Shown here piece after piece: positions 1 through 56,449 of a stretch of 56,449 nt of DNA. The stretch is from Planctomycetota bacterium (GTDB lineage: Bacteria > Planctomycetota > UBA1135 > GCA-002748355). Below the pieces are notes generated by a model. It did not search any database. It saw only the letters and a program-made list of their open reading frames with translations, and was not told the DNA's origin. The stretch lies in assembly GCA_024278315.1 (NCBI GenBank), contig JAJRTL010000338.1:1-56449 (forward strand), read 5' to 3'. The translations under genes were made by a program, and so were the position numbers. Positions within the stretch are counted from its first letter, which is position 1. Each line of letters opens with the position of its first letter.

Positions 1-167
1 ACCAGCTCCGTGTTTGAGGCCAAGCTGGGGCCGAGAGAGTCCTGATAGATATTGCCCAAGGTCCAGGGCTCTGCCTTGTCCTCACTCCAGTCGAATCCTG
101 TTGTTGTCCAGGAGAAGTTGTGGGGCAAGGGCAGGGCTAGGGGGAGTGGCTGGGGGGAGTGGCTGGG

Positions 168-284
168 CCGGAGAGGGTCGAGACTCCCTTTGCTCCGAAC
201 TTCGCCTGGGTCAAGAGGGGAAGGGACCTTTGAACGGTGTGGCCGGCTGCAGAAGTCGCTGCAGGGAGTCCCGATCCTCTCCGG
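168..284 (+). repeat. Structured repeat module, copy A ('+' orientation): 22-bp stem around a ~73-nt conserved loop
   Basis: ccggagagggtcgagactccct (168-189) pairs with agggagtcccgatcctctccgg (263-284), with one G-T and one mismatch. The loop starts TTGCTCCGaACtTCGCCTGGGT and ends GAAGTCGCTGC. The same loop ends occur in the modules at 16265 (+) and, reverse-complemented, at 3694, 16605 and 17152. Confidence 0.7.
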
Positions 285-805
285 CTGTGGCGGGGATGAC
301 CGCCTGCGTCCGGGGGGGCGGGCGTGGCGCCGCGCGCCGCGCCGCGGTGCGCGGCTTCGCTGGGCCGTTTCCCCATCCCTGTCAGCCCCACCGACCGCGA
401 GGGTGCGATGCGAAACATCGGCCTGCGACGCAGATGTCGGTCTTCCTCTTCAGGAGGTCGGGGAGCTTCTTACCCGCCTTGGAGGTGACTGCGGCGTCGT
501 AGAGCTTGCCGTCGGCCGCGTTCTTGATCGCCCTCTGAGGGGAGGATTGCAGATAACTCAGTCACCCTCTGCGCGCAGCCACCTCCGCTCTCTGTGGCAT
601 CGCCGAGACTGGTTTCGCTTGGGCAACTGAAGCCAATCGAGCCCCTACGGAGACTTGGACTTCTTCTGGCTACAGCGTCAATCCGCGGTTGCCTGAGAGG
701 TCAGCATGCCTTCTGGGGGGCCCTTGGAGCCCGACTGCGAGCAGCCCTGGCCAAGCGCAGGCTCATGGCCTCGGTCCTGATAATTCGCCGGTCTTCGGTG
801 GGCAG

Positions 806-2248
806 TCATGCACTGACCGGATCCACATCTACCGCTTTCTGATCGATTTGAGGTGAAACAAGACCGAGTTGTCTCTCGTTTCTTTGAGCATCCAGCACAG
901 CGAATGCTGCTGATAGTTCGTCAAGAGTGCCGCAGACGATGCTGACGTAGTCGGGACAAGTGAGGTTACAGATCAGGGCTGCGGCCGGAGGCAGGTGCTC
1001 GAAGTCCTGGGTGAGGATCTTGCGACCACTACGCCGACGCTCACCGTGCTTCATGTCCCGGAAGAAGTTCTCCAGGATGTTGTTGGTTCGGTCCACGACC
1101 CTGACGCCTCCTCCGACTTCGCGGGGCAAAGAGATGACGTGCCCCCAGAGAGAGTCGCCGTGACGTTCCATGTGGTCGAGGATGAGGTCGATGGCCTCCC
1201 GCGTGTTCACGGCCGGACCGCGCTCCGGCCGACGTTGGCGCAAGGAGGCGACCCATTGGTGCAGGTCTTTGCGGATATCACACAACTGGTTGGCGGCGTC
1301 CTCTGCACTTCGCTCACAGTGAGTAGGTCGCGGGACGAGCCGCAGAGTGTCTCGCAGTTCGTCGAAGAGGTCGGCCCTTGCTCGGAGCGTAGTCGTCAGC
1401 TGGGCGGTGGGAGCATCAGAGAGGATCGGGGTGAGGATGGAAGAGAAGCGATCCAGGCTTCTGCGCAACGTCCGGTCATCGGGAAGCCGGCGAAGGAAGG
1501 CGACGGCGGCTCGATGGGCACAGGAGCAGCGATCGTATAGATCGAGATAGGGCCTATCGTAGGGAAACGACTGGTAGGTGCTGTCGACAGGGAAATCGAG
1601 TACCCACTGGGTCAGCGCTCGGATAACAGCGAGACCATCGCGTCCCTTGGGCAAGATGTGATCAGTACTCTGCTGCCAATCTTGCACTGCCTGACGTGCT
1701 TGACCGATGGAATCGCTGAGTTTGCGTCCCAAATCGCGAGCCAGAGTCCGAAGACGAGGACGGATCTTGAAACCACGGAACGCCTCGCGCAGCTTGCCAT
1801 GGCACTCCTTGAGGAGATCTTTGCCGACGTCAGCCAGGAAGTGCTGATGGCAGGCGAGCACCGGGATCGAGAGCTTCAACTCGGCGACGAGGTCATTGGC
1901 TGCCGGTATCATGGCCCTGCCCAGATCACGCATGACAGCACACGGCGCACCGAAGCGGTCAACGACCGAACGCAACCGAGGCAGAATCACTTCGGTGCGC
2001 TCGGTGGGGATCTTCCAGGAGCCCAGGCCCCATCGGCGCCACCCCGCCAGGGCCACGAGCAAGGTCCCGCGACCGTCTTCGCCGGTAGCGTCGATATGCA
2101 GGGGCCAGCCGCCATCGCTTTCGACAACGCGAGTGTCGCCGAGTTCTATCAGGAGATCGACAAGGAGCTTCGACCCGCAAAGGCTGCCATCAAGGCAAAT
2201 GCCCTGGAGTTTGGTCGCGTTCTGCGTCAGTCGGCGATGGCGCTCCAT
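806..2248 (-). CDS. IS-like DDE-type transposase, family unresolved
   Basis: 480-aa ORF containing HIDATGEDG, VMRDLGRAMI, LACHQHFLADVGKDLL and RTNNILENFFRDMKHGERRRSGRK. These match the D / D / H / TNNxxE...K..R pattern seen in several DDE transposase families. It lies between the inverted repeat modules. Confidence 0.55.
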   Translation of the reverse strand: MERHRRLTQNATKLQGICLDGSLCGSKLLVDLLIELGDTRVVESDGGWPLHIDATGEDGRGTLLVALAGWRRWGLGSWKIPTERTEVILPRLRSVVDRFGAPCAVMRDLGRAMIPAANDLVAELKLSIPVLACHQHFLADVGKDLLKECHGKLREAFRGFKIRPRLRTLARDLGRKLSDSIGQARQAVQDWQQSTDHILPKGRDGLAVIRALTQWVLDFPVDSTYQSFPYDRPYLDLYDRCSCAHRAAVAFLRRLPDDRTLRRSLDRFSSILTPILSDAPTAQLTTTLRARADLFDELRDTLRLVPRPTHCERSAEDAANQLCDIRKDLHQWVASLRQRRPERGPAVNTREAIDLILDHMERHGDSLWGHVISLPREVGGGVRVVDRTNNILENFFRDMKHGERRRSGRKILTQDFEHLPPAAALICNLTCPDYVSIVCGTLDELSAAFAVLDAQRNERQLGLVSPQIDQKAVDVDPVSA

Positions 2249-2472
2249 AAGCAGAAGATTGCGTCGCCCAGGCGCACGTCAGATGCCGGGCCCTATGAGG
2301 TGTACAGTATCTCAACCAGTCGGGCCGACTACGAGTACTTCATCTACTACTCCGACGTCCCAAAGCTCGTTGAGATCCGGAAAAGGTCTGAGCTCATTGC
2401 TTCTGAGTTCGAGAAGTTCGTGGTTTCCAGATCCCCAGCCTGGAGACAGTTCATCAATGACAGGAGGAAGAG

Positions 2473-2817
2473 ATGATAGTATCCATGAAATGGGCGCTTC
2501 CCATGCTGGCCCTGCTCTTGCCGGGCTTTCACAGGGCTCCGCCCGCTCCCGTAGACACGTCCGCACCTGCGACGCACGCCATCGCCATCCCTCTGGCTAT
2601 TGTTGCGGGACAGGCTCTCGATCTGGTCTATCCATGGCGTCCTGATTGGCTGCAACCGCCAACGCTGGTCACTTGCCAGAAGTGCAAGCGCGACCCGGTC
2701 TCTGGAACGACTCCGACTATCAACTGGGGCGTTTGGACTACTACTCCAGCCTTCGTCACAGGTGAAGGCTGGACGATTGGTCACAACTTTACAGGAGGCA
2801 CAGACGGCCAGTGCTAG
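2473..2817 (+). CDS. Secreted Cys-containing hypothetical protein; the frame stays open past TAG 2815-2817 as far as 3111
   Basis: Strong SD (AGGAGGAAGAG) directly before ATG 2473. Signal-peptide-like N-terminus MKWALPMLALLLPGF. The local GC content looks lower than the surrounding sequence. The downstream ORF 2926-3111 is in the same frame, with no start codon between the TAG and 2926. Confidence 0.4.
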   Translation: MIVSMKWALPMLALLLPGFHRAPPAPVDTSAPATHAIAIPLAIVAGQALDLVYPWRPDWLQPPTLVTCQKCKRDPVSGTTPTINWGVWTTTPAFVTGEGWTIGHNFTGGTDGQC

Positions 2818-3693
2818 AGTTCAGGTTGTTCGGCATATGATTGCAAGTGGGAGGGGCAGATCACTCTCACCAACTCAGGAAGCATTTCGTGGACTCAGGC
2901 CAAGATCGAGCTGGATGGCGCGGTCATGGATGAGTGGTCCAATATTGGACCCAACGAAGAGAAGACGTGGACCTTCGACGCAAACAACCCAATCATCATC
3001 GACTGCAAGGACACAGGAACCAAGGAGACCAAGACCCTGAAGGTCCGAGTTCTTGTGAACACCTTCTGGCACGAGCGAACTGCAACTCTTGGTTGTCTGC
3101 AGTGTAGCTAGCCCTCCTTCCGATCCTCCAGGATCTGGACATCCACACGAAGCGCTGGGTCCGGACCGTGGAGAAGTACGGCAGTCTCTTCCACCGTCTG
3201 GTCGCGCGAACCGAAGACATGGCCCAGGCAGCTGCCGCCGCAGGGCGCAAGTGGTTTCACGGCGTGCGTACCTGCAGGGAGCTCTACGCGAGCGAGGTCC
3301 AGGGCACCTGAGCCCTCGGCCGAAACCTGGCTCCTGACTCGCGCCCACGAGGCCAACCCGTATCCAGGAATGACCTGCCCCTGACACCCAGGGTCTGCGC
3401 GCGAGGGTCCGGCGTGGACGCGGCCCGCTTCGTGAGCCCGCCACGGCGTGACTGATAGGCCCTCTCCACGTCGCAGAGCCAATGTCCCTGCGAGACTTGG
3501 CCAGATGCGAGATCCAAGGGATGCCATCCCCATCCTTCCGGGCCTTCACCGCCTTGCTCGCCAATCGATGCGTGTCCCTGTCCACGCCGCCCGCGGCCGT
3601 ACGCAGCCGTGCGCAGCGTCGCTCGGCCATTTCCCCACCCCCTCCCCCCGGCCACGCAGCCCACCCAGCCACTTCCACTACGGTGCGGCCCCA

Positions 3694-3814
3694 GGCCGGG
3701 GAGGATGGGGAGCCCCTGAAGCGACTTCCGCAGCCGACCTAGACCGTCCGAAGGTCCCCAACCCGCCCACCCAGGCGGAGTACGGAGCAAAGGGGCTCCC
3801 CATCCTCCCCGGCC
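3694..3814 (-). repeat. Structured repeat module, copy B (reverse orientation)
   Basis: ggccggggaggatggggagcccct (3694-3717) is a perfect 24-bp complement of aggggctccccatcctccccggcc (3791-3814). The loop is the reverse complement of the conserved loop (GAAGCGACTTCCGCAGCC...CGCCCACCCAGGCGGAGTACGGAGCA). It is followed by an A/C-rich tract with a CAACCCA x3 repeat. Confidence 0.7.
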
Positions 3815-3948
3815 CCACTACCCATCAACGACTCCACACAACCCACAACCCACAACCCACAAGCGCCCCCCAACGAAACAGGCGCCGTCCCCCTACTGGC
3901 CCTCAGCCAGCAGAAGAACGACGCCCGTCGCCCCCAATCGCTTGGTAT

Positions 3949-4419
3949 CTACCAGGCGAAGTGGCTGTACGCCTTGTTGGCATCGGCCATCTTGTGCACA
4001 TTCTCCTTCTTGGTCACCGCGGCGCCCTGGTTGTTGTAGGCGTCCAGCATCTCGTTGGCGAGGCGCAGGGCCATGGGCTTGCCGCGCTTGCCACGCACAG
4101 CGTCCAGGAGCCAGCGGATGGCCAGGCTCTGCTGACGGCGGGGCTTGACCTCCATGGGCACCTGATAGGTGGCACCACCGACGCGCTTGCTGCGCACCTC
4201 GATGCGCGGGCGGATGTTGTCGATGGCCTGCACGAAGATCTCGGAACCATCGACACCCAGCTTCTGCGCGCAGGAATCGACGGCCTCGTAGAAGATGCGC
4301 TCGGCGGTCGACTTCTTCCCGTCCCACATGATCTTGTTGATGATCTTGGTCGCGAGCATCGAGTCGAAGCGCGGGTCAGGAGAGAGGTGGACTTCGGTGG
4401 ACTTGTAGTTGCGGGGCAT
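3949..4419 (-). CDS. rpsG: 30S ribosomal protein S7
   Basis: 156-aa ORF MPRNYKSTEV...RVGGATYQVPMEV...AYSHFAW, the typical S7 sequence. It lies directly downstream of rpsL. Confidence 0.97.
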   Translation of the reverse strand: MPRNYKSTEVHLSPDPRFDSMLATKIINKIMWDGKKSTAERIFYEAVDSCAQKLGVDGSEIFVQAIDNIRPRIEVRSKRVGGATYQVPMEVKPRRQQSLAIRWLLDAVRGKRGKPMALRLANEMLDAYNNQGAAVTKKENVHKMADANKAYSHFAW

Positions 4420-4511
4420 CTGAGCTCCAGACGTCGGGAATCAGCGTGGTTTTCGGTTGGGATCGATTGCCAAAGCCCACATCCTGGCGGACTCCAGCAG
4501 AAGCGGGCTGT

Positions 4512-4886
4512 CTAGCCCTTGGGGCGCTTGGCGCCGTACTTGGACCGGCTCTGGAGCCTGTCGTCGACACCGGAGGCATCCAGCGTGCCCCGGATCACGT
4601 GATAGCGCACACCAGGAAGGTCACGGACACGACCACCACGGACCAGCACGATCGAGTGCTCCTGGAGGTTGTGGCCTTCGCCTGGGATGTACACGGTCAC
4701 TTCCTTGCCATTGGAGAGACGCACACGAGCCACACGCCGCAAAGCCGAGTTCGGCTTCTTGGGTGTCATCGTCTTGACCTGGGTGCAGACCCCCTGCTTC
4801 TGGGGGCACTGGTCCAGAACAGGAGACTTGCTCTTCTTCTTGACCTTCTTGCGGCCCTTGCGGACCAGCTGATTGATCGTTGGCAT
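4512..4886 (-). CDS. rpsL: 30S ribosomal protein S12
   Basis: 124-aa [15 protein letters not shown]...[18 protein letters not shown]...[13 protein letters not shown], the canonical S12 sequence. Confidence 0.98.
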
Positions 4887-5093
4887 TGGCTGAATGCTCC
4901 ACTCATGAGCCGAAGCTCACGAAGTCCCTTCTGGGGGTTGGTTTCGTTGGTTTGGGGCGAAAAGTATAAGGAACTCCTCACCCGTTTCAAGCCCGTCCCG
5001 TCCCCTTTCGGGGCCAGTTGGGCATCGAACAGGGACCCCCTCCGAGGAGCGGGTGGCCCTGTATCCATCTTCTCTCTATCAAGCTTTTCTGTA

Positions 5094-9299
<4,206 letters not shown>

Positions 9300-9405
9300 C
9301 TTTTCCTTCCTTATTCCGCGACTGCGGAAACCTGCCCGCAACTGCGGGAAACCTGTCCGCCGAAGCGGAGAATCGGATCCAGATCAATGCGTTGTAACTG
9401 TTTGC

Positions 9406-12400
9406 TTATGCAAGAAGCTCTTGCGCGCTGCCCCTGCGGTGCAGCTCGATATCGAGCCCGAGGCCTCTCAGCTCATGGCAGAGGACTCCGAACGAGACCG
9501 GGGTGCCGGGCTCGAGGATGTTCTCGCCCTTGACCATGGCCTCATAGATCTTGGTGCGTCCGTCGACGTCGTCGGACTTCACCGTCAGCAGCTCCTGGAG
9601 GATGGAGGCAGCGCCGTAGGCCTCAAGTGCCCAGACTTCCATCTCACCGAAGCGCTGACCGCCGAAGCGAGCCTTGCCGCCGAGCGGCTGCTGCGTGATG
9701 AGGGAGTAGGGACCCGTGGCACGGGCGTGAACCTTGTCATCGACGAGGTGATGTAGCTTGAGCATGTAGAGATAGCCCACGGTCACCTTCTGCTCGAAGG
9801 GCTCACCGGTGCGTCCATCGTGCAACACGCTCTTGCCGTCGGTCGGCAGGTTGGCACGCCGCAAGGCATCCTCGATCTCGGCCTCGCTGGCCCCATCGAA
9901 GACGGGCGTCACGGCCCGGAAGCCGAGCTTCTTCGCCGCGAAACCCAGGTGGGTCTCGAGGATCTGCCCCACGTTCATGCGCGAGGGCACGCCCAGCGGG
10001 TTCAAGACGATGTCGACAGGCGTTCCGTCTTCGAGGAAGGGCATGTCCTCCTCGGGGAGGATCATCGAGATCACACCCTTGTTGCCGTGACGGCCGGCCA
10101 TCTTGTCCCCCACCGAGATCCGGCGCTTGGAGGCCACGTAGACCTTGACCATCTCGAGGACCCCGGTCGGCAGCTCGTCACCACGCGAAAGCCGGTTGAC
10201 CTTCTTGTTGCGGTCGGCTTCACGCGACTTGATGCGGTCGGAGTATTCCTTGAGCAGGTCCTCGCAGCGCGTGACCAGGCTCTTCTTGCCGGTCTCGTTG
10301 GCCGCATGAAGGATGTGGTCGCGCACCTTCTTGAGATCGGCATACATGACCGTCTCAGGGATGGCCACGGCTTCGCCGCTCTCCGGATCCACGACGTCGG
10401 CCCCGAGGATGCCATTGGCCTCCTCGAGCATGGAGCGTGTGGAGTCCCGGAACTGGACCATGAAGTCCATCTCGGCCTGCTTGATCTCCTGGAGGTTGGC
10501 GTCGCGCTCCGCCTCTGTGAGATTGACCTTGCGGGAGAACTTCTGCGCGTCGATGACGATGCCTTCGACACCGGTTCCGACCTCGAGCGAGGAGTTCTTC
10601 ACATCTTCGCCCGCACGGCCGAAGATGGCGTGCAGCAGTTTCTCCTCGGGAGTCAGCTCGCTCTTGCTCTTGGGCGCCACCTTCCCGACAAGGATATCCC
10701 CCGCATGCACCCGTGTGCCGACGTGGACGATGCCGCTATCGTCGAGATGGGCCAGGGCCTTCTCAGAGACGTTGGGGATGTCGCGAGTGAACTCCTCGCG
10801 CCCCAGCTTGGTTTCCCGGATCTCGATCTCGAACTCGTCGATGTGGATCGATGTGTAGACATCATCCTTGACCAGGCGCTCGCTGAGCAGGATGGCGTCC
10901 TCGAAGTTGTAGCCATCCCAGGTCATGAAGGCGACGAGAAGGTTCTTGCCCAGTGACAGGACGCCGTTGTCCGTGGAAGGACCGTCGGCGATGACCTGCT
11001 TGGCCAGGACCTTGTCTCCTTCCTTGACGATCGGGACCTGGTTGAGACAGGTCTTCTCGTTCAGGCGACGATACTTGCGCAGCTCGTAGATCTCGTCTCC
11101 GACGACAATCTTGGTGGCGTCGGCGAACTTGACCACGCCGTCGCGCTTGGCGCGAACGACCATGCCCGAATTCTGGGCGACGAGATCCTCCATGCCAGTG
11201 CCGACGAGCGGAAGCTCCGACTCCAGCAGGGGCACGGCCTGGCGCTGCATGTTGGAGCCCATGAGCGCACGGTTGGCGTCGTCATGCTCCAGGAAGGGGA
11301 TGAGGCTTGCCGAGACACCCACGATCTCCATCGGAGACACGTCCATGTACTGGACATCCTTCTTGAGGACCTCGTAGGGCTCTCCGCCGATGCGACCGAG
11401 TACCTTGTCATGGATGATGACGCCCTTGGCGTCGCATTCGACATCGGCAGGTATCAGCGTAGCCGCGTCCTCCTGATCGGCTCGGAGCCAGGCTACCTCA
11501 TCGGTCACCCGGCCAGCCTTGACCTTTCGGTAGGGTGCGCGGAGGAAGCCGTACTCGTCGACGGTGCCGAAGATCGCAAGGCTACTGATCAGACCGATGT
11601 TGGTGCCTTCCGGCGTCTCGATCGGACAGAGTCTTCCGTAGTGGGAGGTGTGGACGTCGCGGACTTCGAAGCCTGCGCGCTTCCGGTTGAGCCCGCCTGG
11701 GCCAAGAGCCGACAGACGACGCTCGTGCGCCAACTGCGAAAGCGGATTGGTCTGGTCGACGACCTGACTCAGCTCACCACGAGCAAAGAAGTAGTCGATG
11801 GCGGAGGAGAAGGTCTTGGCGTTGATCAGGTTGCGCGGGGTGATGCCCTCGCCGCCCTCACTGTTGTCCAGGCTCATCCGCTCCTGTGCCGTCCGGCGCA
11901 GCTTGAGCAGGCCCTTGCGAAACTCCTCGCCGGCCAGCTCCATGATGGTGCGCACACGGCGGTTGCCAAGATGGTCGATGTCATCGAGTCCACCCTCTCC
12001 GGCCCTGAGCGTCAGCAGGTACTGCGTCGCATTGACGAAGTCCGTGGGCTGCAGGGTCATCTGGTCCTCGTCGATCTTCTGCCCGAACTTGCGGTTCAGA
12101 CGGAAACGGCCGACGCGGCCCAAACGGTAGCGACTCGAGTCGAAGAACTTCTCGTTGAAGAGTGCGCTCGCCTTCTCCTGGTTCGGCGGGTTGCCAGGAC
12201 GCAGGCGCTGGTAGATCTTGAGGAGAGCCTCCTCGTGCGAAGTCGTCATGTCTTCGCGCAGCGAGTTCAAGATCAGCAGATCCTCGGGCTCGCGGATGAC
12301 CTCGACCTGTGCGATTTCCTCATCGGCGATGTGGGCCGCAGCCTCCTCGGTGATGATGTCGCCCGAGGCGACGAGTGCCTCGCCAGTCGAGAGGTTGACA

Positions 12401-13122
12401 ATGTCCCCCACCGCATAGCAGCCCTCGAGCCGCTGGGCAAAGCGTCCGGCCGGCTCCGACTTGCGGCGCTTCACGACCTCGACGTGCTTGGGGTAGAAGA
12501 GGCGGAGGATATCCCGATCGGTCGAGAACTCCGGCCCCATGGCCCGCAGGAGCGTCATGGCCGAGAACTTTCCCGACTGGTCGATGCGGACCTGGACGGT
12601 CTCCTTCTTGCCCACGGAGACTTCGATCCAGCTTCCACGCTCGGGAATGATCCAGCAGCTGTGCAGCTTGCGGTCGCCGGTGATGACCTCGACCGAGAAG
12701 TCGACGCCCGGCGAACGGTGCAGCTGGGAGACGATGACGCGCTCCGAGCCGTTGACGATGAATTCACCGCCACCGATCATGACCGGGATCTCTCCCAGGT
12801 AGACCTCTTCTTCGACCGTATGCCCGCCCACGAAGCGAACACGGATCTTGAAGGGGAAACCGAAGGTCAGACGCAGCTTCCGGCATTCATCCGGATCGTA
12901 GCGCGGCTGACTCAGCTCATAGTCGACGAACTCGAGCCGCATGCTCTTGTCGTACGACTCGATCGGGAAGATCTCTGCGAGCAAGGCCTGCAGGCCGATG
13001 TCGGCCCGCTTCTGCGGTGGCAAGTCGAGCTGCAGGAAATCCTCGTAGGATTTCGTCTGTAGCTCAACGAGGTTGGGGACATCGATGACGGGCTTGTTCC
13101 GACCGTACCGGACAGTTTCCAT
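9406..13122 (-). CDS. rpoB: DNA-directed RNA polymerase subunit beta
   Basis: Typical beta-subunit motifs ([33 protein letters not shown]). The start is set at [10 protein letters not shown] (ATG 13122), which is preceded by GAGGA. Confidence 0.97.
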
Positions 13123-13615
13123 ACTGGATCCTCGAGGATCAGACGCGACTCCCGCAAGGGAGACCAAGTGGCGGAGACCTGTGATGCAGGGACCTGCGAC
13201 CGGAGGACTCGAGGTCCAGAACCGGGAACAGGGGAGCCGCGACAACAGCGCGGCTCATTCTGGCGGTGGGCATAGTTCGAGTGCGCACCGGGTTCCCATC
13301 ACTCGGAAGCGAGGATCCCGGATTACTGCAACTGTTCGTGGAGGAGAGCTCTTCGAACAAGAGCGGTGCAGCCTCGAGAGGAATGGTGAGAAGGTCCAGA
13401 AGGGTGGATGCTCGCCCAGGATTGCTCCACGGCTGCCTGCCTCCACCCCCGAATTAGCCAGGAGATCCTAACCGATGCCGCAGGCAATGAAACCTACAGT
13501 ACATGGAATCTTCACAGGCTGGCATAAGCATTGCTGGGCCCATCCGATTCCCGATGCTGGCCAGAACCAGCACCGATATCCGGTAAGATCGGACCCCGGG
13601 GGGCCCCGGGTCGAA

Positions 13616-14014
13616 CTACTTGAGCTCGACTTCGGCGCCGGCGTCCACCAGCTTCTTCTGGATCTCTTCGGCCTCTTCCTTGCTCACGCCTTCCTTGACG
13701 GCCTTGGGGGCCTCGTCGACGAGACCCTTGGCTTCCTTCAGACCCAGCGAGGTGATCTCGCGGACGGCCTTGATGACCTGGATCTTCTGGCCGCCGGGGG
13801 CCTTCAGGATGACGTCGAACTCGGTCTGCTCCTCTACCTCTTCGGCAGCAGGACCAGCAGCGACAGCGACAGCAGCAGGAGCGGCAGCAGAAACGTTCCA
13901 GCGCTCCTCGATTGCCTTGACGAGCTGGGCAGCCTTGCCCAGAGAGAGGGCGTCGAGCTGCTCGAAGATCTTCTCGAGGTCGGCGTCCAGCGTAACAGTG
14001 GTCTCTTCAGACAT
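13616..14014 (-). CDS. rplL: 50S ribosomal protein L7/L12
   Basis: Ala-rich hinge plus [24 protein letters not shown]...AGAEVELK. The start MSEETT is preceded by GGAGG. Confidence 0.96.
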
Positions 14015-14141
14015 GGTAATGACCTCCACGGCCTAGTAGTTTCGAATTCCTGGTGATGGTTAAATACGGGCAGGAGCGGATTCCTCAGTGGTTCCCGGTC
14101 CCTGCCGTGTTCCTTGTAGTTTCTTGCGGGAGAAGCGAGAG

Positions 14142-14786
14142 CTACTCCCCCCCTCCTGTGCCTTCCGTGGAGGGCGCCTCTTCAGTGCCCGCAGCAGCAG
14201 CTTCGGAGCTTTCCGCCTCTGGCGCACTTGCGGCAGCCTCAGCGCTTTCAGCGCCGCCTGCATCCGGAGCTTCCGCACCGTCAGCATGCTGGTCGAGGCA
14301 ACGAGCGAGACCACTCTGCACACCCGAGAGCACCATCGCGAGTCCACGCGCGGGGGCGCTGATGGCGATCGCAATCTGCGCACGCACAGTGTCCTTGTCG
14401 GGCATGTCCGCGATCGTGGCGGCCGCTGTCGTGGGGATGACCTCCCCTTCGACGATCCCACCCAGAACCTCGAGGGTCGCACTCTTGTTGGCCTTGGCGA
14501 AGTCCCGCACCAGCTTGGCAGCCGTGATGGCCTTCTCTTCGGGAGCAAAGGCGATCCCACACTTGCCGCGGATGTCCTCGACCTCGTAGCCAGCCTCTTT
14601 CAAGGCCTTCTTGGCGATCCGGTTGCGCACGACGCGCATCGAGATGCCCTCCTCGCGGAACTGATTGCGCAGTTGCGAGACCTGGGCCACGGTGAGCTTG
14701 TCGAAGGTCAGGACCACGCAGGATCCCATGCCCTCGATGTCTTTGCCGTACTCGGCAAACGCATGACGAACGACGATGTTAGGCAT
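14142..14786 (-). CDS. rplJ: 50S ribosomal protein L10, with an acidic/Ala-rich C-terminal extension
   Basis: L10-like N-terminal part (TVAQVSQLRNQFREEGISMRVVRNRIAKKAL). The ATG overlaps the rplA stop by 8 nt and is preceded by AGAGGA. Confidence 0.9.
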   Translation of the reverse strand: MPNIVVRHAFAEYGKDIEGMGSCVVLTFDKLTVAQVSQLRNQFREEGISMRVVRNRIAKKALKEAGYEVEDIRGKCGIAFAPEEKAITAAKLVRDFAKANKSATLEVLGGIVEGEVIPTTAAATIADMPDKDTVRAQIAIAISAPARGLAMVLSGVQSGLARCLDQHADGAEAPDAGGAESAEAAASAPEAESSEAAAAGTEEAPSTEGTGGGE

Positions 14787-15591
14787 GATGTCCTCTATCA
14801 GCGAGATCCAGCCGAACCGCCGGGCTCATGGTCGAAACCACCGTGACGCGAGTCACGAAGGCTCCCTTGGCCTGGGATGGCTTGAGGTGACGAATGTGAT
14901 CGACGAAGGCGCCGACATTCTCCGCCAGCTGCTGCGTCGAGAAGCTGCGTTTGCCGACAGGGGCGTGGATGTTGGCTCCCGAGTCCGTCCGGAACTCGAC
15001 CTTGCCGGCCGCGAACTCCGCGACAGCCGTCGCCACGTCGGGGGTCACGGTGCCCGCCTTGGGCGAAGGCATCTTGCCCTGTGGGCCCAGGACGCGACCA
15101 AGACGGCCGACGAACTTCATCATGTCCGGGGAGGCGATGGCCACATCGAAGTCGGTCCAGCCGCCCTCGATCTTCTTGGCCAGGTCGGCCGAACCCACCT
15201 CGATGGCGCCCGCGGCCTTGGCGGCCTCTGCCTTCTCGCCCTCGGCGAAGCAGATGACGCGAACGCTCTTGCCGATGCCGTGAGGCAGGCTGACCGCGCC
15301 GCGGATCAACTGGTCCGTCTTCTTGGGGTCGATGCCGAGGCGCACGCAGACGGCGACCGTCTCGTCGAACTTGGTCGAAGCCAGGGACTTCAGCAGGTCG
15401 ATGCCTGCCTGAGCCTCATAGTTCGTCTCCTTCTCGACCTTGCCCTTGTTCTGGACGTGCCGCTTGCTGTTGCGGTAGCGACCCTTGTACCAGCGCTTCT
15501 TGTCTTCCTTGGGTGCCACGACGGCCTCGGGAGCCTGACCTTCGGCCTGGTTCTCAACGGACTCGTCGGCAGCCTTTTGTTCTTCTGCCAT
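14779..15591 (-). CDS. rplA: 50S ribosomal protein L1, with an N-terminal extension
   Basis: DETVAVCVRLGIDPKKTDQLIRGAVSLPHGIGK...GPQGKMPSPKAGTVT, the typical L1 core. An SD (GGTGGAGGG) sits in the rplK 3' end. Confidence 0.93.
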   Translation of the reverse strand: MAEEQKAADESVENQAEGQAPEAVVAPKEDKKRWYKGRYRNSKRHVQNKGKVEKETNYEAQAGIDLLKSLASTKFDETVAVCVRLGIDPKKTDQLIRGAVSLPHGIGKSVRVICFAEGEKAEAAKAAGAIEVGSADLAKKIEGGWTDFDVAIASPDMMKFVGRLGRVLGPQGKMPSPKAGTVTPDVATAVAEFAAGKVEFRTDSGANIHAPVGKRSFSTQQLAENVGAFVDHIRHLKPSQAKGAFVTRVTVVSTMSPAVRLDLADRGHHA

Positions 15592-15595
15592 GGAT

Positions 15596-16030
15596 CTAAC
15601 CCTCCACCTTGATGCCCATGGACCGTCCGGTCCCCTCGATCATCCGGCAAGCGGCATCGAGACTGGCTGCGTTGAGGTCTGCTTCCTTGATCTTGACGAT
15701 CTCCTCGAGATCCGCCCTCTTCACCGAAGCCACGATCTCGTGCCCAGGGTTGTTGGCGGCCTTATCGAGCCCGGCAGCCTTCTTGAGAAGGACGGAGGCC
15801 GGTGGCGACTTCAGGATGAAGGAGAAGGTCCGGTCCTTGTAGATCGAGATCTCGACCGGAATGATCATTCCACCCTTGTCGCGGGTGGCATCATTGAACT
15901 GCTTGACGAAATCGCCAATGTTCACACCGTGGGGGCCCAAGGCCGTGCCCACAGGCGGTGCGGGGGTCGCTTGACCACCGGCGCACTGCAACTTGATGAC
16001 CGAAGTCACCTCTTTCTTCTTCGCTGCCAT
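15596..16030 (-). CDS. rplK: 50S ribosomal protein L11
   Basis: MAAKKKEVTSVIKLQCAGGQATPAPPVGTALGPHGVNI..., the canonical L11 sequence. The start is set at ATG 16030. Confidence 0.96.
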   Translation of the reverse strand: MAAKKKEVTSVIKLQCAGGQATPAPPVGTALGPHGVNIGDFVKQFNDATRDKGGMIIPVEISIYKDRTFSFILKSPPASVLLKKAAGLDKAANNPGHEIVASVKRADLEEIVKIKEADLNAASLDAACRMIEGTGRSMGIKVEG

Positions 16031-16264
16031 TCTTGTTCTCCCGCGGTCCAAGCGGACGACCCAGGGCCGCCCTCCCGCTTGTAGAGGTCCACTCCCCCAT
16101 CTCAGGGGTCCCCTCGAATGAGGGCCTTCTGTGGCGTTAAAGGGCGAAGATTCTCACCCGTGCGATGGTGTCCGTCAAGCCTGGGGTTTCATTTCTCGCG
16201 GGTGGGGTGTGGGGAGTGGGTGTTGGGGGTGGGATGTCTGTGTGGGTGTGGGGTGGCCTCGGAT

Positions 16265-16729
16265 CCGGAGGCAAAGGGGATCCCCCTTGCTCCGTACCTC
16301 GCCTGGGTGGGCAGTTGTTCAGACTAGGAACGGGTTTTTTCGGCTCGGGAAGTCGCTGCGGGGGATCCCCTTTGCCTCCGGACCCGTGTGGGCCGGGCCC
16401 CCCGCGGGTGGGGAAGGGGGGCGGCTTGTCGGTGGGGGGAGGGGCGCACGGCGAACTAGCCGATCTCCGCGACGCGATGCTGCGCGGAGCCTGGGGGTGA
16501 GTATGCGTGGGCGACTCGGCCCTACGGCTCCCGGTGTAGCTCGGCGGCGCTCGGCGCAGTCAGTCCCCCACACCCGCCCCCCTCAGAGCACACGCACCCA
16601 CCACCATCCGTGGGATCGCAAGGTCCCCCTGCAGCGACTTCTCGAGCCGTCCCACCCCATCCCTAATCGCAACAACCGCCCACCCAGGCGAGGGCCGGAG
16701 CAAAGGGGGACCTTGCGATCTCACGGATG
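16265..16729. mobile_element. Non-autonomous (MITE-like) element, copy 1: module C (+), a ~220-bp G-rich core, then module D (reverse)
   Basis: Module C stems 16265-16286 and 16360-16381 are perfectly complementary. Module D stems 16605-16630 and 16704-16729 are 26 bp with one G-T. The two loops are reverse complements of each other and match modules A and B. Confidence 0.6.
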
Positions 16730-16860
16730 CACCCAGCAAACACCACAGACACAACCCCAGCACCAACCACCCCAGCACCCCAACATGCCATCGGCCAACA
16801 CTCCAACCCCCATTCAACAACACGAACCCAAGCTCCGAGGATTGAGATTCCACGGGTGTG

Positions 16861-17275
16861 GTTGTTCAGACCAGGAACGGGTTTTTTCGGCTCGGGAAGT
16901 CGCTGCGGGGGATCCCCTTTGCCTCCGGACCCGTGTGGGCCGGGCCCCCCGCGGGTGGGGAAGGGGGGCGGCTTGTCGGTGGGGGGCGGGGCGCACGGCG
17001 AACTAGCCGATCTCCGCGACGCGACGCCGCGCGGAACCTGGCACCAACCATGCGTGGGCGACTCGGCCCAGCGGCGCCCAGTGTAGCTCGGCGGCGCTCG
17101 GCGCAGTCAGCCCCCCACACCCGCCCCCCTCGGAGCGCGTGCATCGGCCACCATCCGTGGGATCGCAAGGTCCCCCTGCAGCGACTTCTCGAGCCGAAGA
17201 ACCCGTTCCTGGTCTCAACAACCGCCCACCCAGGCGAGGGCCGGAGCAAAGGGGGACCTTGCGATCCCACGGATG
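16861..17275. mobile_element. Non-autonomous element, copy 2; tandem with a 546-bp offset, left module truncated
   Basis: 16858-17275 aligns almost base-for-base with 16312-16729. The left module lacks its outer stem arm and the TTGCTCCG half of the loop. Module F stems 17152-17177 and 17250-17275 are a perfect 26 bp. Confidence 0.6.
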
Positions 17276-17351
17276 CACCACAGCGCACCCAACCAACCAG
17301 CACAGCAACCAGCCATCAGCAACCAGCCATCAGCCAGCCATCAGAAACCGA

Positions 17352-17882
17352 CTAGACCGACTCGAGCTCCCAGTATTCGAGATCCACGGGTGTGGCGCGG
17401 CCGAAGATCGTAACCACCACCTTCACACGCCCCTTCTCCGGATCCACGTTCTCGACGAGGCCGTCGAAGTTCTCGAAGTGGCCCGACTTGATCTTCACGC
17501 GGTCGCCCTTCTTGAAGGCGACGGAGAGCTTGGGCTTCTCCTTGCTCTCGGCCATCTTGCCGAGGATGCGGTCGATCTCGTCGGTGCTCATGGGCGTGGG
17601 CTCACCGCTACCTCCGACGAAGTCGCCGAAGCCATTGGTCTCACGCAACACGAACCAGACGTCTTCGTTGAGGTCGGCGTGCAGCATCAGATAGCCCGGG
17701 AAGAGCTTGCGCTTGCTGACGCGCTTCTTGCCACCCTTGATGTCCGAAACCGACTCTACGGGAAGCAGGATCTCCGGAACCCGATCCTCGAGACCGGCCT
17801 GCTTGATCTTCTGCAGGAGGTTCTGACGGATCCGTTCCTCGCGACCGACCTGCACGCGGATGATGTACCACTCGCTAGCCAT
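17352..17882 (-). CDS. nusG: Transcription termination/antitermination factor NusG
   Basis: 176-aa ORF MASEWYIIRVQVGRE...KGDRVKIKSGHFENFDGLVENV, showing NGN and KOW domains. It lies downstream of secE. Confidence 0.95.
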   Translation of the reverse strand: MASEWYIIRVQVGREERIRQNLLQKIKQAGLEDRVPEILLPVESVSDIKGGKKRVSKRKLFPGYLMLHADLNEDVWFVLRETNGFGDFVGGSGEPTPMSTDEIDRILGKMAESKEKPKLSVAFKKGDRVKIKSGHFENFDGLVENVDPEKGRVKVVVTIFGRATPVDLEYWELESV

Positions 17883-17890
17883 GATTTCTC

Positions 17891-18327
17891 CTACTTGGGC
17901 GAGAGATCGAGGATCCCGGCGACGACGACGCCGAGGGCCTTGTCCACTCCATAGAGGTAGACGCCGAGAACGAGGACGCAGGTCATGACGACCAGCGCGG
18001 CGGTGCGCGTCTCTTTGCCGGTAGGCCAGTGGACCTTGCGCAGCTCACCTTCCATCTCGATCAGGAAGTCGGCGATCTTGGGACGGTTCAACTGCTGGAT
18101 CAGCAGGAAAGCCGTCAGTGCAGGCAGGACGAAATAGGCGATGATCGCGTTGGGCGTAAGATCGGCGATGCCAGGCAGCACACCGAAGCTCTTCTGCATC
18201 ACGACGGGGAGGAAGGCCCGGTTGTCCAAGAAAATCTTGAACTCCACATAACCGTAGACCAACAGCAACCAGATCACCCAGAAGGCGACCAATCTCGCAG
18301 CGCGGCCCTGTTCCGGTTTGTACTTCA
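17891..18327 (-). CDS. secE: Preprotein translocase subunit SecE (long form)
   Basis: C-terminal ...ELRKVHWPTGKETRTAALVVMTCVLVLGVYL is SecE-like. The ORF-track start at 18439 would overlap tRNA-Trp. I set the start at GTG 18327 (VKYKPEQGR), which is preceded by GGAGAAGGA. Confidence 0.75.
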
Positions 18328-18409
18328 CGATCGCATCCTTCTCCGATGGCTGGATCGGCCCGAACCCCAGTGCTCTCTCGCACTCGGAGGATCGGACACT
18401 CTTGGTTTG

Positions 18410-18485
18410 TGGCAGGGCAGGTAGGACTTGAACCCACAACCGTCCGATTTGGAATCGGATGCGCTACCAGTTGCGCCACTGCCCT
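18410..18485 (-). tRNA. tRNA-Trp (anticodon CCA), CCA-3' encoded
   Basis: Minus-strand read: AGGGCAG TG GCGC AACTGGTA GCGC A TCCGA TTCCAAA TCGGA CGGTT GTGGG TTCAAGT CCTAC CTGCCCT G CCA. This gives a full cloverleaf. Confidence 0.9.
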
Positions 18486-18572
18486 TAGCTGCGGACATGC
18501 CGGGAAGTCCCAGCCGGGGTCCGCACCCGTTGCGAGCCCCTTGCAGGGCTCGCGAAGTTCCGTGGTTCTCGA

Positions 18573-19775
18573 CTACTCGATGACCTTGGAGATACGTCCC
18601 GAGGCGACCGTGCGGCCACCTTCGCGGATGGCGAAGCGGAGGTGCTCGCTCATGGCGATCGGCGTGTGGAGCTCGACCGTGATGGCGACGTTGTCACCGG
18701 GCATGCACATCTCGGATCCCACGAGATTGAGGGAGCCGGTCACGTCCGTGGTCCGGAAGTAGAACTGAGGCCTGTAGCCCGAGAAGAAGGGCTTGTGACG
18801 GCCACCCTCTTCCTTACTGAGTGCGTAGATCTCGGCCTCGAACTTGGTGTGAGGCGTGACCGACTTGGGCTTGCAGATGACCTGTCCACGGACGAGGTCC
18901 TTCTTCTTGATGCCGCGAAGGAGGAGGCCGACGTTGTCGCCCGCCTGACCATCGTTGAGCAGCTTGTTGAACATCTCGACGCCGGTACAGACCGTCTCGA
19001 TCGTGTCCTTGATACCGACGATTTCGACCTTGTCGTTGATGTGGACGACGCCAGCCTCGATACGTCCGGTGCCGACTGTTCCACGGCCTTCGATCGAGAA
19101 CACGTCCTCGACGGGCATCAGGAAGGGCTTGTCGACATCGCGGGTCGGCTCGGGGACGCTGTTGTCCAGGGCGTCCATGAGCTCGAAGACACACTTGCTG
19201 TCCGGGTTGTCACGGCCAGGGTTCTCGGTGTGGAGAGCCTGATAGGCCGAGCCACGGACGACGGGAACGTCGTCACCGGGGTAGTCGTACTTGCTGAGGA
19301 GCTCGCGGACTTCCATCTCGACCAGGTCGAGGAGCTCTTCGTCGTCGACCTCGTCACACTTGTTGAGGAAGACGACGATGTAGGGCACACCCACCTGACG
19401 GCCGAGAAGCACGTGCTCCTTGGTCTGGGGCATGGGTCCGTCATCGGCAGCCACGACCAGGATCGCGCCGTCCATCTGGGCGGCACCCGTGATCATGTTC
19501 TTGACGTAGTCAGCGTGACCGGGGCAATCCACGTGAGCGTAGTGACGGTTGTCACTTTCATACTCGACGTGAGCCGAGGAGATCGTGACGACGCGGGTGT
19601 CATCACGAACCGTGCCGCCCTTGGCGATGTCGGCATATGCCTTGACCTTGGCGAGGCCAACGGCCGCCATCGTCTTGGTGATTGCTGCGGTCAGCGTCGT
19701 CTTGCCGTGGGCCACGTGGCCGATGGTGCCGACATTGACATGCGGCTTGTTGCGCTCGAATACTTCCTTTGCCAT
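18573..19775 (-). CDS. tuf: Elongation factor Tu
   Basis: [27 protein letters not shown]...DCPGHADY...NKCD. The start ATG 19775 is preceded by AGGAGA. Confidence 0.97.
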
Positions 19776-20036
19776 GTCTGGATCTCCTAGGCCCCAGCGG
19801 ACCATTGTCATGTGGGCTCTCGCCCTGTCTCTAACCGATCGGTCACCCGACCTTCGAGGATACTCAGCGTGACCGTCCCGCCCTCATGGGCGTCGCGAAT
19901 CACATTGACCTATGAACGTTTCCACCAGCCTCGACCTGCGAACAGGCCCATCCAGACATCGCTGCCTGGGCATCGAGAGAGCTACCGGAGGACCTACCCG
20001 ACCATCCCTACGAGGAATGGCCAGAGGGCAGGGTTG

Positions 20037-20111
<75 letters not shown>

Positions 20112-20226
20112 ATGCTGCGGTCGTCTCCGAGGAGACGGTCTCACGAAGGCGTGGGAAACCTCATTGAAAAGAACGGAACCGGGATCGCCTCCCCCACGCG
20201 AGGCGGTGAGGCCTCGCGGGAGCGAG

Positions 20227-20300
20227 TGGAGCGGGCGAAGGGGATCGAACCCTCACAACCAGCTTGGAAGGCTGGGGCTCTACCATTGAGCTACGCCCGC
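20227..20300 (-). tRNA. tRNA-Gly (anticodon TCC)
   Basis: Minus-strand read: GCGGGCG TA GCTC AATGGTA GAGC C CCAGC CTTCCAA GCTGG TTGT GAGGG TTCGATC CCCTT CGCCCGC T CCA. Confidence 0.9.
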
Positions 20301-20394
20301 CCATGAACTCGGCTGATATAGAACAAACCCGCCCCTACCCCCGACCCCTGGAGCGCTTGGCTCTAGGCATCTGGCGTCAGGCGGGAACAGTCGT

Positions 20395-20479
<85 letters not shown>

Positions 20480-20488
20480 ACATTCGTG

Positions 20489-20558
20489 ACGCTGCGCCGT
20501 GAAGGCACTGCGTCGTGAAGACACTGCGCCGTGAAGACACTGCGCCGTAAAGGCACTG
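20489..20558. repeat. 16-nt tandem repeat (about 4.4 units) in the tRNA-Thr/tRNA-Tyr spacer
   Basis: The units are acgctgcgccgtgaag / gcactgcgtcgtgaag / acactgcgccgtgaag / acactgcgccgtaaag / gcactg... Confidence 0.85.
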
Positions 20559-20633
20559 TCCCTGCAACACGTTGGAACCGACCGGCCTGCCCGGAACGCA
20601 TCCGCCAGACACTGCTGGGAGAGACGCTCGAGG

Positions 20634-20709
20634 TGGAGCTAGCGATGGGACTTGAACCCATAACCTCCGGTTTACAAAACCGGAGCTCTACCAATTGAGC
20701 TACGCTAGC
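20634..20709 (-). tRNA. tRNA-Thr (anticodon TGT)
   Basis: Minus-strand read: GCTAGCG TA GCTCAATTGGTAGAGC T CCGGT TTTGTAA ACCGG AGGTT ATGGG TTCAAGT CCCAT CGCTAGC T CCA. Confidence 0.9.
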
Positions 20710-20760
20710 CGATTCCCTCGGATTGAAGGGGGAGACAAGGTACGCAGCGATCTCCGGTGG

Positions 20761-21969
20761 TCAAGCCCTTTCCCCGCCTCGACCCAAGATCCGCGCCATC
20801 CTATCACCATGAGCCTGCGCGGTTTGGAGGAAGGCCTCCAGGCTCGCACCCCCGAAGATTTCGAGGGCCGCCTGGGCCAGAACCAGCGCGGTCATGGCCT
20901 CTGCGACGAGGGCGGCGGCCGGTACAGCGCAGACATCCGAGCGTTCGTAGGCGGCTTCCACGGCCTCTCCGGTCTCGAGATCCACCGAAGGCAGTCCCCT
21001 GCGGATCGTGGCGATGGGCTTCATCGAGCAGCGCAGGACGAGTGGCTGACCGTTGCTGATCCCGGCTTCCAGGCCCCCGGCCCGGTTGCTGGAGCGCTGT
21101 GGTAGGGTCCCGGCTAAGCCCGGTTCCATGGCAGGGTCGGCGGGAGCGCTGGCCGGCAGGATCGGATCGTGGATCTCGGAGCCCAGACGCTCCCCCACCT
21201 CCTTGCCCAGGCCAATCTCGAAGCTCTTGATGGCCGGGATGGAGAGGAGCGCCTGCGCGAGGCGTCCGTCCAGCCTGGCATCCCACTGGGCGAAGCTGCC
21301 GAGCCCGGCCGGGAGGCCGGTGGCGACCACCTCGATCTGCCCCCCGACGCTGTCCCCCAGGCCCCGCGCTTCATCGATCCGCGCCCGCATCGCGGCCTCG
21401 ACCGCCGGGTCGCGGACGCCGAAGTCCGAGGCCTCGACGCGGCCGCGCGCCTCCGCCAGAGCCTCGCCAGAGTCCAGGCCCTCCCCCGGCTCACCTGGAA
21501 CAGCAACACCACCGATCCCCACGACATGGCCCAGCACCTCGCAGCCAAGCCTCCGCAGCAGCAGCTGCGCCACCGCGCCCGCGGCGACGCGCGCCGCAGT
21601 CTCCCGGGCCGAGGCCCGCTCCAGGTTGGCTCGGATGTCCCGATCCCCATGGCGTAGACAGCCCGCCAGGTCGGCATGTCCCGGGCGGGGGCTGGCCAGC
21701 TGCTCGCGGTCCTCGATCGTGGAGTCGCGATTGGGAATCCACAGGAGCAAGGGCGCCTCGAGGCTGTGCCCCCCGCGGCTGCCACCGAGAACCTCGACCC
21801 GATCCTGCTCGATGCCCTGGCGCCCGCTTCGGCCATAGCCTCTCTGACGTCGAGCCAGCTGCACGTTGATGAAGTCGAGATCCAGCGCGAGCCCTTTGGG
21901 CAGCCCTTCCAGGATGGCCAGACCGCCTCGGCCATGGGATTCGCCGCCGGTGTGGAATCTCAAGCTCAC
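20761..21969 (-). CDS. aroC: Chorismate synthase
   Basis: (M)SLRFHTGGESHGRG...RRQRGYGRSGRQ...RPGHADL...SARETAARVAAG, the typical AroC sequence. GTG start preceded by GGAGGGCGGAGG. Confidence 0.93.
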   Translation of the reverse strand: MSLRFHTGGESHGRGGLAILEGLPKGLALDLDFINVQLARRQRGYGRSGRQGIEQDRVEVLGGSRGGHSLEAPLLLWIPNRDSTIEDREQLASPRPGHADLAGCLRHGDRDIRANLERASARETAARVAAGAVAQLLLRRLGCEVLGHVVGIGGVAVPGEPGEGLDSGEALAEARGRVEASDFGVRDPAVEAAMRARIDEARGLGDSVGGQIEVVATGLPAGLGSFAQWDARLDGRLAQALLSIPAIKSFEIGLGKEVGERLGSEIHDPILPASAPADPAMEPGLAGTLPQRSSNRAGGLEAGISNGQPLVLRCSMKPIATIRRGLPSVDLETGEAVEAAYERSDVCAVPAAALVAEAMTALVLAQAALEIFGGASLEAFLQTAQAHGDRMARILGRGGERA

Positions 21970-21987
21970 CCTCCGCCCTCCTTCGCC

Positions 21988-22398
21988 CTACGGCGTCTCG
22001 CTCAGCAGATTCTGCAGGGCCTGGCCGAGCTCCAGCAGATCGAAGGGTTTGTGGAAGAGCGCGCGCACTTCATCCCTTTCCTCGAGAAGCTCCCGGTCCT
22101 CCTCGCTGATGAACCCGGAAACGACGACGACCGGAGGCTTTTCCTGCTGCAGGCCATCCAGGGCTTCGAGGAACTCCACGCCCCCCATGCCCGGCATCCT
22201 GAGGTCCAGGACGATCGAGCCGATGGTCCCGAGACCCTCGGCCTGGATGATCGCCAGGGCCTCTTCGGCGGAATGGACGGCCAAGACCTCGTGTCCGGTC
22301 TGGGACAAGAAGGCCTGCACGAGATCCGAGACATCCGGATCGTTGTCCACGAGGAGAACCCGACTCGGCTTGCCCGTCTCGGCGAAAGACTCGGTCAT
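21988..22398 (-). CDS. Single-domain response regulator (CheY-like receiver)
   Basis: 136 aa with VLLVDNDPDV ... IVLDLRMPGMGGVEFLE ... the receiver-domain acidic pocket and phospho-acceptor Asp context. Confidence 0.85.
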   Translation of the reverse strand: MTESFAETGKPSRVLLVDNDPDVSDLVQAFLSQTGHEVLAVHSAEEALAIIQAEGLGTIGSIVLDLRMPGMGGVEFLEALDGLQQEKPPVVVVSGFISEEDRELLEERDEVRALFHKPFDLLELGQALQNLLSETP

Positions 22399-22485
22399 GT
22401 GCGATGGATCCTGCTGAGAGATCCTGCCGGAGATCCCGGCTGAATGGGGAGTGGTACGAGGCCGGACAGCATCCCCCCACCCTGC

Positions 22486-24573
22486 CTAGCTGTCCAGGGG
22501 CTGCAGCCAGGAAACATCCTCGAAGGGGACCTCGACGCGTAGCCCACCCATCTCCAGGGCCAGTTGTCGCCGCTTGCGGTCCACCTTGAGCACCTTGCAG
22601 CGACGCCGGTAGCGCGGGAGGTAGACCATGTGGCCCTTCTTGACCGTCTCCAGGTACAGATCCCGACGTCGGCCGAGGGAGGAGGTCCGGAGCAGCTCAT
22701 CGAGCAGCTTGAGCATGCCAGAAGCCCTCTCGCCATAGGGCCTTGGAGCATTGCGGAACTGACCGAGAGGCTCCTTCAACAGGTCGCGAGCGGCGCGGAG
22801 TTCCTCGTCGACGAAGTGCTCCGCTTCTTCACGGAGCCAACCCTCCTTGCGCTCCACCTCTTCTTTCCGGCCCTCGAGCTCCCGCTCTTCGGTCTTCACC
22901 TTGAGCCGCGTCTGCTCGGCCTCGCGCCGCTGCTTCTCGGCCGCCTGACGCGTCGATTGCACACGGCCGATCATCTCCTCGAGGCTCTGGTCCCGATGCC
23001 CCAGGATCTCTCGCGCCCTTTCTACGAGACTGGCGGGAATGCCCACCCTGGCCGCGATGTGCAGCGCATTGCTGTGCCCAGGCAAGCCAAGCTCCAATCG
23101 ATACAGAGGAGCCAAGGTCTCGGCATCGAAGCCCATGGCTCCGTTCTCGACGCCTTCGTGCTGGTAGGCGAAGTCCTTGAGCCGCCCCAGGTGCGTCGAT
23201 GCCAGACAGGGCACGAGCTTCTTGTGCAACGCCTCCAGGATGGCGTAGCCGAGCGCCCCCCCCTCTTCGGGATCGGTGCCCGCGCCGAGTTCGTCGAGCA
23301 GCACGAGACTCTGGGGGCCAGCGAGGCTCAACGCATTCTGGATCCTCGTCAAATGAGAACTGAAGGTCGAGAGACTCTGCTCGATGGCCTGCTCATCGCC
23401 GATGTCCGCGAAGATTCCATCCACCCAGGGCAAGGCCGTGCCTTCTGCAGCCGGCACGGGCATACCTGCCTGCGCCATGAGGCAGAGCAGGCCGATGGTC
23501 TTGAGCGCAACGGTCTTGCCACCGGTGTTGGGGCCCGTCACCACGACCATCGTGAAGGGCATGCCCAGCACGAGATCCAGGGGAACGACCTCGGGGAGAA
23601 CCTCTGCGACCTCGCGCTTGCCCTCCCAGAGATCCTTGAGGAGCAAGGGGTGTCTGGCCTCTCGCAGACAGAACCGGCCGGGCTCGGATTGCTCAGGAAA
23701 ACTGAAACCAAGTTCGCTGACGAGTCGCGCGCGCGCCTGCGTGTAGTCGACCCAGGCGAGTCCAGACAGGGATCGGTAGACCTGCGGTAGTTGCGCCAGG
23801 ATCTCCCGAAGCAGCTCAGCCAGGAGCCGTTGAATCTCCGCTGACTCATCGGCCTGCAATGATGCGAGACGGTTGACAGGTTCTACAGCCGCCTGCGGCT
23901 CGACGAAGACGGTCTGCCCCGACTGACTGCGATCATGGAAGATGCCCTTGACCGAGCGCTGCCCCTCCGGTTTGACCTGCAGGACAGGACGCCCGTGCCT
24001 CCAGGAGACCTGGGGGCTCTGCAAGCTCCGGCGGATATGGGGCTCTTCCAGGAGCCTCTGCATCAAGGCCTCGATGGACTGGCGCAGGCTCTGGATGTCG
24101 GAACGTAGCGTCGCGAGTTTGGGGGATGCCGAGTTCTGCAGCTCACCCCTCTCATCCACCATGGCCTCGAGCCGCTGGTAGAGTGCTGCGAGGTCCGGGA
24201 GCTTCTCTCCCAGGTCCTGGAGGGCAGGATATTCAGGGAGTTCGGTCATCACCCGCCGCATGCGCCCGGTGGAACGTAGGAGTTTGAGGAGGTCGGCGAG
24301 GTCCCCCGCCTGGAGTCGACGACGGCCCGCGGCCAAGGCCTCCAGGCGCGGTCGCAGATCCGAGAGTGGCCCGAGCGGCAGCCTCCCCCCGCCCGCAAGC
24401 CAAGCGTGCATGTCCTTGGCCTGTGCGAGGGCACGGGCCATCTTCTCCGGGGTCTCGAAGGGCACAAGGCCAGCCAGATGGGCCACGCCCAAGGGCGAGA
24501 TCAGGAAGCGGCCCAGCAGATCGCGCACCTTGGCGAACTCCAGGACCTCCAGGGGATAGCGGGATGCAGTCAT
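22486..24573 (-). CDS. mutS2: MutS2-family ATPase (no Smr domain encoded)
   Basis: Walker A VVTGPNTGGKTVALKT, then LVLLDELGAGTDPEEG, a coiled-coil region and a KOW-like C-terminus. The start is set at MTASRYPLEVLEF (ATG 24573). Confidence 0.85.
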   Translation of the reverse strand: MTASRYPLEVLEFAKVRDLLGRFLISPLGVAHLAGLVPFETPEKMARALAQAKDMHAWLAGGGRLPLGPLSDLRPRLEALAAGRRRLQAGDLADLLKLLRSTGRMRRVMTELPEYPALQDLGEKLPDLAALYQRLEAMVDERGELQNSASPKLATLRSDIQSLRQSIEALMQRLLEEPHIRRSLQSPQVSWRHGRPVLQVKPEGQRSVKGIFHDRSQSGQTVFVEPQAAVEPVNRLASLQADESAEIQRLLAELLREILAQLPQVYRSLSGLAWVDYTQARARLVSELGFSFPEQSEPGRFCLREARHPLLLKDLWEGKREVAEVLPEVVPLDLVLGMPFTMVVVTGPNTGGKTVALKTIGLLCLMAQAGMPVPAAEGTALPWVDGIFADIGDEQAIEQSLSTFSSHLTRIQNALSLAGPQSLVLLDELGAGTDPEEGGALGYAILEALHKKLVPCLASTHLGRLKDFAYQHEGVENGAMGFDAETLAPLYRLELGLPGHSNALHIAARVGIPASLVERAREILGHRDQSLEEMIGRVQSTRQAAEKQRREAEQTRLKVKTEERELEGRKEEVERKEGWLREEAEHFVDEELRAARDLLKEPLGQFRNAPRPYGERASGMLKLLDELLRTSSLGRRRDLYLETVKKGHMVYLPRYRRRCKVLKVDRKRRQLALEMGGLRVEVPFEDVSWLQPLDS

Positions 24574-24851
24574 CGGCAATGGAATCGTGAGAGGCCAGAC
24601 TCTAGCGAAACAGCCCCTCAGACCAACCGAGGTTTGCAGGTCGAGATGAACACGAAGACGGGCGCGTCGTCCTCTCGATTGCCTGGGCACTTCGTTCCCC
24701 GGACAGCCTCGTCCCTCCAATTCCCTCGAAGAGCCCCGAGAATAGGCCTGCCTCGCAAGGCTCGATCCCGTAATCTCCCGCCCCAGGAGCCTGCGCCACG
24801 GGCTTCCGACAGCAAGAGTTGCGGGAGAACCCGCCAGGGAGAGAACACAGG

Positions 24852-26018
24852 ATGAGCATCGAGAAGAAGAGAAGCGGTTTCGGGACCAGGGCCATCCACG
24901 CAGGACAGCGTCCGGATCCCACGACCGGAGCCATCATGACGCCGGTGTTCATGACCAGCACCTATGTGCAGGAGGAGCCGGCCAAGACCAAGGGATACGA
25001 CTACTCACGCACCTGCAATCCCACACGCACGGCCTTGGAGGGAAACCTCGCGGGAATCGAGGGTGGCCTTCATGGGCTTGCCTTCTCCTCGGGCATGGGC
25101 GCGATCCATTGCCTCATGAGCACGCTCGAACCAGGCCACCATGTCATCACCTGCAACGACCTCTATGGCGGGAGCTACCGACTCTTCACTACCCTGTTCG
25201 AGAAGTTCGGGATCGAGTTCAGCTTCGTGGACACGACCGACCTCGCCCAGGTCGAAGCAGCCTTCCAGAGCAACACGCGTCTCGTCTATCTCGAAAGCCC
25301 GACCAACCCGCTGTTGCGTCTGAGCGATCTTCAGGCCATTGCCGACATGAGCCACTCGCGCTCGGGCGTCCGTGTCGCCGTGGACAACACCTTTGCGACT
25401 CCCTACCTGCAGACGCCCCTGGCACTGGGAGCGGACATCGTCATCCCCTCGACGACCAAGTATCTCGGCGGCCATTCGGATGTCGTCGGCGGCGCCCTGA
25501 TCCTGGACGACGATGACTTCTGCCAGGACCTGCGTCACTACCAGAACACGGTGGGGTCGACCCCCGGCCCCATGGACTGCTTCCTCGTGCTTCGCGGCAT
25601 CAAGACGCTGCATGTGCGCATGGACCGTCACTGCGAGAGCGCCGAGAAGATCGCATCCTGGCTCGAAGAACATCCCAAGGTAGCGAAGGTCCACTATCCT
25701 GGTCTCGCCTCCAACCCACAGAACGAACTCTGTCGCAAGCAGATGCGTCGCGCCGGAGGCATGATCTCCCTCGAACTCGAAGGCGGCATCGAGGCTGGTA
25801 AAGCCTTTGCGATGAACACCAGGCTCTTCGCCCTCGCCGAGAGCCTCGGAGGAGTGGAGTCCCTGCTGGATCACCCGGCCTCGATGACCCACGCTGCGAT
25901 TCCTCGCGAGGAGCGCATCGCCGCTGGCCTCGAGGATGGCCTCGTTCGCCTGTCCGTAGGGATCGAATCCTACGACGACCTGCTCGCCGATCTGGAGCAA
26001 GCCCTCGACACCGTCTGA
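24852..26018 (+). CDS. Cys/Met-metabolism PLP-dependent enzyme (cystathionine gamma-synthase / beta- or gamma-lyase family)
   Basis: GTRAIHAGQ...DNTFATPYLQTPL..GADIVIPSTTKYLGGHSDVVGG (PLP-binding Lys context). ATG 24852 is preceded by GGGAGAG. Confidence 0.9.
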   Translation: MSIEKKRSGFGTRAIHAGQRPDPTTGAIMTPVFMTSTYVQEEPAKTKGYDYSRTCNPTRTALEGNLAGIEGGLHGLAFSSGMGAIHCLMSTLEPGHHVITCNDLYGGSYRLFTTLFEKFGIEFSFVDTTDLAQVEAAFQSNTRLVYLESPTNPLLRLSDLQAIADMSHSRSGVRVAVDNTFATPYLQTPLALGADIVIPSTTKYLGGHSDVVGGALILDDDDFCQDLRHYQNTVGSTPGPMDCFLVLRGIKTLHVRMDRHCESAEKIASWLEEHPKVAKVHYPGLASNPQNELCRKQMRRAGGMISLELEGGIEAGKAFAMNTRLFALAESLGGVESLLDHPASMTHAAIPREERIAAGLEDGLVRLSVGIESYDDLLADLEQALDTV

Positions 26019-26074
26019 CGACCATGTTCGACAGAGGCCCTCCGGCTCTCCCCATGGGAGAGGGGACCGCTCCC

Positions 26075-26458
26075 TCAGACGGTCGTGGAAGCCTCGCCGG
26101 ACTCCTTGCTGTTCTCCACCATCTCGCGCATCTTCCGTCCTACCTTGAACTTGACGACGCGCTTGGCAGGAACCTGCACCTTTTCGAGCGTCCTTGGATT
26201 CTGGGCGCGTCGGGGTGCACGATCCTTGACCTCGAAAACACCGAACTCACGAAACTCCAAGCGGTTCCCGTGTGCGAGCTCCTCGGTGATCTTGTCCAGG
26301 AACGATTGGATGACTTCCTTGACGAGCACCTTGGTCACACGGACCTTGGTGGCTCGCTGGTCCTCGCTGAGATGAAGCCCTTCGGTACTTCTGGCCTCTT
26401 TGCGGGTCAGGCTGTCGGTGATGTAATTGACCAAGTCCTTCTTGGTGATCGTCTCCAT
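26075..26458 (-). CDS. HU/IHF-family DNA-binding protein with an internal insertion
   Basis: METITKKDLVNYI...GNRLEFREFGVFEVKDRAPRRAQNPRTLEKVQVPAKRVVKFKVGRKM, which shows the beta-arm signature. Confidence 0.85.
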   Translation of the reverse strand: METITKKDLVNYITDSLTRKEARSTEGLHLSEDQRATKVRVTKVLVKEVIQSFLDKITEELAHGNRLEFREFGVFEVKDRAPRRAQNPRTLEKVQVPAKRVVKFKVGRKMREMVENSKESGEASTTV

Positions 26459-26525
26459 CGGTGACGACTCCTCGGCGGGCTGTAGATAGGTTCGGATGGT
26501 GGGGAAAACCGTGCTCCCCCAATGT

Positions 26526-27227
26526 ATGGAACGCTCCAACCTAATGAAAGACAGTATTTTATCAATCCCCCCCCCTCTCAGCCAAGAGCGGGTCGCGGGC
26601 TCCCGGAGCTCCTGGGTGGAGCGCCTGGAACTGACAGAAGGGACCTGTTTCTGGAAGACCTACGTCTACCCGCTCCCCTTCGGACCGCTCCGCGGACTCT
26701 TCCGGAACACCTTCCTGGCGGCCTCCCGGGTCGAGCGTGAGGCGCGGGCGCTGACCGGTCTGGCAAGGGCGGGCCTGCAGCCAGATCTCCTCGTCGCCAA
26801 GGGCGAATCCAGGCGTCTGGGCTTCCTGCTCCGGGCTGAGATCCTGACCCGCTCCTTCGGGAGCACCGATCTGGCCCAGCATCTGGCGCAGGGCCCGCTC
26901 CACCGACGCGAACTCGACTCTCTGGCCAGATTCGTCCGTGGCCTCCACGAATCTGGGCTGAGGGACCCGGATCTCAAGGCCCGGAACCTCCTCCTGGCCC
27001 CCCAGGGCCCTACCTGGGCCAAGATCGATGCCAGCTCCTCCTGGTGGCGCCCACCCGGGAGCCGCTTCGACAGACAGCGATGCCGGGATCTGGAGACGCT
27101 CATCGTGGATCTGGCGCGGCTGGGCATGCCCGCCTGGCAACGCCGACGGCTCCTGGTCCTGCAGTGGTTCCCGGGGCCCCGCCCCAAGCGCAGGATCCCC
27201 CCCCTGCCCGACCCGATCCATTCGTGA
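26526..27227 (+). CDS. Lipopolysaccharide-kinase (Kdo/WaaP/RIO-like) family protein
   Basis: ...EREARALTGLARAGL...LHESGLRDPDLKARNLLL..., a kinase catalytic-loop-like D.DLK..N. The start is uncertain; 26496 and 26544 are alternatives. Confidence 0.55.
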   Translation: MERSNLMKDSILSIPPPLSQERVAGSRSSWVERLELTEGTCFWKTYVYPLPFGPLRGLFRNTFLAASRVEREARALTGLARAGLQPDLLVAKGESRRLGFLLRAEILTRSFGSTDLAQHLAQGPLHRRELDSLARFVRGLHESGLRDPDLKARNLLLAPQGPTWAKIDASSSWWRPPGSRFDRQRCRDLETLIVDLARLGMPAWQRRRLLVLQWFPGPRPKRRIPPLPDPIHS

Positions 27228-27263
27228 ATCTGAGGATCGCAAGAACACCCGGAACGACCCGGT

Positions 27264-27713
27264 CTATCGCTGCTCGAGCCAGAAGGTGACTGGCCCATCG
27301 TTGACCAGGTGGACTTCCATCTGGGCGCGAAAGGTTCCGGTCTCGACCAAAACAACCCCCAGATCTGATAGCTCGGCCGCAAAGGCCTCATAGAGCCGCT
27401 GGGCCAATTCCGGATCCGCCGCCCGATCGAACCCCGGCCGCAGCCCCTTGCCCGTCTGGGCGCACAAGGTGAACTGGCTCACGACGAGTGCCCCTAGCCC
27501 CAGGTCCAGGATCGAACGGTCCATGGGCTTCCGGCCGGTCTCGTCCGGGAAGCAGCGGTAGCGCGCTACGCGCTCGGCCAGGCGGCGCACCTGGGCTTCG
27601 CCGTCTCCGCGCTCCACCCCCAGAAAAACGAGGAGCCCAGGGCCGATCCTCCCCACGCAGTCACTGTCCACCTCGACCGAGGCCCGGCCTACGCGTTGGA
27701 TCAAGGCGATCAT
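27264..27713 (-). CDS. dtd: D-aminoacyl-tRNA deacylase
   Basis: MIALIQRVGRASVEV...LLVFLGVERGD...SQFTL...GKGLRPGF...NDGPVTFWL, the canonical Dtd sequence. Confidence 0.93.
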   Translation of the reverse strand: MIALIQRVGRASVEVDSDCVGRIGPGLLVFLGVERGDGEAQVRRLAERVARYRCFPDETGRKPMDRSILDLGLGALVVSQFTLCAQTGKGLRPGFDRAADPELAQRLYEAFAAELSDLGVVLVETGTFRAQMEVHLVNDGPVTFWLEQR

Positions 27714-27714
27714 G

Positions 27715-28365
27715 CTAGAGGTCCTCGGCAGACTTCGGCGGGCTGGGTGCCTGATCGCCCAAGGCGGCCTCGAGACGCTGGATCCGGATGTAGACCGGCA
27801 AGGACTGATAGATGAGGGCAAAGGGGTCCGAGGAGGGCGGGAGCTTCACCAGCCATCGATAGACCTGCAAGGCCTTGGCTGGCTGGTTCAGCGGCTCTTC
27901 GTAGAGCTCCCCGAGCATCAGGAAGACACGAGCGTCCTCGGGATAGAGCCGGGCCAGGTGTCTGTAGGTCTTCAGGGCTTCCGCGAAGCGTCCCTGATAC
28001 CAGTAGCAGGCAGCCAGGTGGAGCTGGTATTCGACGTTCTGGGGATCGACATCGAGGAGCTCGCGGACGACCTTCTCCGCGCGCACTCCATCCCTGCGAC
28101 CGTGCAGAAGCAAACGTGCATAGTTGTTCTTGACGCGAAGGTCCCAGGGACGCAAGCGAAGATAGTTGGAGTAGTTGCGGTCGGCACTCTTGTTTCGCCC
28201 GTTGTCCTCGGCGATCTGCGCCAGGATCAACCAGGCCTCCGCCATGAACGGCGAGTCTTTGAGAGCCCGGATCAGCTGCTTGCGCGCATCCTCGATCCGC
28301 CCCAGGTTCCAGAGCGTGTCGCCCAGCAGGGTCCGTGCGTAGTAGTGATCCGCACGTAGTTCCAA
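27715..28365 (-). CDS. TPR-repeat protein, C-terminal part of an ORF interrupted by TAG 28405-28407
   Basis: TPR-like repeats (e.g. AEAWLILAQIAEDNG, YQLHLAACYWYQGRFAEALKTYRHLARLYPEDA). The track start is a TTG. The frame is continuous with 28405-28854. Confidence 0.6.
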   Translation of the reverse strand: MELRADHYYARTLLGDTLWNLGRIEDARKQLIRALKDSPFMAEAWLILAQIAEDNGRNKSADRNYSNYLRLRPWDLRVKNNYARLLLHGRRDGVRAEKVVRELLDVDPQNVEYQLHLAACYWYQGRFAEALKTYRHLARLYPEDARVFLMLGELYEEPLNQPAKALQVYRWLVKLPPSSDPFALIYQSLPVYIRIQRLEAALGDQAPSPPKSAEDL

Positions 28366-28404
28366 AGCCCGCTCCAGGATCTCTCGTCGCTTCGGGAGCC
28401 GGTC

Positions 28405-28854
28405 CTAGTGGAGAGCCCAGGCGAACAGAAGGTTGGCATGAACGGCCGGGTCGGCTTTGGCTCCCTTGGCAGCCTCGAGCTCGGACCGCTCCCCGTAGTA
28501 GACGCCGAGCGCCAGCTCCCGCTCAGTCCTGACCTCTTCGGGGAGCAAGTTGAGGGCGCGGTTCTCCTGGACGTTCAGACGAGCGCAAACCGGGTTGGCC
28601 CGCGCGAGGCGGGTCAGATCGTTGAGAGCGGGCTCGGCCAGACCCGAAGCCAGAAGCCTGGCAGCGGCCTGGTGTTGGGTCTGAGCCTCTTCGGTCTTGC
28701 AGGCCTCGAGATCCCCTGCAGGCTTTTCCGCGACAGGGGCACCCTGACAGGCCATCCACAAGGCGAGGTAGAGCCCGGCACAGGCAAGGCGACCCACCAT
28801 TCGAACGAAGTAAGGCCGGGAGGACAGGGCGCTACTTCTCCTTACAGACACCAT
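28405..28854 (-). CDS. Signal-peptide/lipobox N-terminal part of the same TPR protein; ends at an in-frame TAG
   Basis: MVGRLACAGLYLALWMACQG is a lipoprotein-like leader (alternative start 28800). This part ends ...HANLLFAWALH-TAG in the middle of a TPR-like helix pair. Confidence 0.5.
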   Translation of the reverse strand: MVSVRRSSALSSRPYFVRMVGRLACAGLYLALWMACQGAPVAEKPAGDLEACKTEEAQTQHQAAARLLASGLAEPALNDLTRLARANPVCARLNVQENRALNLLPEEVRTERELALGVYYGERSELEAAKGAKADPAVHANLLFAWALH

Positions 28855-29347
28855 CGCTGATCTCGAGGGTCGTCACTTTCCTGGCTGCCTTGGCACCGTC
28901 CTCGAATATTTCGACATGGCCTTGCCCAATCAAGTCGAATCGAGCCTTGCCGCTATAGTGAAGTCGGAACTCCGCGGACTTGAGCACAACGAATCGCACC
29001 TGGTGGAACCAGAATTCCAGAGGGTTTCGGAGTCCACCCGTGGTGTTCCTGAAAGTCTCCACGACCGGCTTGGTCCGCTCATCGCGTGTCTGCAAATGAT
29101 AGTTGTTGGAGAACTTCTTCATGACATCCGTGACGTAGATCTCCCGGCTCAGATCCACGACGAGTTCATCGCAGAGAACGCTGACGGAACCACTCTTGGG
29201 CTCACGCAAGGGGCGCATGACCTCGGTCAGTGTCTGGAAGTCCCTGGGCTGCGTTGTCTCCAAGGGATCCACCTTCTGCGTTTCGCAAGAGCAGAGGCTC
29301 CCCAGGATCCATGTCAGCCCCAACAGGCATCGCACTATCCGCGCCAT
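28832..29347 (-). CDS. Hypothetical lipoprotein
   Basis: MARIVRCLLGLTWILGSLCSC (lipobox LGSLC), 171 aa. It overlaps the trpS stop by 13 nt. Confidence 0.6.
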   Translation of the reverse strand: MARIVRCLLGLTWILGSLCSCETQKVDPLETTQPRDFQTLTEVMRPLREPKSGSVSVLCDELVVDLSREIYVTDVMKKFSNNYHLQTRDERTKPVVETFRNTTGGLRNPLEFWFHQVRFVVLKSAEFRLHYSGKARFDLIGQGHVEIFEDGAKAARKVTTLEISDGVCKEK

Positions 29348-30369
29348 AGTCCGCTCCTCTCTCTCACCAGTTCCATGGTCTTCTGCGCCTCGGCAGAGGC
29401 CTTCTTCTGGCCTTCTTTCAGGACATCCCTGACCCTGTCGGGATCACTCTCGAGCGCAGCCGCCCGCTCCCGGATCGGCTCGGTGACCCTGCAGATGCCA
29501 TCCGCGAGGATGCCCTTGCAATCCACACATCCCATGGTCGCCTTCGTGCAACCTTCATGGATCTCCGCGCGCTTCTCCTCCGAAGTGAAGAACTGGTGGA
29601 GCGACCAGACATTGCAGACCTCGGGGCGTCCAGGATCATCGCGGCGCACACGCTGCGGGTCGGTCACGGCCCCGCGGAGCTTCTTGCGAATCGCGTCCGG
29701 CTCCTCGAACACGCCGATGTAGTTGTTCTTGGACTTGGACATCTTGCTCTTGCCATCCAGCCCCATGACGCGGGGTGCTTTGGAGATGATGACCTTGGGT
29801 TCCGGGAAGAGCTCACCGTAGATGTGGCTGAACCGCCGGATGATCTCGCGCGTCAGCTCGAGATGCTGGACCTGATCCTCCCCCACCGGCACGTGCGTGG
29901 CCCTGTAGATGGCGATGTCCGCCGCCTGTAGGACAGGATAGGTGAACAGACCCGCATTGGTGTTGCCCTGCATCTGCTCGGACTTGTCCTTGAACTGCGT
30001 CATGCGATTGAGATCGCCCAGCTGGGTCAGGCACTGGAAGACCCAGGCCAGTTCGCTGTGCTCGGGAACGGCAGATTGGACGAAAAGCACGGCCTTGTCC
30101 GGGTCGACCCCCGAGGCGAGGACGGCGACGGCCAGAGCGTGTGTGCTGGCACGAAGCTCATCTGCGTCAGGCCGTGTCGTCAGGGCGTGGAGGTCCACAA
30201 TGCTGTAGAAGGCCTCATGTTCGTCCTGCAATTTCACCCAGTTCTGGATGGCGCCGAGGAGGTTGCCGAGATGAAAGCTGCCGGTGGGCTGGATGCCTGA
30301 GAGGATTCGGGACACGCGTGGATCTTGGTGTTGAGATCGATCAGGAAGGGGCCGATTCGAGCGCGCCAT
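29335..30369 (-). CDS. trpS: Tryptophan--tRNA ligase
   Basis: ILSGIQPTGSFHLGN (HIGH) and KMSKSKNN (KMSKS). The start is set at MARSNRPL (ATG 30369). There is a C-terminal Cys cluster. Confidence 0.93.
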   Translation of the reverse strand: MARSNRPLPDRSQHQDPRVSRILSGIQPTGSFHLGNLLGAIQNWVKLQDEHEAFYSIVDLHALTTRPDADELRASTHALAVAVLASGVDPDKAVLFVQSAVPEHSELAWVFQCLTQLGDLNRMTQFKDKSEQMQGNTNAGLFTYPVLQAADIAIYRATHVPVGEDQVQHLELTREIIRRFSHIYGELFPEPKVIISKAPRVMGLDGKSKMSKSKNNYIGVFEEPDAIRKKLRGAVTDPQRVRRDDPGRPEVCNVWSLHQFFTSEEKRAEIHEGCTKATMGCVDCKGILADGICRVTEPIRERAAALESDPDRVRDVLKEGQKKASAEAQKTMELVRERSGLWRG

Positions 30370-30548
30370 CTTGTCCCTTGCCTGCGAGCAAGTCACGCCC
30401 CAGATCGAGGCTTGGTGAATCCAAGGTCCAAGGATGCTATCTTCCAGTGCGGATGCAGGCCCGTTCCCTCCCAGACCCGGTACGAAGACCCGGCCCGCAA
30501 GAGCGGCCTCGGATGGATTCCGCATGGAGTGGGACCAGCAGGCGAGGG

Positions 30549-32108
30549 ATGCGGCATGGAGCCATGACCCGGGCATTCCTGCTCCCGCTGCTACTCCTGC
30601 TCGGGTCCTGCCAACTCCTGCCCAACGAGTTCAACCTGTCGCCGCTCTACCGGCATCGGGTGGCACCCAGCGGAGAGATGGTCGAGCTGGACCTGCTCTG
30701 GCCGATCTTCCACTGGGAGAAGGAACCAGACCAGGCCCTGACGGACTTCCGCATCCGCCCTGTCTGGCGCACGGTGACGGACCCCGATCGCAAGCGCGTC
30801 GCCCACCAGTTCCTGGCGCCCTTGGGTGGCATCCGCACCTCCCCGGAGAAGTTCAACGCCCACCTCTGGCCTCTCTTCTACTACAAGGAGCACTGGAACG
30901 AGGGCATCAAGCAGGCCTGGGATGTGGACTGGATGGCCTTGATCCCGCTCTGGGGTGGCGCGTCGCACGACGACAGGGAGAACTACTTCGCCTTCATCCC
31001 CTTCTATGGGAAGCTCCGCAACTTCCTCACATACGATGAACTCGGATTCTTCCTCTTCCCCCTCTATCTCTGGACCGAGCGGGAGCGCGACTATGGTCGC
31101 CACATCCTCTGGCCTCTGACCGGTTGGGGTACACAGCGCAGGCAGGGTGGGACCTACTGGTGGCGCATCCTGCCCTTCTTCGGCAAGAACATAAACCCTG
31201 GTCGTTCAGAGCATTACACTGCTCTCTTCCCCTTCTTCTGGTGGGGCTGGCGTCAGCTACAGACGCCCCATCCGGTCTCCTATGCCAGGTTCTGGCCGCT
31301 CCTGGGCATGACCTTCGGAGGGGCCTTTACGAGCTGGGATTTCGCCTGGCCATTGATCCGCCACTCCCACCTGAAGGAGGGCAAGGCGGCACAGGCCATG
31401 GGCTACCCCGAAGGCACCGAAGCCGAGGGGGAGTTCGTCTACTGGGATCTGCCCTGGCCGCTCTTCCGCTACCAGCGGAACACGCTCGGCAACATCCAGC
31501 GTGAGCATCTCTGGATCTCCCCGTTCTACTACGACACCAAGCGCGAAGACCGGCACATCCGGACCTACATGTTGCCCTTCCTCTGGTTTCGGCACTACTT
31601 CAACCACCACCGGGACCGCTGGGATCGCTACTTCCTCCCCTTCTTCTGGGATTCCCGGACGAAGTATCGCAAGCCCGCGAAACGCGGGCCTTTCCTGGCG
31701 CCGCGGGTCGACCTCGACAAGAAGGACGCCGACACAGGCGAAGCAAGAGTGGAGTGGTACCCGGGAGAGGCCCAGAGCACGGTCTATTGGCCCATCATGC
31801 GCTACAAGCAGAGCCAGAAGGGTGCCTGGTGGTCCCGCGGCTTGTCCATCGTGCCCTGGGATGGATCGGCTGCGACGGGGATGCGGGAAGCCTACGACTG
31901 GGCCTGGACCCTGTGGGATGTGCGCGGAGACGGCCTGGGCAACACAAGAACACGCACCTCGATGAACCTTTTCACGAGCAGGAATTTTGCCGGCAAGCGA
32001 TATCAGTGCTCCGTGCCGCTATTGTTCAACCTGGAGTCGGACGCAAAGGGAGGCACGACTCTGAGACTGTTTCAGTTCATCCCCATCTCCTGGGGTGGTC
32101 ACAGGTAG
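30549..32108 (+). CDS. Aromatic-rich repeat lipoprotein of unknown function
   Basis: Lipobox LLLLGSC, followed by roughly 20 copies of an h-(W/F/L)-P-(L/F/I)-(F/Y/W) motif every ~18-25 aa (LWPIFHW, LWPLFYY, FIPFYG, LFPLYLW, LWPLTGW, ILPFFG, LFPFFWW, FWPLLG, AWPLIR, PWPLFRY, MLPFLWF, FLPFFW, YWPIMRY...). It ends 36 nt before mlaE. Confidence 0.65.
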   Translation: MRHGAMTRAFLLPLLLLLGSCQLLPNEFNLSPLYRHRVAPSGEMVELDLLWPIFHWEKEPDQALTDFRIRPVWRTVTDPDRKRVAHQFLAPLGGIRTSPEKFNAHLWPLFYYKEHWNEGIKQAWDVDWMALIPLWGGASHDDRENYFAFIPFYGKLRNFLTYDELGFFLFPLYLWTERERDYGRHILWPLTGWGTQRRQGGTYWWRILPFFGKNINPGRSEHYTALFPFFWWGWRQLQTPHPVSYARFWPLLGMTFGGAFTSWDFAWPLIRHSHLKEGKAAQAMGYPEGTEAEGEFVYWDLPWPLFRYQRNTLGNIQREHLWISPFYYDTKREDRHIRTYMLPFLWFRHYFNHHRDRWDRYFLPFFWDSRTKYRKPAKRGPFLAPRVDLDKKDADTGEARVEWYPGEAQSTVYWPIMRYKQSQKGAWWSRGLSIVPWDGSAATGMREAYDWAWTLWDVRGDGLGNTRTRTSMNLFTSRNFAGKRYQCSVPLLFNLESDAKGGTTLRLFQFIPISWGGHR

Positions 32109-32144
32109 GTTCGAGCCCTCCCGCTTCCCCCTTCCCCCCCACCG

Positions 32145-32948
32145 ATGGGCGTCCTCAACGACACTGGCCGATACCTGCGAACGAGCATCGAAGGCGCGGG
32201 CTACTCCGTAGACCTGCTGCTCCGGTCACTCGTGCAACTGGCCTTCCTGCCCCGGAAGCTGCGTCCGATGTTGGACATGATGTTCGCAGCGGGGGTCAAG
32301 ACCATTCCGGTCGTGACCATTGTCGCGGTGTTCGCAGGCATGATCCTGGCTCTTCAGACCGGGATCGAGCTCAAGCGCATCGGTTCGGAAGGCATCATCG
32401 GCAGTCTGGTAGCCATCTCCATGACGCGCGAGATGGGCCCCTTCATCACAGCCTTGATCATCGCGGCCACGGTGGGATCGGCCATTGCGGCCGAGATCGG
32501 AACCATGTCGGTCTCCGAGGAGATCCTGGCCCTCGAGGTCATGTCCATCGACCCGGTCCGCTTTCTCGTCATGCCGCGGGTCGTGGCCCTGTCCCTCATG
32601 GTGCCCATCCTCGTCGCTCTGGCGGACGTGCTCGGCATCATAGGTGGAGCCTTCGTGGCCAGTGCCCAGCTCGGAGTCGAAATGTCCAATTACTTCGATC
32701 GTGTGCGCGAGTCCCTCCTGGATCCCACTGCGCTCCTGCCCAAGGACATCTGGACCGGGCTCTTCAAGGGTTGGGTCTTTGGAGCCGTGATCGCCGTCGT
32801 GAGTTGCGCCGCAGGACTGAGAGCCACGGGTGGAGCCTTGGGAGTAGGACGAGCCGTGCAGCTGGCAGTGATCCAGTCCTTTCTGCTGATCATCATCCTC
32901 GGCTACATCATCACCTGGTTCTTCTACTTCCTCGTGCCCAACCTGTGA
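32145..32948 (+). CDS. mlaE: MlaE-family ABC transporter permease
   Basis: 267-aa polytopic protein with MlaE-like segments (MTREMGPFITALIIAATVGSAIAAEIGTM), placed before the ATPase and MCE genes. Confidence 0.88.
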   Translation: MGVLNDTGRYLRTSIEGAGYSVDLLLRSLVQLAFLPRKLRPMLDMMFAAGVKTIPVVTIVAVFAGMILALQTGIELKRIGSEGIIGSLVAISMTREMGPFITALIIAATVGSAIAAEIGTMSVSEEILALEVMSIDPVRFLVMPRVVALSLMVPILVALADVLGIIGGAFVASAQLGVEMSNYFDRVRESLLDPTALLPKDIWTGLFKGWVFGAVIAVVSCAAGLRATGGALGVGRAVQLAVIQSFLLIIILGYIITWFFYFLVPNL

Positions 32949-32957
32949 GCCTGTGAG

Positions 32958-33761
32958 ATGAGTCGAACCACCCCAAGCGGAGCAACCGCCCCCATGACCG
33001 AGGAGGTCACCCGAGTCGTCCCCGACGACTGTCTCATCTGCGTTCAGGATCTCCATACGCGGCTCGGTAATCGCAAGATCCTGAATGGCATGGACTTCTC
33101 CGTGAAGAAGGGAGAGACCTTCGTGATCATGGGCGGCTCGGGTGGAGGCAAGAGCGTCACACTCAAACATGTCATCGGCGTGTTCCGCCCTGACCGCGGG
33201 CGCATCATCGTCGATGGGCACTCGGTACCGGACCTGGATCGCGTGGCCCTCATGGAACTGCGCAAGGAGATGGGGTATCTCTTCCAGAGCGGGGCCCTCA
33301 TCAACTGGCTCACGGTCTTCGAGAACGTGGCCCTGCCCTTGAGGGAGCATAGCAAGCTCAGCGAAGCAGACATCCGGGACAGGGTTCTCGAGGTCGTCAG
33401 TCTCGTCGAGATGGAGCATGCCCTGGACCAGTATCCGGACAGCATTTCGGGTGGTATGAAAAAGCGCGCGGGTCTCGCCAGAGCTCTCGTGACAGGACCC
33501 AAGATCGTCCTCTACGATGAGCCCAATGCGGGCCTGGACCCGGTGATGAGCGAGACGATCAACCGCCTCATCGTGGATGTACAGAAGAAGCTGGGTGTGA
33601 CCAGTGTCGTCGTGACGCATAGACGTGCCTGCGCCTTCACAGTGGGCGACCGGATCGCGGTCATCGAACGAGGACGGATCGTCGACCAGGGAACACAGAT
33701 GGAGATGCGCAATTCCTCGCATCCCCTCACGATGAAATTCCTGTCCCCTCATGTGGACTGA
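32958..33761 (+). CDS. mlaF: MlaF-type ABC transporter ATP-binding protein
   Basis: Walker A GGSGGGKS, signature SGGMKKR, Walker B IVLYDEP. Confidence 0.9.
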   Translation: MSRTTPSGATAPMTEEVTRVVPDDCLICVQDLHTRLGNRKILNGMDFSVKKGETFVIMGGSGGGKSVTLKHVIGVFRPDRGRIIVDGHSVPDLDRVALMELRKEMGYLFQSGALINWLTVFENVALPLREHSKLSEADIRDRVLEVVSLVEMEHALDQYPDSISGGMKKRAGLARALVTGPKIVLYDEPNAGLDPVMSETINRLIVDVQKKLGVTSVVVTHRRACAFTVGDRIAVIERGRIVDQGTQMEMRNSSHPLTMKFLSPHVD

Positions 33762-33780
33762 TTGAAGAGAGGCAGCTCGA

Positions 33781-34923
33781 ATGAAACTCAAACGCGATGC
33801 CCTGCTCGGGATGGTCTTTTTTGGCGGCCTGGGAGTCATCCTCTGGGCCACGGTGAGTCTTTCGCGACTCTCCTCCCTGAAAACCGAAGCGCGAGACGTT
33901 TTCTTCCCCAATGCACGCGGACTCAAGGAGGGAGACAAGGTCTATGTCCTGGGCACGCAGGTCGGCATCGTCAAACGAGCCGTCTATGTCGCCAAGTTCG
34001 AGACCCATCCCATCCGTGTCACGGTCGAGTTCACCTCCATGCCGTCTTTCCGGGAGGGCTACTCGATCTCCATCGAGGAGGCGTCCTTCCTGGGTGGCAA
34101 GAAGATCGCGATCGAACCCGGCTACTACGAGAACAAGAAGTTGCGGCCCGATGAGAGGCTCTTTGGCAAGTCGCCGCCTGCCCCCCTCAACGCCCTGGGC
34201 GAGTTTCTGACCGGAGGTCAGAACAAGAGCAACTTCGCCCGGATCCTGGCAGGCCTGGCAGCCCTCATCACGAAGACCGAACGCGGAGAGGGCACACTCG
34301 GACGTCTCTTCAACGACGCCGGCCTCTTCGACGACGTCAAGAGCGTCATCCACACCGTACGCATCTCCATCGAAGACGAGGAGAAGCGTGGAAGTCTGGG
34401 CAAGTTCATCGTCGAACCCAATCTCTACGACGATGTCCAGCAGGTCATGTCCAAGCTCAACAATGGCAACTCCCTGCTGGCCAAGGCCATTGGAGACGAG
34501 GAACTCGGCAACCAGTTCTCCGCCGTGGTGGATGACATCGCGGCGGTGACCAAGGAAGTCCGTGAAGGCAGGGGAGTCGCAGGGCGGATCCTCATGGACG
34601 AGGGCACCCAGAAGTCCTTCGACAAGATCGTAGTCAACGTCGAGCAGGCCAGCACAGCGATCAACCAGGGCGAGGGGATCGTGCCCTGGCTCCTCCACGA
34701 CGCAGCGTCCAAGGAGGCCTTCGCCAGCATCGTGGCCAACTTCAACCATGTGTCCATCCAGCTGACGAAGACGGACAATACGATCGGTCGACTCCTGAAC
34801 GACGATGCTCTCATCGCAGACGTGGAGCGCATCGTGGCCAACTTCTCACGGACCATCGAGGATGCGCGAGAAGCCGCGCCGGTGCAGACCCTCTTCTCGA
34901 CTTTTGGTGGAGTGTTTCAGTAA
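33781..34923 (+). CDS. mlaD: MCE/MlaD-family substrate-binding protein (long form)
   Basis: N-terminal TM helix followed by an MCE-like beta domain (GLKEGDKVYVLGTQVGIVK). It is the third gene of the mlaEFD arrangement. Confidence 0.8.
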   Translation: MKLKRDALLGMVFFGGLGVILWATVSLSRLSSLKTEARDVFFPNARGLKEGDKVYVLGTQVGIVKRAVYVAKFETHPIRVTVEFTSMPSFREGYSISIEEASFLGGKKIAIEPGYYENKKLRPDERLFGKSPPAPLNALGEFLTGGQNKSNFARILAGLAALITKTERGEGTLGRLFNDAGLFDDVKSVIHTVRISIEDEEKRGSLGKFIVEPNLYDDVQQVMSKLNNGNSLLAKAIGDEELGNQFSAVVDDIAAVTKEVREGRGVAGRILMDEGTQKSFDKIVVNVEQASTAINQGEGIVPWLLHDAASKEAFASIVANFNHVSIQLTKTDNTIGRLLNDDALIADVERIVANFSRTIEDAREAAPVQTLFSTFGGVFQ

Positions 34924-35126
34924 CTGGCACGTGTGGACCGATAATCTGAGGTCACACAGAGAACGGGAGCCCGCTGCCAGCGAGCCCCCCGGTCAGGCGC
35001 CGGAGGCGCGAGGCCATCAGCTGTGAAGTCTCCCCCAGCCCCGGAAACCAGGAACAGGTTCTCGATTTGTGTCGGAAGCCAGGTCGTGGTTGATTGGCGA
35101 CAAGGATTGCCATAGGGTTCCCCTCG

Positions 35127-35459
35127 ATGAAGCGTCGTAATCTCCTACTCCTGCTGCTGTGCGTGCTCCTCCTGGTGCTGCCCATGATCTGCATGGGCAA
35201 CCTGGTCGCGCATGGCTGTGCCGCTTGCGGGGGCAGCCCTGGCGATCCGCTGAACCACACCGCAGACCCCTGCCGGACCCTGGTGAGACTCGAGGAACTG
35301 GGAGATCTACCCCCGCCCTCCATGTCCCAGCCTGCGCAGATCACGTATGCGCTCCGACTCCCTGAGACCACAGAGAGTTCCCACGCGGACCCGTCGCGAG
35401 CAAGGGGAGTCCGTCCCATGCCCGTGTATCCGCAGAGCGATACGCCCCTGCGCATCTGA
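35127..35459 (+). CDS. Small secreted protein with an HGCAAC motif (hypothetical)
   Basis: MKRRNLLLLLLCVLLLVLPMICMG signal peptide followed by HGCAACGG. The SD is weak. It is followed by an 8-bp hairpin at 35475-35495 and lies upstream of the czc-like operon. Confidence 0.35.
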   Translation: MKRRNLLLLLLCVLLLVLPMICMGNLVAHGCAACGGSPGDPLNHTADPCRTLVRLEELGDLPPPSMSQPAQITYALRLPETTESSHADPSRARGVRPMPVYPQSDTPLRI

Positions 35460-35625
35460 TACCCCCTTCGCGGGCTCGGGACCAGATGTCCCGAGATCCC
35501 CGCATGAGTGGAAGACACTGGATGGCTGCGGTCCCATCGTGAGCGATGACGCCAGCTGTCCGGAGTTCCCCATCTTCTGACCTCGCAAGAGGTCCTGGGT
35601 CCCTACCGATATCGGGCTCGATCAC

Positions 35626-37047
35626 ATGGATAGATACACACGGGGCAGGCGCTCCCCGTTTTCGAAGCGCCCTGCGGTCCCCTTTCTGGCCACCTTGCTT
35701 CTCGCTGGCTGCTACTCCTACGAAGCCTATCCACAGGATCGGATGGAGATCTTCGAGGATCTACAGAAGATGGGGCTCCCTCAGGAGTTCTTCCTGAACG
35801 ACATCCCCATCGGTGTCGAGGAGGCGAAGCTGAGCTGGACCAGTGCACAGGCGGCGAGTTGGGCCGTGAGTCACAATCCCCAGTTGCTGGCCGTCAGAAA
35901 GGAGATGGGCATCGCCGAAGCCGAGCTCGTCGAAGCAGGTCTGCTCCCTGATCCCGAGCTCGGCTGGGACTCCATGAATGTCGTGGCAGAACTCGTGGCC
36001 GGAAACACCCCCACGGGTCCCGACTACGTGGCAGGCTTGGGTCTGATGTGGCGCGTACCCCGTCCCGGCGAGATCTCCTCCCGGGTCGGCATGGCCGAAG
36101 CCAGGAAGGAAGAGGTCCGTCAGGGCATCCTCGAAGCCGAATGGACCCTCGTGAGGGCGGTCCATCGAGCCTGGATCGACGTGCAGGGTGCGGAGTCCCG
36201 ACTGCGGCTCAACACCCGCGTCCTCGAGACCGCCAAGAAGATCTCTGTGTTCTTCCAGGAGGCCAGAAAGGTCAGCGGTGCCACTGCGCTGCAAGCGAAC
36301 CTGGCTGCCATCGAGTATTCGACTCTGCTGCAAGATCGTGTCCGGCTCCAAGGCGAGCTCCGGCTGGCAAGACAGAGTCTGAACGCCATCCTCGGGCTGC
36401 GCCCGGATGTCAAGGTCCCCATGCGAGCCCTCAAGAGCCCCTTCCGGACCGAGGATGAAGCCAAGGATGCGGAGACGCTGACCAAGGAGGCACTGGAGCA
36501 CAGGCCGGACCTGGAGGCGCTCTTCGCGCGCTACCAGGCGCTCGAAGAGGCGCTCCGACTCGAGGTGGCCAACCAGTGGCCCGAGCTGGCCATTGGCTCG
36601 GCGATCTCCTTCGTCCTGCCAATCTTCTCTTCGTTCAACGCACCGGCCATCCGCACGGCCATGGCCAGGCGCGATCGCATGGCGCGCCAGCTCAAAGCAG
36701 CCGTGCACAGCCTGCGCGCCGAGGTGCATGCAGCCGTCATGGAGTGCGAGAACGAACGCCAGCAGACCGAGGCCTTCCGCAACGATCTCATCCCCAAGAT
36801 CGAGGAGAACCTGCGGCTCACGCAGGTGGCCTTCGAGGCCCGCGAAGTCACACTCGTCGAGATCCTGACCGCACAGCGCCAGTCGCTCGACACCCAGAAG
36901 AACTACTTGGAAGCCCGGATCCGCAAGGCCGTGGCTCGTTTGATGATGGACACGGCCACAGGGGCCGTGCTTACCGCCGAAGCAGGCAGCCGCAAACCAA
37001 GCAGCCACGCCGAGGGCGTGGAGAAGGCCGAGGAGGAAGGACGATGA
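35626..37047 (+). CDS. czcC: Outer-membrane efflux lipoprotein (TolC/NodT/CzcC family)
   Basis: Lipobox LLLAGC, followed by two coiled-coil/beta repeats typical of OMF proteins. Its stop overlaps the next start (ATGA). Confidence 0.85.
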   Translation: MDRYTRGRRSPFSKRPAVPFLATLLLAGCYSYEAYPQDRMEIFEDLQKMGLPQEFFLNDIPIGVEEAKLSWTSAQAASWAVSHNPQLLAVRKEMGIAEAELVEAGLLPDPELGWDSMNVVAELVAGNTPTGPDYVAGLGLMWRVPRPGEISSRVGMAEARKEEVRQGILEAEWTLVRAVHRAWIDVQGAESRLRLNTRVLETAKKISVFFQEARKVSGATALQANLAAIEYSTLLQDRVRLQGELRLARQSLNAILGLRPDVKVPMRALKSPFRTEDEAKDAETLTKEALEHRPDLEALFARYQALEEALRLEVANQWPELAIGSAISFVLPIFSSFNAPAIRTAMARRDRMARQLKAAVHSLRAEVHAAVMECENERQQTEAFRNDLIPKIEENLRLTQVAFEAREVTLVEILTAQRQSLDTQKNYLEARIRKAVARLMMDTATGAVLTAEAGSRKPSSHAEGVEKAEEEGR

Positions 37048-38495
37048 GGATCGAGGACAGCAAGCAGTGGCGTTATTTTGCGGCAGGGGCGCTTTGTCTC
37101 CTGGCCTTCTCGTTTTCGACTGCCTGTGATTCGGGAGCAGCCTCCAAGGGAGACGGCCACGAAGAGCACGAGGGCGAAGGGCACAAAGAGAAAGGTCATG
37201 GAGAAGAGGGCCATGAAGAAGAGGGGGCGAGCAACGAAGTCCACCTCGATGCCAAGCAACGCGAATCCGCGGGAATCAAGACGACCGTAGCCGCAAAGGG
37301 TCAAATCTCGGAGACCCTCCGTCTCGTGGCTCGCGTCGAGAGCAACGGCGACACCATCGTCCACGTCACGCCAAGGGTCGAGGGAATCGTACAGAAGATC
37401 TACAAGGGCCTGGGAGAGAAGGTCAAAGCCGGAGATCCCCTGGTGGAACTCTGGAGTATCGAGCTGGGCAACACCATCAGCTCCTACCTCGAGACGCATT
37501 CCCGACAGATCGCCGCTGAGGAGACCCTGGCCCAGGCCGAGAAACTCTTCGAAGGCCGCCTCAAGACATTGAGGAAGGTCCTGGATGGGGAGATTGCGGT
37601 AGCCCAGAAGATCTTCAACCGGGAGAAGGAACTCCAGGAGAAGAGCATCTCCACGATCCGCCCCTTCCTCGAAGCCGACAAGGAGCTGCAGAGAGCCCGA
37701 CTCTCCAAGGAGAGGGAGCTCACGGGTCTCGAGGCCGAACGGGACAGCAAACTCCTCGAACTCGAAGTCCTCGTGAGGCAGAGCAAGATCGAGGAGGAAT
37801 CGGCCCGCAATCGCTTGATCGTCCTCGGGTTCAGCAACAAGGAGGTCGAGGCCTACCATGGAGCCAGTGTCCAGAGCGGAAAGACACTCATCCGGGCACC
37901 CAGAGCAGGGATCATCCTGGATCGAGACATCACACTGAACGAGCATGTGGGGACGGATCGGACTCTATTCAAGATCCACGATCTGTCCACGATCTGGATC
38001 ATCGCTTCCGCCTACGAGCGGGACCTGAGTTCCCTTCGCACGGGTCAAGAGGTCATGGTGCACCTGGATGCCTTGCCTGGCGTGACGCTTCCAGGAAAGG
38101 TCACCCAGATCGGCTATCGCATTTCCGAAAGCACGCGAGCGGCACCCCTGCGCATCGAGCTTACCAATGCAGCCTTGAAGGAATGGCCCGAGGAGTTCCC
38201 CATGCGCCCGGGCATGTTCGGAAGCGTCGAGGTCGTGATCCGCTCATGGCAGGGCCGGGTCGTCATCCCGGAGAGCTCGTTGGTCCACGAGGGAGAGGAC
38301 AACTTCGTCTTCGTGGCCAACCCCAAGGAAGATGGTTCCTTCTTCCGCAAAAGCGTGAAAGTGAAGAGGGGAGCAGGAGACATGGTCGAGATCCTCGAAG
38401 GTGTCGACCCCGGAGACACGGTTGCCATCGATGGCGTCTTCCTGCTCAAGTCCATGGCACGTCAAGGCGAGCTCGGAGAAGGACACAGTCACTAG
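37044..38495 (+). CDS. czcB: Efflux RND periplasmic adaptor (CzcB-like) with a His/Glu-rich N-terminus
   Basis: GDGHEEHEGEGHKEKGHGEEGHEEEG followed by an MFP fold (barrel-sandwich/hairpin segments). ATG 37044 is preceded by GGAGGAAGGA. Confidence 0.85.
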   Translation: MRIEDSKQWRYFAAGALCLLAFSFSTACDSGAASKGDGHEEHEGEGHKEKGHGEEGHEEEGASNEVHLDAKQRESAGIKTTVAAKGQISETLRLVARVESNGDTIVHVTPRVEGIVQKIYKGLGEKVKAGDPLVELWSIELGNTISSYLETHSRQIAAEETLAQAEKLFEGRLKTLRKVLDGEIAVAQKIFNREKELQEKSISTIRPFLEADKELQRARLSKERELTGLEAERDSKLLELEVLVRQSKIEEESARNRLIVLGFSNKEVEAYHGASVQSGKTLIRAPRAGIILDRDITLNEHVGTDRTLFKIHDLSTIWIIASAYERDLSSLRTGQEVMVHLDALPGVTLPGKVTQIGYRISESTRAAPLRIELTNAALKEWPEEFPMRPGMFGSVEVVIRSWQGRVVIPESSLVHEGEDNFVFVANPKEDGSFFRKSVKVKRGAGDMVEILEGVDPGDTVAIDGVFLLKSMARQGELGEGHSH

Positions 38496-38577
38496 ATCGT
38501 GATGCCTCCCTCCCACAGCAGAAGCCCACGTCAGCCGCACTACCGAACCGCCTAATCTCCAGGTCAGGACAGGAAAC

Positions 38578-41500
38578 ATGATCAGTCGCATCATCGACTT
38601 CTCCTTGGACAATCGTCTTCTCATCATCATCTTCTGGTTTCTTGCGGTGGCCGTGGGCCTCCGCTCGGTCCAGGAGCTCCCCATCGATGCCGTCCCCGAC
38701 GTCACCAATGTCCAGGTGCAGGTTCTCACGAACTCACCGGGGCTGGCCCCACAGGAGATCGAACGCTTCGTGACCTTCCCCGTGGAGACCGCCATGAGTG
38801 GGCTCCCGGGGATCGAGGAGATCCGTTCGGTCTCCAAGTTCGGCCTCTCACTCGTGACAGTGGTTTTCCTGGAAGGAACGGACATCTACTGGGCACGCCA
38901 GCTGGTCGCCGAACGACTCACGGCTGCCCGGGACCTCATCCCGCAAGGCTACGGCGAACCAGAGATGGGTCCGATCTCCACGGGCCTGGGTGAGATCTAC
39001 CAGTTCGAGGTCAAGGGCCCCGGCCACTCGCCGATGGAACTGCGCACGATCCTCGATTGGAACGTGGCGTTCCAGCTACGATCCGTGCCAGGCGTGGTCG
39101 AGGTCAATGCCTTCGGAGGTGAACTCAAGACCTACCAGATCACGCTTGCAGCGGAGCGTCTGACGGCGCATGGCCTTTCGGCAGCCGACGTCTTCGAAGC
39201 CATCGAGAGCAACAACCGCAACGTGGGCGGTGGATACATCGAACATGCGGGCGAACAGTATCTGGTCCGAGGTGAGGGACTCATCAGCGGCCTGGATGAC
39301 CTGGGCAACGTGGTCGTGGGACGTGACAGCGAAGGCACGCCCATCTACGTCAAGAACATCGGAAACGTCGAGTTCGCCCCCATGATCCGTCAGGGTGCGG
39401 TGACGCGCGATGGCAAGGGCGAAGCCGTGGTGGGCATCGTCATGATGCTCATGGGCGCCAACTCCCGGACTGTCTCTGAAGAGGTACACGAGAAGATCCT
39501 CGAGATCGAGAAGACCCTCCCCGAGGGCATCAGCATCGACACCTACTACAACCGGACGGAGCTCGTCGATCGCACGATCAAGACCGTGGCCATGAACCTC
39601 CTGGAAGGTGGAGCACTGGTCATCATCGTCCTCCTCCTGCTTCTGGGAAGCCTCCGGGGCGGACTCATCGTGGCGGCAGCTATTCCACTCTCCATGATCA
39701 CCGCGTTCATCGCGATGAATGCCATGGGCCTCTCTGGCAACCTGATGTCGCTGGGGGCCATCGACTTTGGACTCATCGTGGATGGCTCGGTCGTCATGAT
39801 CGAAAACATCATCCGCTACTTGCACGACCACAAGGAGGACAAGGAACTGACACCGGTGGAGAAGGTGCGCGCAGCCTGCCATCAGGTAGCTCGCCCCGTC
39901 GTCTTCGCGGTGGGCATCATCATCATCGTCTACCTCCCCATCCTCGCCCTGACGGGAGTCGAAGGGAAGATGTTCCGCCCCATGGCGCTGACCGTGGTCT
40001 TCGCGCTTGGTTTCTCCCTGATCTGCGCCCTGACCCTGATGCCGGTCCTCGCGAGTCTCTTCTTGGTCAACGCCAAGGAAAAAGAAGCCTGGCTGTTCAG
40101 CCAGGCCAAGAGGCTCTACACGCCCATCCTGGATCGAGTGCTGGCAAGACCCGTTGTGGCCTCCTTGGGAGCCATCGTCCTCTTCGTGGCAAGTGTCGTC
40201 ATCGCGCCCTTCCTGGGGGCGGTCTTCGTTCCCAAGTTGGATGAGGGATCCATCGCCATGCAGATCTGGCGCATCCCGAGCATCTCGCTTGAGAAGTCCA
40301 ACGAGATCTCCCTGATGGCCGAGCGGATCGTGATGAAGTTCCCGGAGGTCAAGACGGTCGTCTCGCGAACGGGACGTGCGGAGATCGCCACGGACCCCAT
40401 GGGTGTGGAGATCAGCGACACGTACATCATCCTCAATCCCAAGAAGGACTGGCGTTTCGAGACGAAGGCCGAACTCATCGCAGCCTTGGACAAGGAGCTC
40501 AAGGAAGAGGTACCCGGTGTGATGTTCAGCTACTCGCAGCCCATCGAGTTGCGGGTTTCCGAACTCATCAGCGGTGTCCGATCCGACATCGCCGTCAAGA
40601 TCTTCGCATCGGGCGGTGACCTCCAGCAGATGAAGGACGTCGCGGATGAGGTGGCAGCCGTCGTCCGCCGAGTGCGTGGCCTCGAGGAAGTCAAGGTCGA
40701 GCAGACCGTGGGACTTCCGACCCTGCGAGTCATCCTGGATCGCGAGGCCATCGCCCGACTGGGCATCAACGCCCGGGATGTCCTGGATGTCGTCGAAACC
40801 GTCGGTGGACGCGGATTGGGCACGATCTTCGAAGGGCAAAAGCGCTTCTTCGTCCAGGCTCGCTTCGATCCCTCCGTCCGCTCGAACCTGCAACGCATCG
40901 GTGATCTCAAGGTCGCATCGACGCAGCTCGGGAAAGATGGAGACAGGATCCTGGTACCGCTATCACAAGTAGCCGAGCTCAGGATCGAGAATGGACCCGC
41001 CCAGATCAGTCGCGAGAAGATCGGTCGCAGGATCTCGATCGAAGCCAACGTCCGGGGCCGTGACCTGGCCTCGGCCGTCACCGAAGCACAGAAGCTCGTG
41101 GACGCGGAGATCAAGCTCCCCCCAGGCTGGACGATGACCTGGGGCGGACAGTTCGAGAACCTGGCAGAGGCGGCGGAGCGACTCACCATCCTGGTGCCCC
41201 TCGCGCTGTTCTTGATCTTCGTCCTCCTCTACACGACCTTCAACTCGCTGCCCTTGGCGGCTCTGATCTTCCTCAACGTGCCGCTGGCCGTCACCGGGGG
41301 CATCTTCGCCTTGGCGATCCGGGGCTACCCCTTCTCGATCTCGGCTGCCGTGGGCTTCATCGCCCTCTTCGGCATCGCGGTGCTGAACGGCGTGGTCCTC
41401 ATTTCCTACATCGTGGACCTGAGAGGTCGCGGAGAGAGTCCCAAGGTCGCAGCCAGGCATGCCGCCCTCGTCCGTCTCCGCCCGGTGCTCATGACCGCCA

Positions 41501-41685
41501 TGGTGGCGAGCTTCGGCTTCGTTCCCATGGCCATGGCCACCAGCGCCGGAGCCGAGGTGCAGCGTCCACTAGCCACAGTGGTCATCGGTGGGCTCGTGAC
41601 TTCTACGCTGTTGACCTTGCTTGTCGTGCCCGCGCTCTATAGTTGGCTGGCCGGAAAAGCCAAAACGAAGGAAGCAGCCAAGTGA
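38578..41685 (+). CDS. czcA: Heavy-metal efflux RND transporter (CzcA/CusA family)
   Basis: 1035 aa, 12-TM RND architecture, N-terminus MISRIIDFSLDNRLLIIIFW and GAIDFGLIVDGSVVMIEN, typical of the HME-RND family. Confidence 0.92.
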   Translation: MISRIIDFSLDNRLLIIIFWFLAVAVGLRSVQELPIDAVPDVTNVQVQVLTNSPGLAPQEIERFVTFPVETAMSGLPGIEEIRSVSKFGLSLVTVVFLEGTDIYWARQLVAERLTAARDLIPQGYGEPEMGPISTGLGEIYQFEVKGPGHSPMELRTILDWNVAFQLRSVPGVVEVNAFGGELKTYQITLAAERLTAHGLSAADVFEAIESNNRNVGGGYIEHAGEQYLVRGEGLISGLDDLGNVVVGRDSEGTPIYVKNIGNVEFAPMIRQGAVTRDGKGEAVVGIVMMLMGANSRTVSEEVHEKILEIEKTLPEGISIDTYYNRTELVDRTIKTVAMNLLEGGALVIIVLLLLLGSLRGGLIVAAAIPLSMITAFIAMNAMGLSGNLMSLGAIDFGLIVDGSVVMIENIIRYLHDHKEDKELTPVEKVRAACHQVARPVVFAVGIIIIVYLPILALTGVEGKMFRPMALTVVFALGFSLICALTLMPVLASLFLVNAKEKEAWLFSQAKRLYTPILDRVLARPVVASLGAIVLFVASVVIAPFLGAVFVPKLDEGSIAMQIWRIPSISLEKSNEISLMAERIVMKFPEVKTVVSRTGRAEIATDPMGVEISDTYIILNPKKDWRFETKAELIAALDKELKEEVPGVMFSYSQPIELRVSELISGVRSDIAVKIFASGGDLQQMKDVADEVAAVVRRVRGLEEVKVEQTVGLPTLRVILDREAIARLGINARDVLDVVETVGGRGLGTIFEGQKRFFVQARFDPSVRSNLQRIGDLKVASTQLGKDGDRILVPLSQVAELRIENGPAQISREKIGRRISIEANVRGRDLASAVTEAQKLVDAEIKLPPGWTMTWGGQFENLAEAAERLTILVPLALFLIFVLLYTTFNSLPLAALIFLNVPLAVTGGIFALAIRGYPFSISAAVGFIALFGIAVLNGVVLISYIVDLRGRGESPKVAARHAALVRLRPVLMTAMVASFGFVPMAMATSAGAEVQRPLATVVIGGLVTSTLLTLLVVPALYSWLAGKAKTKEAAK

Positions 41686-43832
41686 CGGAACGCTGGGAGT
41701 TCAAGGTCGAAGGCCTCGACTGCGCTGAGGAGGTCACCATCCTCAAGCGCAGCGTCGGGCCGATCGTCGGCGGCGAGGATCAACTCGCCTTCGATGTGCT
41801 CTCAGGCAAGATGGTGGTCTTGGCTCCCAAAGAGCCACTCACCCAGGACCAGATCGTCACCAAGGTCGCCTCTACCGGCATGAAAGCCGAGGCCTGGACC
41901 AAGGACGGGGCCAGCGCTAAAGGACGCAACCAGGCGCGCTTCTGGACGATGATCCTGAGCGGAGTCTTCGTGCTGCTTGGTTTCCTGACGCACCTCTCGC
42001 TGGGTGGCGGACTCGAAGGGGCCCTCGGTGTGGGTGAGAATCCACCGCCCGTGCCCCCCTTCGCCATCGCGCTCTATGCGCTAGCCATCGCCTTCGGCGC
42101 CTGGTTCATCCTGCCCAAGGCCTGGTTTGCGCTCAAGAGCCTGCGCGCCGACATGAACCTGCTGATGGTCATTGCCGTGATCGGCGCGGTCCTGATCGGC
42201 GAGTGGTTCGAGGGAGCGGTCGTGAGCTTTCTCTTCGCGGTTTCGCTCTGGCTCGAGGCCTGGTCGATCGGCCGTGCGCGACGTGCTGTGGATGCTCTGC
42301 TGGATCTGGGATCCCCCACCGCACGCATCCGCAACGAAGCCGGCCAGGAAATCGAGGCCGAACCCGAGACCGTGGAGGTGGGCACGAATTTCCTCGTCTT
42401 CCCCGGTGAGCGACTGCCGCTGGACGGGCGCATCGCGATGGGAACGAGCCACATCGATCAGGCCCCGATCACCGGCGAGAGCATCCCGGTGTTGAAGGAG
42501 CCCGGCGACGAGGTGTTCGCGGGCACGGTCAACGGCGAAGGGGCGCTGGAGATCGAGAGCACCAAACCGGCGCAGGGCACGGTCCTGGCACACATCATCC
42601 GCGAGGTCCGCGAAGCCGAGAGCAACCGCGCGCCGTCTGAGCAGTGGGTCGAGCGTTTCGCACGTGTCTACACGCCGGCCATCTTCGTCATGGCCCTCCT
42701 GGTCTTCCTCTTGCCGCCTCTGCTCTTCGGCGGCGCCTGGGACGACTGGGCCTACAACGCACTCGTGCTCCTGGTCATCGGCTGTCCTTGCGCGCTGGTC
42801 ATCTCGACGCCGGTCAGCATCGTCGCCGCGCTCGCGCGCGCCGCGCAGATGGGCGTCCTGGTCAAGGGCGGCCTCTACATGGAGGAACCCTCCAAGGTCA
42901 AGGCCATCGCCTTCGACAAGACCGGCACGATCACCGAGGGCAAGCCCGCGGTCGTCGACGTCATCCCTTTCGACGAGCATGACGAGGCCTGGGTGCTCGC
43001 AAGCGCAGCCGCATTGGAGTCGCGCAGCGAACATCCACTGGCCAAGGCCATCCTCGATGAGGCCAACGAGCGGGGCATCGGGTTCGAGCCCGCAACGGAG
43101 GGCCAGGCTCTGGGTGGCAAGGGCGTGCACGGCAGGATCGATGACCGCGAGTTCTGGCTAGGCTCCCACCGCTACCTCGAGGAGCGGGATCAGGAGACGG
43201 CAGAAGTGCACCAGCTCCTGGAAGACATTTCGTCCGACGGCAAGACCTCTGTCGTGCTGGGCAACGAGAGCCATGTCTGTGGAATCATCACGATTGCCGA
43301 CCGGGTGCGCCCCGAGGCGAAGGCCACATTCGATCGGCTCAGGGCCAGCGGCATCCAGGAGATCGTGATCCTGTCCGGGGACAACCAAGGCACGGTCGAG
43401 GCGGTCGGCAAGGTCGTCGGCGCCGACGAGGTGCGCGGCGAGCTTCTGCCATCCGACAAGGTTGACGCCATCGAGCAGCTGGTGACGAAGCACGGTCACG
43501 CGGCCATGGTCGGTGACGGTGTCAACGACGCCCCCGCCCTGGCGCGCGCGAGCCTCGGCATCGCCATCGGCGCCGCCGGCAGCGATGCGGCCATCGAGAC
43601 CGCCGACATCGCGCTCATGGCCGACGAAATCGAGCGCATCCCCTGGCTCATCGAACATTCCAAGCGCACGACGGGCACGATCCGCGCCAACATCATCTTC
43701 GCGCTCAGCATCAAGGCAATCTTCGTCGTCCTGGCCCTCTTCGGCGAAGCCAGCCTCTGGAGCGCCATCGCCGCCGACATGGGAGCCTCCCTCCTCGTCG
43801 TCCTCAACGGCATCCGCCTGCTACGCAGCTGA
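41682..43832 (+). CDS. P1B-type heavy-metal ATPase (Zn/Cd/Pb-like)
   Basis: CPC in GCPCALVISTP, DKTGTIT, GDGVNDAPAL, and an N-terminal HMA-like domain with GLDCAEEV (single Cys). The GTG start overlaps the czcA stop (GTGA) and is preceded by GAAGGAAG. Confidence 0.9.
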   Translation: MTERWEFKVEGLDCAEEVTILKRSVGPIVGGEDQLAFDVLSGKMVVLAPKEPLTQDQIVTKVASTGMKAEAWTKDGASAKGRNQARFWTMILSGVFVLLGFLTHLSLGGGLEGALGVGENPPPVPPFAIALYALAIAFGAWFILPKAWFALKSLRADMNLLMVIAVIGAVLIGEWFEGAVVSFLFAVSLWLEAWSIGRARRAVDALLDLGSPTARIRNEAGQEIEAEPETVEVGTNFLVFPGERLPLDGRIAMGTSHIDQAPITGESIPVLKEPGDEVFAGTVNGEGALEIESTKPAQGTVLAHIIREVREAESNRAPSEQWVERFARVYTPAIFVMALLVFLLPPLLFGGAWDDWAYNALVLLVIGCPCALVISTPVSIVAALARAAQMGVLVKGGLYMEEPSKVKAIAFDKTGTITEGKPAVVDVIPFDEHDEAWVLASAAALESRSEHPLAKAILDEANERGIGFEPATEGQALGGKGVHGRIDDREFWLGSHRYLEERDQETAEVHQLLEDISSDGKTSVVLGNESHVCGIITIADRVRPEAKATFDRLRASGIQEIVILSGDNQGTVEAVGKVVGADEVRGELLPSDKVDAIEQLVTKHGHAAMVGDGVNDAPALARASLGIAIGAAGSDAAIETADIALMADEIERIPWLIEHSKRTTGTIRANIIFALSIKAIFVVLALFGEASLWSAIAADMGASLLVVLNGIRLLRS

Positions 43833-43858
43833 CCCCCAATCAACTCATCCGACGCTGC

Positions 43859-43937
43859 ACCCGAGTACATAGGGTCAGGCCCTTTTTCTCCGGGTGAAAC
43901 ACCCGGAGAAAAAGGGCCTGACCCTATGTACTCGGGT
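43859..43937. repeat. Perfect 38-bp inverted repeat with a 3-nt loop (possible bidirectional terminator or recombination/hairpin site)
   Basis: acccgagtacatagggtcaggccctttttctccgggtg / aaa / cacccggagaaaaagggcctgaccctatgtactcgggt. I verified it base by base. It starts 27 nt after the ATPase stop. Confidence 0.9.
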
Positions 43938-44007
43938 CCGAGCCGTGCATCCTCGACGCCTGTGGTTAGACTCCCGGGCTCTTCCTACAGCCCACACAGG
44001 TGATGTC

Positions 44008-44823
44008 ATGAGTCCGCGCACCCCCCTTCTGTCCACACTTCTCCTCGCCCTGCTGGGTTTCAGCTCCTGCGAGTCCATCCAGACCGCCCCCAAGGGCAGC
44101 CCGCGCATCGAAGTCGCGGTGGTCTATCGTGTGGAGGAGAGCTTCTTCTCCCCCTTCACCGATGCGATCGACAAGAAGGGAGTCCAAGCGCTCCTGCAGG
44201 AGGCAGTCCATCCCCTGGCGAATATCGGGCTGCGCTTCTACGCCATCCCGGCGGATCAGTACGGCAAGGGGCAAAAGTGGCCCGACTACATCATGACGGT
44301 CAGCGCACTGTCCTGCACTCCGGACCGGAGGGTGAAGACCACCAAGGTGAAGGTCAAGGACGAGGCCCCACAGGACAACTCCAAGGAGAAGACAGCGGAG
44401 AGCAATCCCCTCGAGACAGGCTCTGCCGACGGCAAGTCTGCGGACAGCCAACCCTCCAAGGACCAGTCCGCTGAGGACAAGCTCGCAAAGAGCAAGCCCA
44501 AGGAGATCACCCAGATCCGGGCGACGCTCTACGGGGTTTCCTGCAAGCTGGACGTCCAGTTGAGCAAAGTCCGCGTCGACGCCCCTCAACTCATCGTGGG
44601 AGAGAGCAAGGCAACGGGGTCGTCCTCGACTTCGCGCGATGACAAGAGCCAGAAGCTACCACTCACCAAGAAAGCCGACGAAGAGAACGACACTGCGCTG
44701 ACAGAGAGCATGATCCAGAGCGCATTCTCAGCTGCAGCCAAGCGCGCCTTCGTCGAGTTGCAGAAGCCCATCGACCGCGAGTTGCGGTCGTTGATCCCAC
44801 CCAAGAAGGTCGGAGCCAGGTAG
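44008..44823 (+). CDS. Hypothetical lipoprotein with a Lys/Ser/Asp-rich low-complexity centre
   Basis: MSPRTPLLSTLLLALLGFSSC lipobox. ATG 44008 is preceded by AGGTGA. Confidence 0.6.
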   Translation: MSPRTPLLSTLLLALLGFSSCESIQTAPKGSPRIEVAVVYRVEESFFSPFTDAIDKKGVQALLQEAVHPLANIGLRFYAIPADQYGKGQKWPDYIMTVSALSCTPDRRVKTTKVKVKDEAPQDNSKEKTAESNPLETGSADGKSADSQPSKDQSAEDKLAKSKPKEITQIRATLYGVSCKLDVQLSKVRVDAPQLIVGESKATGSSSTSRDDKSQKLPLTKKADEENDTALTESMIQSAFSAAAKRAFVELQKPIDRELRSLIPPKKVGAR

Positions 44824-45027
44824 CCTTCGGACTCTTCATGCCCTTGGCAGGTCGCCGACCCCGGTAAGAAGGCCTCGGATCGCAACCATGCAGAGCCAAC
44901 CGCCAGGCTTGCGGCCCTGGACCGAAAGATCAGCGTCAGACGCATCGAGGTCATGAATCGTTCGGGCTAGTGCGGGCCTGCGAGGGCAGAAGAGGATTCG
45001 CCTGCTCAGGAATCGTGCGATCCGCCC

Positions 45028-45059
45028 TTGACCCCGTACCCAGGCACAGGGTCTACAAT
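45028..45059 (+). promoter_or_regulatory. MerR-type promoter: TTGACC, 20-nt spacer, TACAAT, upstream of merR
   Basis: TTGACC at 45028-45033 and TACAAT at 45054-45059. The spacer CCGTACCCAGGCACAGGGTC contains a CCGTAC half-site and a GACCC/GGGTC dyad. Confidence 0.5.
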
Positions 45060-45090
45060 CTCCCCATCACCGAGACCGGGAGAGAATCGC

Positions 45091-45582
45091 ATGCATGCAA
45101 GACGGGAGAGAGGCAGCCTCAGGATCGGGCAGGTCGCAGAAGCCGCAGAGGTTCACATCGAGACGCTGCGCTACTACGAGCGCAAGGGGCTGCTGCCCCT
45201 GCCGCCGAGGACGCTCTCCAACTACCGGCTCTATCCCGAGGATGCGGTGCTACGCGTGCGCTTCATCAAACGGGCGCAGGAGCTGGGCTTCACGCTTGTC
45301 GAAATCCGGGAGCTACTCGAGCTGGGCCAGCAGAAGGATGGGGACTGCGCCGAAATCTGCCAGCGGGCCCGGGACAAGATCCAGGAGATCGAAGCCAAGA
45401 TCGCAAGCCTGCGGGCCATGAAGAGGAGTCTGACCCGACTCGAAGGGGCCTGTGCAGGGAGCGGTCCGCTGTCGGAATGCCCCATCCTCGAAGCCATGCA
45501 GACCGGAACCCGGAAGACAGGGATACAGAAGGCAGGCAGGAAGCCTGCCATGAGCAAGAAGAAGAAAGGAGCAAGGAAATGA
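45091..45582 (+). CDS. merR: Hg(II)-type MerR-family transcriptional regulator
   Basis: HTH segment LRIGQVAEAAEVHIETLRYYERKGLL. The Cys pattern DCAEIC ... GACAGSGPLSECPIL gives C...C-x8-C in the same positions as the MerR Hg ligands. Confidence 0.85.
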   Translation: MHARRERGSLRIGQVAEAAEVHIETLRYYERKGLLPLPPRTLSNYRLYPEDAVLRVRFIKRAQELGFTLVEIRELLELGQQKDGDCAEICQRARDKIQEIEAKIASLRAMKRSLTRLEGACAGSGPLSECPILEAMQTGTRKTGIQKAGRKPAMSKKKKGARK

Positions 45583-45839
45583 ACCAGAAGAAGATAGAGG
45601 TGTTTTCTGCAGGATGCTGTCTCTGTGACGAGACGGTAGAACTCGTCCGGAACATGGCCTGTCCCTCCTGCGCGGTCGAGATCCTCGACATGAGGAAGGC
45701 CGAGGTCGCCGAGCGCGCCAAACAACTTGGCGTGGCCCGCGTCCCCGCGGTCGTCATCGACGGCAAACTCGTGTCCTGCTGCGCCGGCACGGGCCCCGAC
45801 AAGGACGAACTCGGCAAGGCCGGTCTCGGCAAGCCCTGA
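45579..45839 (+). CDS. Small thioredoxin-fold protein (glutaredoxin-like, CCLC motif)
   Basis: MNQKKIEVFSAGCCLCDETVELV...VPAVVIDGKLVSCC. Its ATG overlaps the merR stop (ATGA). Confidence 0.7.
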   Translation: MNQKKIEVFSAGCCLCDETVELVRNMACPSCAVEILDMRKAEVAERAKQLGVARVPAVVIDGKLVSCCAGTGPDKDELGKAGLGKP

Positions 45840-45894
45840 GATTACGAGGGCGATCGCCTGATCGACTTCACCTCGCTCGCCACGACCCATTCGT

Positions 45895-46470
45895 TCATGG
45901 GTGCATCCGAGGAGTGGGCGACTCGACCTTCTGCACGGTCTTGACCAGGATGTCCACCTGACCGTCGGCCGAGGCCTGGAGCCGACCTCGCAGGCGGAGT
46001 GACTTGCCCACTTGACGCTCAAGGTCCGAATAGACAGAAGCCTCAGCCGGCTCCAGGCTCTTCTTCAGATAGAAGACCTGGATCGGCATCTCCGTCGTCA
46101 ACGAGAGACGTGCCTGACCATCGGCACTCGTGACCTTGTCAAGCTGCCCTTCGACAGCCGCTTCGGACCAGAGCAAGGGGAAGCCTGACATCTTGACCGC
46201 CTCCTGGATGGAGGCGAAGTCGAGGGGCTTGCCCTCGGCTGGTAGGAAAGTGCCCAGTCCCTTTTCGATATCGAAAGAGAAGTTGCGTACGCCAGACCGG
46301 CGCACCAAGGCCCTTTGCAGGGCCCCGCCTCACATGGATCAGGTGACGCCGCCCACCGCAATCGTGATGACGACCGGGCCCTCTGCGAGCGCCTGGTCGG
46401 TGGAAGCACCGGTAGGGCTCGCGCAGGCGAGGGCGAGGAGGGAGAGGAGGACACTGGTTTCCTTCTTCAT
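45895..46470 (-). CDS. Secreted/lipoprotein HMA-domain protein with two in-frame TGA codons at the CxxC positions (predicted selenoprotein, T-U-S-M-U)
   Basis: ATG 46470: MKKETSVLLSLLALACAS...VVITIAVGGVT-TGA(46339-41)-SM-TGA(46330-32)-GGALQRALVRRSGVRNFSFDIEKGLGTFL...IQEAVKMSGF. This gives a complete beta-alpha-beta-beta-alpha-beta HMA pattern only if both TGA are decoded. The frame is continuous: 576 nt, 191 codons plus the stop. Confidence 0.75.
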
Positions 46471-46500
46471 GAGAGGCTCTCTTGCGGCCTGGGGCCGGGT

Positions 46501-47517
46501 TCAGAAACGGGCGCGCATGCCCAGGATGAAACGGTAGTTCTCTTCGAACTGGGAACCCGGAAGTTCCAGGAGGATCGGGAGCTGCACGGCGCTCTCGAAG
46601 AGCAGGTTTTCGCTGACCAGGACCTGGATGCCAGGCGTCAGGAAGATCTTGGTGCCGCCGGAATCATAGACGGTAACGCCGCCAGCGCTGTCCTTCTCCG
46701 CATAGATCGTGTTGAGCTCCAGGACGAGGTTGACCGTCGTCTGCGTGAAGCTCACGTACTTGGCGGGGATGAGCCGGAAAACGCCTCCGATGTCGAAGCG
46801 GTAGCTGTTGCCGAAGCGGAAGTCGTTGGCCTCACTGTTGATCTTGGCAATCAGGTCGCTGTTGACCTGCCAGCGTCCATCCACACGCGTGAAAGCCACA
46901 CCCAGGATCGCGTCCATGCCACCCGACCCGCTCTGCATCGGCTGCGGCAGACGCATACCCCCATCCTCGAGATCCGTGCGCCCCACCGGCAGTTCGAGCC
47001 CGAAGATCGCCGCCGCCTCCGTGGTCTCTCCGAGCCCGGCATCCTGGTAGATGCGTGCCTTGCCCACGACCGGCACGTCACCGATGCCCTGGCTGCGCAG
47101 GGTCTCCTTCTGCCCGCTCCCGGCATTGATCCGGGTCATGCTCTTGTCCAGCCAGGGAATCGTCGCCGAGATCGTCATCTTCTCGTTGATCCCGAAGACG
47201 AGTTTCAGCAAAGCTGCATGCACCGAGAGCTCTTGCGCGCCCTTGTCCTTGTCCGTGTAGACATAGCGCGGAACGACCGCCTGGCCATTGAAGTCCACAG
47301 TGCGCGCGGACTGGGTCACGATCGTGTCATCGTAGAGCAGGCCCAGCTGGATCAGCTGGCCCTCTCGGCTCTCGGGATCGATCTCCTGGGTCCCACCCTG
47401 CTCGCTGACGCGGGCTTCAGGAACGGACACGCCGTTCGCGCAAGCAGGAAGGAGAGCCGCCGCGAGCAGAAAACAGGCTCCAAGAAGCCTGCGGGAGAAT
47501 CGAGTCTCATCAATCAT
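46501..47517 (-). CDS. Outer-membrane beta-barrel channel (resembles the 'MetA-pathway/transporter' OMP family)
   Basis: Signal peptide/lipobox LLPAC, alternating beta-strand pattern, C-terminal ...RFILGMRARF (terminal Phe). It lies 30 nt upstream of the Sec-HMA lipoprotein gene. Confidence 0.7.
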   Translation of the reverse strand: MIDETRFSRRLLGACFLLAAALLPACANGVSVPEARVSEQGGTQEIDPESREGQLIQLGLLYDDTIVTQSARTVDFNGQAVVPRYVYTDKDKGAQELSVHAALLKLVFGINEKMTISATIPWLDKSMTRINAGSGQKETLRSQGIGDVPVVGKARIYQDAGLGETTEAAAIFGLELPVGRTDLEDGGMRLPQPMQSGSGGMDAILGVAFTRVDGRWQVNSDLIAKINSEANDFRFGNSYRFDIGGVFRLIPAKYVSFTQTTVNLVLELNTIYAEKDSAGGVTVYDSGGTKIFLTPGIQVLVSENLLFESAVQLPILLELPGSQFEENYRFILGMRARF

Positions 47518-47525
47518 GGGCGCAG

Positions 47526-47557
47526 ATCCTACAGCCCGTACCCTGGTCCAGACTCAA
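47526..47557 (-). promoter_or_regulatory. Second MerR-type promoter (TTGAGT, 20 nt, TAGGAT) driving the OMP/Sec-HMA operon; probably leaderless
   Basis: Minus-strand read: TTGAGT CTGGACCAGGGTACGGGCTG TAGGAT ctgcgccc ATG. The spacer contains CCAGGGTACGG, the reverse complement of the CCGTACCCTGG-type motif in the merR promoter. Confidence 0.45.
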
Positions 47558-47798
47558 GAGATCTTCGGACAGTTGGGGCTTCGTGGCTTGCGCACAACGA
47601 CGCGCCGGCATCGGACCCTACTGGCTCATGACCATAACAGCCCTTCAACTCCTCCGAGCGGACTCGCGCTCTGCGAGTCGCAGGAAGGCCAACTCACGCG
47701 CACTGCCCTCGAAGTGCCATCGAAGATCAGAGCACGACAAGACCCACCCACTCGACAGAGAACCGTAGGACTTGGGCCATGGTTCACTCGGGGAGAGC

Positions 47799-48310
47799 TC
47801 AGGGAATCCGGATCCGACCGATCGGACTCGGCAGTGGCAGAGTGAGATTCTCATCCTCGAGCTGGATCTTCAGGTCCAGATCTCTTGGTCGTGGTCCATC
47901 CAACCTGTCTTGGTCAGCGAATCTGAACCCAAGCCCATAGGATCTCTCCTCAGGCAAGATGAGGCGCAGCAAGCCGGGCTGCCCCACGGTCCACTCTTCC
48001 AGACCCAACATATGTCCTTTGGACCAGGCCAGTACGTGGGCCACTCCCACTGGCAGCCCCGCGAAGAGCCTCGTCGTGAAACCCCTTGATCAACCACAAG
48101 CCGGTAGGCCCCGACACTCGAGCCACATCTTTCCATTTCTCATATCGTTTGAGATCCTCGATCGGTAGTCGCACGACACGAAGGCAGAATCGTCGCGACT
48201 CGTAGCCCCCCCACATACGCATGAGCCCGAACGACTCAAGGCCTCGCAACGTGCCTTGCCTCGACAGGAATGGCGCGAGATCTCCCAATGCCAACAGCTT
48301 CATCTCCACA
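47799..48310 (-). pseudogene. Frameshifted ORF of unknown function
   Basis: Frame A reads MKLLALGDLAPFLSRQ...GLWLIKGFHDEALRG and degenerates after about 48050. Frame B then reads sensibly (..LPVGVAHVLAWSKGHMLGLEEWTVGQPGLLRLILPEE...). A third fragment may continue to 47645. Confidence 0.35.
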
Positions 48311-48412
48311 CGCATGCAGAAGAGGGACCCACTCCACAACCTGGGAGCAAAGCCCCTGAGCCAAGAGCGAGACACGACGGATCGGAATCACGGGACATTC
48401 CAGGAACCCATC

Positions 48413-48430
48413 ATACCCCCCATGGGTATA
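48413..48430 (+). promoter_or_regulatory. CsoR-type operator-like inverted repeat ATACCC-N5-GGGTAT overlapping a TATACT -10-like box
   Basis: ATACCCcccatGGGTATA at 48413-48430. TATACT at 48427-48432 lies 6 nt before the ATG of the CsoR-family gene, and no SD is present. Confidence 0.45.
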
Positions 48431-48438
48431 CTGGCGTC

Positions 48439-48726
48439 ATGAAGACTGCGACCGGATATCTCGATCTCGATGCCAAGAAGCGACTCCTCAACCGACTGTC
48501 CCGTATCGAGGGGCAGATCCGGGCACTCAAGGCCATGGTGGAGGAGGAGCGCTGTGCAGACGACATCCTGGTTCAAGGCGCGGCGGCAAGGGGGGCTCTG
48601 GGCCAGTTCCTGGCCAAGATGCTGGAGGCCCACCTGAGGGACTGCGTCCACAACTGCATGGAAGGCGATCGGCTGCAGGTCTCGGAGCGGCTCATGAAGG
48701 CCGTCTCGACGGCGCTCAAGCTCTGA
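48439..48726 (+). CDS. CsoR/RcnR/FrmR-family (DUF156) metal-sensing repressor, C-H-C type
   Basis: LLNRLSRIEGQIRALKAMVEEERCADDIL...EAHLRDCVHNC, showing Cys...His-x3-Cys ligand spacing. Confidence 0.85.
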   Translation: MKTATGYLDLDAKKRLLNRLSRIEGQIRALKAMVEEERCADDILVQGAAARGALGQFLAKMLEAHLRDCVHNCMEGDRLQVSERLMKAVSTALKL

Positions 48727-48771
48727 GACACCGGAGCTCTCCAGAGCGGAACACAGGGAGGAGAAGCGATC

Positions 48772-48936
48772 ATGGACAGCGTGCAGAAGGAAGAAAAGCT
48801 CGGTCGTGTCGCTGTAACCGGCTCACTCCTGGCTGCCATCGAGGGTGGCGGCTATTCAGCAAGACTGGAGGGCCGCCCCACGAGTCCGCCCGCGGGCCAA
48901 CCCACCAAGCGTCCCACAAGTCGCCCTGGCCGTTGA
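48772..48936 (+). CDS. Small 54-aa ORF of unknown function
   Basis: Strong SD (GGGAGGAGAAG) 9 nt before the ATG. The product is MDSVQKEEKLGRVAVTGSLLAAIEGGG...; its stop TGA overlaps the TTG at 48933 of the merA frame. No recognisable MerT/MerP/MerC features. Confidence 0.3.
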   Translation: MDSVQKEEKLGRVAVTGSLLAAIEGGGYSARLEGRPTSPPAGQPTKRPTSRPGR

Positions 48937-48956
48937 GCAGGACCCGGAACGTAATC

Positions 48957-50393
48957 ATGAACGAGAAGAAGTCATCGGAACGTCCCTCCCACCTCGTCAT
49001 CGTCGGAGGCGGCTCGGCCGCCTTCTCCGCGGCCCTCACGGCCGAAGGGCTCGGTCTCGAGGTCACGCTGATCAACGAGGGCCTGCCCATCGGCGGCACC
49101 TGCGTCAATGTGGGTTGCGTGCCGTCGAAGGCCCTGCTGCGCGCAGCCGAGAGTCTGCACCGCGCGCAACACACACCCTTCGATGGGATCGGTGCGAGTG
49201 GAGAGGTCACCGACTTCGCAGCCGTCATGGCGCAGAAGCAATCCCTGGTCGAAGGGCTGCGTCAGGTCAAGTATCTGGACGTCATCTCCGGCAAGAACAA
49301 GATCCGACGCGTCGAAGGACGCGGACGATTCGTGGCCAAGGATCGGGTGTCCGTGGAGACGCAGGAAGGCACGCGCGAGATCCAGGGAGATCTCTTTTTG
49401 ATCGCGACCGGAACTCGGCCAGCTTCACCGGCGATCCCCGGGCTCGACGAGGTGCCCTGCCTGGACAACGAGTCGGCCTTCGAGCTCTGTGAACTCCCCG
49501 AGTCAATGATCGTCCTGGGCGGTCGCTACATCGCGCTGGAGATGGCGCAGATGTTCGCGCGCTTCGGCACGAAGATCACGGTCCTGCAGCGCTCGGCCAG
49601 CATCCTGCCGACCGAGAGCGAAGCGCTGACGAGCGCGCTTGCTGGCTACCTGACCCAGGAGGGACTCGACATCCAGACCTCCGTGCGCATCGAGCAAATC
49701 GAGGAGGAGGGAGGGCAGATCCTGATCCGGGCGACACAGAATGGCGAGCCCAGGGAATACCGCGCCGCCAGGCTTCTGAGCGCGCTCGGCCGCGCGCCCA
49801 ACACCGAGGGCCTGGGGTTGGAGGAGATCGGCGTCGCGCTGACCGACAGAGACTTCGTGGCGATCGACGAGACCTTGCAGACTTCCCAGCCTGGGATCTT
49901 CGCCGCAGGCGACGTCATCGATGACCCGAGCTTCGTCTATACCGCTGCCTTCGAGGGCGCGCTTGCGGTGCGCAATGGCGTCGACGGTGCTCTGGAGAAG
50001 CGCGACTACACAGCGCTGCCCTGGGTCGTCTTCACCGATCCACAGGTGGCCGGCGTGGGGCTCGACGAGAAGCAGGCCGCCGATCTGGGGCTCGTGGTCG
50101 ACAGCCGGACCCTCCCGCTGGACCAGGTGCCGCGCAGCCTGGCAGCTCGCGACACCCGCGGATTCGTCCAACTGATCCGCGATCCTGAGCGGGATGTCCT
50201 GGTCGGTGGCCGGGTGCTCGCGGCCGAGGGCTCGGAACTTCTCATGGAGATCGCAATGGCCATCCGCTACCAGATTCCCGTGCGGGAGCTGGCCCGAAGC
50301 TTCCACGCCTATCTCACTCTCTCGGAGGCGGTCAAGCTGGCGGCCATCACCTTCGAGAAGGACATCAAGGAACTCAGTTGTTGTGCCTCGTAG
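48957..50393 (+). CDS. merA: Mercuric reductase (core enzyme without an NmerA domain)
   Basis: VIVGGGSAAF (FAD), redox-active GGTCVNVGCVPSK, and the C-terminal KELSCCAS vicinal Cys pair diagnostic of MerA. An alternative TTG start lies at 48933. Confidence 0.9.
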   Translation: MNEKKSSERPSHLVIVGGGSAAFSAALTAEGLGLEVTLINEGLPIGGTCVNVGCVPSKALLRAAESLHRAQHTPFDGIGASGEVTDFAAVMAQKQSLVEGLRQVKYLDVISGKNKIRRVEGRGRFVAKDRVSVETQEGTREIQGDLFLIATGTRPASPAIPGLDEVPCLDNESAFELCELPESMIVLGGRYIALEMAQMFARFGTKITVLQRSASILPTESEALTSALAGYLTQEGLDIQTSVRIEQIEEEGGQILIRATQNGEPREYRAARLLSALGRAPNTEGLGLEEIGVALTDRDFVAIDETLQTSQPGIFAAGDVIDDPSFVYTAAFEGALAVRNGVDGALEKRDYTALPWVVFTDPQVAGVGLDEKQAADLGLVVDSRTLPLDQVPRSLAARDTRGFVQLIRDPERDVLVGGRVLAAEGSELLMEIAMAIRYQIPVRELARSFHAYLTLSEAVKLAAITFEKDIKELSCCAS

Positions 50394-50433
50394 AACGCAG
50401 GCGCACAGTCATCCTGAACAGGAGCAGCAAACC

Positions 50434-51501
50434 ATGAAGAACCAGTCCATGACAGCCGCCGCAACGCTGCTCTCGCTGGCAGCACTTCTCCCGACCGGCC
50501 TGGATGCCCAGGCCACGTCGAAGAAAGCGGCAACCGAGGGGAAGTCCCGCATCATGACCGTCGACATCACCGGTATGACCTGAGGGATGGGCTGAGCGCC
50601 GCAGGTGCAGAAGGCCCTGCAGTCCCTACCGTGGGTAGGGAAAGTCCAAGTAGATTTCGAAAGCAAGACCGCCAAGGTCGAAGTCGAGAAGACTCGTTTC
50701 GATCCGGCCAAGATCATTGCAGTCCTCACGAAGGCCGGCTATGGCGGCAAGATCCAAGCCAAGGATCTCGCGAAGGCCAAGGCAATGGACTCCGTCATCG
50801 TTTTCCGCGTCCTTGGCATGAAGAAGGCCAAGTCGGGCGCGACCTGAATGGGCTGACCGGATGCGGTCACCGAGGCCCTGGATGGGTCTCACCAAAGCAA
50901 GAAGGTCACATGGGACTACGAGAAGGATCTCATCAGGATCGAGTACGATCCCCAGAAGAGCTCTCCGGAGAAGTTGGCGGCGATCATCCGCAAGCTGGGC
51001 TACAAGGTCGAGACCGTGAAACCTGCGGACTCGAAGAAAACGGTCAGCCGCAAGGTGGTCCCGCCAAGCCTCGCCATCGGAAACCTGGCCCCGATACCGA
51101 CGAAAGCACCCGACTTCTTCCGCGAGGCCTTCGCGCGGGCGCAGAAGAGCGGACGGCCAATTGTCATCGACTTCTGGGCGACCTGGTGCGCGCCCTGCAA
51201 GAAGCTCAAGCTGCTGACGCTGAAGGACCCCAAGGTGGAGAAGATCCTGGAGTCCGTAGAACTGATCTTCGTCGATACCGATACATACCCGGAACTGGCA
51301 AAGGCCTACAGGGTGACGAGCATTCCGGACCTCCTCTTCGTCGACCGAACCGGCAGGATCGCTGACCGTCTCCGCGGATTCGAGAGCGCCGCTCCCTTCG
51401 TGAAGCGGCTGCAGAAACTTCTCGCGATCCGTCCCGCATCCCGCCTGACTTCCCGCCCTGCATCCCGCCCTGCATCTCGCCCTGCATCCAGACGACGTTG
51501 A
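50434..51501 (+). CDS. Secreted 2xHMA-thioredoxin fusion protein with four in-frame TGA codons at the metal-ligand positions (predicted selenoprotein)
   Basis: AGGAG lies 9 nt before ATG 50434. Signal peptide MKNQSMTAAATLLSLAALLPTGLDAQA. HMA1 reads ..IMTVDITGMT-TGA(50581)-GMG-TGA(50593)-APQVQKAL.. and HMA2 reads ..VFRVLGMKKAKSGAT-TGA(50845)-MG-TGA(50854)-PDAVTEAL... A Trx domain follows (FWATWCAPCKK, Cys codons at 51187 and 51196), then an (SRPA)n tail. The three track ORFs 50194-50583, 50605-50847 and 50974-51501 are all in one frame. Confidence 0.8.
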
Positions 51502-51672
51502 ACGGGAATCTCGCAGGTGGGTCGCCATCTTCTCCAAGCGCGAGTCTCGACTCTGGCCACTCGCGAGCACGGTATCCGGACGAGCGGATCGATCGGTCAT
51601 GGAGAGGGAGCAGGTGAGAGTTTCCACAACTCATTGCTTCGGACCGCCCGCCCCTCCCTTATCCTGGCCACC

Positions 51673-52467
51673 ATGAAAGTCCATCCAACTTCCATGATCG
51701 CCGAGGGCGTGGAGCTGGGTGCCGATGTCGAGGTCGGCCCCCACGCCATCATCGAAGAGGGCGCGCGCATCGGTCGGGCTTGCCAGCTGGCCTCCTACGC
51801 AATCGTCCGAGCGAACTCCGTGCTCGGCGAAGGGGTCAAGCTCGACAGCTTCGCCGTCGTCGGAGGTGAGCCCCAGATGGCCGGGTTCGATCCCATCACC
51901 CGCTCCCACGTGGAGATTGGCAATGGCACGATTCTCCGAGAAGGGGTCACGGTGCACCGGTCCAAGGACGAACAGGGAGTGACCCGCGTCGGGGCCCACT
52001 GCTTTCTGATGGGCCAAAGCCATATTGGTCATGACTGCAGAGTGGAGGATCATGTCACACTTGCCAACCACGCCCTGCTGGCTGGACATGTCAGCATCGG
52101 CACACACACCTTCGTTGGCGGCGGGGCCGCCATCCATCAGTTCTGCCGCATCGGCGAGGGTGTCATGATCGGAGGCAACACGTCCATCATGTCGGACATC
52201 CCCCCATTCACACTGGTCGCCCGTTACAATCGGCTCTACGGCCTCAATCTCGTCGGACTCCGGCGACGGGATTACTCGCGAGAGGAGATCCGCGACCTCA
52301 AGGACTGCCTGTTTCGCATCTTCCAATCCCAGGCAGGCTCTCCCCACAAGCTAGCCAAGATGGCTCTTGAGAATGGAGAGTTCGGCCAAACAGCTCCAGG
52401 CAGACGTTTCCTCGAGTTCATCATCGAGAGCAAGCGCGGCTATGCGCGCCCCGCCAACCGCGAGTAG
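51673..52467 (+). CDS. lpxA: Acyl-ACP--UDP-N-acetylglucosamine O-acyltransferase
   Basis: Left-handed beta-helix hexapeptide repeats plus the LpxA C-terminal helical domain (...NRLYGLNLVGLRRRDYSREEI...). Confidence 0.9.
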   Translation: MKVHPTSMIAEGVELGADVEVGPHAIIEEGARIGRACQLASYAIVRANSVLGEGVKLDSFAVVGGEPQMAGFDPITRSHVEIGNGTILREGVTVHRSKDEQGVTRVGAHCFLMGQSHIGHDCRVEDHVTLANHALLAGHVSIGTHTFVGGGAAIHQFCRIGEGVMIGGNTSIMSDIPPFTLVARYNRLYGLNLVGLRRRDYSREEIRDLKDCLFRIFQSQAGSPHKLAKMALENGEFGQTAPGRRFLEFIIESKRGYARPANRE

Positions 52468-52642
52468 ACGGGGCCCATCAGGCTAGCCCGAACGATTCAT
52501 GACCTCGATGCGCCTGACCGCGCCTTTCAGTCCAGGACCGCGAACCTATCGGTTCGCTCGGCATGGCTTCGATTCGACGCCCCTCTTGAGTCGCCTCATA
52601 TCTCGCGCAGCCGTCCTGAACTCGAAATGCGCTCGTCAGACC

Positions 52643-52679
52643 ACAAATGCGATATCGGCTGCGCCGCTCTCGCATTTGT
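52643..52679 (-). terminator. 10-bp perfect hairpin between the convergent lpxA and hflX genes (candidate terminator)
   Basis: acaaatgcga (52643-52652) pairs with tcgcatttgt (52670-52679), with a 17-nt loop. It sits 28 nt past the hflX stop and has no U-tract. Confidence 0.3.
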
Positions 52680-52706
52680 TCACAACGATCTCATGAATCA
52701 TCCGGG

Positions 52707-54068
52707 CTAGATCGGACTCGTCTCCATGCGCTCCACACCCTTGGCTTCGAGAGCGGCGAGGACCTCGGGAGTGATCCGGACCTTGAAGCAGGCCCGCTCG
52801 GAACTGAAGTGCGTCTCGATGACGGTAGCGAGCTTGCGCAACTGACCCTGCAAGTCTCCGCGGGCGTGTGGCATCGACAGCCAGTACTCGCTGGAGAATC
52901 TGTCCAGGTGCGCCAGGACGGCGACACGAAGTTCGTCCATGCCCTCGCCTGTGCGAGCCGAGACGGCAAGGCTGTCGGGAAATCGCCTCTGGATGACCAG
53001 GATGTGCTCCGCATCGGGTAAGCGATCGATCTTGTTGAGGATGACCTGCGTCTCCTTGCCGCCTGCACCGATGTCCTCCAGGACTTCGAGGACGGTATCC
53101 GCTTGATCGAGTGCCTCGGGATCCGAAGCATCCACGACGAGGAGAAGCAGGTGCGCATCGAGCGCCTCGGCGAGCGTGGCGTGGAAGCTTGCCACGAGGT
53201 GGTGAGGAATACTCCGGATGAAGCCGACCGTATCGGACAACAGAGCGAAACGTCCCTCTCCCATGTCCCAGCGCTTGGTGCGTGTGTCGAGGGTGGAGAA
53301 AAGCCGGTTCTCCTCCAGCACGCCCGCCCCGGTCAGGTGGTTCATGATCGTGGACTTGCCCGCATTGGTGTAGCCGACGAGCGACACCAGGAACTCGCGG
53401 CTGCGCGCCTCGATCTCGCGCTGCTTGCGCGCTTCGATCTCGGTGAGCTTGTTCTGGAGTTTCTTGATCCGACTGCGCAGAAGACGGCGATCGACCTCGA
53501 TCTGCTTCTCTCCCATGCCCCCCATCGCGCCGATACCGCCGCGTTCGCGATGCAGGTGGGTCCAGAGCCTTCTCAACCGGGGGAGCTCATAGCGTCGACG
53601 CGCCAGCTCGACCTGGAGCCTGGCCTGGTTGCTCTTGGCGTTGCTCTCGAAGATAGAGAGGATGAGTTCGCTGCGATCCACCACGCGAATCCCCTCCAAG
53701 GCCTTCTCCAGGTTGCGCGCCTGCGTTGGGCTCAGCTCCTCGTCCACTACCACGAGGTCGGCCTTGACTTCGCTCACGAGTTCGGCGAGCTCCTCGGTCT
53801 TGCCCTTGCCCAGATAGTGCGAAGGAGACGGGCTGGTTCTTACCTGCACAAGCTCTTCGACGACCTGGATGCCGGCCGTATCGCAGAGGCTGGCCAACTC
53901 CGCGAAGAGATCATGATCTGGCTTCTTGCGCGAGACGAAGACCAGGACAGCACGGGGCGTGTCGAGGCCGGTCTCGATGAGCTCCGATCGCTGCTGGCGA
54001 GGAGCCTCCTCGTTCTGCTCTTCGGGTTTCCCCACGGGTGTATCTTCCTTTTGGCGACGCGGGCACAT
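52707..54068 (-). CDS. hflX: GTPase HflX
   Basis: HflX N-domain (LILSIFESNAKSNQARLQVELARRRYELPRL), G1 GYTNAGKST and G4 NKID. ATG 54068 lies immediately after the nadB stop. Confidence 0.92.
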   Translation of the reverse strand: MCPRRQKEDTPVGKPEEQNEEAPRQQRSELIETGLDTPRAVLVFVSRKKPDHDLFAELASLCDTAGIQVVEELVQVRTSPSPSHYLGKGKTEELAELVSEVKADLVVVDEELSPTQARNLEKALEGIRVVDRSELILSIFESNAKSNQARLQVELARRRYELPRLRRLWTHLHRERGGIGAMGGMGEKQIEVDRRLLRSRIKKLQNKLTEIEARKQREIEARSREFLVSLVGYTNAGKSTIMNHLTGAGVLEENRLFSTLDTRTKRWDMGEGRFALLSDTVGFIRSIPHHLVASFHATLAEALDAHLLLLVVDASDPEALDQADTVLEVLEDIGAGGKETQVILNKIDRLPDAEHILVIQRRFPDSLAVSARTGEGMDELRVAVLAHLDRFSSEYWLSMPHARGDLQGQLRKLATVIETHFSSERACFKVRITPEVLAALEAKGVERMETSPI

Positions 54069-54069
54069 G

Positions 54070-55734
54070 CTACGACTTCTGCTCTTCGCGGCGAGTGCGG
54101 GTGTGACGGTTCCATTCTTGATCATCGCGATCCGGATAATCGGACCGGAAGTGCGTGCCTCGGCTTTCCTCGCGTCGCAAGGCCGAGGCGCAGAGAAGCC
54201 GCGACACGCAGAGCATGTTGGATAGCTCCACCCAGCGGCGCTCCTGCATGGGGCGCGAATGCAGGACCTTGGCCCAGAAGACGATCTTCTCGATCGCATC
54301 TTGCAGCGCACGCGCATCCCGGATGAGACCCGCCTGCCTCCACATGAGGCTCTTCAACGAGTAGAGCATGTCGTCCAGATTGAGGTCGGCGCTCCGTCCT
54401 GGATCGAGATGGTCATGCCTGGGGTGACAAGGCACTAGATCCTGGAGATCCACGAAGCCGGGAAGGTGACCGACCTTGGCGGCCTCTCGACCAGCGATGC
54501 GCCCCATGACGAGCGCCTCGAGGAGCGAGTTGCTGGCGAGACGGTTGGCGCCGTACAAACCTGTTGCGGCCACTTCGCCGCACGCCAGCAACCCCTCGAC
54601 CCCAGTGCTCGCGCACTTGTCCGTGCGTACACCACCGATCTGGTAGTGTGCACCAGGCCGAACAGGAATCGGATCCCTGTCGATATCGATACCGAACGCG
54701 GCACACATCCGGGCGATACCCGGAAAGCGCTGTATGGCCGAGATACCGCTCGCATCCAGAAAGACGTTGGTATCTCCCGTAGCCACCATCCGATCGAGAA
54801 TGGCACGAGACACGACATCACGCGGCGCAAGGTCCAGGTCTGGGTGCAGGCCGTCCATCACGCGTTGGCCATGACGATCGACCAGGCGAGCCCCAGCACC
54901 ACGCACGGCCTCCGAGATCAAGACGCGGGCCGCGCCTGCGATGTAGAGGGTCGTAGGATGGAACTGAACAAACTCCAGATCCTCGATGCAGGCACCTGCA
55001 CGCCAGGCCATGGCCACGCCATCTCCCGTCGCAATACTGGGGTTGGTCGTCTCCCGATAGAGCTGACCCGAAGCACCGGTGGCCAAGATAGTCGTCCCCG
55101 CCAGAATCAAAACGAGCTGCCGTGAAGCGTTGAGTGCCACAACCCCAATACAGCGATCACCTGCGGTCAACAGGTCCACGACGATCAGATCGGCACGTCG
55201 GTGGATCAATGTCTGGCGATCCAACTGGGCGGTGAGCGCCAATTGGATCGCCTTGCCGGTTGCATCTCCCTCCGCGCTCAGCACTCGAGGAAAACTGTGG
55301 CCGCCTTCCAGACTCAGCCCCTTCCCGATCGAATTCCCACTCGAATCGAAGACCACCCCCATACGCTCCAACCAGGCCACGATATCCGGCCCCTGTTCGA
55401 TGATGCTCTGCACCACGGATTCGTCCGCAAGACCGCACCCCACTCCCAGCGTATCCCCAGCGTGGTGCTCGAAATTGTCCTCGCGATCCACAGCGGCCGC
55501 AATCCCACCCTGTGCTCGATAGGTATTGGAAGTCTCGTCCACATCCTTCTGCAAGATGAGGACCTCGGCACCCGCCGCAGCAGCCTCCAAAGCGGCCCCT
55601 GCTCCAGCAGCACCACCCCCAACGACGAGAACCGGCCACCGCAGCACAGGTAGATGTCCCGGCTCGAAGGCAAGCAGATACCGAGAACCGGGAGCGGTTC
55701 GAAACTCGATGGCAGGAGCCAGTTGAGAGGCCAT
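54070..55734 (-). CDS. nadB: L-aspartate oxidase
   Basis: VLVVGGGAAGAGAAL (FAD), YRAQGGIAA, and HPTTLYIAGA..LISEAVRGAGARLV, the NadB/succinate-dehydrogenase-flavoprotein family with NadB length. Confidence 0.9.
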   Translation of the reverse strand: MASQLAPAIEFRTAPGSRYLLAFEPGHLPVLRWPVLVVGGGAAGAGAALEAAAAGAEVLILQKDVDETSNTYRAQGGIAAAVDREDNFEHHAGDTLGVGCGLADESVVQSIIEQGPDIVAWLERMGVVFDSSGNSIGKGLSLEGGHSFPRVLSAEGDATGKAIQLALTAQLDRQTLIHRRADLIVVDLLTAGDRCIGVVALNASRQLVLILAGTTILATGASGQLYRETTNPSIATGDGVAMAWRAGACIEDLEFVQFHPTTLYIAGAARVLISEAVRGAGARLVDRHGQRVMDGLHPDLDLAPRDVVSRAILDRMVATGDTNVFLDASGISAIQRFPGIARMCAAFGIDIDRDPIPVRPGAHYQIGGVRTDKCASTGVEGLLACGEVAATGLYGANRLASNSLLEALVMGRIAGREAAKVGHLPGFVDLQDLVPCHPRHDHLDPGRSADLNLDDMLYSLKSLMWRQAGLIRDARALQDAIEKIVFWAKVLHSRPMQERRWVELSNMLCVSRLLCASALRREESRGTHFRSDYPDRDDQEWNRHTRTRREEQKS

Positions 55735-55900
55735 GGGGAGAGCCTAACAGGCCCAGCGTTGGGATCAGACGCCTTTCCACACCCAAGCCAGACGCGGCAC
55801 CATCGGAAGAAAAAAACCAACAAAACCCGAACAGACACTTGCGCGATCCTAAACCTATCCCTACCTTACAAAGCCTGAACTCAAGCACAAGGCATCCCAC

Positions 55901-56449
55901 ATGTCGAACAGCACCATCCATAAGACCACCAAGAAGCCCGAACAGAATCTCAGGCAAAACGCTGCACAGAAAAGCGCTGACAGGGTTGGCCATCGGGCAC
56001 AAGCCTTGAGTGCCACACAGGTTCAAGCGAAGAGTAGAAGCGAGAAGCTTCGTATGACTGACAGCAACGGCCTTCAGCAAGCCTTCCTCTTTTCTGACGA
56101 TGTGCGCTCCCAGCCAGAATCCAGGCGTCACAAGTCACACCCGCAGGAAACGGCACAGCAGAGGAACACTACCTCGAACCAGAACTCACGAACCTCATCT
56201 CCCAGCAGCCCAAGCAAAAACCCAAGCCAGATCCCAAACCAGAACCCAAACCAGAACCCAAACCAGAACCAGAACCCAAACCAGAACCCAAACCAGAACC
56301 AGAACCAGAACCAGAACCCAAGCCCAAACCCAAACCCAAACCCAACCCAGAAATACAGCTTAGGAGACCCCGTCGAGAGAATGCAGCCCTCGAGACGGAG
56401 TCTTCTTCCCTCCCCAACCGGGCCGGGACAAAAGCGTGGTGACCTCGGC
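55901..56449 (+). CDS. Partial ORF (runs off the window) encoding a polar, N/Q/P-rich low-complexity protein
   Basis: ATG 55901. I read 183 codons to the window end without a stop: MSNSTIHKTTKKPEQNLRQ...SQIPNQNPNQNPNQNQNPNQNPNQNQNQNQNPSPNPNPNPTQKYSLGDPVERMQ... It is absent from the ORF track, probably because it has no stop codon. Coding status is uncertain. Confidence 0.35.
   Translation, partial: MSNSTIHKTTKKPEQNLRQNAAQKSADRVGHRAQALSATQVQAKSRSEKLRMTDSNGLQQAFLFSDDVRSQPESRRHKSHPQETAQQRNTTSNQNSRTSSPSSPSKNPSQIPNQNPNQNPNQNQNPNQNPNQNQNQNQNPSPNPNPNPTQKYSLGDPVERMQPSRRSLLPSPTGPGQKRGDLG
56228..56348 (+). repeat. Hexanucleotide microsatellite (AACCAG / AACCCA units)
   Basis: ccaaaccagaacccaaaccagaacccaaaccagaaccagaaccc... 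The unit length is a multiple of 3. The units encode NQ/NP in the frame of the 55901 ORF. Confidence 0.85.

Follow-up and report, generated by a model that had tools for sequence, protein, structure and literature searches.

The mercury locus described here, from a Planctomycetota bacterium, lies on a contig of 56,449 nt (the window, meaning that whole stretch) and is probably a real chromosomal mercury-resistance island, partly decayed, of a type common to other Planctomycetota and Verrucomicrobia. Alignment with relatives indicates that its uptake gene merTP has been lost by a clean in-frame 510-bp deletion, seen in one assembly (a single MAG contig). The ancestral layout is preserved in a syntenic sibling contig, which carries a CsoR-repressed csoR-merTP-merA-HMA2Trx operon and an OMP-HMA1 unit whose promoter is mer-operator-like; the merR-trx3 unit of this layout is intact in the window only, and an 18-codon fragment of merR remains in the sibling. 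Genes for czcCBA and a P1B-ATPase adjoin the island. Every gene listed in the original prediction was found at the place assigned to it.

The gene merA (48957..50393, + strand) encodes a 478-residue mercuric reductase catalytic core (504 bits on TIGR02053, cutoff 454) with the predicted CVNVGC motif, C-terminal CC and lack of NmerA. Its best match among solved structures is the Tn501 MerA core (1ZK7, E 2e-107), and in alignment with this core Cys136, Cys141, Tyr194, Tyr535 and the C-terminal Cys pair are retained; the dN/dS of merA is 0.14. With a score above the equivalog cutoff and its signature residues kept, MerA bears out the earlier reading of the region as a mercury locus. Like the Tn21/Tn501-type mer operon (merR, merT, merP, (merC), merA, merD, merE), the island has a MerA core with all signature residues and a three-Cys MerR-family regulator, and its ancestral layout matches the periplasmic HMA protein and MerT importer. 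It differs in that MerA lacks NmerA, the relatives have MerT and MerP as a fusion, which is deleted in the window, merA stands behind a CsoR-family gene and a CsoR box with no MerR operator, merD, merE and merC are missing, and an outer-membrane protein (OMP, PF13557), Sec-HMA proteins and Trx modules are added.

The predicted absence of merT, merP and merC was upheld. Six-frame NCBIfam scans of 44800-51700 (TGA read as Cys, known genes masked; a divergent MerT fusion, the positive control, was detected) gave no match to MerT, MerP, MerC, MerE or MerF at E<=1. In tblastn searches of the 56-kb window, Tn21 MerT, MerP, MerC, MerE and MerD and two MerTP fusions found no transporter gene, and matched only merR, the HMA domains and both ends of a 54-aa ORF (48772..48936, + strand). 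No Hg(II) importer is found because the 510-bp deletion has cut merTP to this 54-codon scar, in which the N-terminal 23 codons of a MerT-HMA fusion are joined in frame to the C-terminal 31. The ORF aligns residue by residue with both ends of the 224-aa sibling MerTP (L086 9280-9954). The missing 510 bp (170 codons) lie between two imperfect 18-nt repeats (~13/18 nt alike), spaced by exactly 510 bp in the sibling. L086 and L087 are syntenic with 41.4-55.7 kb of the window at 69-86% DNA identity, with the gap exactly within merTP, and the sibling MerA is 88% identical to that of the window. A MerT-HMA fusion adjoins merA in all eight other MerA loci sampled (MerA 57-88% identical). The sibling MerTP passes the Pfam MerT and HMA cutoffs, and the remnant matches neither. 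The MerT-plus-HMA architecture of the intact gene is that of the MerTP fusion NF033556; the MerT/CopZ fusion-like selenoprotein NF045683 carries Sec, whereas the sibling fusion, with a Cys-type HMA domain, is no selenoprotein. Unlike either family, the 54-codon remnant has no membrane helix or metal-binding Cys.

The regulator gene merR (45091..45582, + strand) encodes a 163-residue MerR-family metal sensor with Pfam MerR domains, 41.5% identical to Tn21 MerR. The three Cys expected of the proposed Hg-type regulator are present (Cys86, Cys121 and Cys130), but their 35- and 9-residue spacing occurs in both MerR and PbrR, and the best NCBIfam model, TIGR02051, gives 132 bits, under its 150.85 equivalog cutoff. 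The merR promoter (45028..45059, + strand; TTGACC, 20-nt spacer, TACAAT), absent from a standard scan for 16-18-nt spacers, contains an imperfect 7-4-7 dyad (CCCGTAC-CCAG-GCACAGG), and resembles the MerR-type promoters of L091, L001 and L008 in spacer length and dyad. As predicted, merR is joined by an ATGA overlap to trx3 (45579..45839, + strand), encoding an 86-residue Cys-rich thioredoxin-fold protein (PF13192) with a CCLC motif and no signal peptide, which scores 31 bits, below cutoff, on TIGR00412 (MTH895/ArsE-like); the pair recurs in L157 with 64% identity. The OMP promoter (47526..47557, - strand; TTGAGT, 20-nt spacer, TAGGAT) contains a degenerate, mer-operator-like dyad (TCTGGAC-CAGG-GTACGGG). 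The sibling dyad at the same place (TCTGTAC-CCGG-GTACGGA) differs at a single position from the Tn21 operator TCCGTAC-N4-GTACGGA, the sequence of which was checked in R100, between merR and merT. Long-spacer promoters with a 7-4-7 dyad near that of the Tn21 operator are thus a feature shared with Tn21/Tn501-type mer.

Absent from the original prediction is the CsoR-type operator that, with no MerR operator, precedes merA (48413..48429, + strand; ATACCC-CCCAT-GGGTAT). It overlaps the -10 region just 5' of csoR (48439..48726, + strand), and the same box is found 5' of csoR in L086, L088 and L092. The 95-residue product is a CsoR/RcnR-family repressor, as proposed (PF02583, 78 bits; dN/dS 0.11), and keeps the Cu(I)-type ligand set C39-H65-C69 in alignment with Streptomyces and Geobacillus CsoR and InrS. 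It is like the copper-sensing CsoR repressors in its PF02583 fold, C-H-C ligands and palindrome over the -10 region (ATACCC-N5-GGGTAT, which we take to resemble published GC-rich CsoR operators); in contrast to copper CsoR, the genes controlled are merTP and merA, not copZ/copA. As mer regulators, the surveys consulted include MerR, ArsR and MerD only (PMC3466566).

HMA2Trx (50434..51501, + strand) follows merA after a 40-nt gap in which no terminator was called, and encodes a signal peptide, two HMA domains (HMA-a and HMA-b, PF00403 twice), a thioredoxin domain (PF00085, motif WCAPC) and a Pro/Ser/Arg-rich tail. HMA1 (45895..46470, - strand) encodes a signal peptide, one HMA domain (PF00403) and a fast-evolving C-terminal domain. 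The three TGA-containing MerP-like domains originally described are there, with the correction that every one has a pair of in-frame TGAs (spaced as UxxU or UxxxU, six altogether, 9-12 nt apart within a pair): T-U-GMG-U in HMA-a (TGA at 50581 and 50593), T-U-MG-U in HMA-b (50845 and 50854) and T-U-SM-U in HMA1 (46341-46339 and 46332-46330). These TGAs are best read, from the sequence comparisons, as selenocysteine. All four in HMA2Trx are kept in the sibling and in Planctomycetota homologues 41-47% identical, and both in HMA1 are kept in the sibling (U-SI-U). The homologues of HMA1 form a Cys/Sec series of UxxU, CxxU (L157) and CxxC (L091). In HMA2Trx, dN/dS is 0.31 through the TGA sites inclusive and 0.17 beyond, and in the HMA part of HMA1 it is 0.17-0.32. 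TGA is also the stop of merR, trx3, csoR and HMA2Trx, and the genetic code is therefore standard.

Folding places two SECIS-like hairpins after the HMA-a UGA pair (50601..50641, + strand), with 90.7% of cells paired across five lineages, three pairs changed on both sides, and the register of the first helix shifted in the window lineage. Two further hairpins (50854..50890, + strand), supported by folding and covariation, lie at and beyond the UGA pair of HMA-b: helix 1 (50854-50869) includes the second UGA, and helix 2 (50872-50890) begins 15 nt past it. Among 67 distinct sequences the pairing holds in 91.8% of cells, with pair 33-41 formed by UA in 34, CG in 29, UG in three and GC in one, and the observed covariation was reached in none of 500 shuffles. 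Compensatory changes in the hairpins include a synonymous Ala third base covarying with a Glu/Gly codon. Two candidate SECIS-like hairpins by folding (46287..46326, - strand) lie 3' of the HMA1 UGA pair; the sibling retains them with a single change, G.U to G-C, a weak comparison of two sequences only.

The family NF041115, a UxxU metal-binding (seleno)protein, is the "putative mercuric reductase" of Zhang and Gladyshev 2007 (PMC9312934, PMC13188914). The HMA proteins of the window share its HMA fold, its substitution of Sec for the two metal-binding Cys (UxxU) and its predicted heavy-metal role. NF041115 is, however, a single domain of 74 residues, whereas the window proteins are exported, comprise several domains (a pair of HMA and a Trx in HMA2Trx, one HMA and an unknown domain in HMA1), score 20-63 bits against its cutoff of 95, and in one domain have UxxxU spacing. 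The closest alignment of the HMA2Trx thioredoxin domain is to DsbD (C-terminal domain), and its WCxPC motif is that of DsbD gamma and TlpA/ResA-type periplasmic thioredoxins; unlike DsbD, this domain comes without the DsbD membrane domain and is fused to metal-binding selenoprotein domains. No electron source for this periplasmic domain was found.

A DNA-pattern scan for the UxxU-HMA-Trx family gave at least 120 metagenome stretches, of which 80 loci, mostly short, were fetched; nearly all encode signal peptide-HMA(UxxU)-Trx proteins. MerT is encoded in 21 of the 80, MerR in 16 and merA in two, and about two thirds of the loci with enough flank have no mer gene. The order merR-X-merT-HMA(UxxU)Trx is recurrent, and merT is directly upstream in L008. 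In L124 a canonical operon of merR, merT, merP and merA (NmerA present) is followed by HMA(UxxU)Trx. The gene order is merTP-merA-NHL-HMA-OMP in L091, and merR-trx3-HMA(CxxU)-OMP with a convergent HMA(UxxU)Trx in L157. The parts of the proposed set (OMP, a periplasmic HMA protein, a Trx-fold protein and MerR) recur together in L091, L157, L146 and L165. This gene context indicates that UxxU-HMA-Trx proteins are accessories, often beside merT and merR, and from the neighbour genes we infer the family's metal specificity.

HMA1 and HMA2Trx would be exported selenoproteins, in which paired Sec (UxxU or UxxxU) in place of the CxxC of MerP-like domains may bind periplasmic Hg(II) very tightly. The fused DsbD-gamma-like thioredoxin domain would hold or restore the selenols in the reduced state, and the PF13557 barrel may be the route through the outer membrane. 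In relatives, the bound metal would be passed to MerT or MerTP and then reduced by MerA. In the window genome this hand-over would be broken, so that MerA would act only on Hg(II) entering in some other way, with the envelope proteins limited to buffering it; cytoplasmic trx3 may deliver Hg(II) to the NmerA-less MerA.

It was originally suggested that the Sec-HMA proteins, outer-membrane barrel and Trx-fold modules replace MerT, MerP and MerC as an uptake or exchange route feeding MerA. The lack of MerT/P/C/E/F throughout the window, the recurrence of the envelope set in L157 without merT or merA, and purifying selection on all envelope genes are in keeping with this, which we nevertheless regard as very unlikely: the envelope parts include no inner-membrane-spanning protein, merT occurs in the 21 family loci noted above, and the sibling and L124 combine MerT, a MerP-type HMA domain and the Sec-HMA-Trx gene. 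As the 54-aa ORF is a deletion remnant and Sec-HMA-Trx coexists with MerT and MerP elsewhere, the absence of the inner-membrane step reflects a recent loss and no new route, and the neighbouring Sec-HMA proteins are add-ons, of a kind that many mercury operons have, rather than transporter substitutes. The deletion might itself be an assembly artefact or minority variant, with intact merTP in the organism, since its junction lies between similar repeats, where assemblers or polymerases can slip, in a single MAG contig. This is very improbable: the repeats are short and imperfect, well below the length of a read, the deletion joins its flanks in frame with window-specific substitutions on either side, and the island has had further lineage-specific losses, of merR-trx3 from the sibling and of the NHL gene from the window, so that gene loss is the pattern there.

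Mercury is also preferred as the substrate over copper and other soft metals (Cu(I), Ag(I), Au, Cd/Pb), although a Cu(I)-sensing C-H-C CsoR with its box, HMA chaperone domains scoring equally on CopZ and MerP models, the nearby czcCBA and P1B-ATPase genes, and a MerR that falls short of its cutoff and scores nearly as well on the ZntR, CueR and CadR models could suit a MerA-like enzyme of other specificity. We consider such an island unlikely given the equivalog-level MerA with its complete Hg-specific residues (C-terminal Cys pair and both Tyr), the relatives' MerT domains passing Pfam MerT, the sibling's near-Tn21 operator, and the same accessory gene beside the textbook merRTPA operon of L124. 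That the TGAs are true stops, leaving the HMA genes as split genes or pseudogenes and confining expression to the Trx and C-terminal ORFs downstream, is extremely unlikely. Gene callers do split the HMA genes in every database record, and the window has no tRNA-Sec, selA, selB or selD and no Rfam match; yet the TGA pairs occupy exact CxxC positions in >80 loci from several phyla, the domains bearing them are under purifying selection, structured RNA with compensatory changes lies 3' of the sites, Cys-containing homologues exist, and UxxU metal-binding selenoproteins form a curated family, NF041115 (PMC13188914).

The OMP gene (46501..47517, - strand), encoding an outer-membrane beta-barrel (PF13557), is the first of the OMP-HMA1 unit. 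It is 86% identical to that of the sibling (dN/dS 0.13), and 36% identical to the terminal OMP of a Didemnitutus merTP-merA-NHL-HMA-OMP operon. The unit, described as divergent, diverges from csoR but converges on merR-trx3. The adjacent stretch 47558..48400 (strand unassigned), described as a frameshifted ORF, was unconfirmed as a gene: its codon periodicity is weak, no Pfam or NCBIfam family matches in any of the six frames, and it resembles neither the DNA of the sibling nor the NHL protein encoded there. At this place the sibling holds an intact NHL-repeat gene.

The gene list of the original prediction holds for the mer island (44.9-51.5 kb), with corrections. On the plus strand, merR (45091-45582) overlaps by ATGA with trx3 (45579-45839), a Cys-rich gene encoding an 86-residue thioredoxin-fold protein with a CCLC motif. 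The minus strand carries the OMP gene (47517-46501), encoding a PF13557 outer-membrane barrel, upstream of HMA1 (46470-45895), encoding an exported HMA protein. Beyond an unassigned stretch of about 0.85-0.9 kb (~47558-48400), the plus strand continues with csoR (48439-48726), a 54-codon ORF (48772-48936), merA (48957-50393) and HMA2Trx (50434-51501), which encodes a signal peptide, two HMA domains (HMA-a and HMA-b) and a thioredoxin domain. HMA1 had been predicted to be a lipoprotein, but its LALAC sequence is not a canonical lipobox and the Cys is missing in homologs, and we therefore describe HMA1 only as exported. Pro/Thr/Ser/Arg-rich C-terminal tails with PTSRP and PASRP repeats are found in the products of the 54-codon ORF (48880-48933) and of HMA2Trx (51440-51498).

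Homologs of EF-Tu assign the source organism to Planctomycetota, and a cluster look-up of its ribosomal proteins gave singletons. The island is flanked by czcCBA-like genes and a P1B-ATPase upstream, and by housekeeping genes downstream. The czcC-czcB-czcA-like efflux system and the ATPase, which carries a CPC motif, lie immediately 5' of the island (35626-43832). The ATPase ORF start overlaps the end of czcA, and the N-terminus of the ATPase is an HMA-like domain with GLDCAEE. The end of czcA, the ATPase and a lipoprotein downstream of the ATPase are kept in a syntenic sibling contig (L086/L087).

The assignment of the locus to mercury is borne out by MerA, which scores 504.3 bits on TIGR02053 (equivalog cutoff 454.45) and over its full length matches the catalytic core of Tn501 MerA (1ZK7; E 2e-107). 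Its sequence retains the CVNVGC redox disulfide (shown as GGTCVNVGCVPSK in the 1ZK7 alignment), the Hg(II)-site tyrosines (KY at the Tn501 Y194 position and YLT at the Y535 position) and the C-terminal vicinal Cys pair (LSCCA), and points to a mercuric reductase without the NmerA domain. MerR is 41.5% identical to Tn21 MerR and scores 132 bits against TIGR02051, below the cutoff of 150.85, although it is still the best-scoring model, followed by ZntR, CueR and CadR/PbrR. Its Cys86, Cys121 and Cys130 have the 35- and 9-residue spacing of Tn21 C82, C117 and C126, a spacing common to PbrR and therefore not specific for MerR. A scan for promoters with 16-18-nt spacers found nothing; putative MerR-type promoters with 20-nt spacers and degenerate 7-4-7 dyads were read by eye ahead of merR (45028-45059) and OMP (47557-47526). 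The OMP dyad has three mismatches to TCCGTAC-N4-GTACGGA and that of the sibling OMP has one; the Tn21 operator sequence was confirmed in plasmid R100, between merR and merT. MerR would likely control merR-trx3 and OMP-HMA1.

The absence of merT, merP and merC was correctly predicted. In six frames of 44800-51700, with TGA translated as Cys, TAA/TAG as X and known genes masked, no NCBIfam model of MerT, MerC, MerE or MerF gave a match at E<=1. The same scan recognized the divergent MerT fusion of a related locus with four MerT-type models, and is therefore able to see such genes. A tblastn search of the whole 56-kb window with Tn21 MerT, MerP, MerC, MerE and MerD and two MerT-HMA fusions likewise returned no transporter, its matches being confined to merR, the HMA domains and both ends of the 54-codon ORF. 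A weak MerT_Tn21 match (E 0.023) falls within the membrane domain of czcA and was discounted.

What remains of a transporter is the 54-codon ORF. The closest database MerA (88% identity) lies on the sibling contig, which was found in two samples and is syntenic with 41.4-55.7 kb of the window. Here the csoR-merA interval holds a 224-residue merTP gene, a MerT-HMA fusion (Pfam MerT 46.8 bits, cutoff 32.9; HMA 54.2 bits). Residues 1-23 of the 54-codon ORF (MDSVQKEEKLGRVAVTGSLLAAI) align with the N-terminus of this fusion, and the final 31 residues (EGGGYSARLEG...SRPGR) with its C-terminus; nothing is left of the GMTCEAC motif, of the membrane helices that bear the CC pair or of the cytoplasmic Cys pair. 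The DNA alignment is interrupted inside merTP, the first block pairing 48403-48840 with L086 8903-9348 and the second 48820-51423 with L086 9838-12473. An imperfect 18-nt repeat marks each break point, one copy encoding SLLAAI and the other TLLKAI. The distance between the copies in the sibling is exactly 510 bp, so that the loss amounts to 170 codons, removed cleanly and in frame. A MerT-HMA fusion adjoins merA in all eight other core-only MerA loci sampled (MerA 57-88% identity), the window being the exception. The apparently transporter-less mer locus is a fresh deletion mutant, which corrects a tempting misreading and carries a lesson for annotation: a short ORF beside merA can mark where a gene has been lost.

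Losses have also occurred in the sibling, which lacks trx3 and whose merR is reduced to an 18-codon fragment (L086 5847-5900) that is 72% identical to residues 94-111 of the window MerR. Where the window has unassignable sequence, the sibling has an intact NHL-repeat gene. The stretch 47558-48400 has weak codon periodicity, and read on the minus strand with two frameshifts it yields a conceptual protein of 222 residues without homologs. It has no Pfam or NCBIfam match in six frames or as the frameshift-corrected protein, and no similarity to the sibling DNA and NHL gene at the same spot. The same island is shedding different parts in different lineages. Elsewhere, a Phycisphaerales csoR-merA-merTP operon (L092) is flanked by phage-like genes for GpA nuclease, portal and capsid (3078-5366 and 10879-13443), which hints at prophage-borne transfer of mer genes.

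Each HMA domain of HMA1 and HMA2Trx contains an in-frame TGA pair, precisely at the HMA CxxC positions: T-U-GMG-U in HMA-a (50581, 50593), T-U-MG-U in HMA-b (50845, 50854) and T-U-SM-U in HMA1 (46341, 46332). The reading of these codons as selenocysteine is upheld by several lines of sequence evidence. TGA terminates merR, trx3, csoR and HMA2Trx itself; the genetic code is thus the standard one. The sibling keeps all six TGAs, and the four in HMA2Trx are kept in Planctomycetota homologs at 41-47% identity. Comparison with the sibling gives a dN/dS of 0.31 over residues 1-141 of HMA2Trx, the part that contains its four TGA sites, and of 0.17 over the remainder; in HMA1, the HMA portion has values of 0.17-0.32. 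In HMA1 homologs the same motif varies between UxxU, CxxU and CxxC, so that both marks of a selenoprotein are found, an in-frame UGA conserved in homologs and Cys in some of them. Two hairpins follow each UGA pair, and the SECIS-like stem-loop is represented by a helix (50872-50890) 15 nt past the second UGA of HMA-b (the candidate SECIS). In an alignment of 67 distinct sequences of the HMA-b hairpins, 91.8% of cells are paired and five pairs have changed on both sides, with a covariation score reached by none of 500 shuffles. One pair is UA in 34 and CG in 29 of the 67 sequences and unpaired in none; it joins a Glu/Gly codon to the third position of an Ala codon, where the change is synonymous, and selection at the protein level therefore cannot explain the covariation. 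Rfam at gathering thresholds gave only tRNAs, with no curated match for the hairpins, and is hence uninformative on them. None of selA, selB, selC and selD lies within the 56-kb window. With two UGA codons 9-12 nt apart, these genes offer a natural test case for bacterial decoding.

UxxU metal-binding selenoproteins have already been curated (NF041115), and their 2007 prediction is listed in PMC13188914 and PMC9312934. The hallmark of NF041115, an HMA fold with two Sec replacing CxxC, is found in the window as UxxU in two of the three domains and as UxxxU in HMA-a. With Sec entered as Cys, HMA2Trx scores 63 bits over two domains, HMA1 20 bits and other members of the HMA(UxxU)-Trx family 35-48 bits, all below the cutoff of 95. 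No NCBIfam model reached its cutoff on the family members tested, the nearest being the DsbD gamma domain and NF041115. Against the MerP model TIGR02052 (cutoff 92.55), the window HMA proteins reach 45 and 18 bits, and instead of the GMTCxxC of MerP their domains have GMT-U-xxx-U, GAT-U-xx-U and GVT-U-xx-U.

A scan for the DNA pattern K/R-S-G-A-[TIV]-TGA-xx-TGA-P-[DEN]-x-V-xx-A-L (chance matches roughly estimated at fewer than one) found at least 120 metagenome stretches. Of these, 80 loci were fetched, and nearly all encode a signal peptide, an HMA(UxxU) domain, a linker and a thioredoxin domain (WCxPC), some members having two HMA domains or extra Trx/PDZ domains. Generic thioredoxin patterns on genome contigs returned mostly unrelated thioredoxins, the only family members being L006-L010. 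In the two-HMA subfamily, the first HMA always has U-x3-U, one residue longer than CxxC (window 50581-50595, L086, L001, L005, L006, L096, L123 and L173), and the second always U-x2-U. The family is spread over several phyla in soils and sediments.

The original prediction held that Sec-HMA proteins, together with an outer-membrane channel and thioredoxin-fold modules, had apparently replaced merT, merP and merC. This fails: the window carries the scar of a deleted merTP, and the family occurs beside MerT and MerP in L124, a low-GC locus with a textbook operon of divergent merR and then merT, merP, merA with NmerA, and HMA(UxxU)Trx. Among the 80 loci fetched of at least 120, mostly short contigs, the neighbors include MerT in 21, MerR in 16, OMP in four, CsoR in three, and MerA and NHL in two each. 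The gene order merR-X-merT-HMA(UxxU)Trx is repeated, with the end of MerT ~0.3 kb upstream. No mer gene is seen in about two-thirds of the loci whose flanks are long enough, and the mer link is accordingly frequent, not universal. HMA(UxxU)Trx is therefore an accessory and not a substitute: it coexists with MerT and MerP and is part of mer operons in lineages that are unrelated.

The claim that the envelope parts belong together is supported by their recurrence, in which they accompany the mer core. In a Didemnitutus (Verrucomicrobia) MAG (L091), merR is followed by divergent merTP-merA-NHL-HMA(CxxC)-OMP(PF13557). L157 encodes merR-trx3 (trx3 64% identical to that of the window), an HMA(CxxU) protein with an HMA1-like C-terminal extension, OMP and a TlpA-like thioredoxin, with a convergent HMA(UxxU)Trx gene and no merA or merT within 14 kb; L146 and L165 are further examples of OMP and NHL. 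A beta-propeller of NHL repeats, together with a periplasmic HMA protein and a PF13557 barrel, forms a recurring block at or in mer operons (L091 7510-9834, L086 5994-8749, L157 11168-12640, and also L146 and L165), which in the Didemnitutus MAG is co-directional with merTP-merA.

The second regulator belongs to the CsoR family (PF02583, 77.9 bits, cutoff 22.8). Its Cys-His-Cys ligand set consists of Cys39, His65 and Cys69, which align with C75, H100 and C104 of S. lividans CsoR. A putative operator, ATACCC-CCCAT-GGGTAT (48413-48429), lies upstream of csoR and overlaps a TATACT -10 box, and a matching ATACCC-N5-GGGTAT box is found 5' of csoR in L086, L088 and L092; this reading of the box covers all the CsoR-mer loci except L216. 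CsoR would likely control csoR-(merTP)-merA-HMA2Trx. In Planctomycetota and Verrucomicrobia, a CsoR-family gene precedes merA/merTP in five of nine sampled core-only MerA loci; MerR stands ahead of merA/merTP in three, and ArsR is linked in one. With the upstream region, the CsoR genes at mer loci span 48413-48726 in the window, L086 8903-9226, L088 3040-3363, L092 5640-5970 and L216 5668-5967. A 2012 survey of 272 mer operons listed MerR, ArsR and MerD as the sole regulators (PMC3466566), and the literature searched contained no CsoR-mer link.

Gene content, the deletion, export signals, UGA conservation, RNA structure and recurrent neighborhoods are observed, and on this basis a mechanism may be proposed. 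Paired selenolates would bind Hg(II) in the periplasm, and the DsbD-gamma-like Trx domain would reduce the diselenide or selenylsulfide. The outer-membrane barrel would let Hg species through the outer membrane, MerT or MerTP would carry the metal inward to MerA, and trx3 may chaperone Hg(II) to the NmerA-less MerA. Since the inward step is missing in the window genome, MerA would be limited to whatever Hg(II) finds its way in adventitiously, and the role of the envelope proteins would be confined to buffering it. The metal handled by the HMA(UxxU)-Trx family is one that we infer, many of its loci being without merA. The family would be a selenolate scavenger for Hg(II) or another soft metal, with a built-in reductase, and the CsoR at mer operons would respond to Hg(II), within a family whose known signals are Cu, Ni, formaldehyde and persulfide.

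What is of more interest here is this broad family tied to mer genes, together with CsoR-type mer control. We did not find either described, and put both forward tentatively, at somewhat less than even confidence: the signal peptide-HMA(UxxU)-Trx proteins as a large periplasmic double-Sec family wired to MerT, MerR and sometimes MerA, and Planctomycetota/Verrucomicrobia mer operons under a CsoR-family repressor. The accessory parts, namely the paired-Sec exported HMA, the fused thioredoxin, the outer-membrane barrel and the CsoR-type regulator, are absent from the Tn21 paradigm and recur in the environmental bacteria that dominate those soils and sediments in which Hg is cycled. Should Hg(II) be bound at the selenolate sites in the way that Hg-Se chemistry predicts, the selenium and mercury cycles would be joined at the protein level. 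Candidate UxxC selenoproteins also adjoin HMA(UxxU)-Trx genes: these are thioredoxin-like, with LLSPV-U-PHC or SPG-U-PMC read through an in-frame TGA, and are located at ~8240-8790 in L008 and downstream of the HMA-Trx gene in L116, L137 and L139.

Follow-up and report, generated by a model that had tools for sequence, protein, structure and literature searches.

Tandem in-frame TGA codons in a predicted HMA-OB selenoprotein gene paired with an outer-membrane barrel gene in Planctomycetota

Introduction

Can a reading frame that is broken by two TGA codons, both lying exactly at the metal-ligand positions of an HMA domain, encode an intact selenoprotein, and what might such a protein do in the cell envelope? 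This question is raised by a short gene on a planctomycete contig of 56,449 nucleotides, which was analysed over its whole length and is referred to here as the window. HMA domains in which selenocysteine (Sec) takes the place of cysteine have been recorded before: the NCBIfam model NF041115 (UxxU_metal_bind) covers UxxU HMA (seleno)proteins that were first predicted in the Olavius symbiont study, and the GOS survey counts 'Mercuric transport protein MerP' among its selenoproteins (PMC2398784). The present analysis adds a well-supported, phylum-restricted selenoprotein family, the members of which are cut down to 'hypothetical protein' in current annotation.

A single gene interrupted by two TGA codons

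The gene and its two internal codons are located as follows.

45895..46470, minus strand: complete predicted selenoprotein gene with a pair of Sec codons, encoding 191 aa before the stop; full-length orthologues share this structure
46339..46341, minus strand: UGA1, predicted to encode Sec as residue 44, where the CxxC loop has its first ligand; TGA in 13/13 lineages, Cys in homologues P0009 and P0035
46330..46332, minus strand: UGA2, predicted to encode Sec as residue 47, where the loop has its second ligand; TGA in 13/13 lineages, Cys in P0009 and P0035

From the ATG at 46470 to the terminal TGA at 45895-45897, the minus-strand frame spans 576 nt (192 codons), and the only in-frame stops before its end are the TGA codons at 46339-46341 and 46330-46332, around which the translation reads ...AVGGVT-U-SM-U-GGALQRAL.... 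The mechanical list of open reading frames holds the 3′ part only (45895-46308, from a TTG start), and GenBank and gene callers likewise give that part alone, labelled as a hypothetical protein. Gene callers systematically truncate the family to which this gene belongs: approximately 36 of the 39 best family representatives begin directly after the CxxC position and are truncated calls. The preliminary description of the locus had held that the gene was wrongly split, and the homologues bear this out, as they extend upstream of ~46308 with the signal peptide, the beta-1 strand, and the GGVT motif conserved and in frame. The segment 46470-45895 is one gene, so far unannotated, whose product is exported, probably lipid-anchored, and composed of an HMA domain followed by an OB-fold.

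Conservation of the TGA pair

The motif GG[VI][TAK]-TGA-xx-TGA is kept in all 13 of the independent lineages in which it was read, at 22-60% protein identity and with the frame conserved on both sides, and this recurrence of a TGA pair at the same two codons is far beyond chance. The earlier proposal of a Sec-encoding HMA lipoprotein gene with two TGA codons at its ligand positions is confirmed in its coordinates and its frame, and its reading of the locus is supported. Sequencing error is ruled out as the source of the pair, because both TGA codons are carried by 13 independent assemblies, drawn from ENA, JGI, Logan, and NCBI. A genome-wide reassignment of TGA is ruled out as well: TGA is the ordinary stop that terminates this gene, the adjacent barrel gene, and many others, and the recoding is therefore local. 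Upstream of UGA1, a comparison of the window with its relative L001 over 43 codons gave 26 identical, 9 synonymous, and 8 non-synonymous codons.

Cysteine-containing homologues, represented by P0009 (GGITCSIC) and P0035 (DGISCSLC) when aligned at the UGA positions, are rare in the family although TGY is one mutation step away, which suggests that selenium itself is selected. In terms of breadth, approximately 50 clusters (50% identity) match the family profile at E ≤ 0.001. A word-index homology search with the full-length protein (U written as C) returned two relatives only, and the same kind of search with a 39-sequence profile scored at least seven proteins, while a profile search of the genome-collection contigs with the Sec-HMA alignment gave no match. 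Two further candidates, L004 and L005, came from a metagenome-contig search with the alignment of the GFELLWLE subgroup and were discarded as spurious, out-of-frame matches.

The genes selA, selB, selC (tRNA-Sec), and selD were found neither in the window, which is the whole 56-kb contig, nor in the fetched loci with their short flanks; planctomycetes with a complete Sec machinery are documented (PMC4807772). Taken together, the comparative data argue strongly that both UGA codons are decoded as selenocysteine by means of a SECIS element located in the coding sequence just downstream, which would create a diselenolate (UxxU) metal site.

Candidate SECIS elements

Two adjacent hairpins are predicted immediately downstream of the codon pair.

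46306..46327, minus strand: hairpin H1 (CGGGGCCCU-GCAA-AGGGCCUUG), whose loop begins 20 nt beyond UGA1 (11 nt beyond UGA2)
46287..46305, minus strand: hairpin H2 (GUGCGCC-GGUCU-GGCGUAC), the best SECIS candidate, whose loop begins 31 nt beyond UGA2 (40 nt beyond UGA1)

When the 45-nt stretch after UGA2 was folded sequence by sequence, both hairpins formed in 13/13 lineages, and RNAalifold independently recovers both. Paired cells amount to 86%, compared with 28-57% for slid controls. The 55 nt after UGA2 are nearly invariant, third codon positions included; the H1 stem sequences differ in three lineages (L006, L007, and L008), and covariation is modest, with an RNAalifold covariation term of -0.5 and double changes in 4 pairs.

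According to the published bSECIS model, the stem-loop lies 16-37 nt downstream of the UGA codon, with a loop of 3-9 nt, G in the first two loop positions, and an MFE of at most -7.5 kcal/mol (PMC13188914). In 13/13 lineages, the H2 loop carries, within its first two positions, a G that precedes a G or U, in agreement with the loop rule of that model, and the distance of H2 agrees when counted from UGA2 (31 nt) but exceeds the range when counted from UGA1. Since H2 lies 40 nt from UGA1, just beyond 16-37 nt, no single hairpin cleanly fits both codons. In the Cys-form homologue L009, H2 is degraded; H1 is kept in the single Cys-form gene read, and part of the structure may therefore reflect protein coding or a recent Sec-to-Cys switch. 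We infer that H2 is the best SECIS candidate and that H1 may work on UGA1 or in an auxiliary role. The locus thus offers a compact natural test case of how the bacterial SelB/SECIS system faces two UGA codons that lie 9 nt apart.

Domain architecture of the predicted lipoprotein

Three regions can be assigned in the full-length product.

46423..46470, minus strand: predicted signal peptide with lipobox, MKKETSVLLSLLALAC, in which Cys16 is the predicted lipidated residue (by sequence pattern)
46180..46365, minus strand: HMA metal-binding domain (ferredoxin-like, beta-alpha-beta-beta-alpha-beta), residues 36-97 (Pfam PF00403)
45922..46173, minus strand: predicted C-terminal OB-fold domain, residues ~100-183 (AF2 model and Foldseek)

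The N-terminus, MKKETSVLLSLLALAC followed by AS (LALAC/AS), fits a lipobox, as had been claimed before, by pattern inspection only; a lipobox cysteine is also found at the corresponding position in 8 of the 10 readable Sec-form N-termini and in the Cys-form homologue P0009, and ordinary signal peptides are present in L007 and L011. With U written as C, residues 36-97 match PF00403 at 26.1 bits (cut-off 24.8). An AF2 model of P0009 (pLDDT 84) superposes in its HMA part on the mercury-binding protein MerP (1osd_A) with a TM-score of 0.73, and an AF2 model of residues 48-191 of the window protein (pLDDT 91.6) contains the HMA elements alpha1-beta2-beta3-alpha2-beta4. Both results are consistent with the intact HMA fold, with TGA at its ligand positions, that the preliminary description had proposed. 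In this fold, the two ligands sit in the beta1-alpha1 loop and where alpha1 begins.

Structure prediction of the C-terminal region, which that description had called for, yielded an OB-fold that it had missed. The AF2 model runs in the order E-E-E-H-E-E, in line with the definition of an OB-fold as a closed beta-barrel of five strands in which a helix separates strands 3 and 4; the same fold is seen in the model of P0009. Foldseek comparison with the PDB retrieved the OB-folds of SSB, LysRS-N, and Stn1 (E about 3e-4, TM 0.5-0.65), and a PDB sequence search with the Sec-HMA family returned nothing significant. An HxH motif that is common in the OB domains of relatives is absent from the window protein.

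Relation to known selenium-containing and mercury-binding families

The closest described system is the NF041115 group, which the preliminary description had overlooked and which shares with the present family an HMA-type domain, the replacement of both CxxC cysteines by Sec (UxxU), two UGA codons separated by 6 nt, and a basis in computational prediction only. NF041115 is a 74-residue single-domain profile, whereas the window protein is a 191-aa predicted lipoprotein with an additional OB-fold, an obligatory barrel partner, and a planctomycete distribution, and it matches the profile partially (positions 6-49) at 19.6 bits, against a cut-off of 95. As the family falls short of this model and UxxU HMA selenoproteins are already known, it represents a variant and introduces no new principle.

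MerP (TIGR02052; PDB 1osd), the closest single-domain structural match to the P0009 model, has in common with the window protein that it is an exported HMA protein with a two-ligand loop and, for some loci of the family, a mer-type neighbourhood including MerT and MerA. The window protein scores 17.8 bits with TIGR02052 (cut-off 92.55) and differs in having Sec for Cys, a predicted lipid anchor where MerP is soluble, an extra OB-fold, and a barrel partner in place of merT adjacency. The MerT/CopZ fusion-like heavy-metal transport selenoprotein (NF045683) and further metal transporters that contain Sec (those of MerT type and the E1-E2 ATPase with UxxC) share the use of Sec as a soft-metal ligand in transport or resistance, but these are inner-membrane proteins with a single Sec. 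The eukaryotic selenoprotein SelL has a UxxU motif that is able to form a diselenide; it has a thioredoxin fold, a redox function, and a eukaryotic 3′-UTR SECIS, and lacks a metal-binding HMA domain.

The predicted outer-membrane barrel partner

46501..47517, minus strand: partner outer-membrane barrel gene, 338 aa, with a lipobox-like N-terminus (LLPAC) and a C-terminal Phe (PF13557 match)

The barrel gene lies 30 nt upstream of the Sec-HMA gene on the same strand, and its product matches Pfam PF13557 (Phenol_MetA_deg) at 27.6 bits, above the cut-off of 22. A barrel gene directly precedes the Sec-HMA gene in 11/11 loci for which upstream DNA was available, the barrel of L017 being a truncated fusion only, and the two genes can therefore be regarded as the conserved unit that had been suspected earlier. 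A search of the genome-collection contigs with the barrel alignment identified six loci of the barrel subfamily, 6/6 in Planctomycetota, and a sequence search of the barrel protein against PDB chains gave no significant match. The COG4313/PF13557 outer-membrane channels, which are 12-stranded barrels and include the structurally characterised Pput2725 (PMC4493636), resemble the partner in their above-cut-off Pfam match, their length of ~300-340 aa, and their C-terminal Phe. Known members have been linked to the uptake of hydrophobic compounds, and for none of them has a metal-binding lipoprotein partner or control by MerR been reported.

Genomic neighbourhood and mercury context

The genes on either side of the pair are listed below.

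45109..45582, plus strand: metal-responsive regulator of the MerR family, oriented convergently to the pair, with an uncertain start codon (TIGR02051 the best NCBIfam model)
45579..45839, plus strand: small thioredoxin-fold protein (Thioredoxin_3/MTH895-ArsE-like, with CC..C and C..C motifs)
48439..51501, plus strand: neighbouring mer-type operon, made up of the following four genes
48439-48726, plus strand: CsoR-type repressor with Cu-type C-H-C residues, heading the operon
48772-48936, plus strand: merT-HMA remnant, internally deleted
48957-50393, plus strand: merA (MerA TIGR02053, 504 bits against a cut-off of 454)
50434-51501, plus strand: exported 2xHMA-thioredoxin protein with predicted Sec pairs

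The regulator, which the preliminary description had passed over, scores 131.5 bits with the MerR model TIGR02051, below the cut-off of 150.85; three of its cysteines align with MerR C82/C117/C126, with Cys, and not the Ser of CueR, at the first ligand position. Three-Cys sensors of the MerR family also include Pb and Cd sensors. Homologues of the regulator flank the module in L011, L016, L017, and L018, and homologues of the thioredoxin-fold protein adjoin it in L003 and L011, with an ArsC-family protein at the equivalent place in L019/L020. MerT fusions adjoin the module in L001, L006, L011, and L017, the window has a merT remnant, and MerA is among the recurring neighbours in two lineages; L013 and the L014 lineage carry the barrel/Sec-HMA pair alone, without mer genes. 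An RND pump, an outer-membrane efflux protein, and a heavy-metal P-type ATPase are encoded 2-10 kb away and are syntenic in L001. A scan for promoters and terminators was uninformative.

Judged from this gene content, the pair is most likely part of a mercury-handling system and suggests that mercury or soft-metal handling has a component in the outer membrane. To our knowledge, no dedicated outer-membrane protein belongs to the classical mer system.

Selenium use appears to extend beyond the single gene. The preliminary description had counted six TGA codons in three HMA domains of the window and read this as a system-level feature; the count is right (50581, 50593, 50845, and 50854 in addition to the two reported here), but the first motif of the 50434-51501 gene is U-GMG-U, with three residues between the Sec positions and not two. 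Apart from these six codons, a scan of the window for in-frame TGA candidates returned antisense-frame artefacts only. One organism would thus carry Sec pairs in all three of its separately exported HMA domains, with six predicted Sec codons within 5 kb. The MerT-HMA fusions of the studied loci use Cys, and the retention of Cys in the MerT-fused HMA domain of the relative L001 and in the MerA active site provides a natural experiment on selenium versus sulfur for the binding of soft metals in the envelope.

Proposed function and competing interpretations

With moderate confidence, the pair can be interpreted as a module in the envelope that handles a thiophilic soft metal, most probably Hg(II), under MerR-type control, and the joint explanation, in which a Sec-decoded HMA-OB lipoprotein and an outer-membrane barrel together form such a module, is the one we consider probable, if short of assured. 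A three-Cys MerR-type activator would switch on the barrel/lipoprotein pair; the barrel would pass the metal species through the outer membrane or hold the lipoprotein there, and the selenolates of the lipoprotein would capture the metal at the inner face (or the surface) of that membrane, possibly faster and more tightly than thiols in an oxidising compartment. The OB-fold could conceivably be a docking or plug element for the barrel. The captured metal might then be sequestered, or relayed via the exported UxxU-HMA-thioredoxin protein and MerT-HMA to cytoplasmic MerA, while reduction of the Se-Se or Se-S pairs would fall to the small thioredoxin-fold proteins together with the fused thioredoxin domain. 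Transfer of Hg from selenolates to thiols is thermodynamically uphill, and sequestration is therefore favoured over relay. A genetically encodable diselenolate HMA domain may be of interest for mercury capture and biosensing.

A bolder version of this proposal, which we put forward as tentative and rather unlikely as a whole, is that planctomycetes possess a dedicated outer-membrane stage for handling metal (mercury), absent from classical mer, in which a MerR-controlled 12-stranded barrel is coupled to an HMA-OB lipoprotein with a diselenolate (UxxU) site, and that tandem hairpins, one in range of each UGA, help to decode the two codons. If true, the two tandem hairpins would represent a means of inserting tandem Sec that has not yet been described for bacteria.

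The selenoprotein could instead have another job, as an envelope chaperone of the CopZ/CusF kind for Cu(I)/Ag(I)/Au(I) (or Cd/Pb) that serves efflux through the RND pump and P-type ATPase encoded nearby and not mercury reduction, a possibility that deserves consideration although we rate it as doubtful. HMA domains bind Cu(I) and Hg(II) with equal readiness, and the OB-fold recalls CusF; the best NCBIfam match of the protein is the CopZ model (21.7 bits), marginally above MerP (17.8 bits), a CsoR-type repressor with Cu-type C-H-C residues heads the adjacent operon, and the efflux genes nearby, namely the RND pump, the outer-membrane efflux protein, and the heavy-metal P-type ATPase, keep their order in L001. 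All these metal-family scores, Cu- and Hg-type alike, lie below the family cut-offs, however, and the adjacent regulators score best with the Hg MerR model and not with CueR, with Cys at the CueR Ser position, while the recurring neighbours are MerT fusions, and MerA in two lineages, rather than CopA or CusCBA.

Sec decoding, which we prefer, has its own competitor in a recoding of UGA that is not, or not always, to Sec, whether to Cys through a Cys-charged tRNA-Sec-like tRNA or through near-cognate read-through, either of which would yield an ordinary CxxC. Some bacteria are known to have recoding systems of this Cys-for-Sec kind, and the Cys-form homologues indicate that cysteine is a functional alternative. 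A TGA strictly kept at both positions in all 13 lineages and followed by a SECIS-like hairpin is nevertheless the classical signature of a selenoprotein, TGY, one step away, is rare in the family, and Sec-using planctomycetes exist (PMC4807772), which makes this reading improbable. It is highly implausible that no recoding takes place and that the locus harbours either a pseudogene or a pair of short genes, one for a lipopeptide of 43 aa and the other for a protein of 137 aa from TTG 46308, as the annotation of the 3′ part alone by gene callers and GenBank would have it, given that a nonsense pair is not expected to persist at two ligand codons across lineages down to 22% identity, that the upstream piece is under purifying selection, and that the 3′ piece by itself has neither beta-1 nor the metal loop of an HMA fold, nor a conserved start codon or signal peptide.

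As a separate observation, P0045 may represent a second truncated HMA family.

Reading frame and conservation of the UGA pair

The Sec-HMA gene and its outer-membrane partner form a conserved two-gene envelope module, in which the HMA metal site of the lipoprotein is encoded by two UGA codons. The two genes are arranged in the window as follows:

46501-47517 (-), barrel gene, encoding a predicted outer-membrane beta-barrel (PF13557, Phenol_MetA_deg, 27.6 bits against a cut-off of 22), 30 nt upstream of the Sec-HMA gene
46470-45895 (-), Sec-HMA gene, encoding a predicted lipoprotein; 192 codons from ATG 46470 to TGA 45895-45897

Re-reading of the frame confirmed the coordinates of the preliminary description (start, stop, both TGA codons, the barrel gene and the 30-nt gap), as well as its statement that the ORF list covers the 3' part of the gene alone (45895-46308). 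The frame contains exactly two internal stops, both TGA (46339-46341, UGA1, and 46330-46332, UGA2), and its translation reads MKKETSVLLSLLALACASPTG...ITIAVGGVT-U-SM-U-GGALQRALVRRSGVRNF..., where U is predicted selenocysteine (Sec). With U written as C, residues 36-97 match the Pfam HMA model (26.1 bits, cut-off 24.8), and the two TGA occupy both metal-ligand codons of the HMA loop, as had been proposed; the same codons are TGA in 13 of 13 lineages. Since TGA is also the ordinary stop of both the Sec-HMA gene and the barrel gene, the recoding is local, and a changed genetic code is rejected.

A word-index search retrieved only two relatives, each annotated merely as a C-terminal piece of about 133 aa that starts just past the second TGA. 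Further upstream, their contigs share the signal peptide and the GGVT of the window protein, and each ligand codon is again TGA, which contradicts the alternative of a true start near 46308 preceded by a non-conserved part. An exhaustive profile search returned 55 clusters (E <= 0.001), and the best 39 include about 36 that start directly after the CxxC position and are therefore truncated calls. In the DNA of every reachable member, the pattern GG[VI][TAK]-TGA-xx-TGA is present, amounting to 13/13 lineages: the window, L001/L002, L003, L006, L007, L008, L010, L011/L012 (contig loci with homologues) and five more loci reached via the barrel gene. L006, L007, L008, L010 and L011/L012 share 22-40% identity with the window protein. 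Because the pair recurs in all these lineages, whose assemblies come from ENA, JGI, Logan and NCBI, both sequencing error and pseudogenisation are excluded. Between the window and L001, the 43 codons 5' of UGA1 show 9 synonymous and 8 non-synonymous differences, indicating that this stretch is translated. Full-length relatives free of TGA number three (cluster representatives P0009, GGITCSIC; P0035, DGISCSLC; and P0042, with a single Cys). Sec is very probably inserted at both UGA codons, generating a predicted diselenolate site, and the overall interpretation proposed for this gene is supported.

A second group of weak matches (P0041, P0043, P0045, P0048-P0050, P0052, P0056) begins with M[YF]NIQKAVSRL[DE]FAP..., exactly where the HMA alpha-1 helix would come after CxxC; judging from these sequences, the group may represent another truncated Sec-HMA family.

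Candidate SECIS element

Across the three closest lineages, the approximately 55 nt 3' of UGA2 show hardly any change, even at third codon positions. When folded alone, the 45-nt stretch after UGA2 forms two adjacent hairpins in the same register in 13/13 lineages:

46306-46327 (-), H1, usually with a tetraloop
46287-46305 (-), H2, of the form CGCC-[AG]GU..-GGCG

In whole-region folds, the H1/H2 bases are paired otherwise in a few lineages. The named structure has 86% of cells paired, compared with 28-57% with slid partners, and shows double changes at four pairs; both helices were predicted independently by RNAalifold with a small covariation term, and 197 of 200 shuffled versions fold less well than the window sequence. 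The published bacterial model of the SECIS, the Sec-insertion RNA element, requires a loop of 3-9 nt located 16-37 nt from the UGA, with G in the first two loop positions followed by G or U (PMC13188914). This loop rule is satisfied by H2 in 13/13 lineages. The distance to UGA2 is 31 nt for H2 and 11 nt for H1, and that to UGA1 is 40 nt for H2 and 20 nt for H1, against the model range of 16-37 nt. We read H2 as the candidate SECIS of the Sec-HMA gene; H1 may serve UGA1. At the second HMA site of the neighbouring gene, both UGA codons have the same hairpin within range, at distances of 22 and 31 nt, so that a single SECIS serving two codons is also plausible.

The sole Cys-form gene read (L009 385-1026, GGITCSIC) keeps a 10-bp hairpin at the H1 position, its H2 is degraded, and no barrel gene lies upstream, which together suggest a fairly recent Sec-to-Cys conversion.

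Protein architecture

P0009, a natural Cys homologue modelled with AF2 (pLDDT 84), has a lipoprotein leader and a linker ahead of an HMA domain of beta-alpha-beta-beta-alpha-beta topology, which is followed by a second domain. The C-terminal domain of the window protein, for which the preliminary description had called for a structure prediction, was modelled over residues 48-191 (pLDDT 91.6), giving the rest of the HMA fold and then strands with a single helix, ordered E-E-E-H-E-E. In Foldseek comparisons, the HMA part resembles MerP (1osd_A, TM 0.73) and the C-terminal part resembles OB-folds (SSB, the LysRS N-domain and Stn1; E ~3e-4, TM 0.5-0.65); a PDB sequence search with the family returned no relative. 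A lipobox Cys is present in 8 of the 10 readable Sec-form N-termini and in the Cys-form P0009, the other two having ordinary signal peptides. The OB domain is missing from the short form encoded in L016 and L018. In most relatives, the final strands of this domain contain RGRxHxH, a motif absent from the window protein. Between the window and L001, 71 of 121 codons of the OB domain (45922-46173 (-)) differ non-synonymously, compared with 86-91% protein identity in neighbouring genes; the domain thus diverges far faster than its flanks.

Barrel partner and distribution

The pair is a conserved unit: a homologous barrel lies directly upstream on the same strand at every locus with upstream DNA. 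It is intact in the window, L001/L002, L003, L007, L010, L011/L012, L013, L014 (= L019/L020), L016 and L018, and is a truncated fusion in L017. The family is marked by a YDDTIVTxSARTxDF motif and a C-terminal Phe. At L013 and in the L014 lineage, the pair is surrounded by unrelated genes only, indicating that the two genes are the conserved core. A scan with the barrel alignment, covering one genome per GTDB species, found six loci, all in Planctomycetota MAGs (Phycisphaerales, Planctomycetia and unclassified), several from hydrothermal material; the window barrel is 63% identical to that of the Phycisphaerales MAG, which makes the window most likely planctomycete DNA. Planctomycetes with full Sec machinery have been documented (PMC4807772).

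In L017 (5150-6109, MAG N075bin59), the barrel gene is cut down to residues 1-191 and continues without a frame change into the Sec-HMA gene, at ...GRDGVRDGGVK-U-PI-U, reflecting either a gene-fusing deletion or an assembly artefact. The window's barrel-to-CsoR gap (47518-48438, 921 bp) has a lower G+C (0.59) and no convincing ORF; L001 carries at the equivalent gap a 351-aa NHL-repeat gene (7647-8702) on the strand of the barrel, to which the window gap shows no homology.

Neighbourhood and proposed function

The following features surround the pair in the window:

~45109-45582 (+), MerR-family regulator (also in L011, L016, L017 and L018)
45579-45839 (+), small Thioredoxin_3 protein, overlapping the stop of the MerR-family gene
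48439-48726 (+), CsoR/RcnR-family repressor with Cu-type Cys-His-Cys residues
48772-48936 (+), merT-HMA remnant, 54 codons in frame

The 289-aa ORF of the mechanical list (44970-45839 (+)) is misleading, as the MerR-family regulator (in another frame) and the Thioredoxin_3 gene occupy this region. The MerR-family regulators score best with the Hg-MerR model of NCBIfam (130-137 bits, under the cut-off of 150.85) and, compared with MerR and CueR reference sequences, show Cys at all three MerR ligand positions. A small thioredoxin-fold protein lies near the pair in the window, L003 and L011, replaced by an ArsC-family protein in L019/L020. MerT-HMA or zf-CopZ-MerT-HMA fusions occur in L001, L006, L011 and L017, exported HMA(Sec pair)-thioredoxin proteins in the window, L001, L011 and L017, and MerA above the TIGR02053 cut-off, with a C-terminal CC pair, in the window and L001. 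The window's 2xHMA-thioredoxin gene (+) carries a first Sec pair, U-GMG-U (50581-50595), with three residues between, and a second, U-MG-U (50845-50856); both are kept in L001, and two hairpins follow each pair. The merA operon is headed by the CsoR/RcnR-family repressor, not merR, as in L001 and L002; possibly, this repressor senses mercury (or two metals) as a member of the CsoR type. Of the 224 residues of the L001 protein, the remnant keeps only ~23 at the start and ~39 at the end, apparently joined at a short LLAAI/LLKAI repeat; the mer operon thus retains merA after losing the dedicated importer.

With moderate confidence, we propose that a MerR-type activator controls the module and that its substrate is Hg(II) or a metal of comparable softness; a role with Cu(I)/Ag(I) is the main functional rival. 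In the Hg(II) scheme, the barrel would provide a route across, or an anchor at, the outer membrane, and the lipoprotein would capture the metal. The captured metal would either stay buffered at this site or move on, first to the exported UxxU-HMA-thioredoxin protein and from there to MerT and MerA. Reduction of the selenium pair would be maintained by the thioredoxin-fold partners, and the OB-fold might, at a guess, be a docking element. At neutral pH, selenolates are in the ionised form; their affinity for Hg far exceeds that of thiolates, and once oxidised they are more easily re-reduced. These properties would explain a preference for Sec in the oxidising periplasm. They would also make downhill transfer to Cys sites problematic, favouring a role in sequestration.

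Comparison with known systems

Sec-containing HMA proteins as a kind are already known: a GOS survey listed a MerP selenoprotein and a UxxC P-type ATPase (PMC2398784), and NCBIfam includes models for a UxxU metal-binding protein (NF041115) and a MerT/CopZ fusion selenoprotein (NF045683). The window protein fails both NF041115 (19.6 bits, cut-off 95) and MerP (17.8 bits, cut-off 92.55), and differs from these proteins in its lipoprotein and OB-fold architecture, obligatory barrel partner and taxon. What is new is the conserved partnership and its context. Points of note are the conservation of the outer-membrane module, the occurrence of six Sec codons along one envelope pathway, the decoding of tandem UGA codons and the lack of annotation for the family. 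In GenBank, member HED65063.1 is annotated as a truncated hypothetical protein, and no paper describing the family was found in the incomplete literature covered.

Further features of the loci

In the hydrothermal-vent lineage, an ArsC/Spx-family thioredoxin-fold gene lies directly upstream of the barrel (L019 7455-7826, L020 687-1058), at the place of the Thioredoxin_3 protein in other lineages. Two further products of the L011 operon (Planctomycetota MAG OFTM394; 6151-6378 and 9631-10323) are an exported, Cys-rich peptide of 75 aa (CPGLVECP...CADECP...CC) and a lipoprotein whose HMA (GIT-U-LG-U) is fused to a thioredoxin domain with CHLC. Several mer-locus proteins end in low-complexity Pro/Thr/Ser/Arg tails (RPASRLTSRPASRPASRPASRRR; PTSPPAGQPTKRPTSRPGR), including the exported 2xHMA-thioredoxin (51440-51501), the merT-HMA remnant (48880-48936) and the L001 homologues.

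Follow-up and report, generated by a model that had tools for sequence, protein, structure and literature searches.

Four in-frame TGA codons at the metal-ligand positions of a predicted exported tandem HMA-thioredoxin protein in a Planctomycetota mercury-resistance neighbourhood

The stretch of DNA analysed here (the window) is a contig of 56,449 nucleotides from an uncultured member of the Planctomycetota, and its list of open reading frames includes three short ones (50194–50583, 50605–50847, and 50974–51501) which lie in one frame and are separated by TGA codons. The locus raises the question of whether these are three small genes, the remains of a broken gene, or a single gene in which UGA is translated and, in the last case, which amino acid is inserted and what the protein may do. 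A preliminary description of the region had proposed that read-through gives one chain running from a signal peptide through two entire HMA folds to a thioredoxin domain with a WCAPC motif, and translation, Pfam searches, and structure alignments bear this out. The three called frames are almost certainly a single gene, for a protein that is exported and has selenocysteine (Sec, U) in place of every one of its four metal-holding cysteines.

Gene structure and conservation of the TGA codons

Translation of the region from position 50434 to 51501 on the forward strand contains exactly four internal stops, every one of them TGA (residues 50, 54, 138, and 141), ahead of a terminal TGA at 51499–51501 (Table 1). 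The start codon is located 40 nt past the stop codon of merA, and a scan for promoters and terminators gave no signal above chance. With U read as C, the Pfam HMA model (PF00403) matched in two stretches with 75.6 bits against a cut-off of 24.8, the better one covering profile positions 1–61 of 62. The codon contexts originally cited for the two TGA pairs agree exactly with the sequence, and when aligned with solved HMA domains of CopA and MerP all four TGA codons coincide, as had been claimed, with both cysteines of the GMTCxxC motif. The site in HMA2, U-M-G-U, has the canonical spacing of two residues, while that in HMA1, U-G-M-G-U, contains a one-residue insertion; a cysteine homologue (P0053) reads C-A-K-G-C at this place, i.e., it has the same C-x-x-G-C spacing.

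Table 1. Features of the gene and its neighbourhood (positions in the window)
Feature	Coordinates	Strand	Basis
MerR-family regulator	45028..45582	+	Pfam MerR; same metal island
Small MTH895/ArsE-type thioredoxin-like gene, after MerR regulator	45591..45839	+	Thioredoxin_3, TIGR00412; same metal island
CsoR/RcnR-family metal-sensing repressor, 5' of MerA	48256..48726	+	Pfam Trns_repr_metal
MerA, mercuric reductase core without NmerA, C-terminal CC; start may be 48933	48957..50393	+	TIGR02053
AGGAG ribosome-binding site	50420..50424	+	Direct sequence reading; 9 nt 5' of ATG 50434
Predicted CDS of 355 codons, four of them Sec, for the exported 2xHMA(Sec)-thioredoxin selenoprotein	50434..51501	+	Translation, Pfam, orthologues
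Predicted signal peptide MKNQSMTAAATLLSLAALLPTGLDA, probable cleavage before QA	50434..50514	+	Sequence; signal peptides/lipoboxes of orthologues
HMA domain 1, residues 42–103, site T-G-M-T-U-G-M-G-U	50557..50742	+	Pfam PF00403; CopA/MerP structure alignment
UGA, predicted Sec50, first ligand of HMA1	50581..50583	+	Aligns with first Cys of GMTCxxC; TGA in 11/11 two-domain orthologues
UGA, predicted Sec54, second ligand of HMA1 (U-x-x-G-U)	50593..50595	+	Aligns with second Cys; conserved TGA
Hairpin 1 after HMA1 UGA pair, 7 bp, bulged U, loop AGAAG	50601..50620	+	RNAfold; RNAalifold and pair counts, 10 orthologues
Hairpin 2 after HMA1 UGA pair, 8-bp stem, invariant GUG loop	50623..50641	+	Pair counts, RNAalifold
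HMA domain 2, residues 120–195, site S-G-A-T-U-M-G-U-P	50791..51018	+	Second Pfam HMA stretch; CopA/MerP alignment
UGA, predicted Sec138, first ligand of HMA2	50845..50847	+	CopA/MerP alignment; TGA in 34/34 distinct orthologues
Hairpin A after/around HMA2 UGA pair, core UGACC/GGUCA at 50854–50869	50852..50871	+	Pair counts
UGA, predicted Sec141, second ligand of HMA2, in 5' arm of hairpin A	50854..50856	+	Alignment; TGA 34/34; hairpin register
Hairpin B, up to 8 bp, invariant apical GG	50872..50890	+	RNAfold, pair counts
Thioredoxin-fold domain, residues 237–326	51142..51411	+	Pfam Thioredoxin, Thioredoxin_7; NCBIfam
Low-complexity C-terminal tail, PASR repeats	51427..51498	+	Translation

The predicted export of the protein is consistent with the N-termini of its orthologues, which are signal peptides or lipoboxes (LAVAGC in L092, ALFGC in L120, and IAVGC in L100). 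The thioredoxin region reached 55 bits with Pfam Thioredoxin (PF00085, cut-off 23.5; U read as C) and includes the CxxC active site; its WCAPC motif lies at 51184–51198, both cysteines (Cys252 and Cys255) are encoded by TGC, and W251, C252, P254, and C255 are invariant among orthologues. Among NCBIfam models the region matches the C-terminal domain of DsbD (profile positions 465–572 of 574), and many orthologues have a PDZ tail in addition.

The comparison covered 34 distinct orthologues from independent assemblies, i.e., the NCBI metagenome-assembled genomes GCA_011321845.1 and GCA_016764635.1 together with ENA, Logan, and JGI metagenomes. At 40–57% protein identity, all have TGA at the corresponding ligand codons, and the protein sequence is conserved to either side of them. 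Eleven of the 34 possess both HMA domains and thus have four TGA codons each, as does the close relative L122, for which a codon comparison with the window for purifying selection contained few differences in total. In a pattern scan of metagenomic DNA that permitted TGA, TGC, or TGT at both ligand codons of HMA2, all 31 matches were TGA at both. A full-length cysteine orthologue was found neither in a word search of 5.8 billion proteins nor among 1.84 billion representatives scanned with HMMER; there, about 14 clusters correspond to the same middle fragment, which ends in ...KSGAT. The long HMA matches in the representative library, considered as candidate full-length cysteine forms, turned out to be generic multi-HMA proteins or ATPases, and a contig scan with generic thioredoxin motifs ([ILV]IDFWA[TK]W) yielded no orthologues, just unrelated thioredoxins of 27–43% identity.

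These data bear on whether the locus could be a pseudogene, an error of sequencing or assembly, or a set of three independent small genes. Public gene calls might seem to suggest as much, as they consist of fragments alone (49, 65–106, and 175–423 residues) and in public records the only part called is the C-terminal one, under the names 'DUF255' or 'thioredoxin family protein'. However, TGA stands at these four codons in assemblies made independently from many different samples and sources, neither TGC nor TGT turned up in the scan that allowed for them, and conservation flanks every TGA. Separate fragments would furthermore part beta-strand 1 from helix 1 in each HMA fold, so that the pieces are not independent genes, and by our own arithmetic the chance of random nonsense mutations striking exactly these four of 355 codons is about 1/C(355,4) = 1.5e-9. 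The orthologues are not merely truncated fragments; the public fragments arise because gene callers stop at the same TGA codons, and there is next to no likelihood that the locus itself is an artefact or a decayed gene.

RNA hairpins and the decoding of UGA

That RNA folding downstream of the TGA codons would be informative had been anticipated, and two conserved SECIS-like hairpins were found after each UGA pair with RNAfold, while RNAalifold predicts them independently. At the HMA1 site hairpin 2 lies 35 nt past UGA-54, with 97.5% of cells in the pair counts paired and with compensatory double changes in two pairs (A-U/G-C and U-A/C-G) that alter the encoded residues too. At the HMA2 site the five core pairs of hairpin A are retained in 30–31 of 31 sequences; in this region Val is always encoded by GTC (30/30), and the codon before it always ends in G (33/33). 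Hairpin B, 23 nt past UGA-141 and 32 nt past UGA-138, has one covarying pair, 37–49 (UA 15, GU 8, UG 3), and its codons CTG, GGG, GAG, and TCC are frozen. Overall, 96 and 88% of the hairpin cells were paired compared to 29–52% when the partners were slid, and compensatory double changes were seen in three pairs at the HMA1 site and in one pair at the HMA2 site. The third-position entropy just after the UGA pair is 0 (Val GTC, Leu CTG, and Gly GGG, each 30/30), compared to an average of 1.5 bits at 36 other conserved four-fold codons of the same gene. The criteria of bSECISearch are a G in the apical loop and a loop roughly 16–37 nt from the UGA. The hairpins studied here have G-containing apical loops (invariant GUG or GG) 23–35 nt after each UGA. 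An Rfam search with the hairpins matched no family and gave weak chance matches on the opposite strand only. The single cysteine homologue for which DNA was available (L123, n = 1) retains 12 of the 15 hairpin pairs.

The selenocysteine reading of the four TGA codons is strongly supported by these sequence comparisons. In mechanistic terms, SelB and tRNA-Sec would recode the four UGA codons as selenocysteine, directed by the intragenic hairpins that closely follow each UGA pair on its 3' side, and the resulting metal-ligand pairs would be Sec-Sec, as U-x-x-G-U in one HMA domain and U-x-G-U in the other. One point speaks against this recoding model, as decoding of UGA-138 would unwind hairpin A. 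Four successive Sec insertions would also be costly if each were as inefficient as in E. coli. Paired UGA codons spaced two to three codons apart, with two conserved hairpins after each pair, offer a natural test of how SelB recodes closely spaced UGA codons.

It is also conceivable that UGA is translated here as a standard amino acid, i.e., as cysteine from a thiophosphate-loaded tRNA-Sec, as tryptophan by near-cognate read-through, or following a lineage-specific reassignment. No selA, selB, selD, or tRNA-Sec gene was found within the 56-kb contig or in 31 related loci; an Rfam scan detected no tRNA-Sec, and a GC3-guided gene map of the contig combined with Pfam scans revealed neither sel genes nor another obvious selenoprotein. 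A scan of the window for same-frame ORF pairs split by TGA was crude and too noisy for recognizing other selenoprotein genes. The absence of Sec machinery from the contig would fit translation as a standard amino acid, and so would the C that always follows the second UGA of HMA2. UGA followed by C is a leaky termination context in E. coli. On the other hand, TGA otherwise functions as a normal stop on this contig, terminating genes such as czcA and that of the P-type ATPase at their full profile length, and the tRNA-Trp of the contig has the anticodon CCA. The TGA codons within the gene are confined to Cys-equivalent ligands and followed by conserved structured RNA, which is a signature of SelB-dependent recoding rather than of leaky read-through, and Trp or Gly as a metal ligand would destroy the site. 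Insertion of a standard amino acid is therefore considered highly improbable. Some members of the Planctomycetota possess a complete Sec machinery (PMC4807772).

Mercury-resistance neighbourhood and proposed function

The gene directly upstream in the same orientation encodes MerA, which scores 504 bits against TIGR02053 (cut-off 454); by exact sequence, with two start codons tried, this MerA is not on record. A gene of the CsoR/RcnR family precedes merA and is also found upstream in L001 and L122. The gene order in L122 is repressor, MerT-HMA, MerA, and then the HMA(U) gene, and across the orthologue loci MerR is a neighbour in 13, MerT-HMA in 10, and zf-CopZ in nine. The MerT-HMA partners in these operons use cysteines (GMTCEAC). 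Repeats similar to those of the PASR tail were observed in the tail of MerT-HMA of L122. The island of the window also encodes czcA, OEP, and a P1B ATPase of the Zn/Cd/Pb type.

On this basis it is probable that the gene belongs to a mer operon and specifies an exported protein of 355 residues with two HMA domains, four SelB-dependent selenocysteines, and a thioredoxin domain, which captures Hg(II) in the manner of MerP. The product would be the selenolate counterpart of periplasmic MerP and would bind extracytoplasmic Hg(II), or a different metal ion of very soft character, more tightly than a dithiolate does, and the captured metal might then be fed into, or buffered for, the MerT/MerA pathway. 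A role as a relay is not assured, as it is thermodynamically unfavourable for Hg to leave a diselenolate for the MerT cysteines. The tethered DsbD-gamma/TlpA-like thioredoxin domain could reduce a diselenide or selenenyl-sulfide, which form readily, and so keep the sites metal-competent. Judged by UxxU redox potentials, the reducing strength of a thioredoxin domain is smaller than the oxidizing strength of the diselenide, which counts against this reductase role.

A genuine multi-Sec protein could instead serve a purpose other than mercury binding, chaperoning or buffering Cu(I), Ag(I), Cd(II), or other thiophilic ions in the periplasm or acting as a diselenide redox protein, and its mer neighbours would then be part of a metal island of general character. 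The CsoR/RcnR type of the regulator beside merA, together with czcA and the P1B ATPase, makes another soft metal possible; OEP is likewise part of the island, CopZ models score the HMA domains as highly as MerP does, and no merT is present in the 56-kb window. Against this, MerA is above its equivalog cut-off with the gene 40 nt behind it, an arrangement repeated in L122 together with MerT-HMA, and MerR and MerT-HMA recur beside orthologues at 10–13 loci. The CxxC sites of HMA domains are, to our knowledge, metal sites in all characterised members. A function unrelated to mercury thus seems unlikely, though clearly less remote than translation of UGA as a standard amino acid. As a putative binder of Hg(II) with ultra-high affinity, the protein is a candidate for use in sensing or remediation, and as selenium would be located directly at the metal site in a mercury-resistance operon, the much-debated antagonism between Hg and Se becomes testable in one defined protein.

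It is tempting to go further, tentatively and with more doubt than confidence, and to regard these proteins as an obligately selenium-dependent family of exported metal traps, without cysteine orthologues and with up to four Sec per chain, in which U-x-x-G-U is a novel diselenolate site, selenium is needed for stripping Hg(II), and tandem hairpins mediate recoding. If so, selenium would serve to strip Hg(II) from its complexes with sulfide or thiols in sulfidic sediments, both marine and hydrothermal, and the tandem element would recode adjacent UGA codons, with one hairpin binding SelB and the other pausing the ribosome at the mRNA entrance. Up to four Sec per chain would also exceed what is listed for known families (see below).

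Relation to known selenoproteins and metal-binding proteins

HMA selenoproteins with a UxxU site have already been catalogued, as NCBIfam NF041115 ('UxxU_metal_bind'), which a 2026 review also lists as a 'putative mercuric reductase' UxxU selenoprotein from an earlier study (Zhang and Gladyshev, 2007). Members of NF041115 resemble the protein described here in having an HMA fold with both CxxC ligands as Sec, a mercury or metal annotation, and a truncation by ordinary gene callers. NF041115 is, however, a stand-alone model of 74 positions with two Sec, whereas the window protein has two domains and four Sec and adds a U-x-x-G-U site, a signal peptide, and a fused thioredoxin domain, to which its relatives add PDZ. 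HMA2 carries the U-x-x-U motif of this family (U-M-G-U) while HMA1 deviates from it, and the cut-off of 95 bits was reached neither by the full protein (63.2) nor by the isolated domains (37.3 and 33.1) or the orthologue L004 (55.9).

MerP (TIGR02052) shares with the window protein an exported HMA domain, a GMT-C/U-xx-C/U site, a position in a mer operon beside merA or merT, and presumed extracytoplasmic capture of Hg(II). The operon context is of the MerP type, with MerA directly 5' in the window and both MerT-HMA and MerA in L122. The score of 45.2 bits is below the cut-off of 92.55, and MerP has cysteine ligands in a single domain without thioredoxin, in contrast to Sec in two domains with a fused thioredoxin. 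Compared to the thiolates of MerP, a selenolate site would alter both the affinity and the energetics of hand-off.

Other catalogued selenoproteins of metal transport are the MerT/CopZ fusion-like proteins (NF045683), MerT with C/SxxU, and P1B-ATPases with UxxC. They likewise have Sec in place of Cys at heavy-metal transport sites and are genome predictions only, but they contain one Sec per site and are membrane proteins, unlike the window protein, which scored 53 bits with NF045683 (cut-off 375). The thioredoxin part resembles the gamma domain of DsbD and the periplasmic thioredoxins TlpA and ResA in its exported thioredoxin fold and WCxPC motif, while the DsbD membrane domain is missing. 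The Trx7/PDZ (seleno)proteins of NF041199 have Sec in the thioredoxin motif (CxxU), whereas the window motif is all-Cys (CAPC); the PDZ tail of many orthologues is similar to that of NF041199, and the PDZ part of L004 alone matches (43 bits). Scores with the DsbD-type model and NF041199 are far below the cut-offs (56 vs. 330 and 43 vs. 300).

Relative to the catalogued UxxU proteins, the novelty of the present family, for which no Cys orthologue was found, is its tandem domains, four Sec codons, U-x-x-G-U site, and fusion to thioredoxin with or without PDZ. The bacterial selenoproteome would thereby gain a widespread and consistently mis-annotated family, and the known number of Sec per bacterial protein would be raised to four, from the one to three that the 2026 review lists across 119 families of prokaryotic selenoproteins.

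The TGA-interrupted reading frame and its orthologues

The window gene is a single frame split by TGA alone, as claimed in the preliminary description, and its three ORFs are all present in the mechanical ORF list in an identical frame (Table). Its terminal stop is a fifth TGA, as seen from the translation, and its ATG lies 40 nt past the upstream gene's stop with AGGAG 9 nt on the 5' side. With U, the predicted selenocysteine (Sec), read as C, the proposed domains are matched by Pfam: HMA in two stretches (75.6 bits, cut-off 24.8), the first spanning profile positions 1–61 of 62, and a thioredoxin (Trx) domain with WCAPC (55 bits, cut-off 23.5). Alignment by phmmer to the solved HMA domains of B. 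subtilis CopA and MerP (1AFI) places the four TGA on both cysteines of GMTCxxC in each domain, where they had been predicted to lie; the ligand spacing is canonical in HMA2 (U-M-G-U), and HMA1 has one residue inserted (U-G-M-G-U). The window protein ends in a low-complexity PASR/TSRP repeat tail, and repeats resembling it are present both C-terminally in a MerT-HMA protein of the related locus L122 and in the linker of the orthologue in L001.

A protein search with U replaced by C returned only relatives truncated at the N-terminus, which start within HMA2 (e.g., MEWDLKKDQLRI...) and, in MAGs of Planctomycetes, carry the label 'DUF255' or 'thioredoxin family protein'. The preliminary description had considered that orthologues might be mere fragments, but when the contigs were read through TGA the missing N-terminal parts were recovered, with TGA at matching places. 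Metagenome DNA was scanned with the pattern G-A-T-[U/C]-x-G-[U/C]-P-[DN]-x-V-T-[EK], each ligand codon being TGA, TGC or TGT; all 31 matches were orthologous and 31 of 31 had TGA at both positions. The gene in L122 (JGI 3300009702), a close relative, likewise has four TGA. The census comprises 34 distinct sequences: two HMA domains with four TGA occur in 11, where domain 1 is invariably U-x-x-G-U, a single HMA domain occurs in 15, and the contig is N-truncated in the other 8. When the stretch separating the two TGA pairs was searched exhaustively with HMMER against 1.84 billion representative proteins, about 14 clusters of this same fragment were found, running from just past UGA-54 to ...KSGAT just before UGA-138, and no long protein embedding it with cysteines. 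This comparative evidence, i.e., conservation of TGA across the 34 sequences, the 31 of 31 TGA pairs and the fragment search, rules out a pseudogene, an assembly error or independent mini-genes as the origin of the split frame. Judging from these sequences the HMA(Sec)-Trx family looks Sec-only. P0053, a stand-alone secreted lipoprotein of 112 aa, is homologous to the HMA1 type and has cysteines at identical spacing (C-x-x-G-C), and P0069 is an orthologue whose HMA2 has lost both ligand positions (TKAGIILGEGPARI). In the L118 locus HMA2 is followed by unrelated sequence without thioredoxin and the translation contains X; this contig is probably chimeric or misassembled.

Genome-wide reassignment of UGA is ruled out because TGA ends many well-supported genes of the contig and its tRNA-Trp has the anticodon CCA. 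The czcA and P1B ATPase genes end on TGA with models matched to residues 1032 of 1035 and 726 of 729, respectively, and the genes for chorismate synthase and a Cys/Met PLP enzyme stop likewise. It is very likely that the window gene is one gene in which four UGA need to be recoded as Sec.

Table. Coordinates of features in the window and in related loci, with the motifs of selected orthologues
Feature	Coordinates	Strand	Description
Window gene	50434–51501	+	355 codons
UGA-50	50581	+	25 nt from UGA end to apical loop of hairpin 1
UGA-54	50593	+	35 nt from UGA end to apical loop of hairpin 2
UGA-138	50845	+	32 nt from UGA end to apical loop of hairpin B
UGA-141	50854	+	23 nt from UGA end to apical loop of hairpin B
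Hairpin 2	50623–50641	+	8 bp, GUG loop invariant
Hairpin A	50852–50871	+	strictly conserved, core UGACC/GGUCA
PASR/TSRP repeat tail	51427–51498		window protein
MerR-family regulator, thioredoxin-like gene	45028–45839		MTH895/ArsE type, 8 nt after regulator; CCLC and SCC
Spurious 289-aa ORF	44970–45839		swallows MTH895/ArsE-type gene
Outer-membrane protein	46501–47517	-	Phenol_MetA_deg type, C-terminal ...MRARF
Repressor-MerA gap	48726–48933		206 nt
MerT-HMA (Cys) region, L122	7246–9744		between repressor and MerA
PASR/TSRP-like repeats, L122	7587–8261 (3' end)		MerT-HMA C-terminus
L118 ORF	105–1163		ORF coordinates, reverse-complemented locus
ORF downstream of PDZ-type orthologues	L004 7026–7283; L087 10865–11137; L088 11330–11635		85–101 aa
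L004 orthologue (GCA_016764635.1)			TGMT-U-PAG-U-PP ... SGAT-U-VG-U-PN, then Trx and PDZ
L087 orthologue (Logan run SRR23287149)			two HMA domains, U pairs retained
L088 orthologue (ENA assembly ERZ23487747)			two Trx domains
L001 orthologue (GCA_011321845.1, hydrothermal)			single HMA, SGAT-U-MG-U-PN
L086 orthologue (Logan run SRR24269695)			contig truncated N-terminally, SGAT-U-MG-U-PN

RNA hairpins at the UGA pairs

For Sec to be inserted in bacteria, the UGA has to be closely followed on its 3' side by a SECIS hairpin. Each TGA pair of the window has two hairpins downstream of it (z about -2 relative to shuffles), two per pair are found in every orthologue and RNAalifold recovers the identical 2+2 hairpins from alignments. 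At the HMA1 site (10 sequences) pairing is intact in 96% of cells, compared to 29–45% with slid partners, and double changes that compensate each other are seen in three pairs; the Leu codon in hairpin 2, which is CUA, UUG, or UUA, covaries with its partner codons, altering the encoded V/A and G/R. At the HMA2 site (31 sequences) the paired fraction of cells is 88%, compared to 30–52% with slid partners; one pair covaries and most are invariant, synonymous positions included. Val is GTC in 30 of 30, Leu CTG in 30 of 30, Gly GGG in 30 of 30 and Glu GAG in 22 of 22, and the variable codon preceding Val ends in G in 33 of 33; the search pattern set none of these frozen positions. Elsewhere in the gene, the third-position entropy of conserved four-fold codons (36 of them) averages 1.5 bits. 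Pairing combined with frozen synonymous sites is the signature expected of functional RNA structure within coding sequence. The DNA of P0053 (L123), the one Cys homologue compared, retains 12 of 15 hairpin pairs.

Folding of the RNA after each TGA, proposed in the preliminary description, gave conserved hairpins with loops 23–35 nt from the UGA, all four distances being inside the 16–37 nt range of bSECISearch. The loops carry a conserved G, a SECIS feature quoted in the literature, and Rfam holds no family matching the hairpins. UGA-141 lies within the 5' arm of hairpin A, the stem of which begins about 6 nt past UGA-138; seen from UGA-138 this would place it where mRNA enters the ribosome, which is reminiscent of ribosome-pausing elements, and a pausing role is speculation.

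The mer neighborhood and a putative role in mercury handling

MerA, without NmerA and with a C-terminal CC, is encoded directly upstream of the window gene (TIGR02053, 504 bits, cut-off 454) and is preceded by a CsoR/RcnR-type repressor; a MerR regulator, a small thioredoxin-like gene, an outer-membrane protein, a P1B ATPase and czcABC-like genes lie farther upstream. The order in L122 is repressor, MerT-HMA, MerA and HMA(Sec)-Trx gene; merT is absent from the mer cluster of the window, where the repressor-MerA gap is short. Orthologous loci have MerR (13), MerT-HMA (10), zf-CopZ (9), and an outer-membrane protein (8) as neighbors. The latter is of the same Phenol_MetA_deg type as in the window and may serve the system as its way in across the outer membrane. 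The conserved ORF directly downstream of PDZ-type orthologues is 45–86% identical among three loci. The HMA domain fused to MerT has cysteines (GMTCEAC), so Sec is specific to the exported protein. A lipobox takes the place of the type-I signal peptide in several orthologues, which is consistent with an extracytoplasmic location.

The window protein is probably a selenolate version of periplasmic MerP, whose one or two HMA domains would use a pair of selenolates to bind Hg(II) or some other very soft ion. Sec pairs readily form diselenide outside the cytoplasm, and the fused DsbD-gamma/TlpA-like thioredoxin domain would re-reduce it. Bound metal may be handed to MerT/MerA or merely be sequestered; moving it from Se to S ligands is uphill if MerA does not drive the step. 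The lack of Cys orthologues, together with the source environments (a hydrothermal-vent metagenome, a TARA ocean scaffold and JGI metagenome contigs), suggests that sulfide and thiol ligands can be rivalled for Hg only with the help of selenium. We consider the full statement, a four-Sec gene with a role in handling Hg, to be probable.

The window appears to be a whole contig, the longest one listed for its RpoB cluster measuring 56449 nt. It also carries the rpoB/rpoC, ribosomal-protein, EF-Tu and tRNA cluster of an uncultured Planctomycetota lineage, and its RpoB is 83–86% identical to Planctomycetota MAGs and 68% to Engelhardtia mirabilis. No sel genes or tRNA-Sec were found in the 56-kb contig or the 31 related loci; Planctomycetes possessing the full Sec machinery exist (PMC4807772).

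Comparison with catalogued HMA selenoproteins

Whether U-x-x-U HMA proteins had been catalogued was asked in the preliminary description, and they have, both as NCBIfam NF041115 ('UxxU_metal_bind') and in a 2026 review. That review lists a UxxU HMA selenoprotein with two Sec, credited to Zhang and Gladyshev (2007), as well as MerT (C/SxxU) and P-type ATPase (UxxC) selenoproteins; it states that the 119 families on its list carry one Sec, a few of them two to three. Full-text literature search for HMA or mer-operon selenoproteins with SECIS gave nothing beyond these families. The window protein scores 63 bits against the NF041115 cut-off of 95 (33–37 bits per domain) and 45 bits against the MerP cut-off of 92.55. 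It falls below both cut-offs. UxxU HMA is already catalogued, so the novelty is limited to features beyond it, i.e., the tandem Sec-Sec HMA with four Sec, the U-x-x-G-U site, the fusion to Trx with or without PDZ, the Planctomycetota mer-operon setting and, apparently, a family that is Sec-only.
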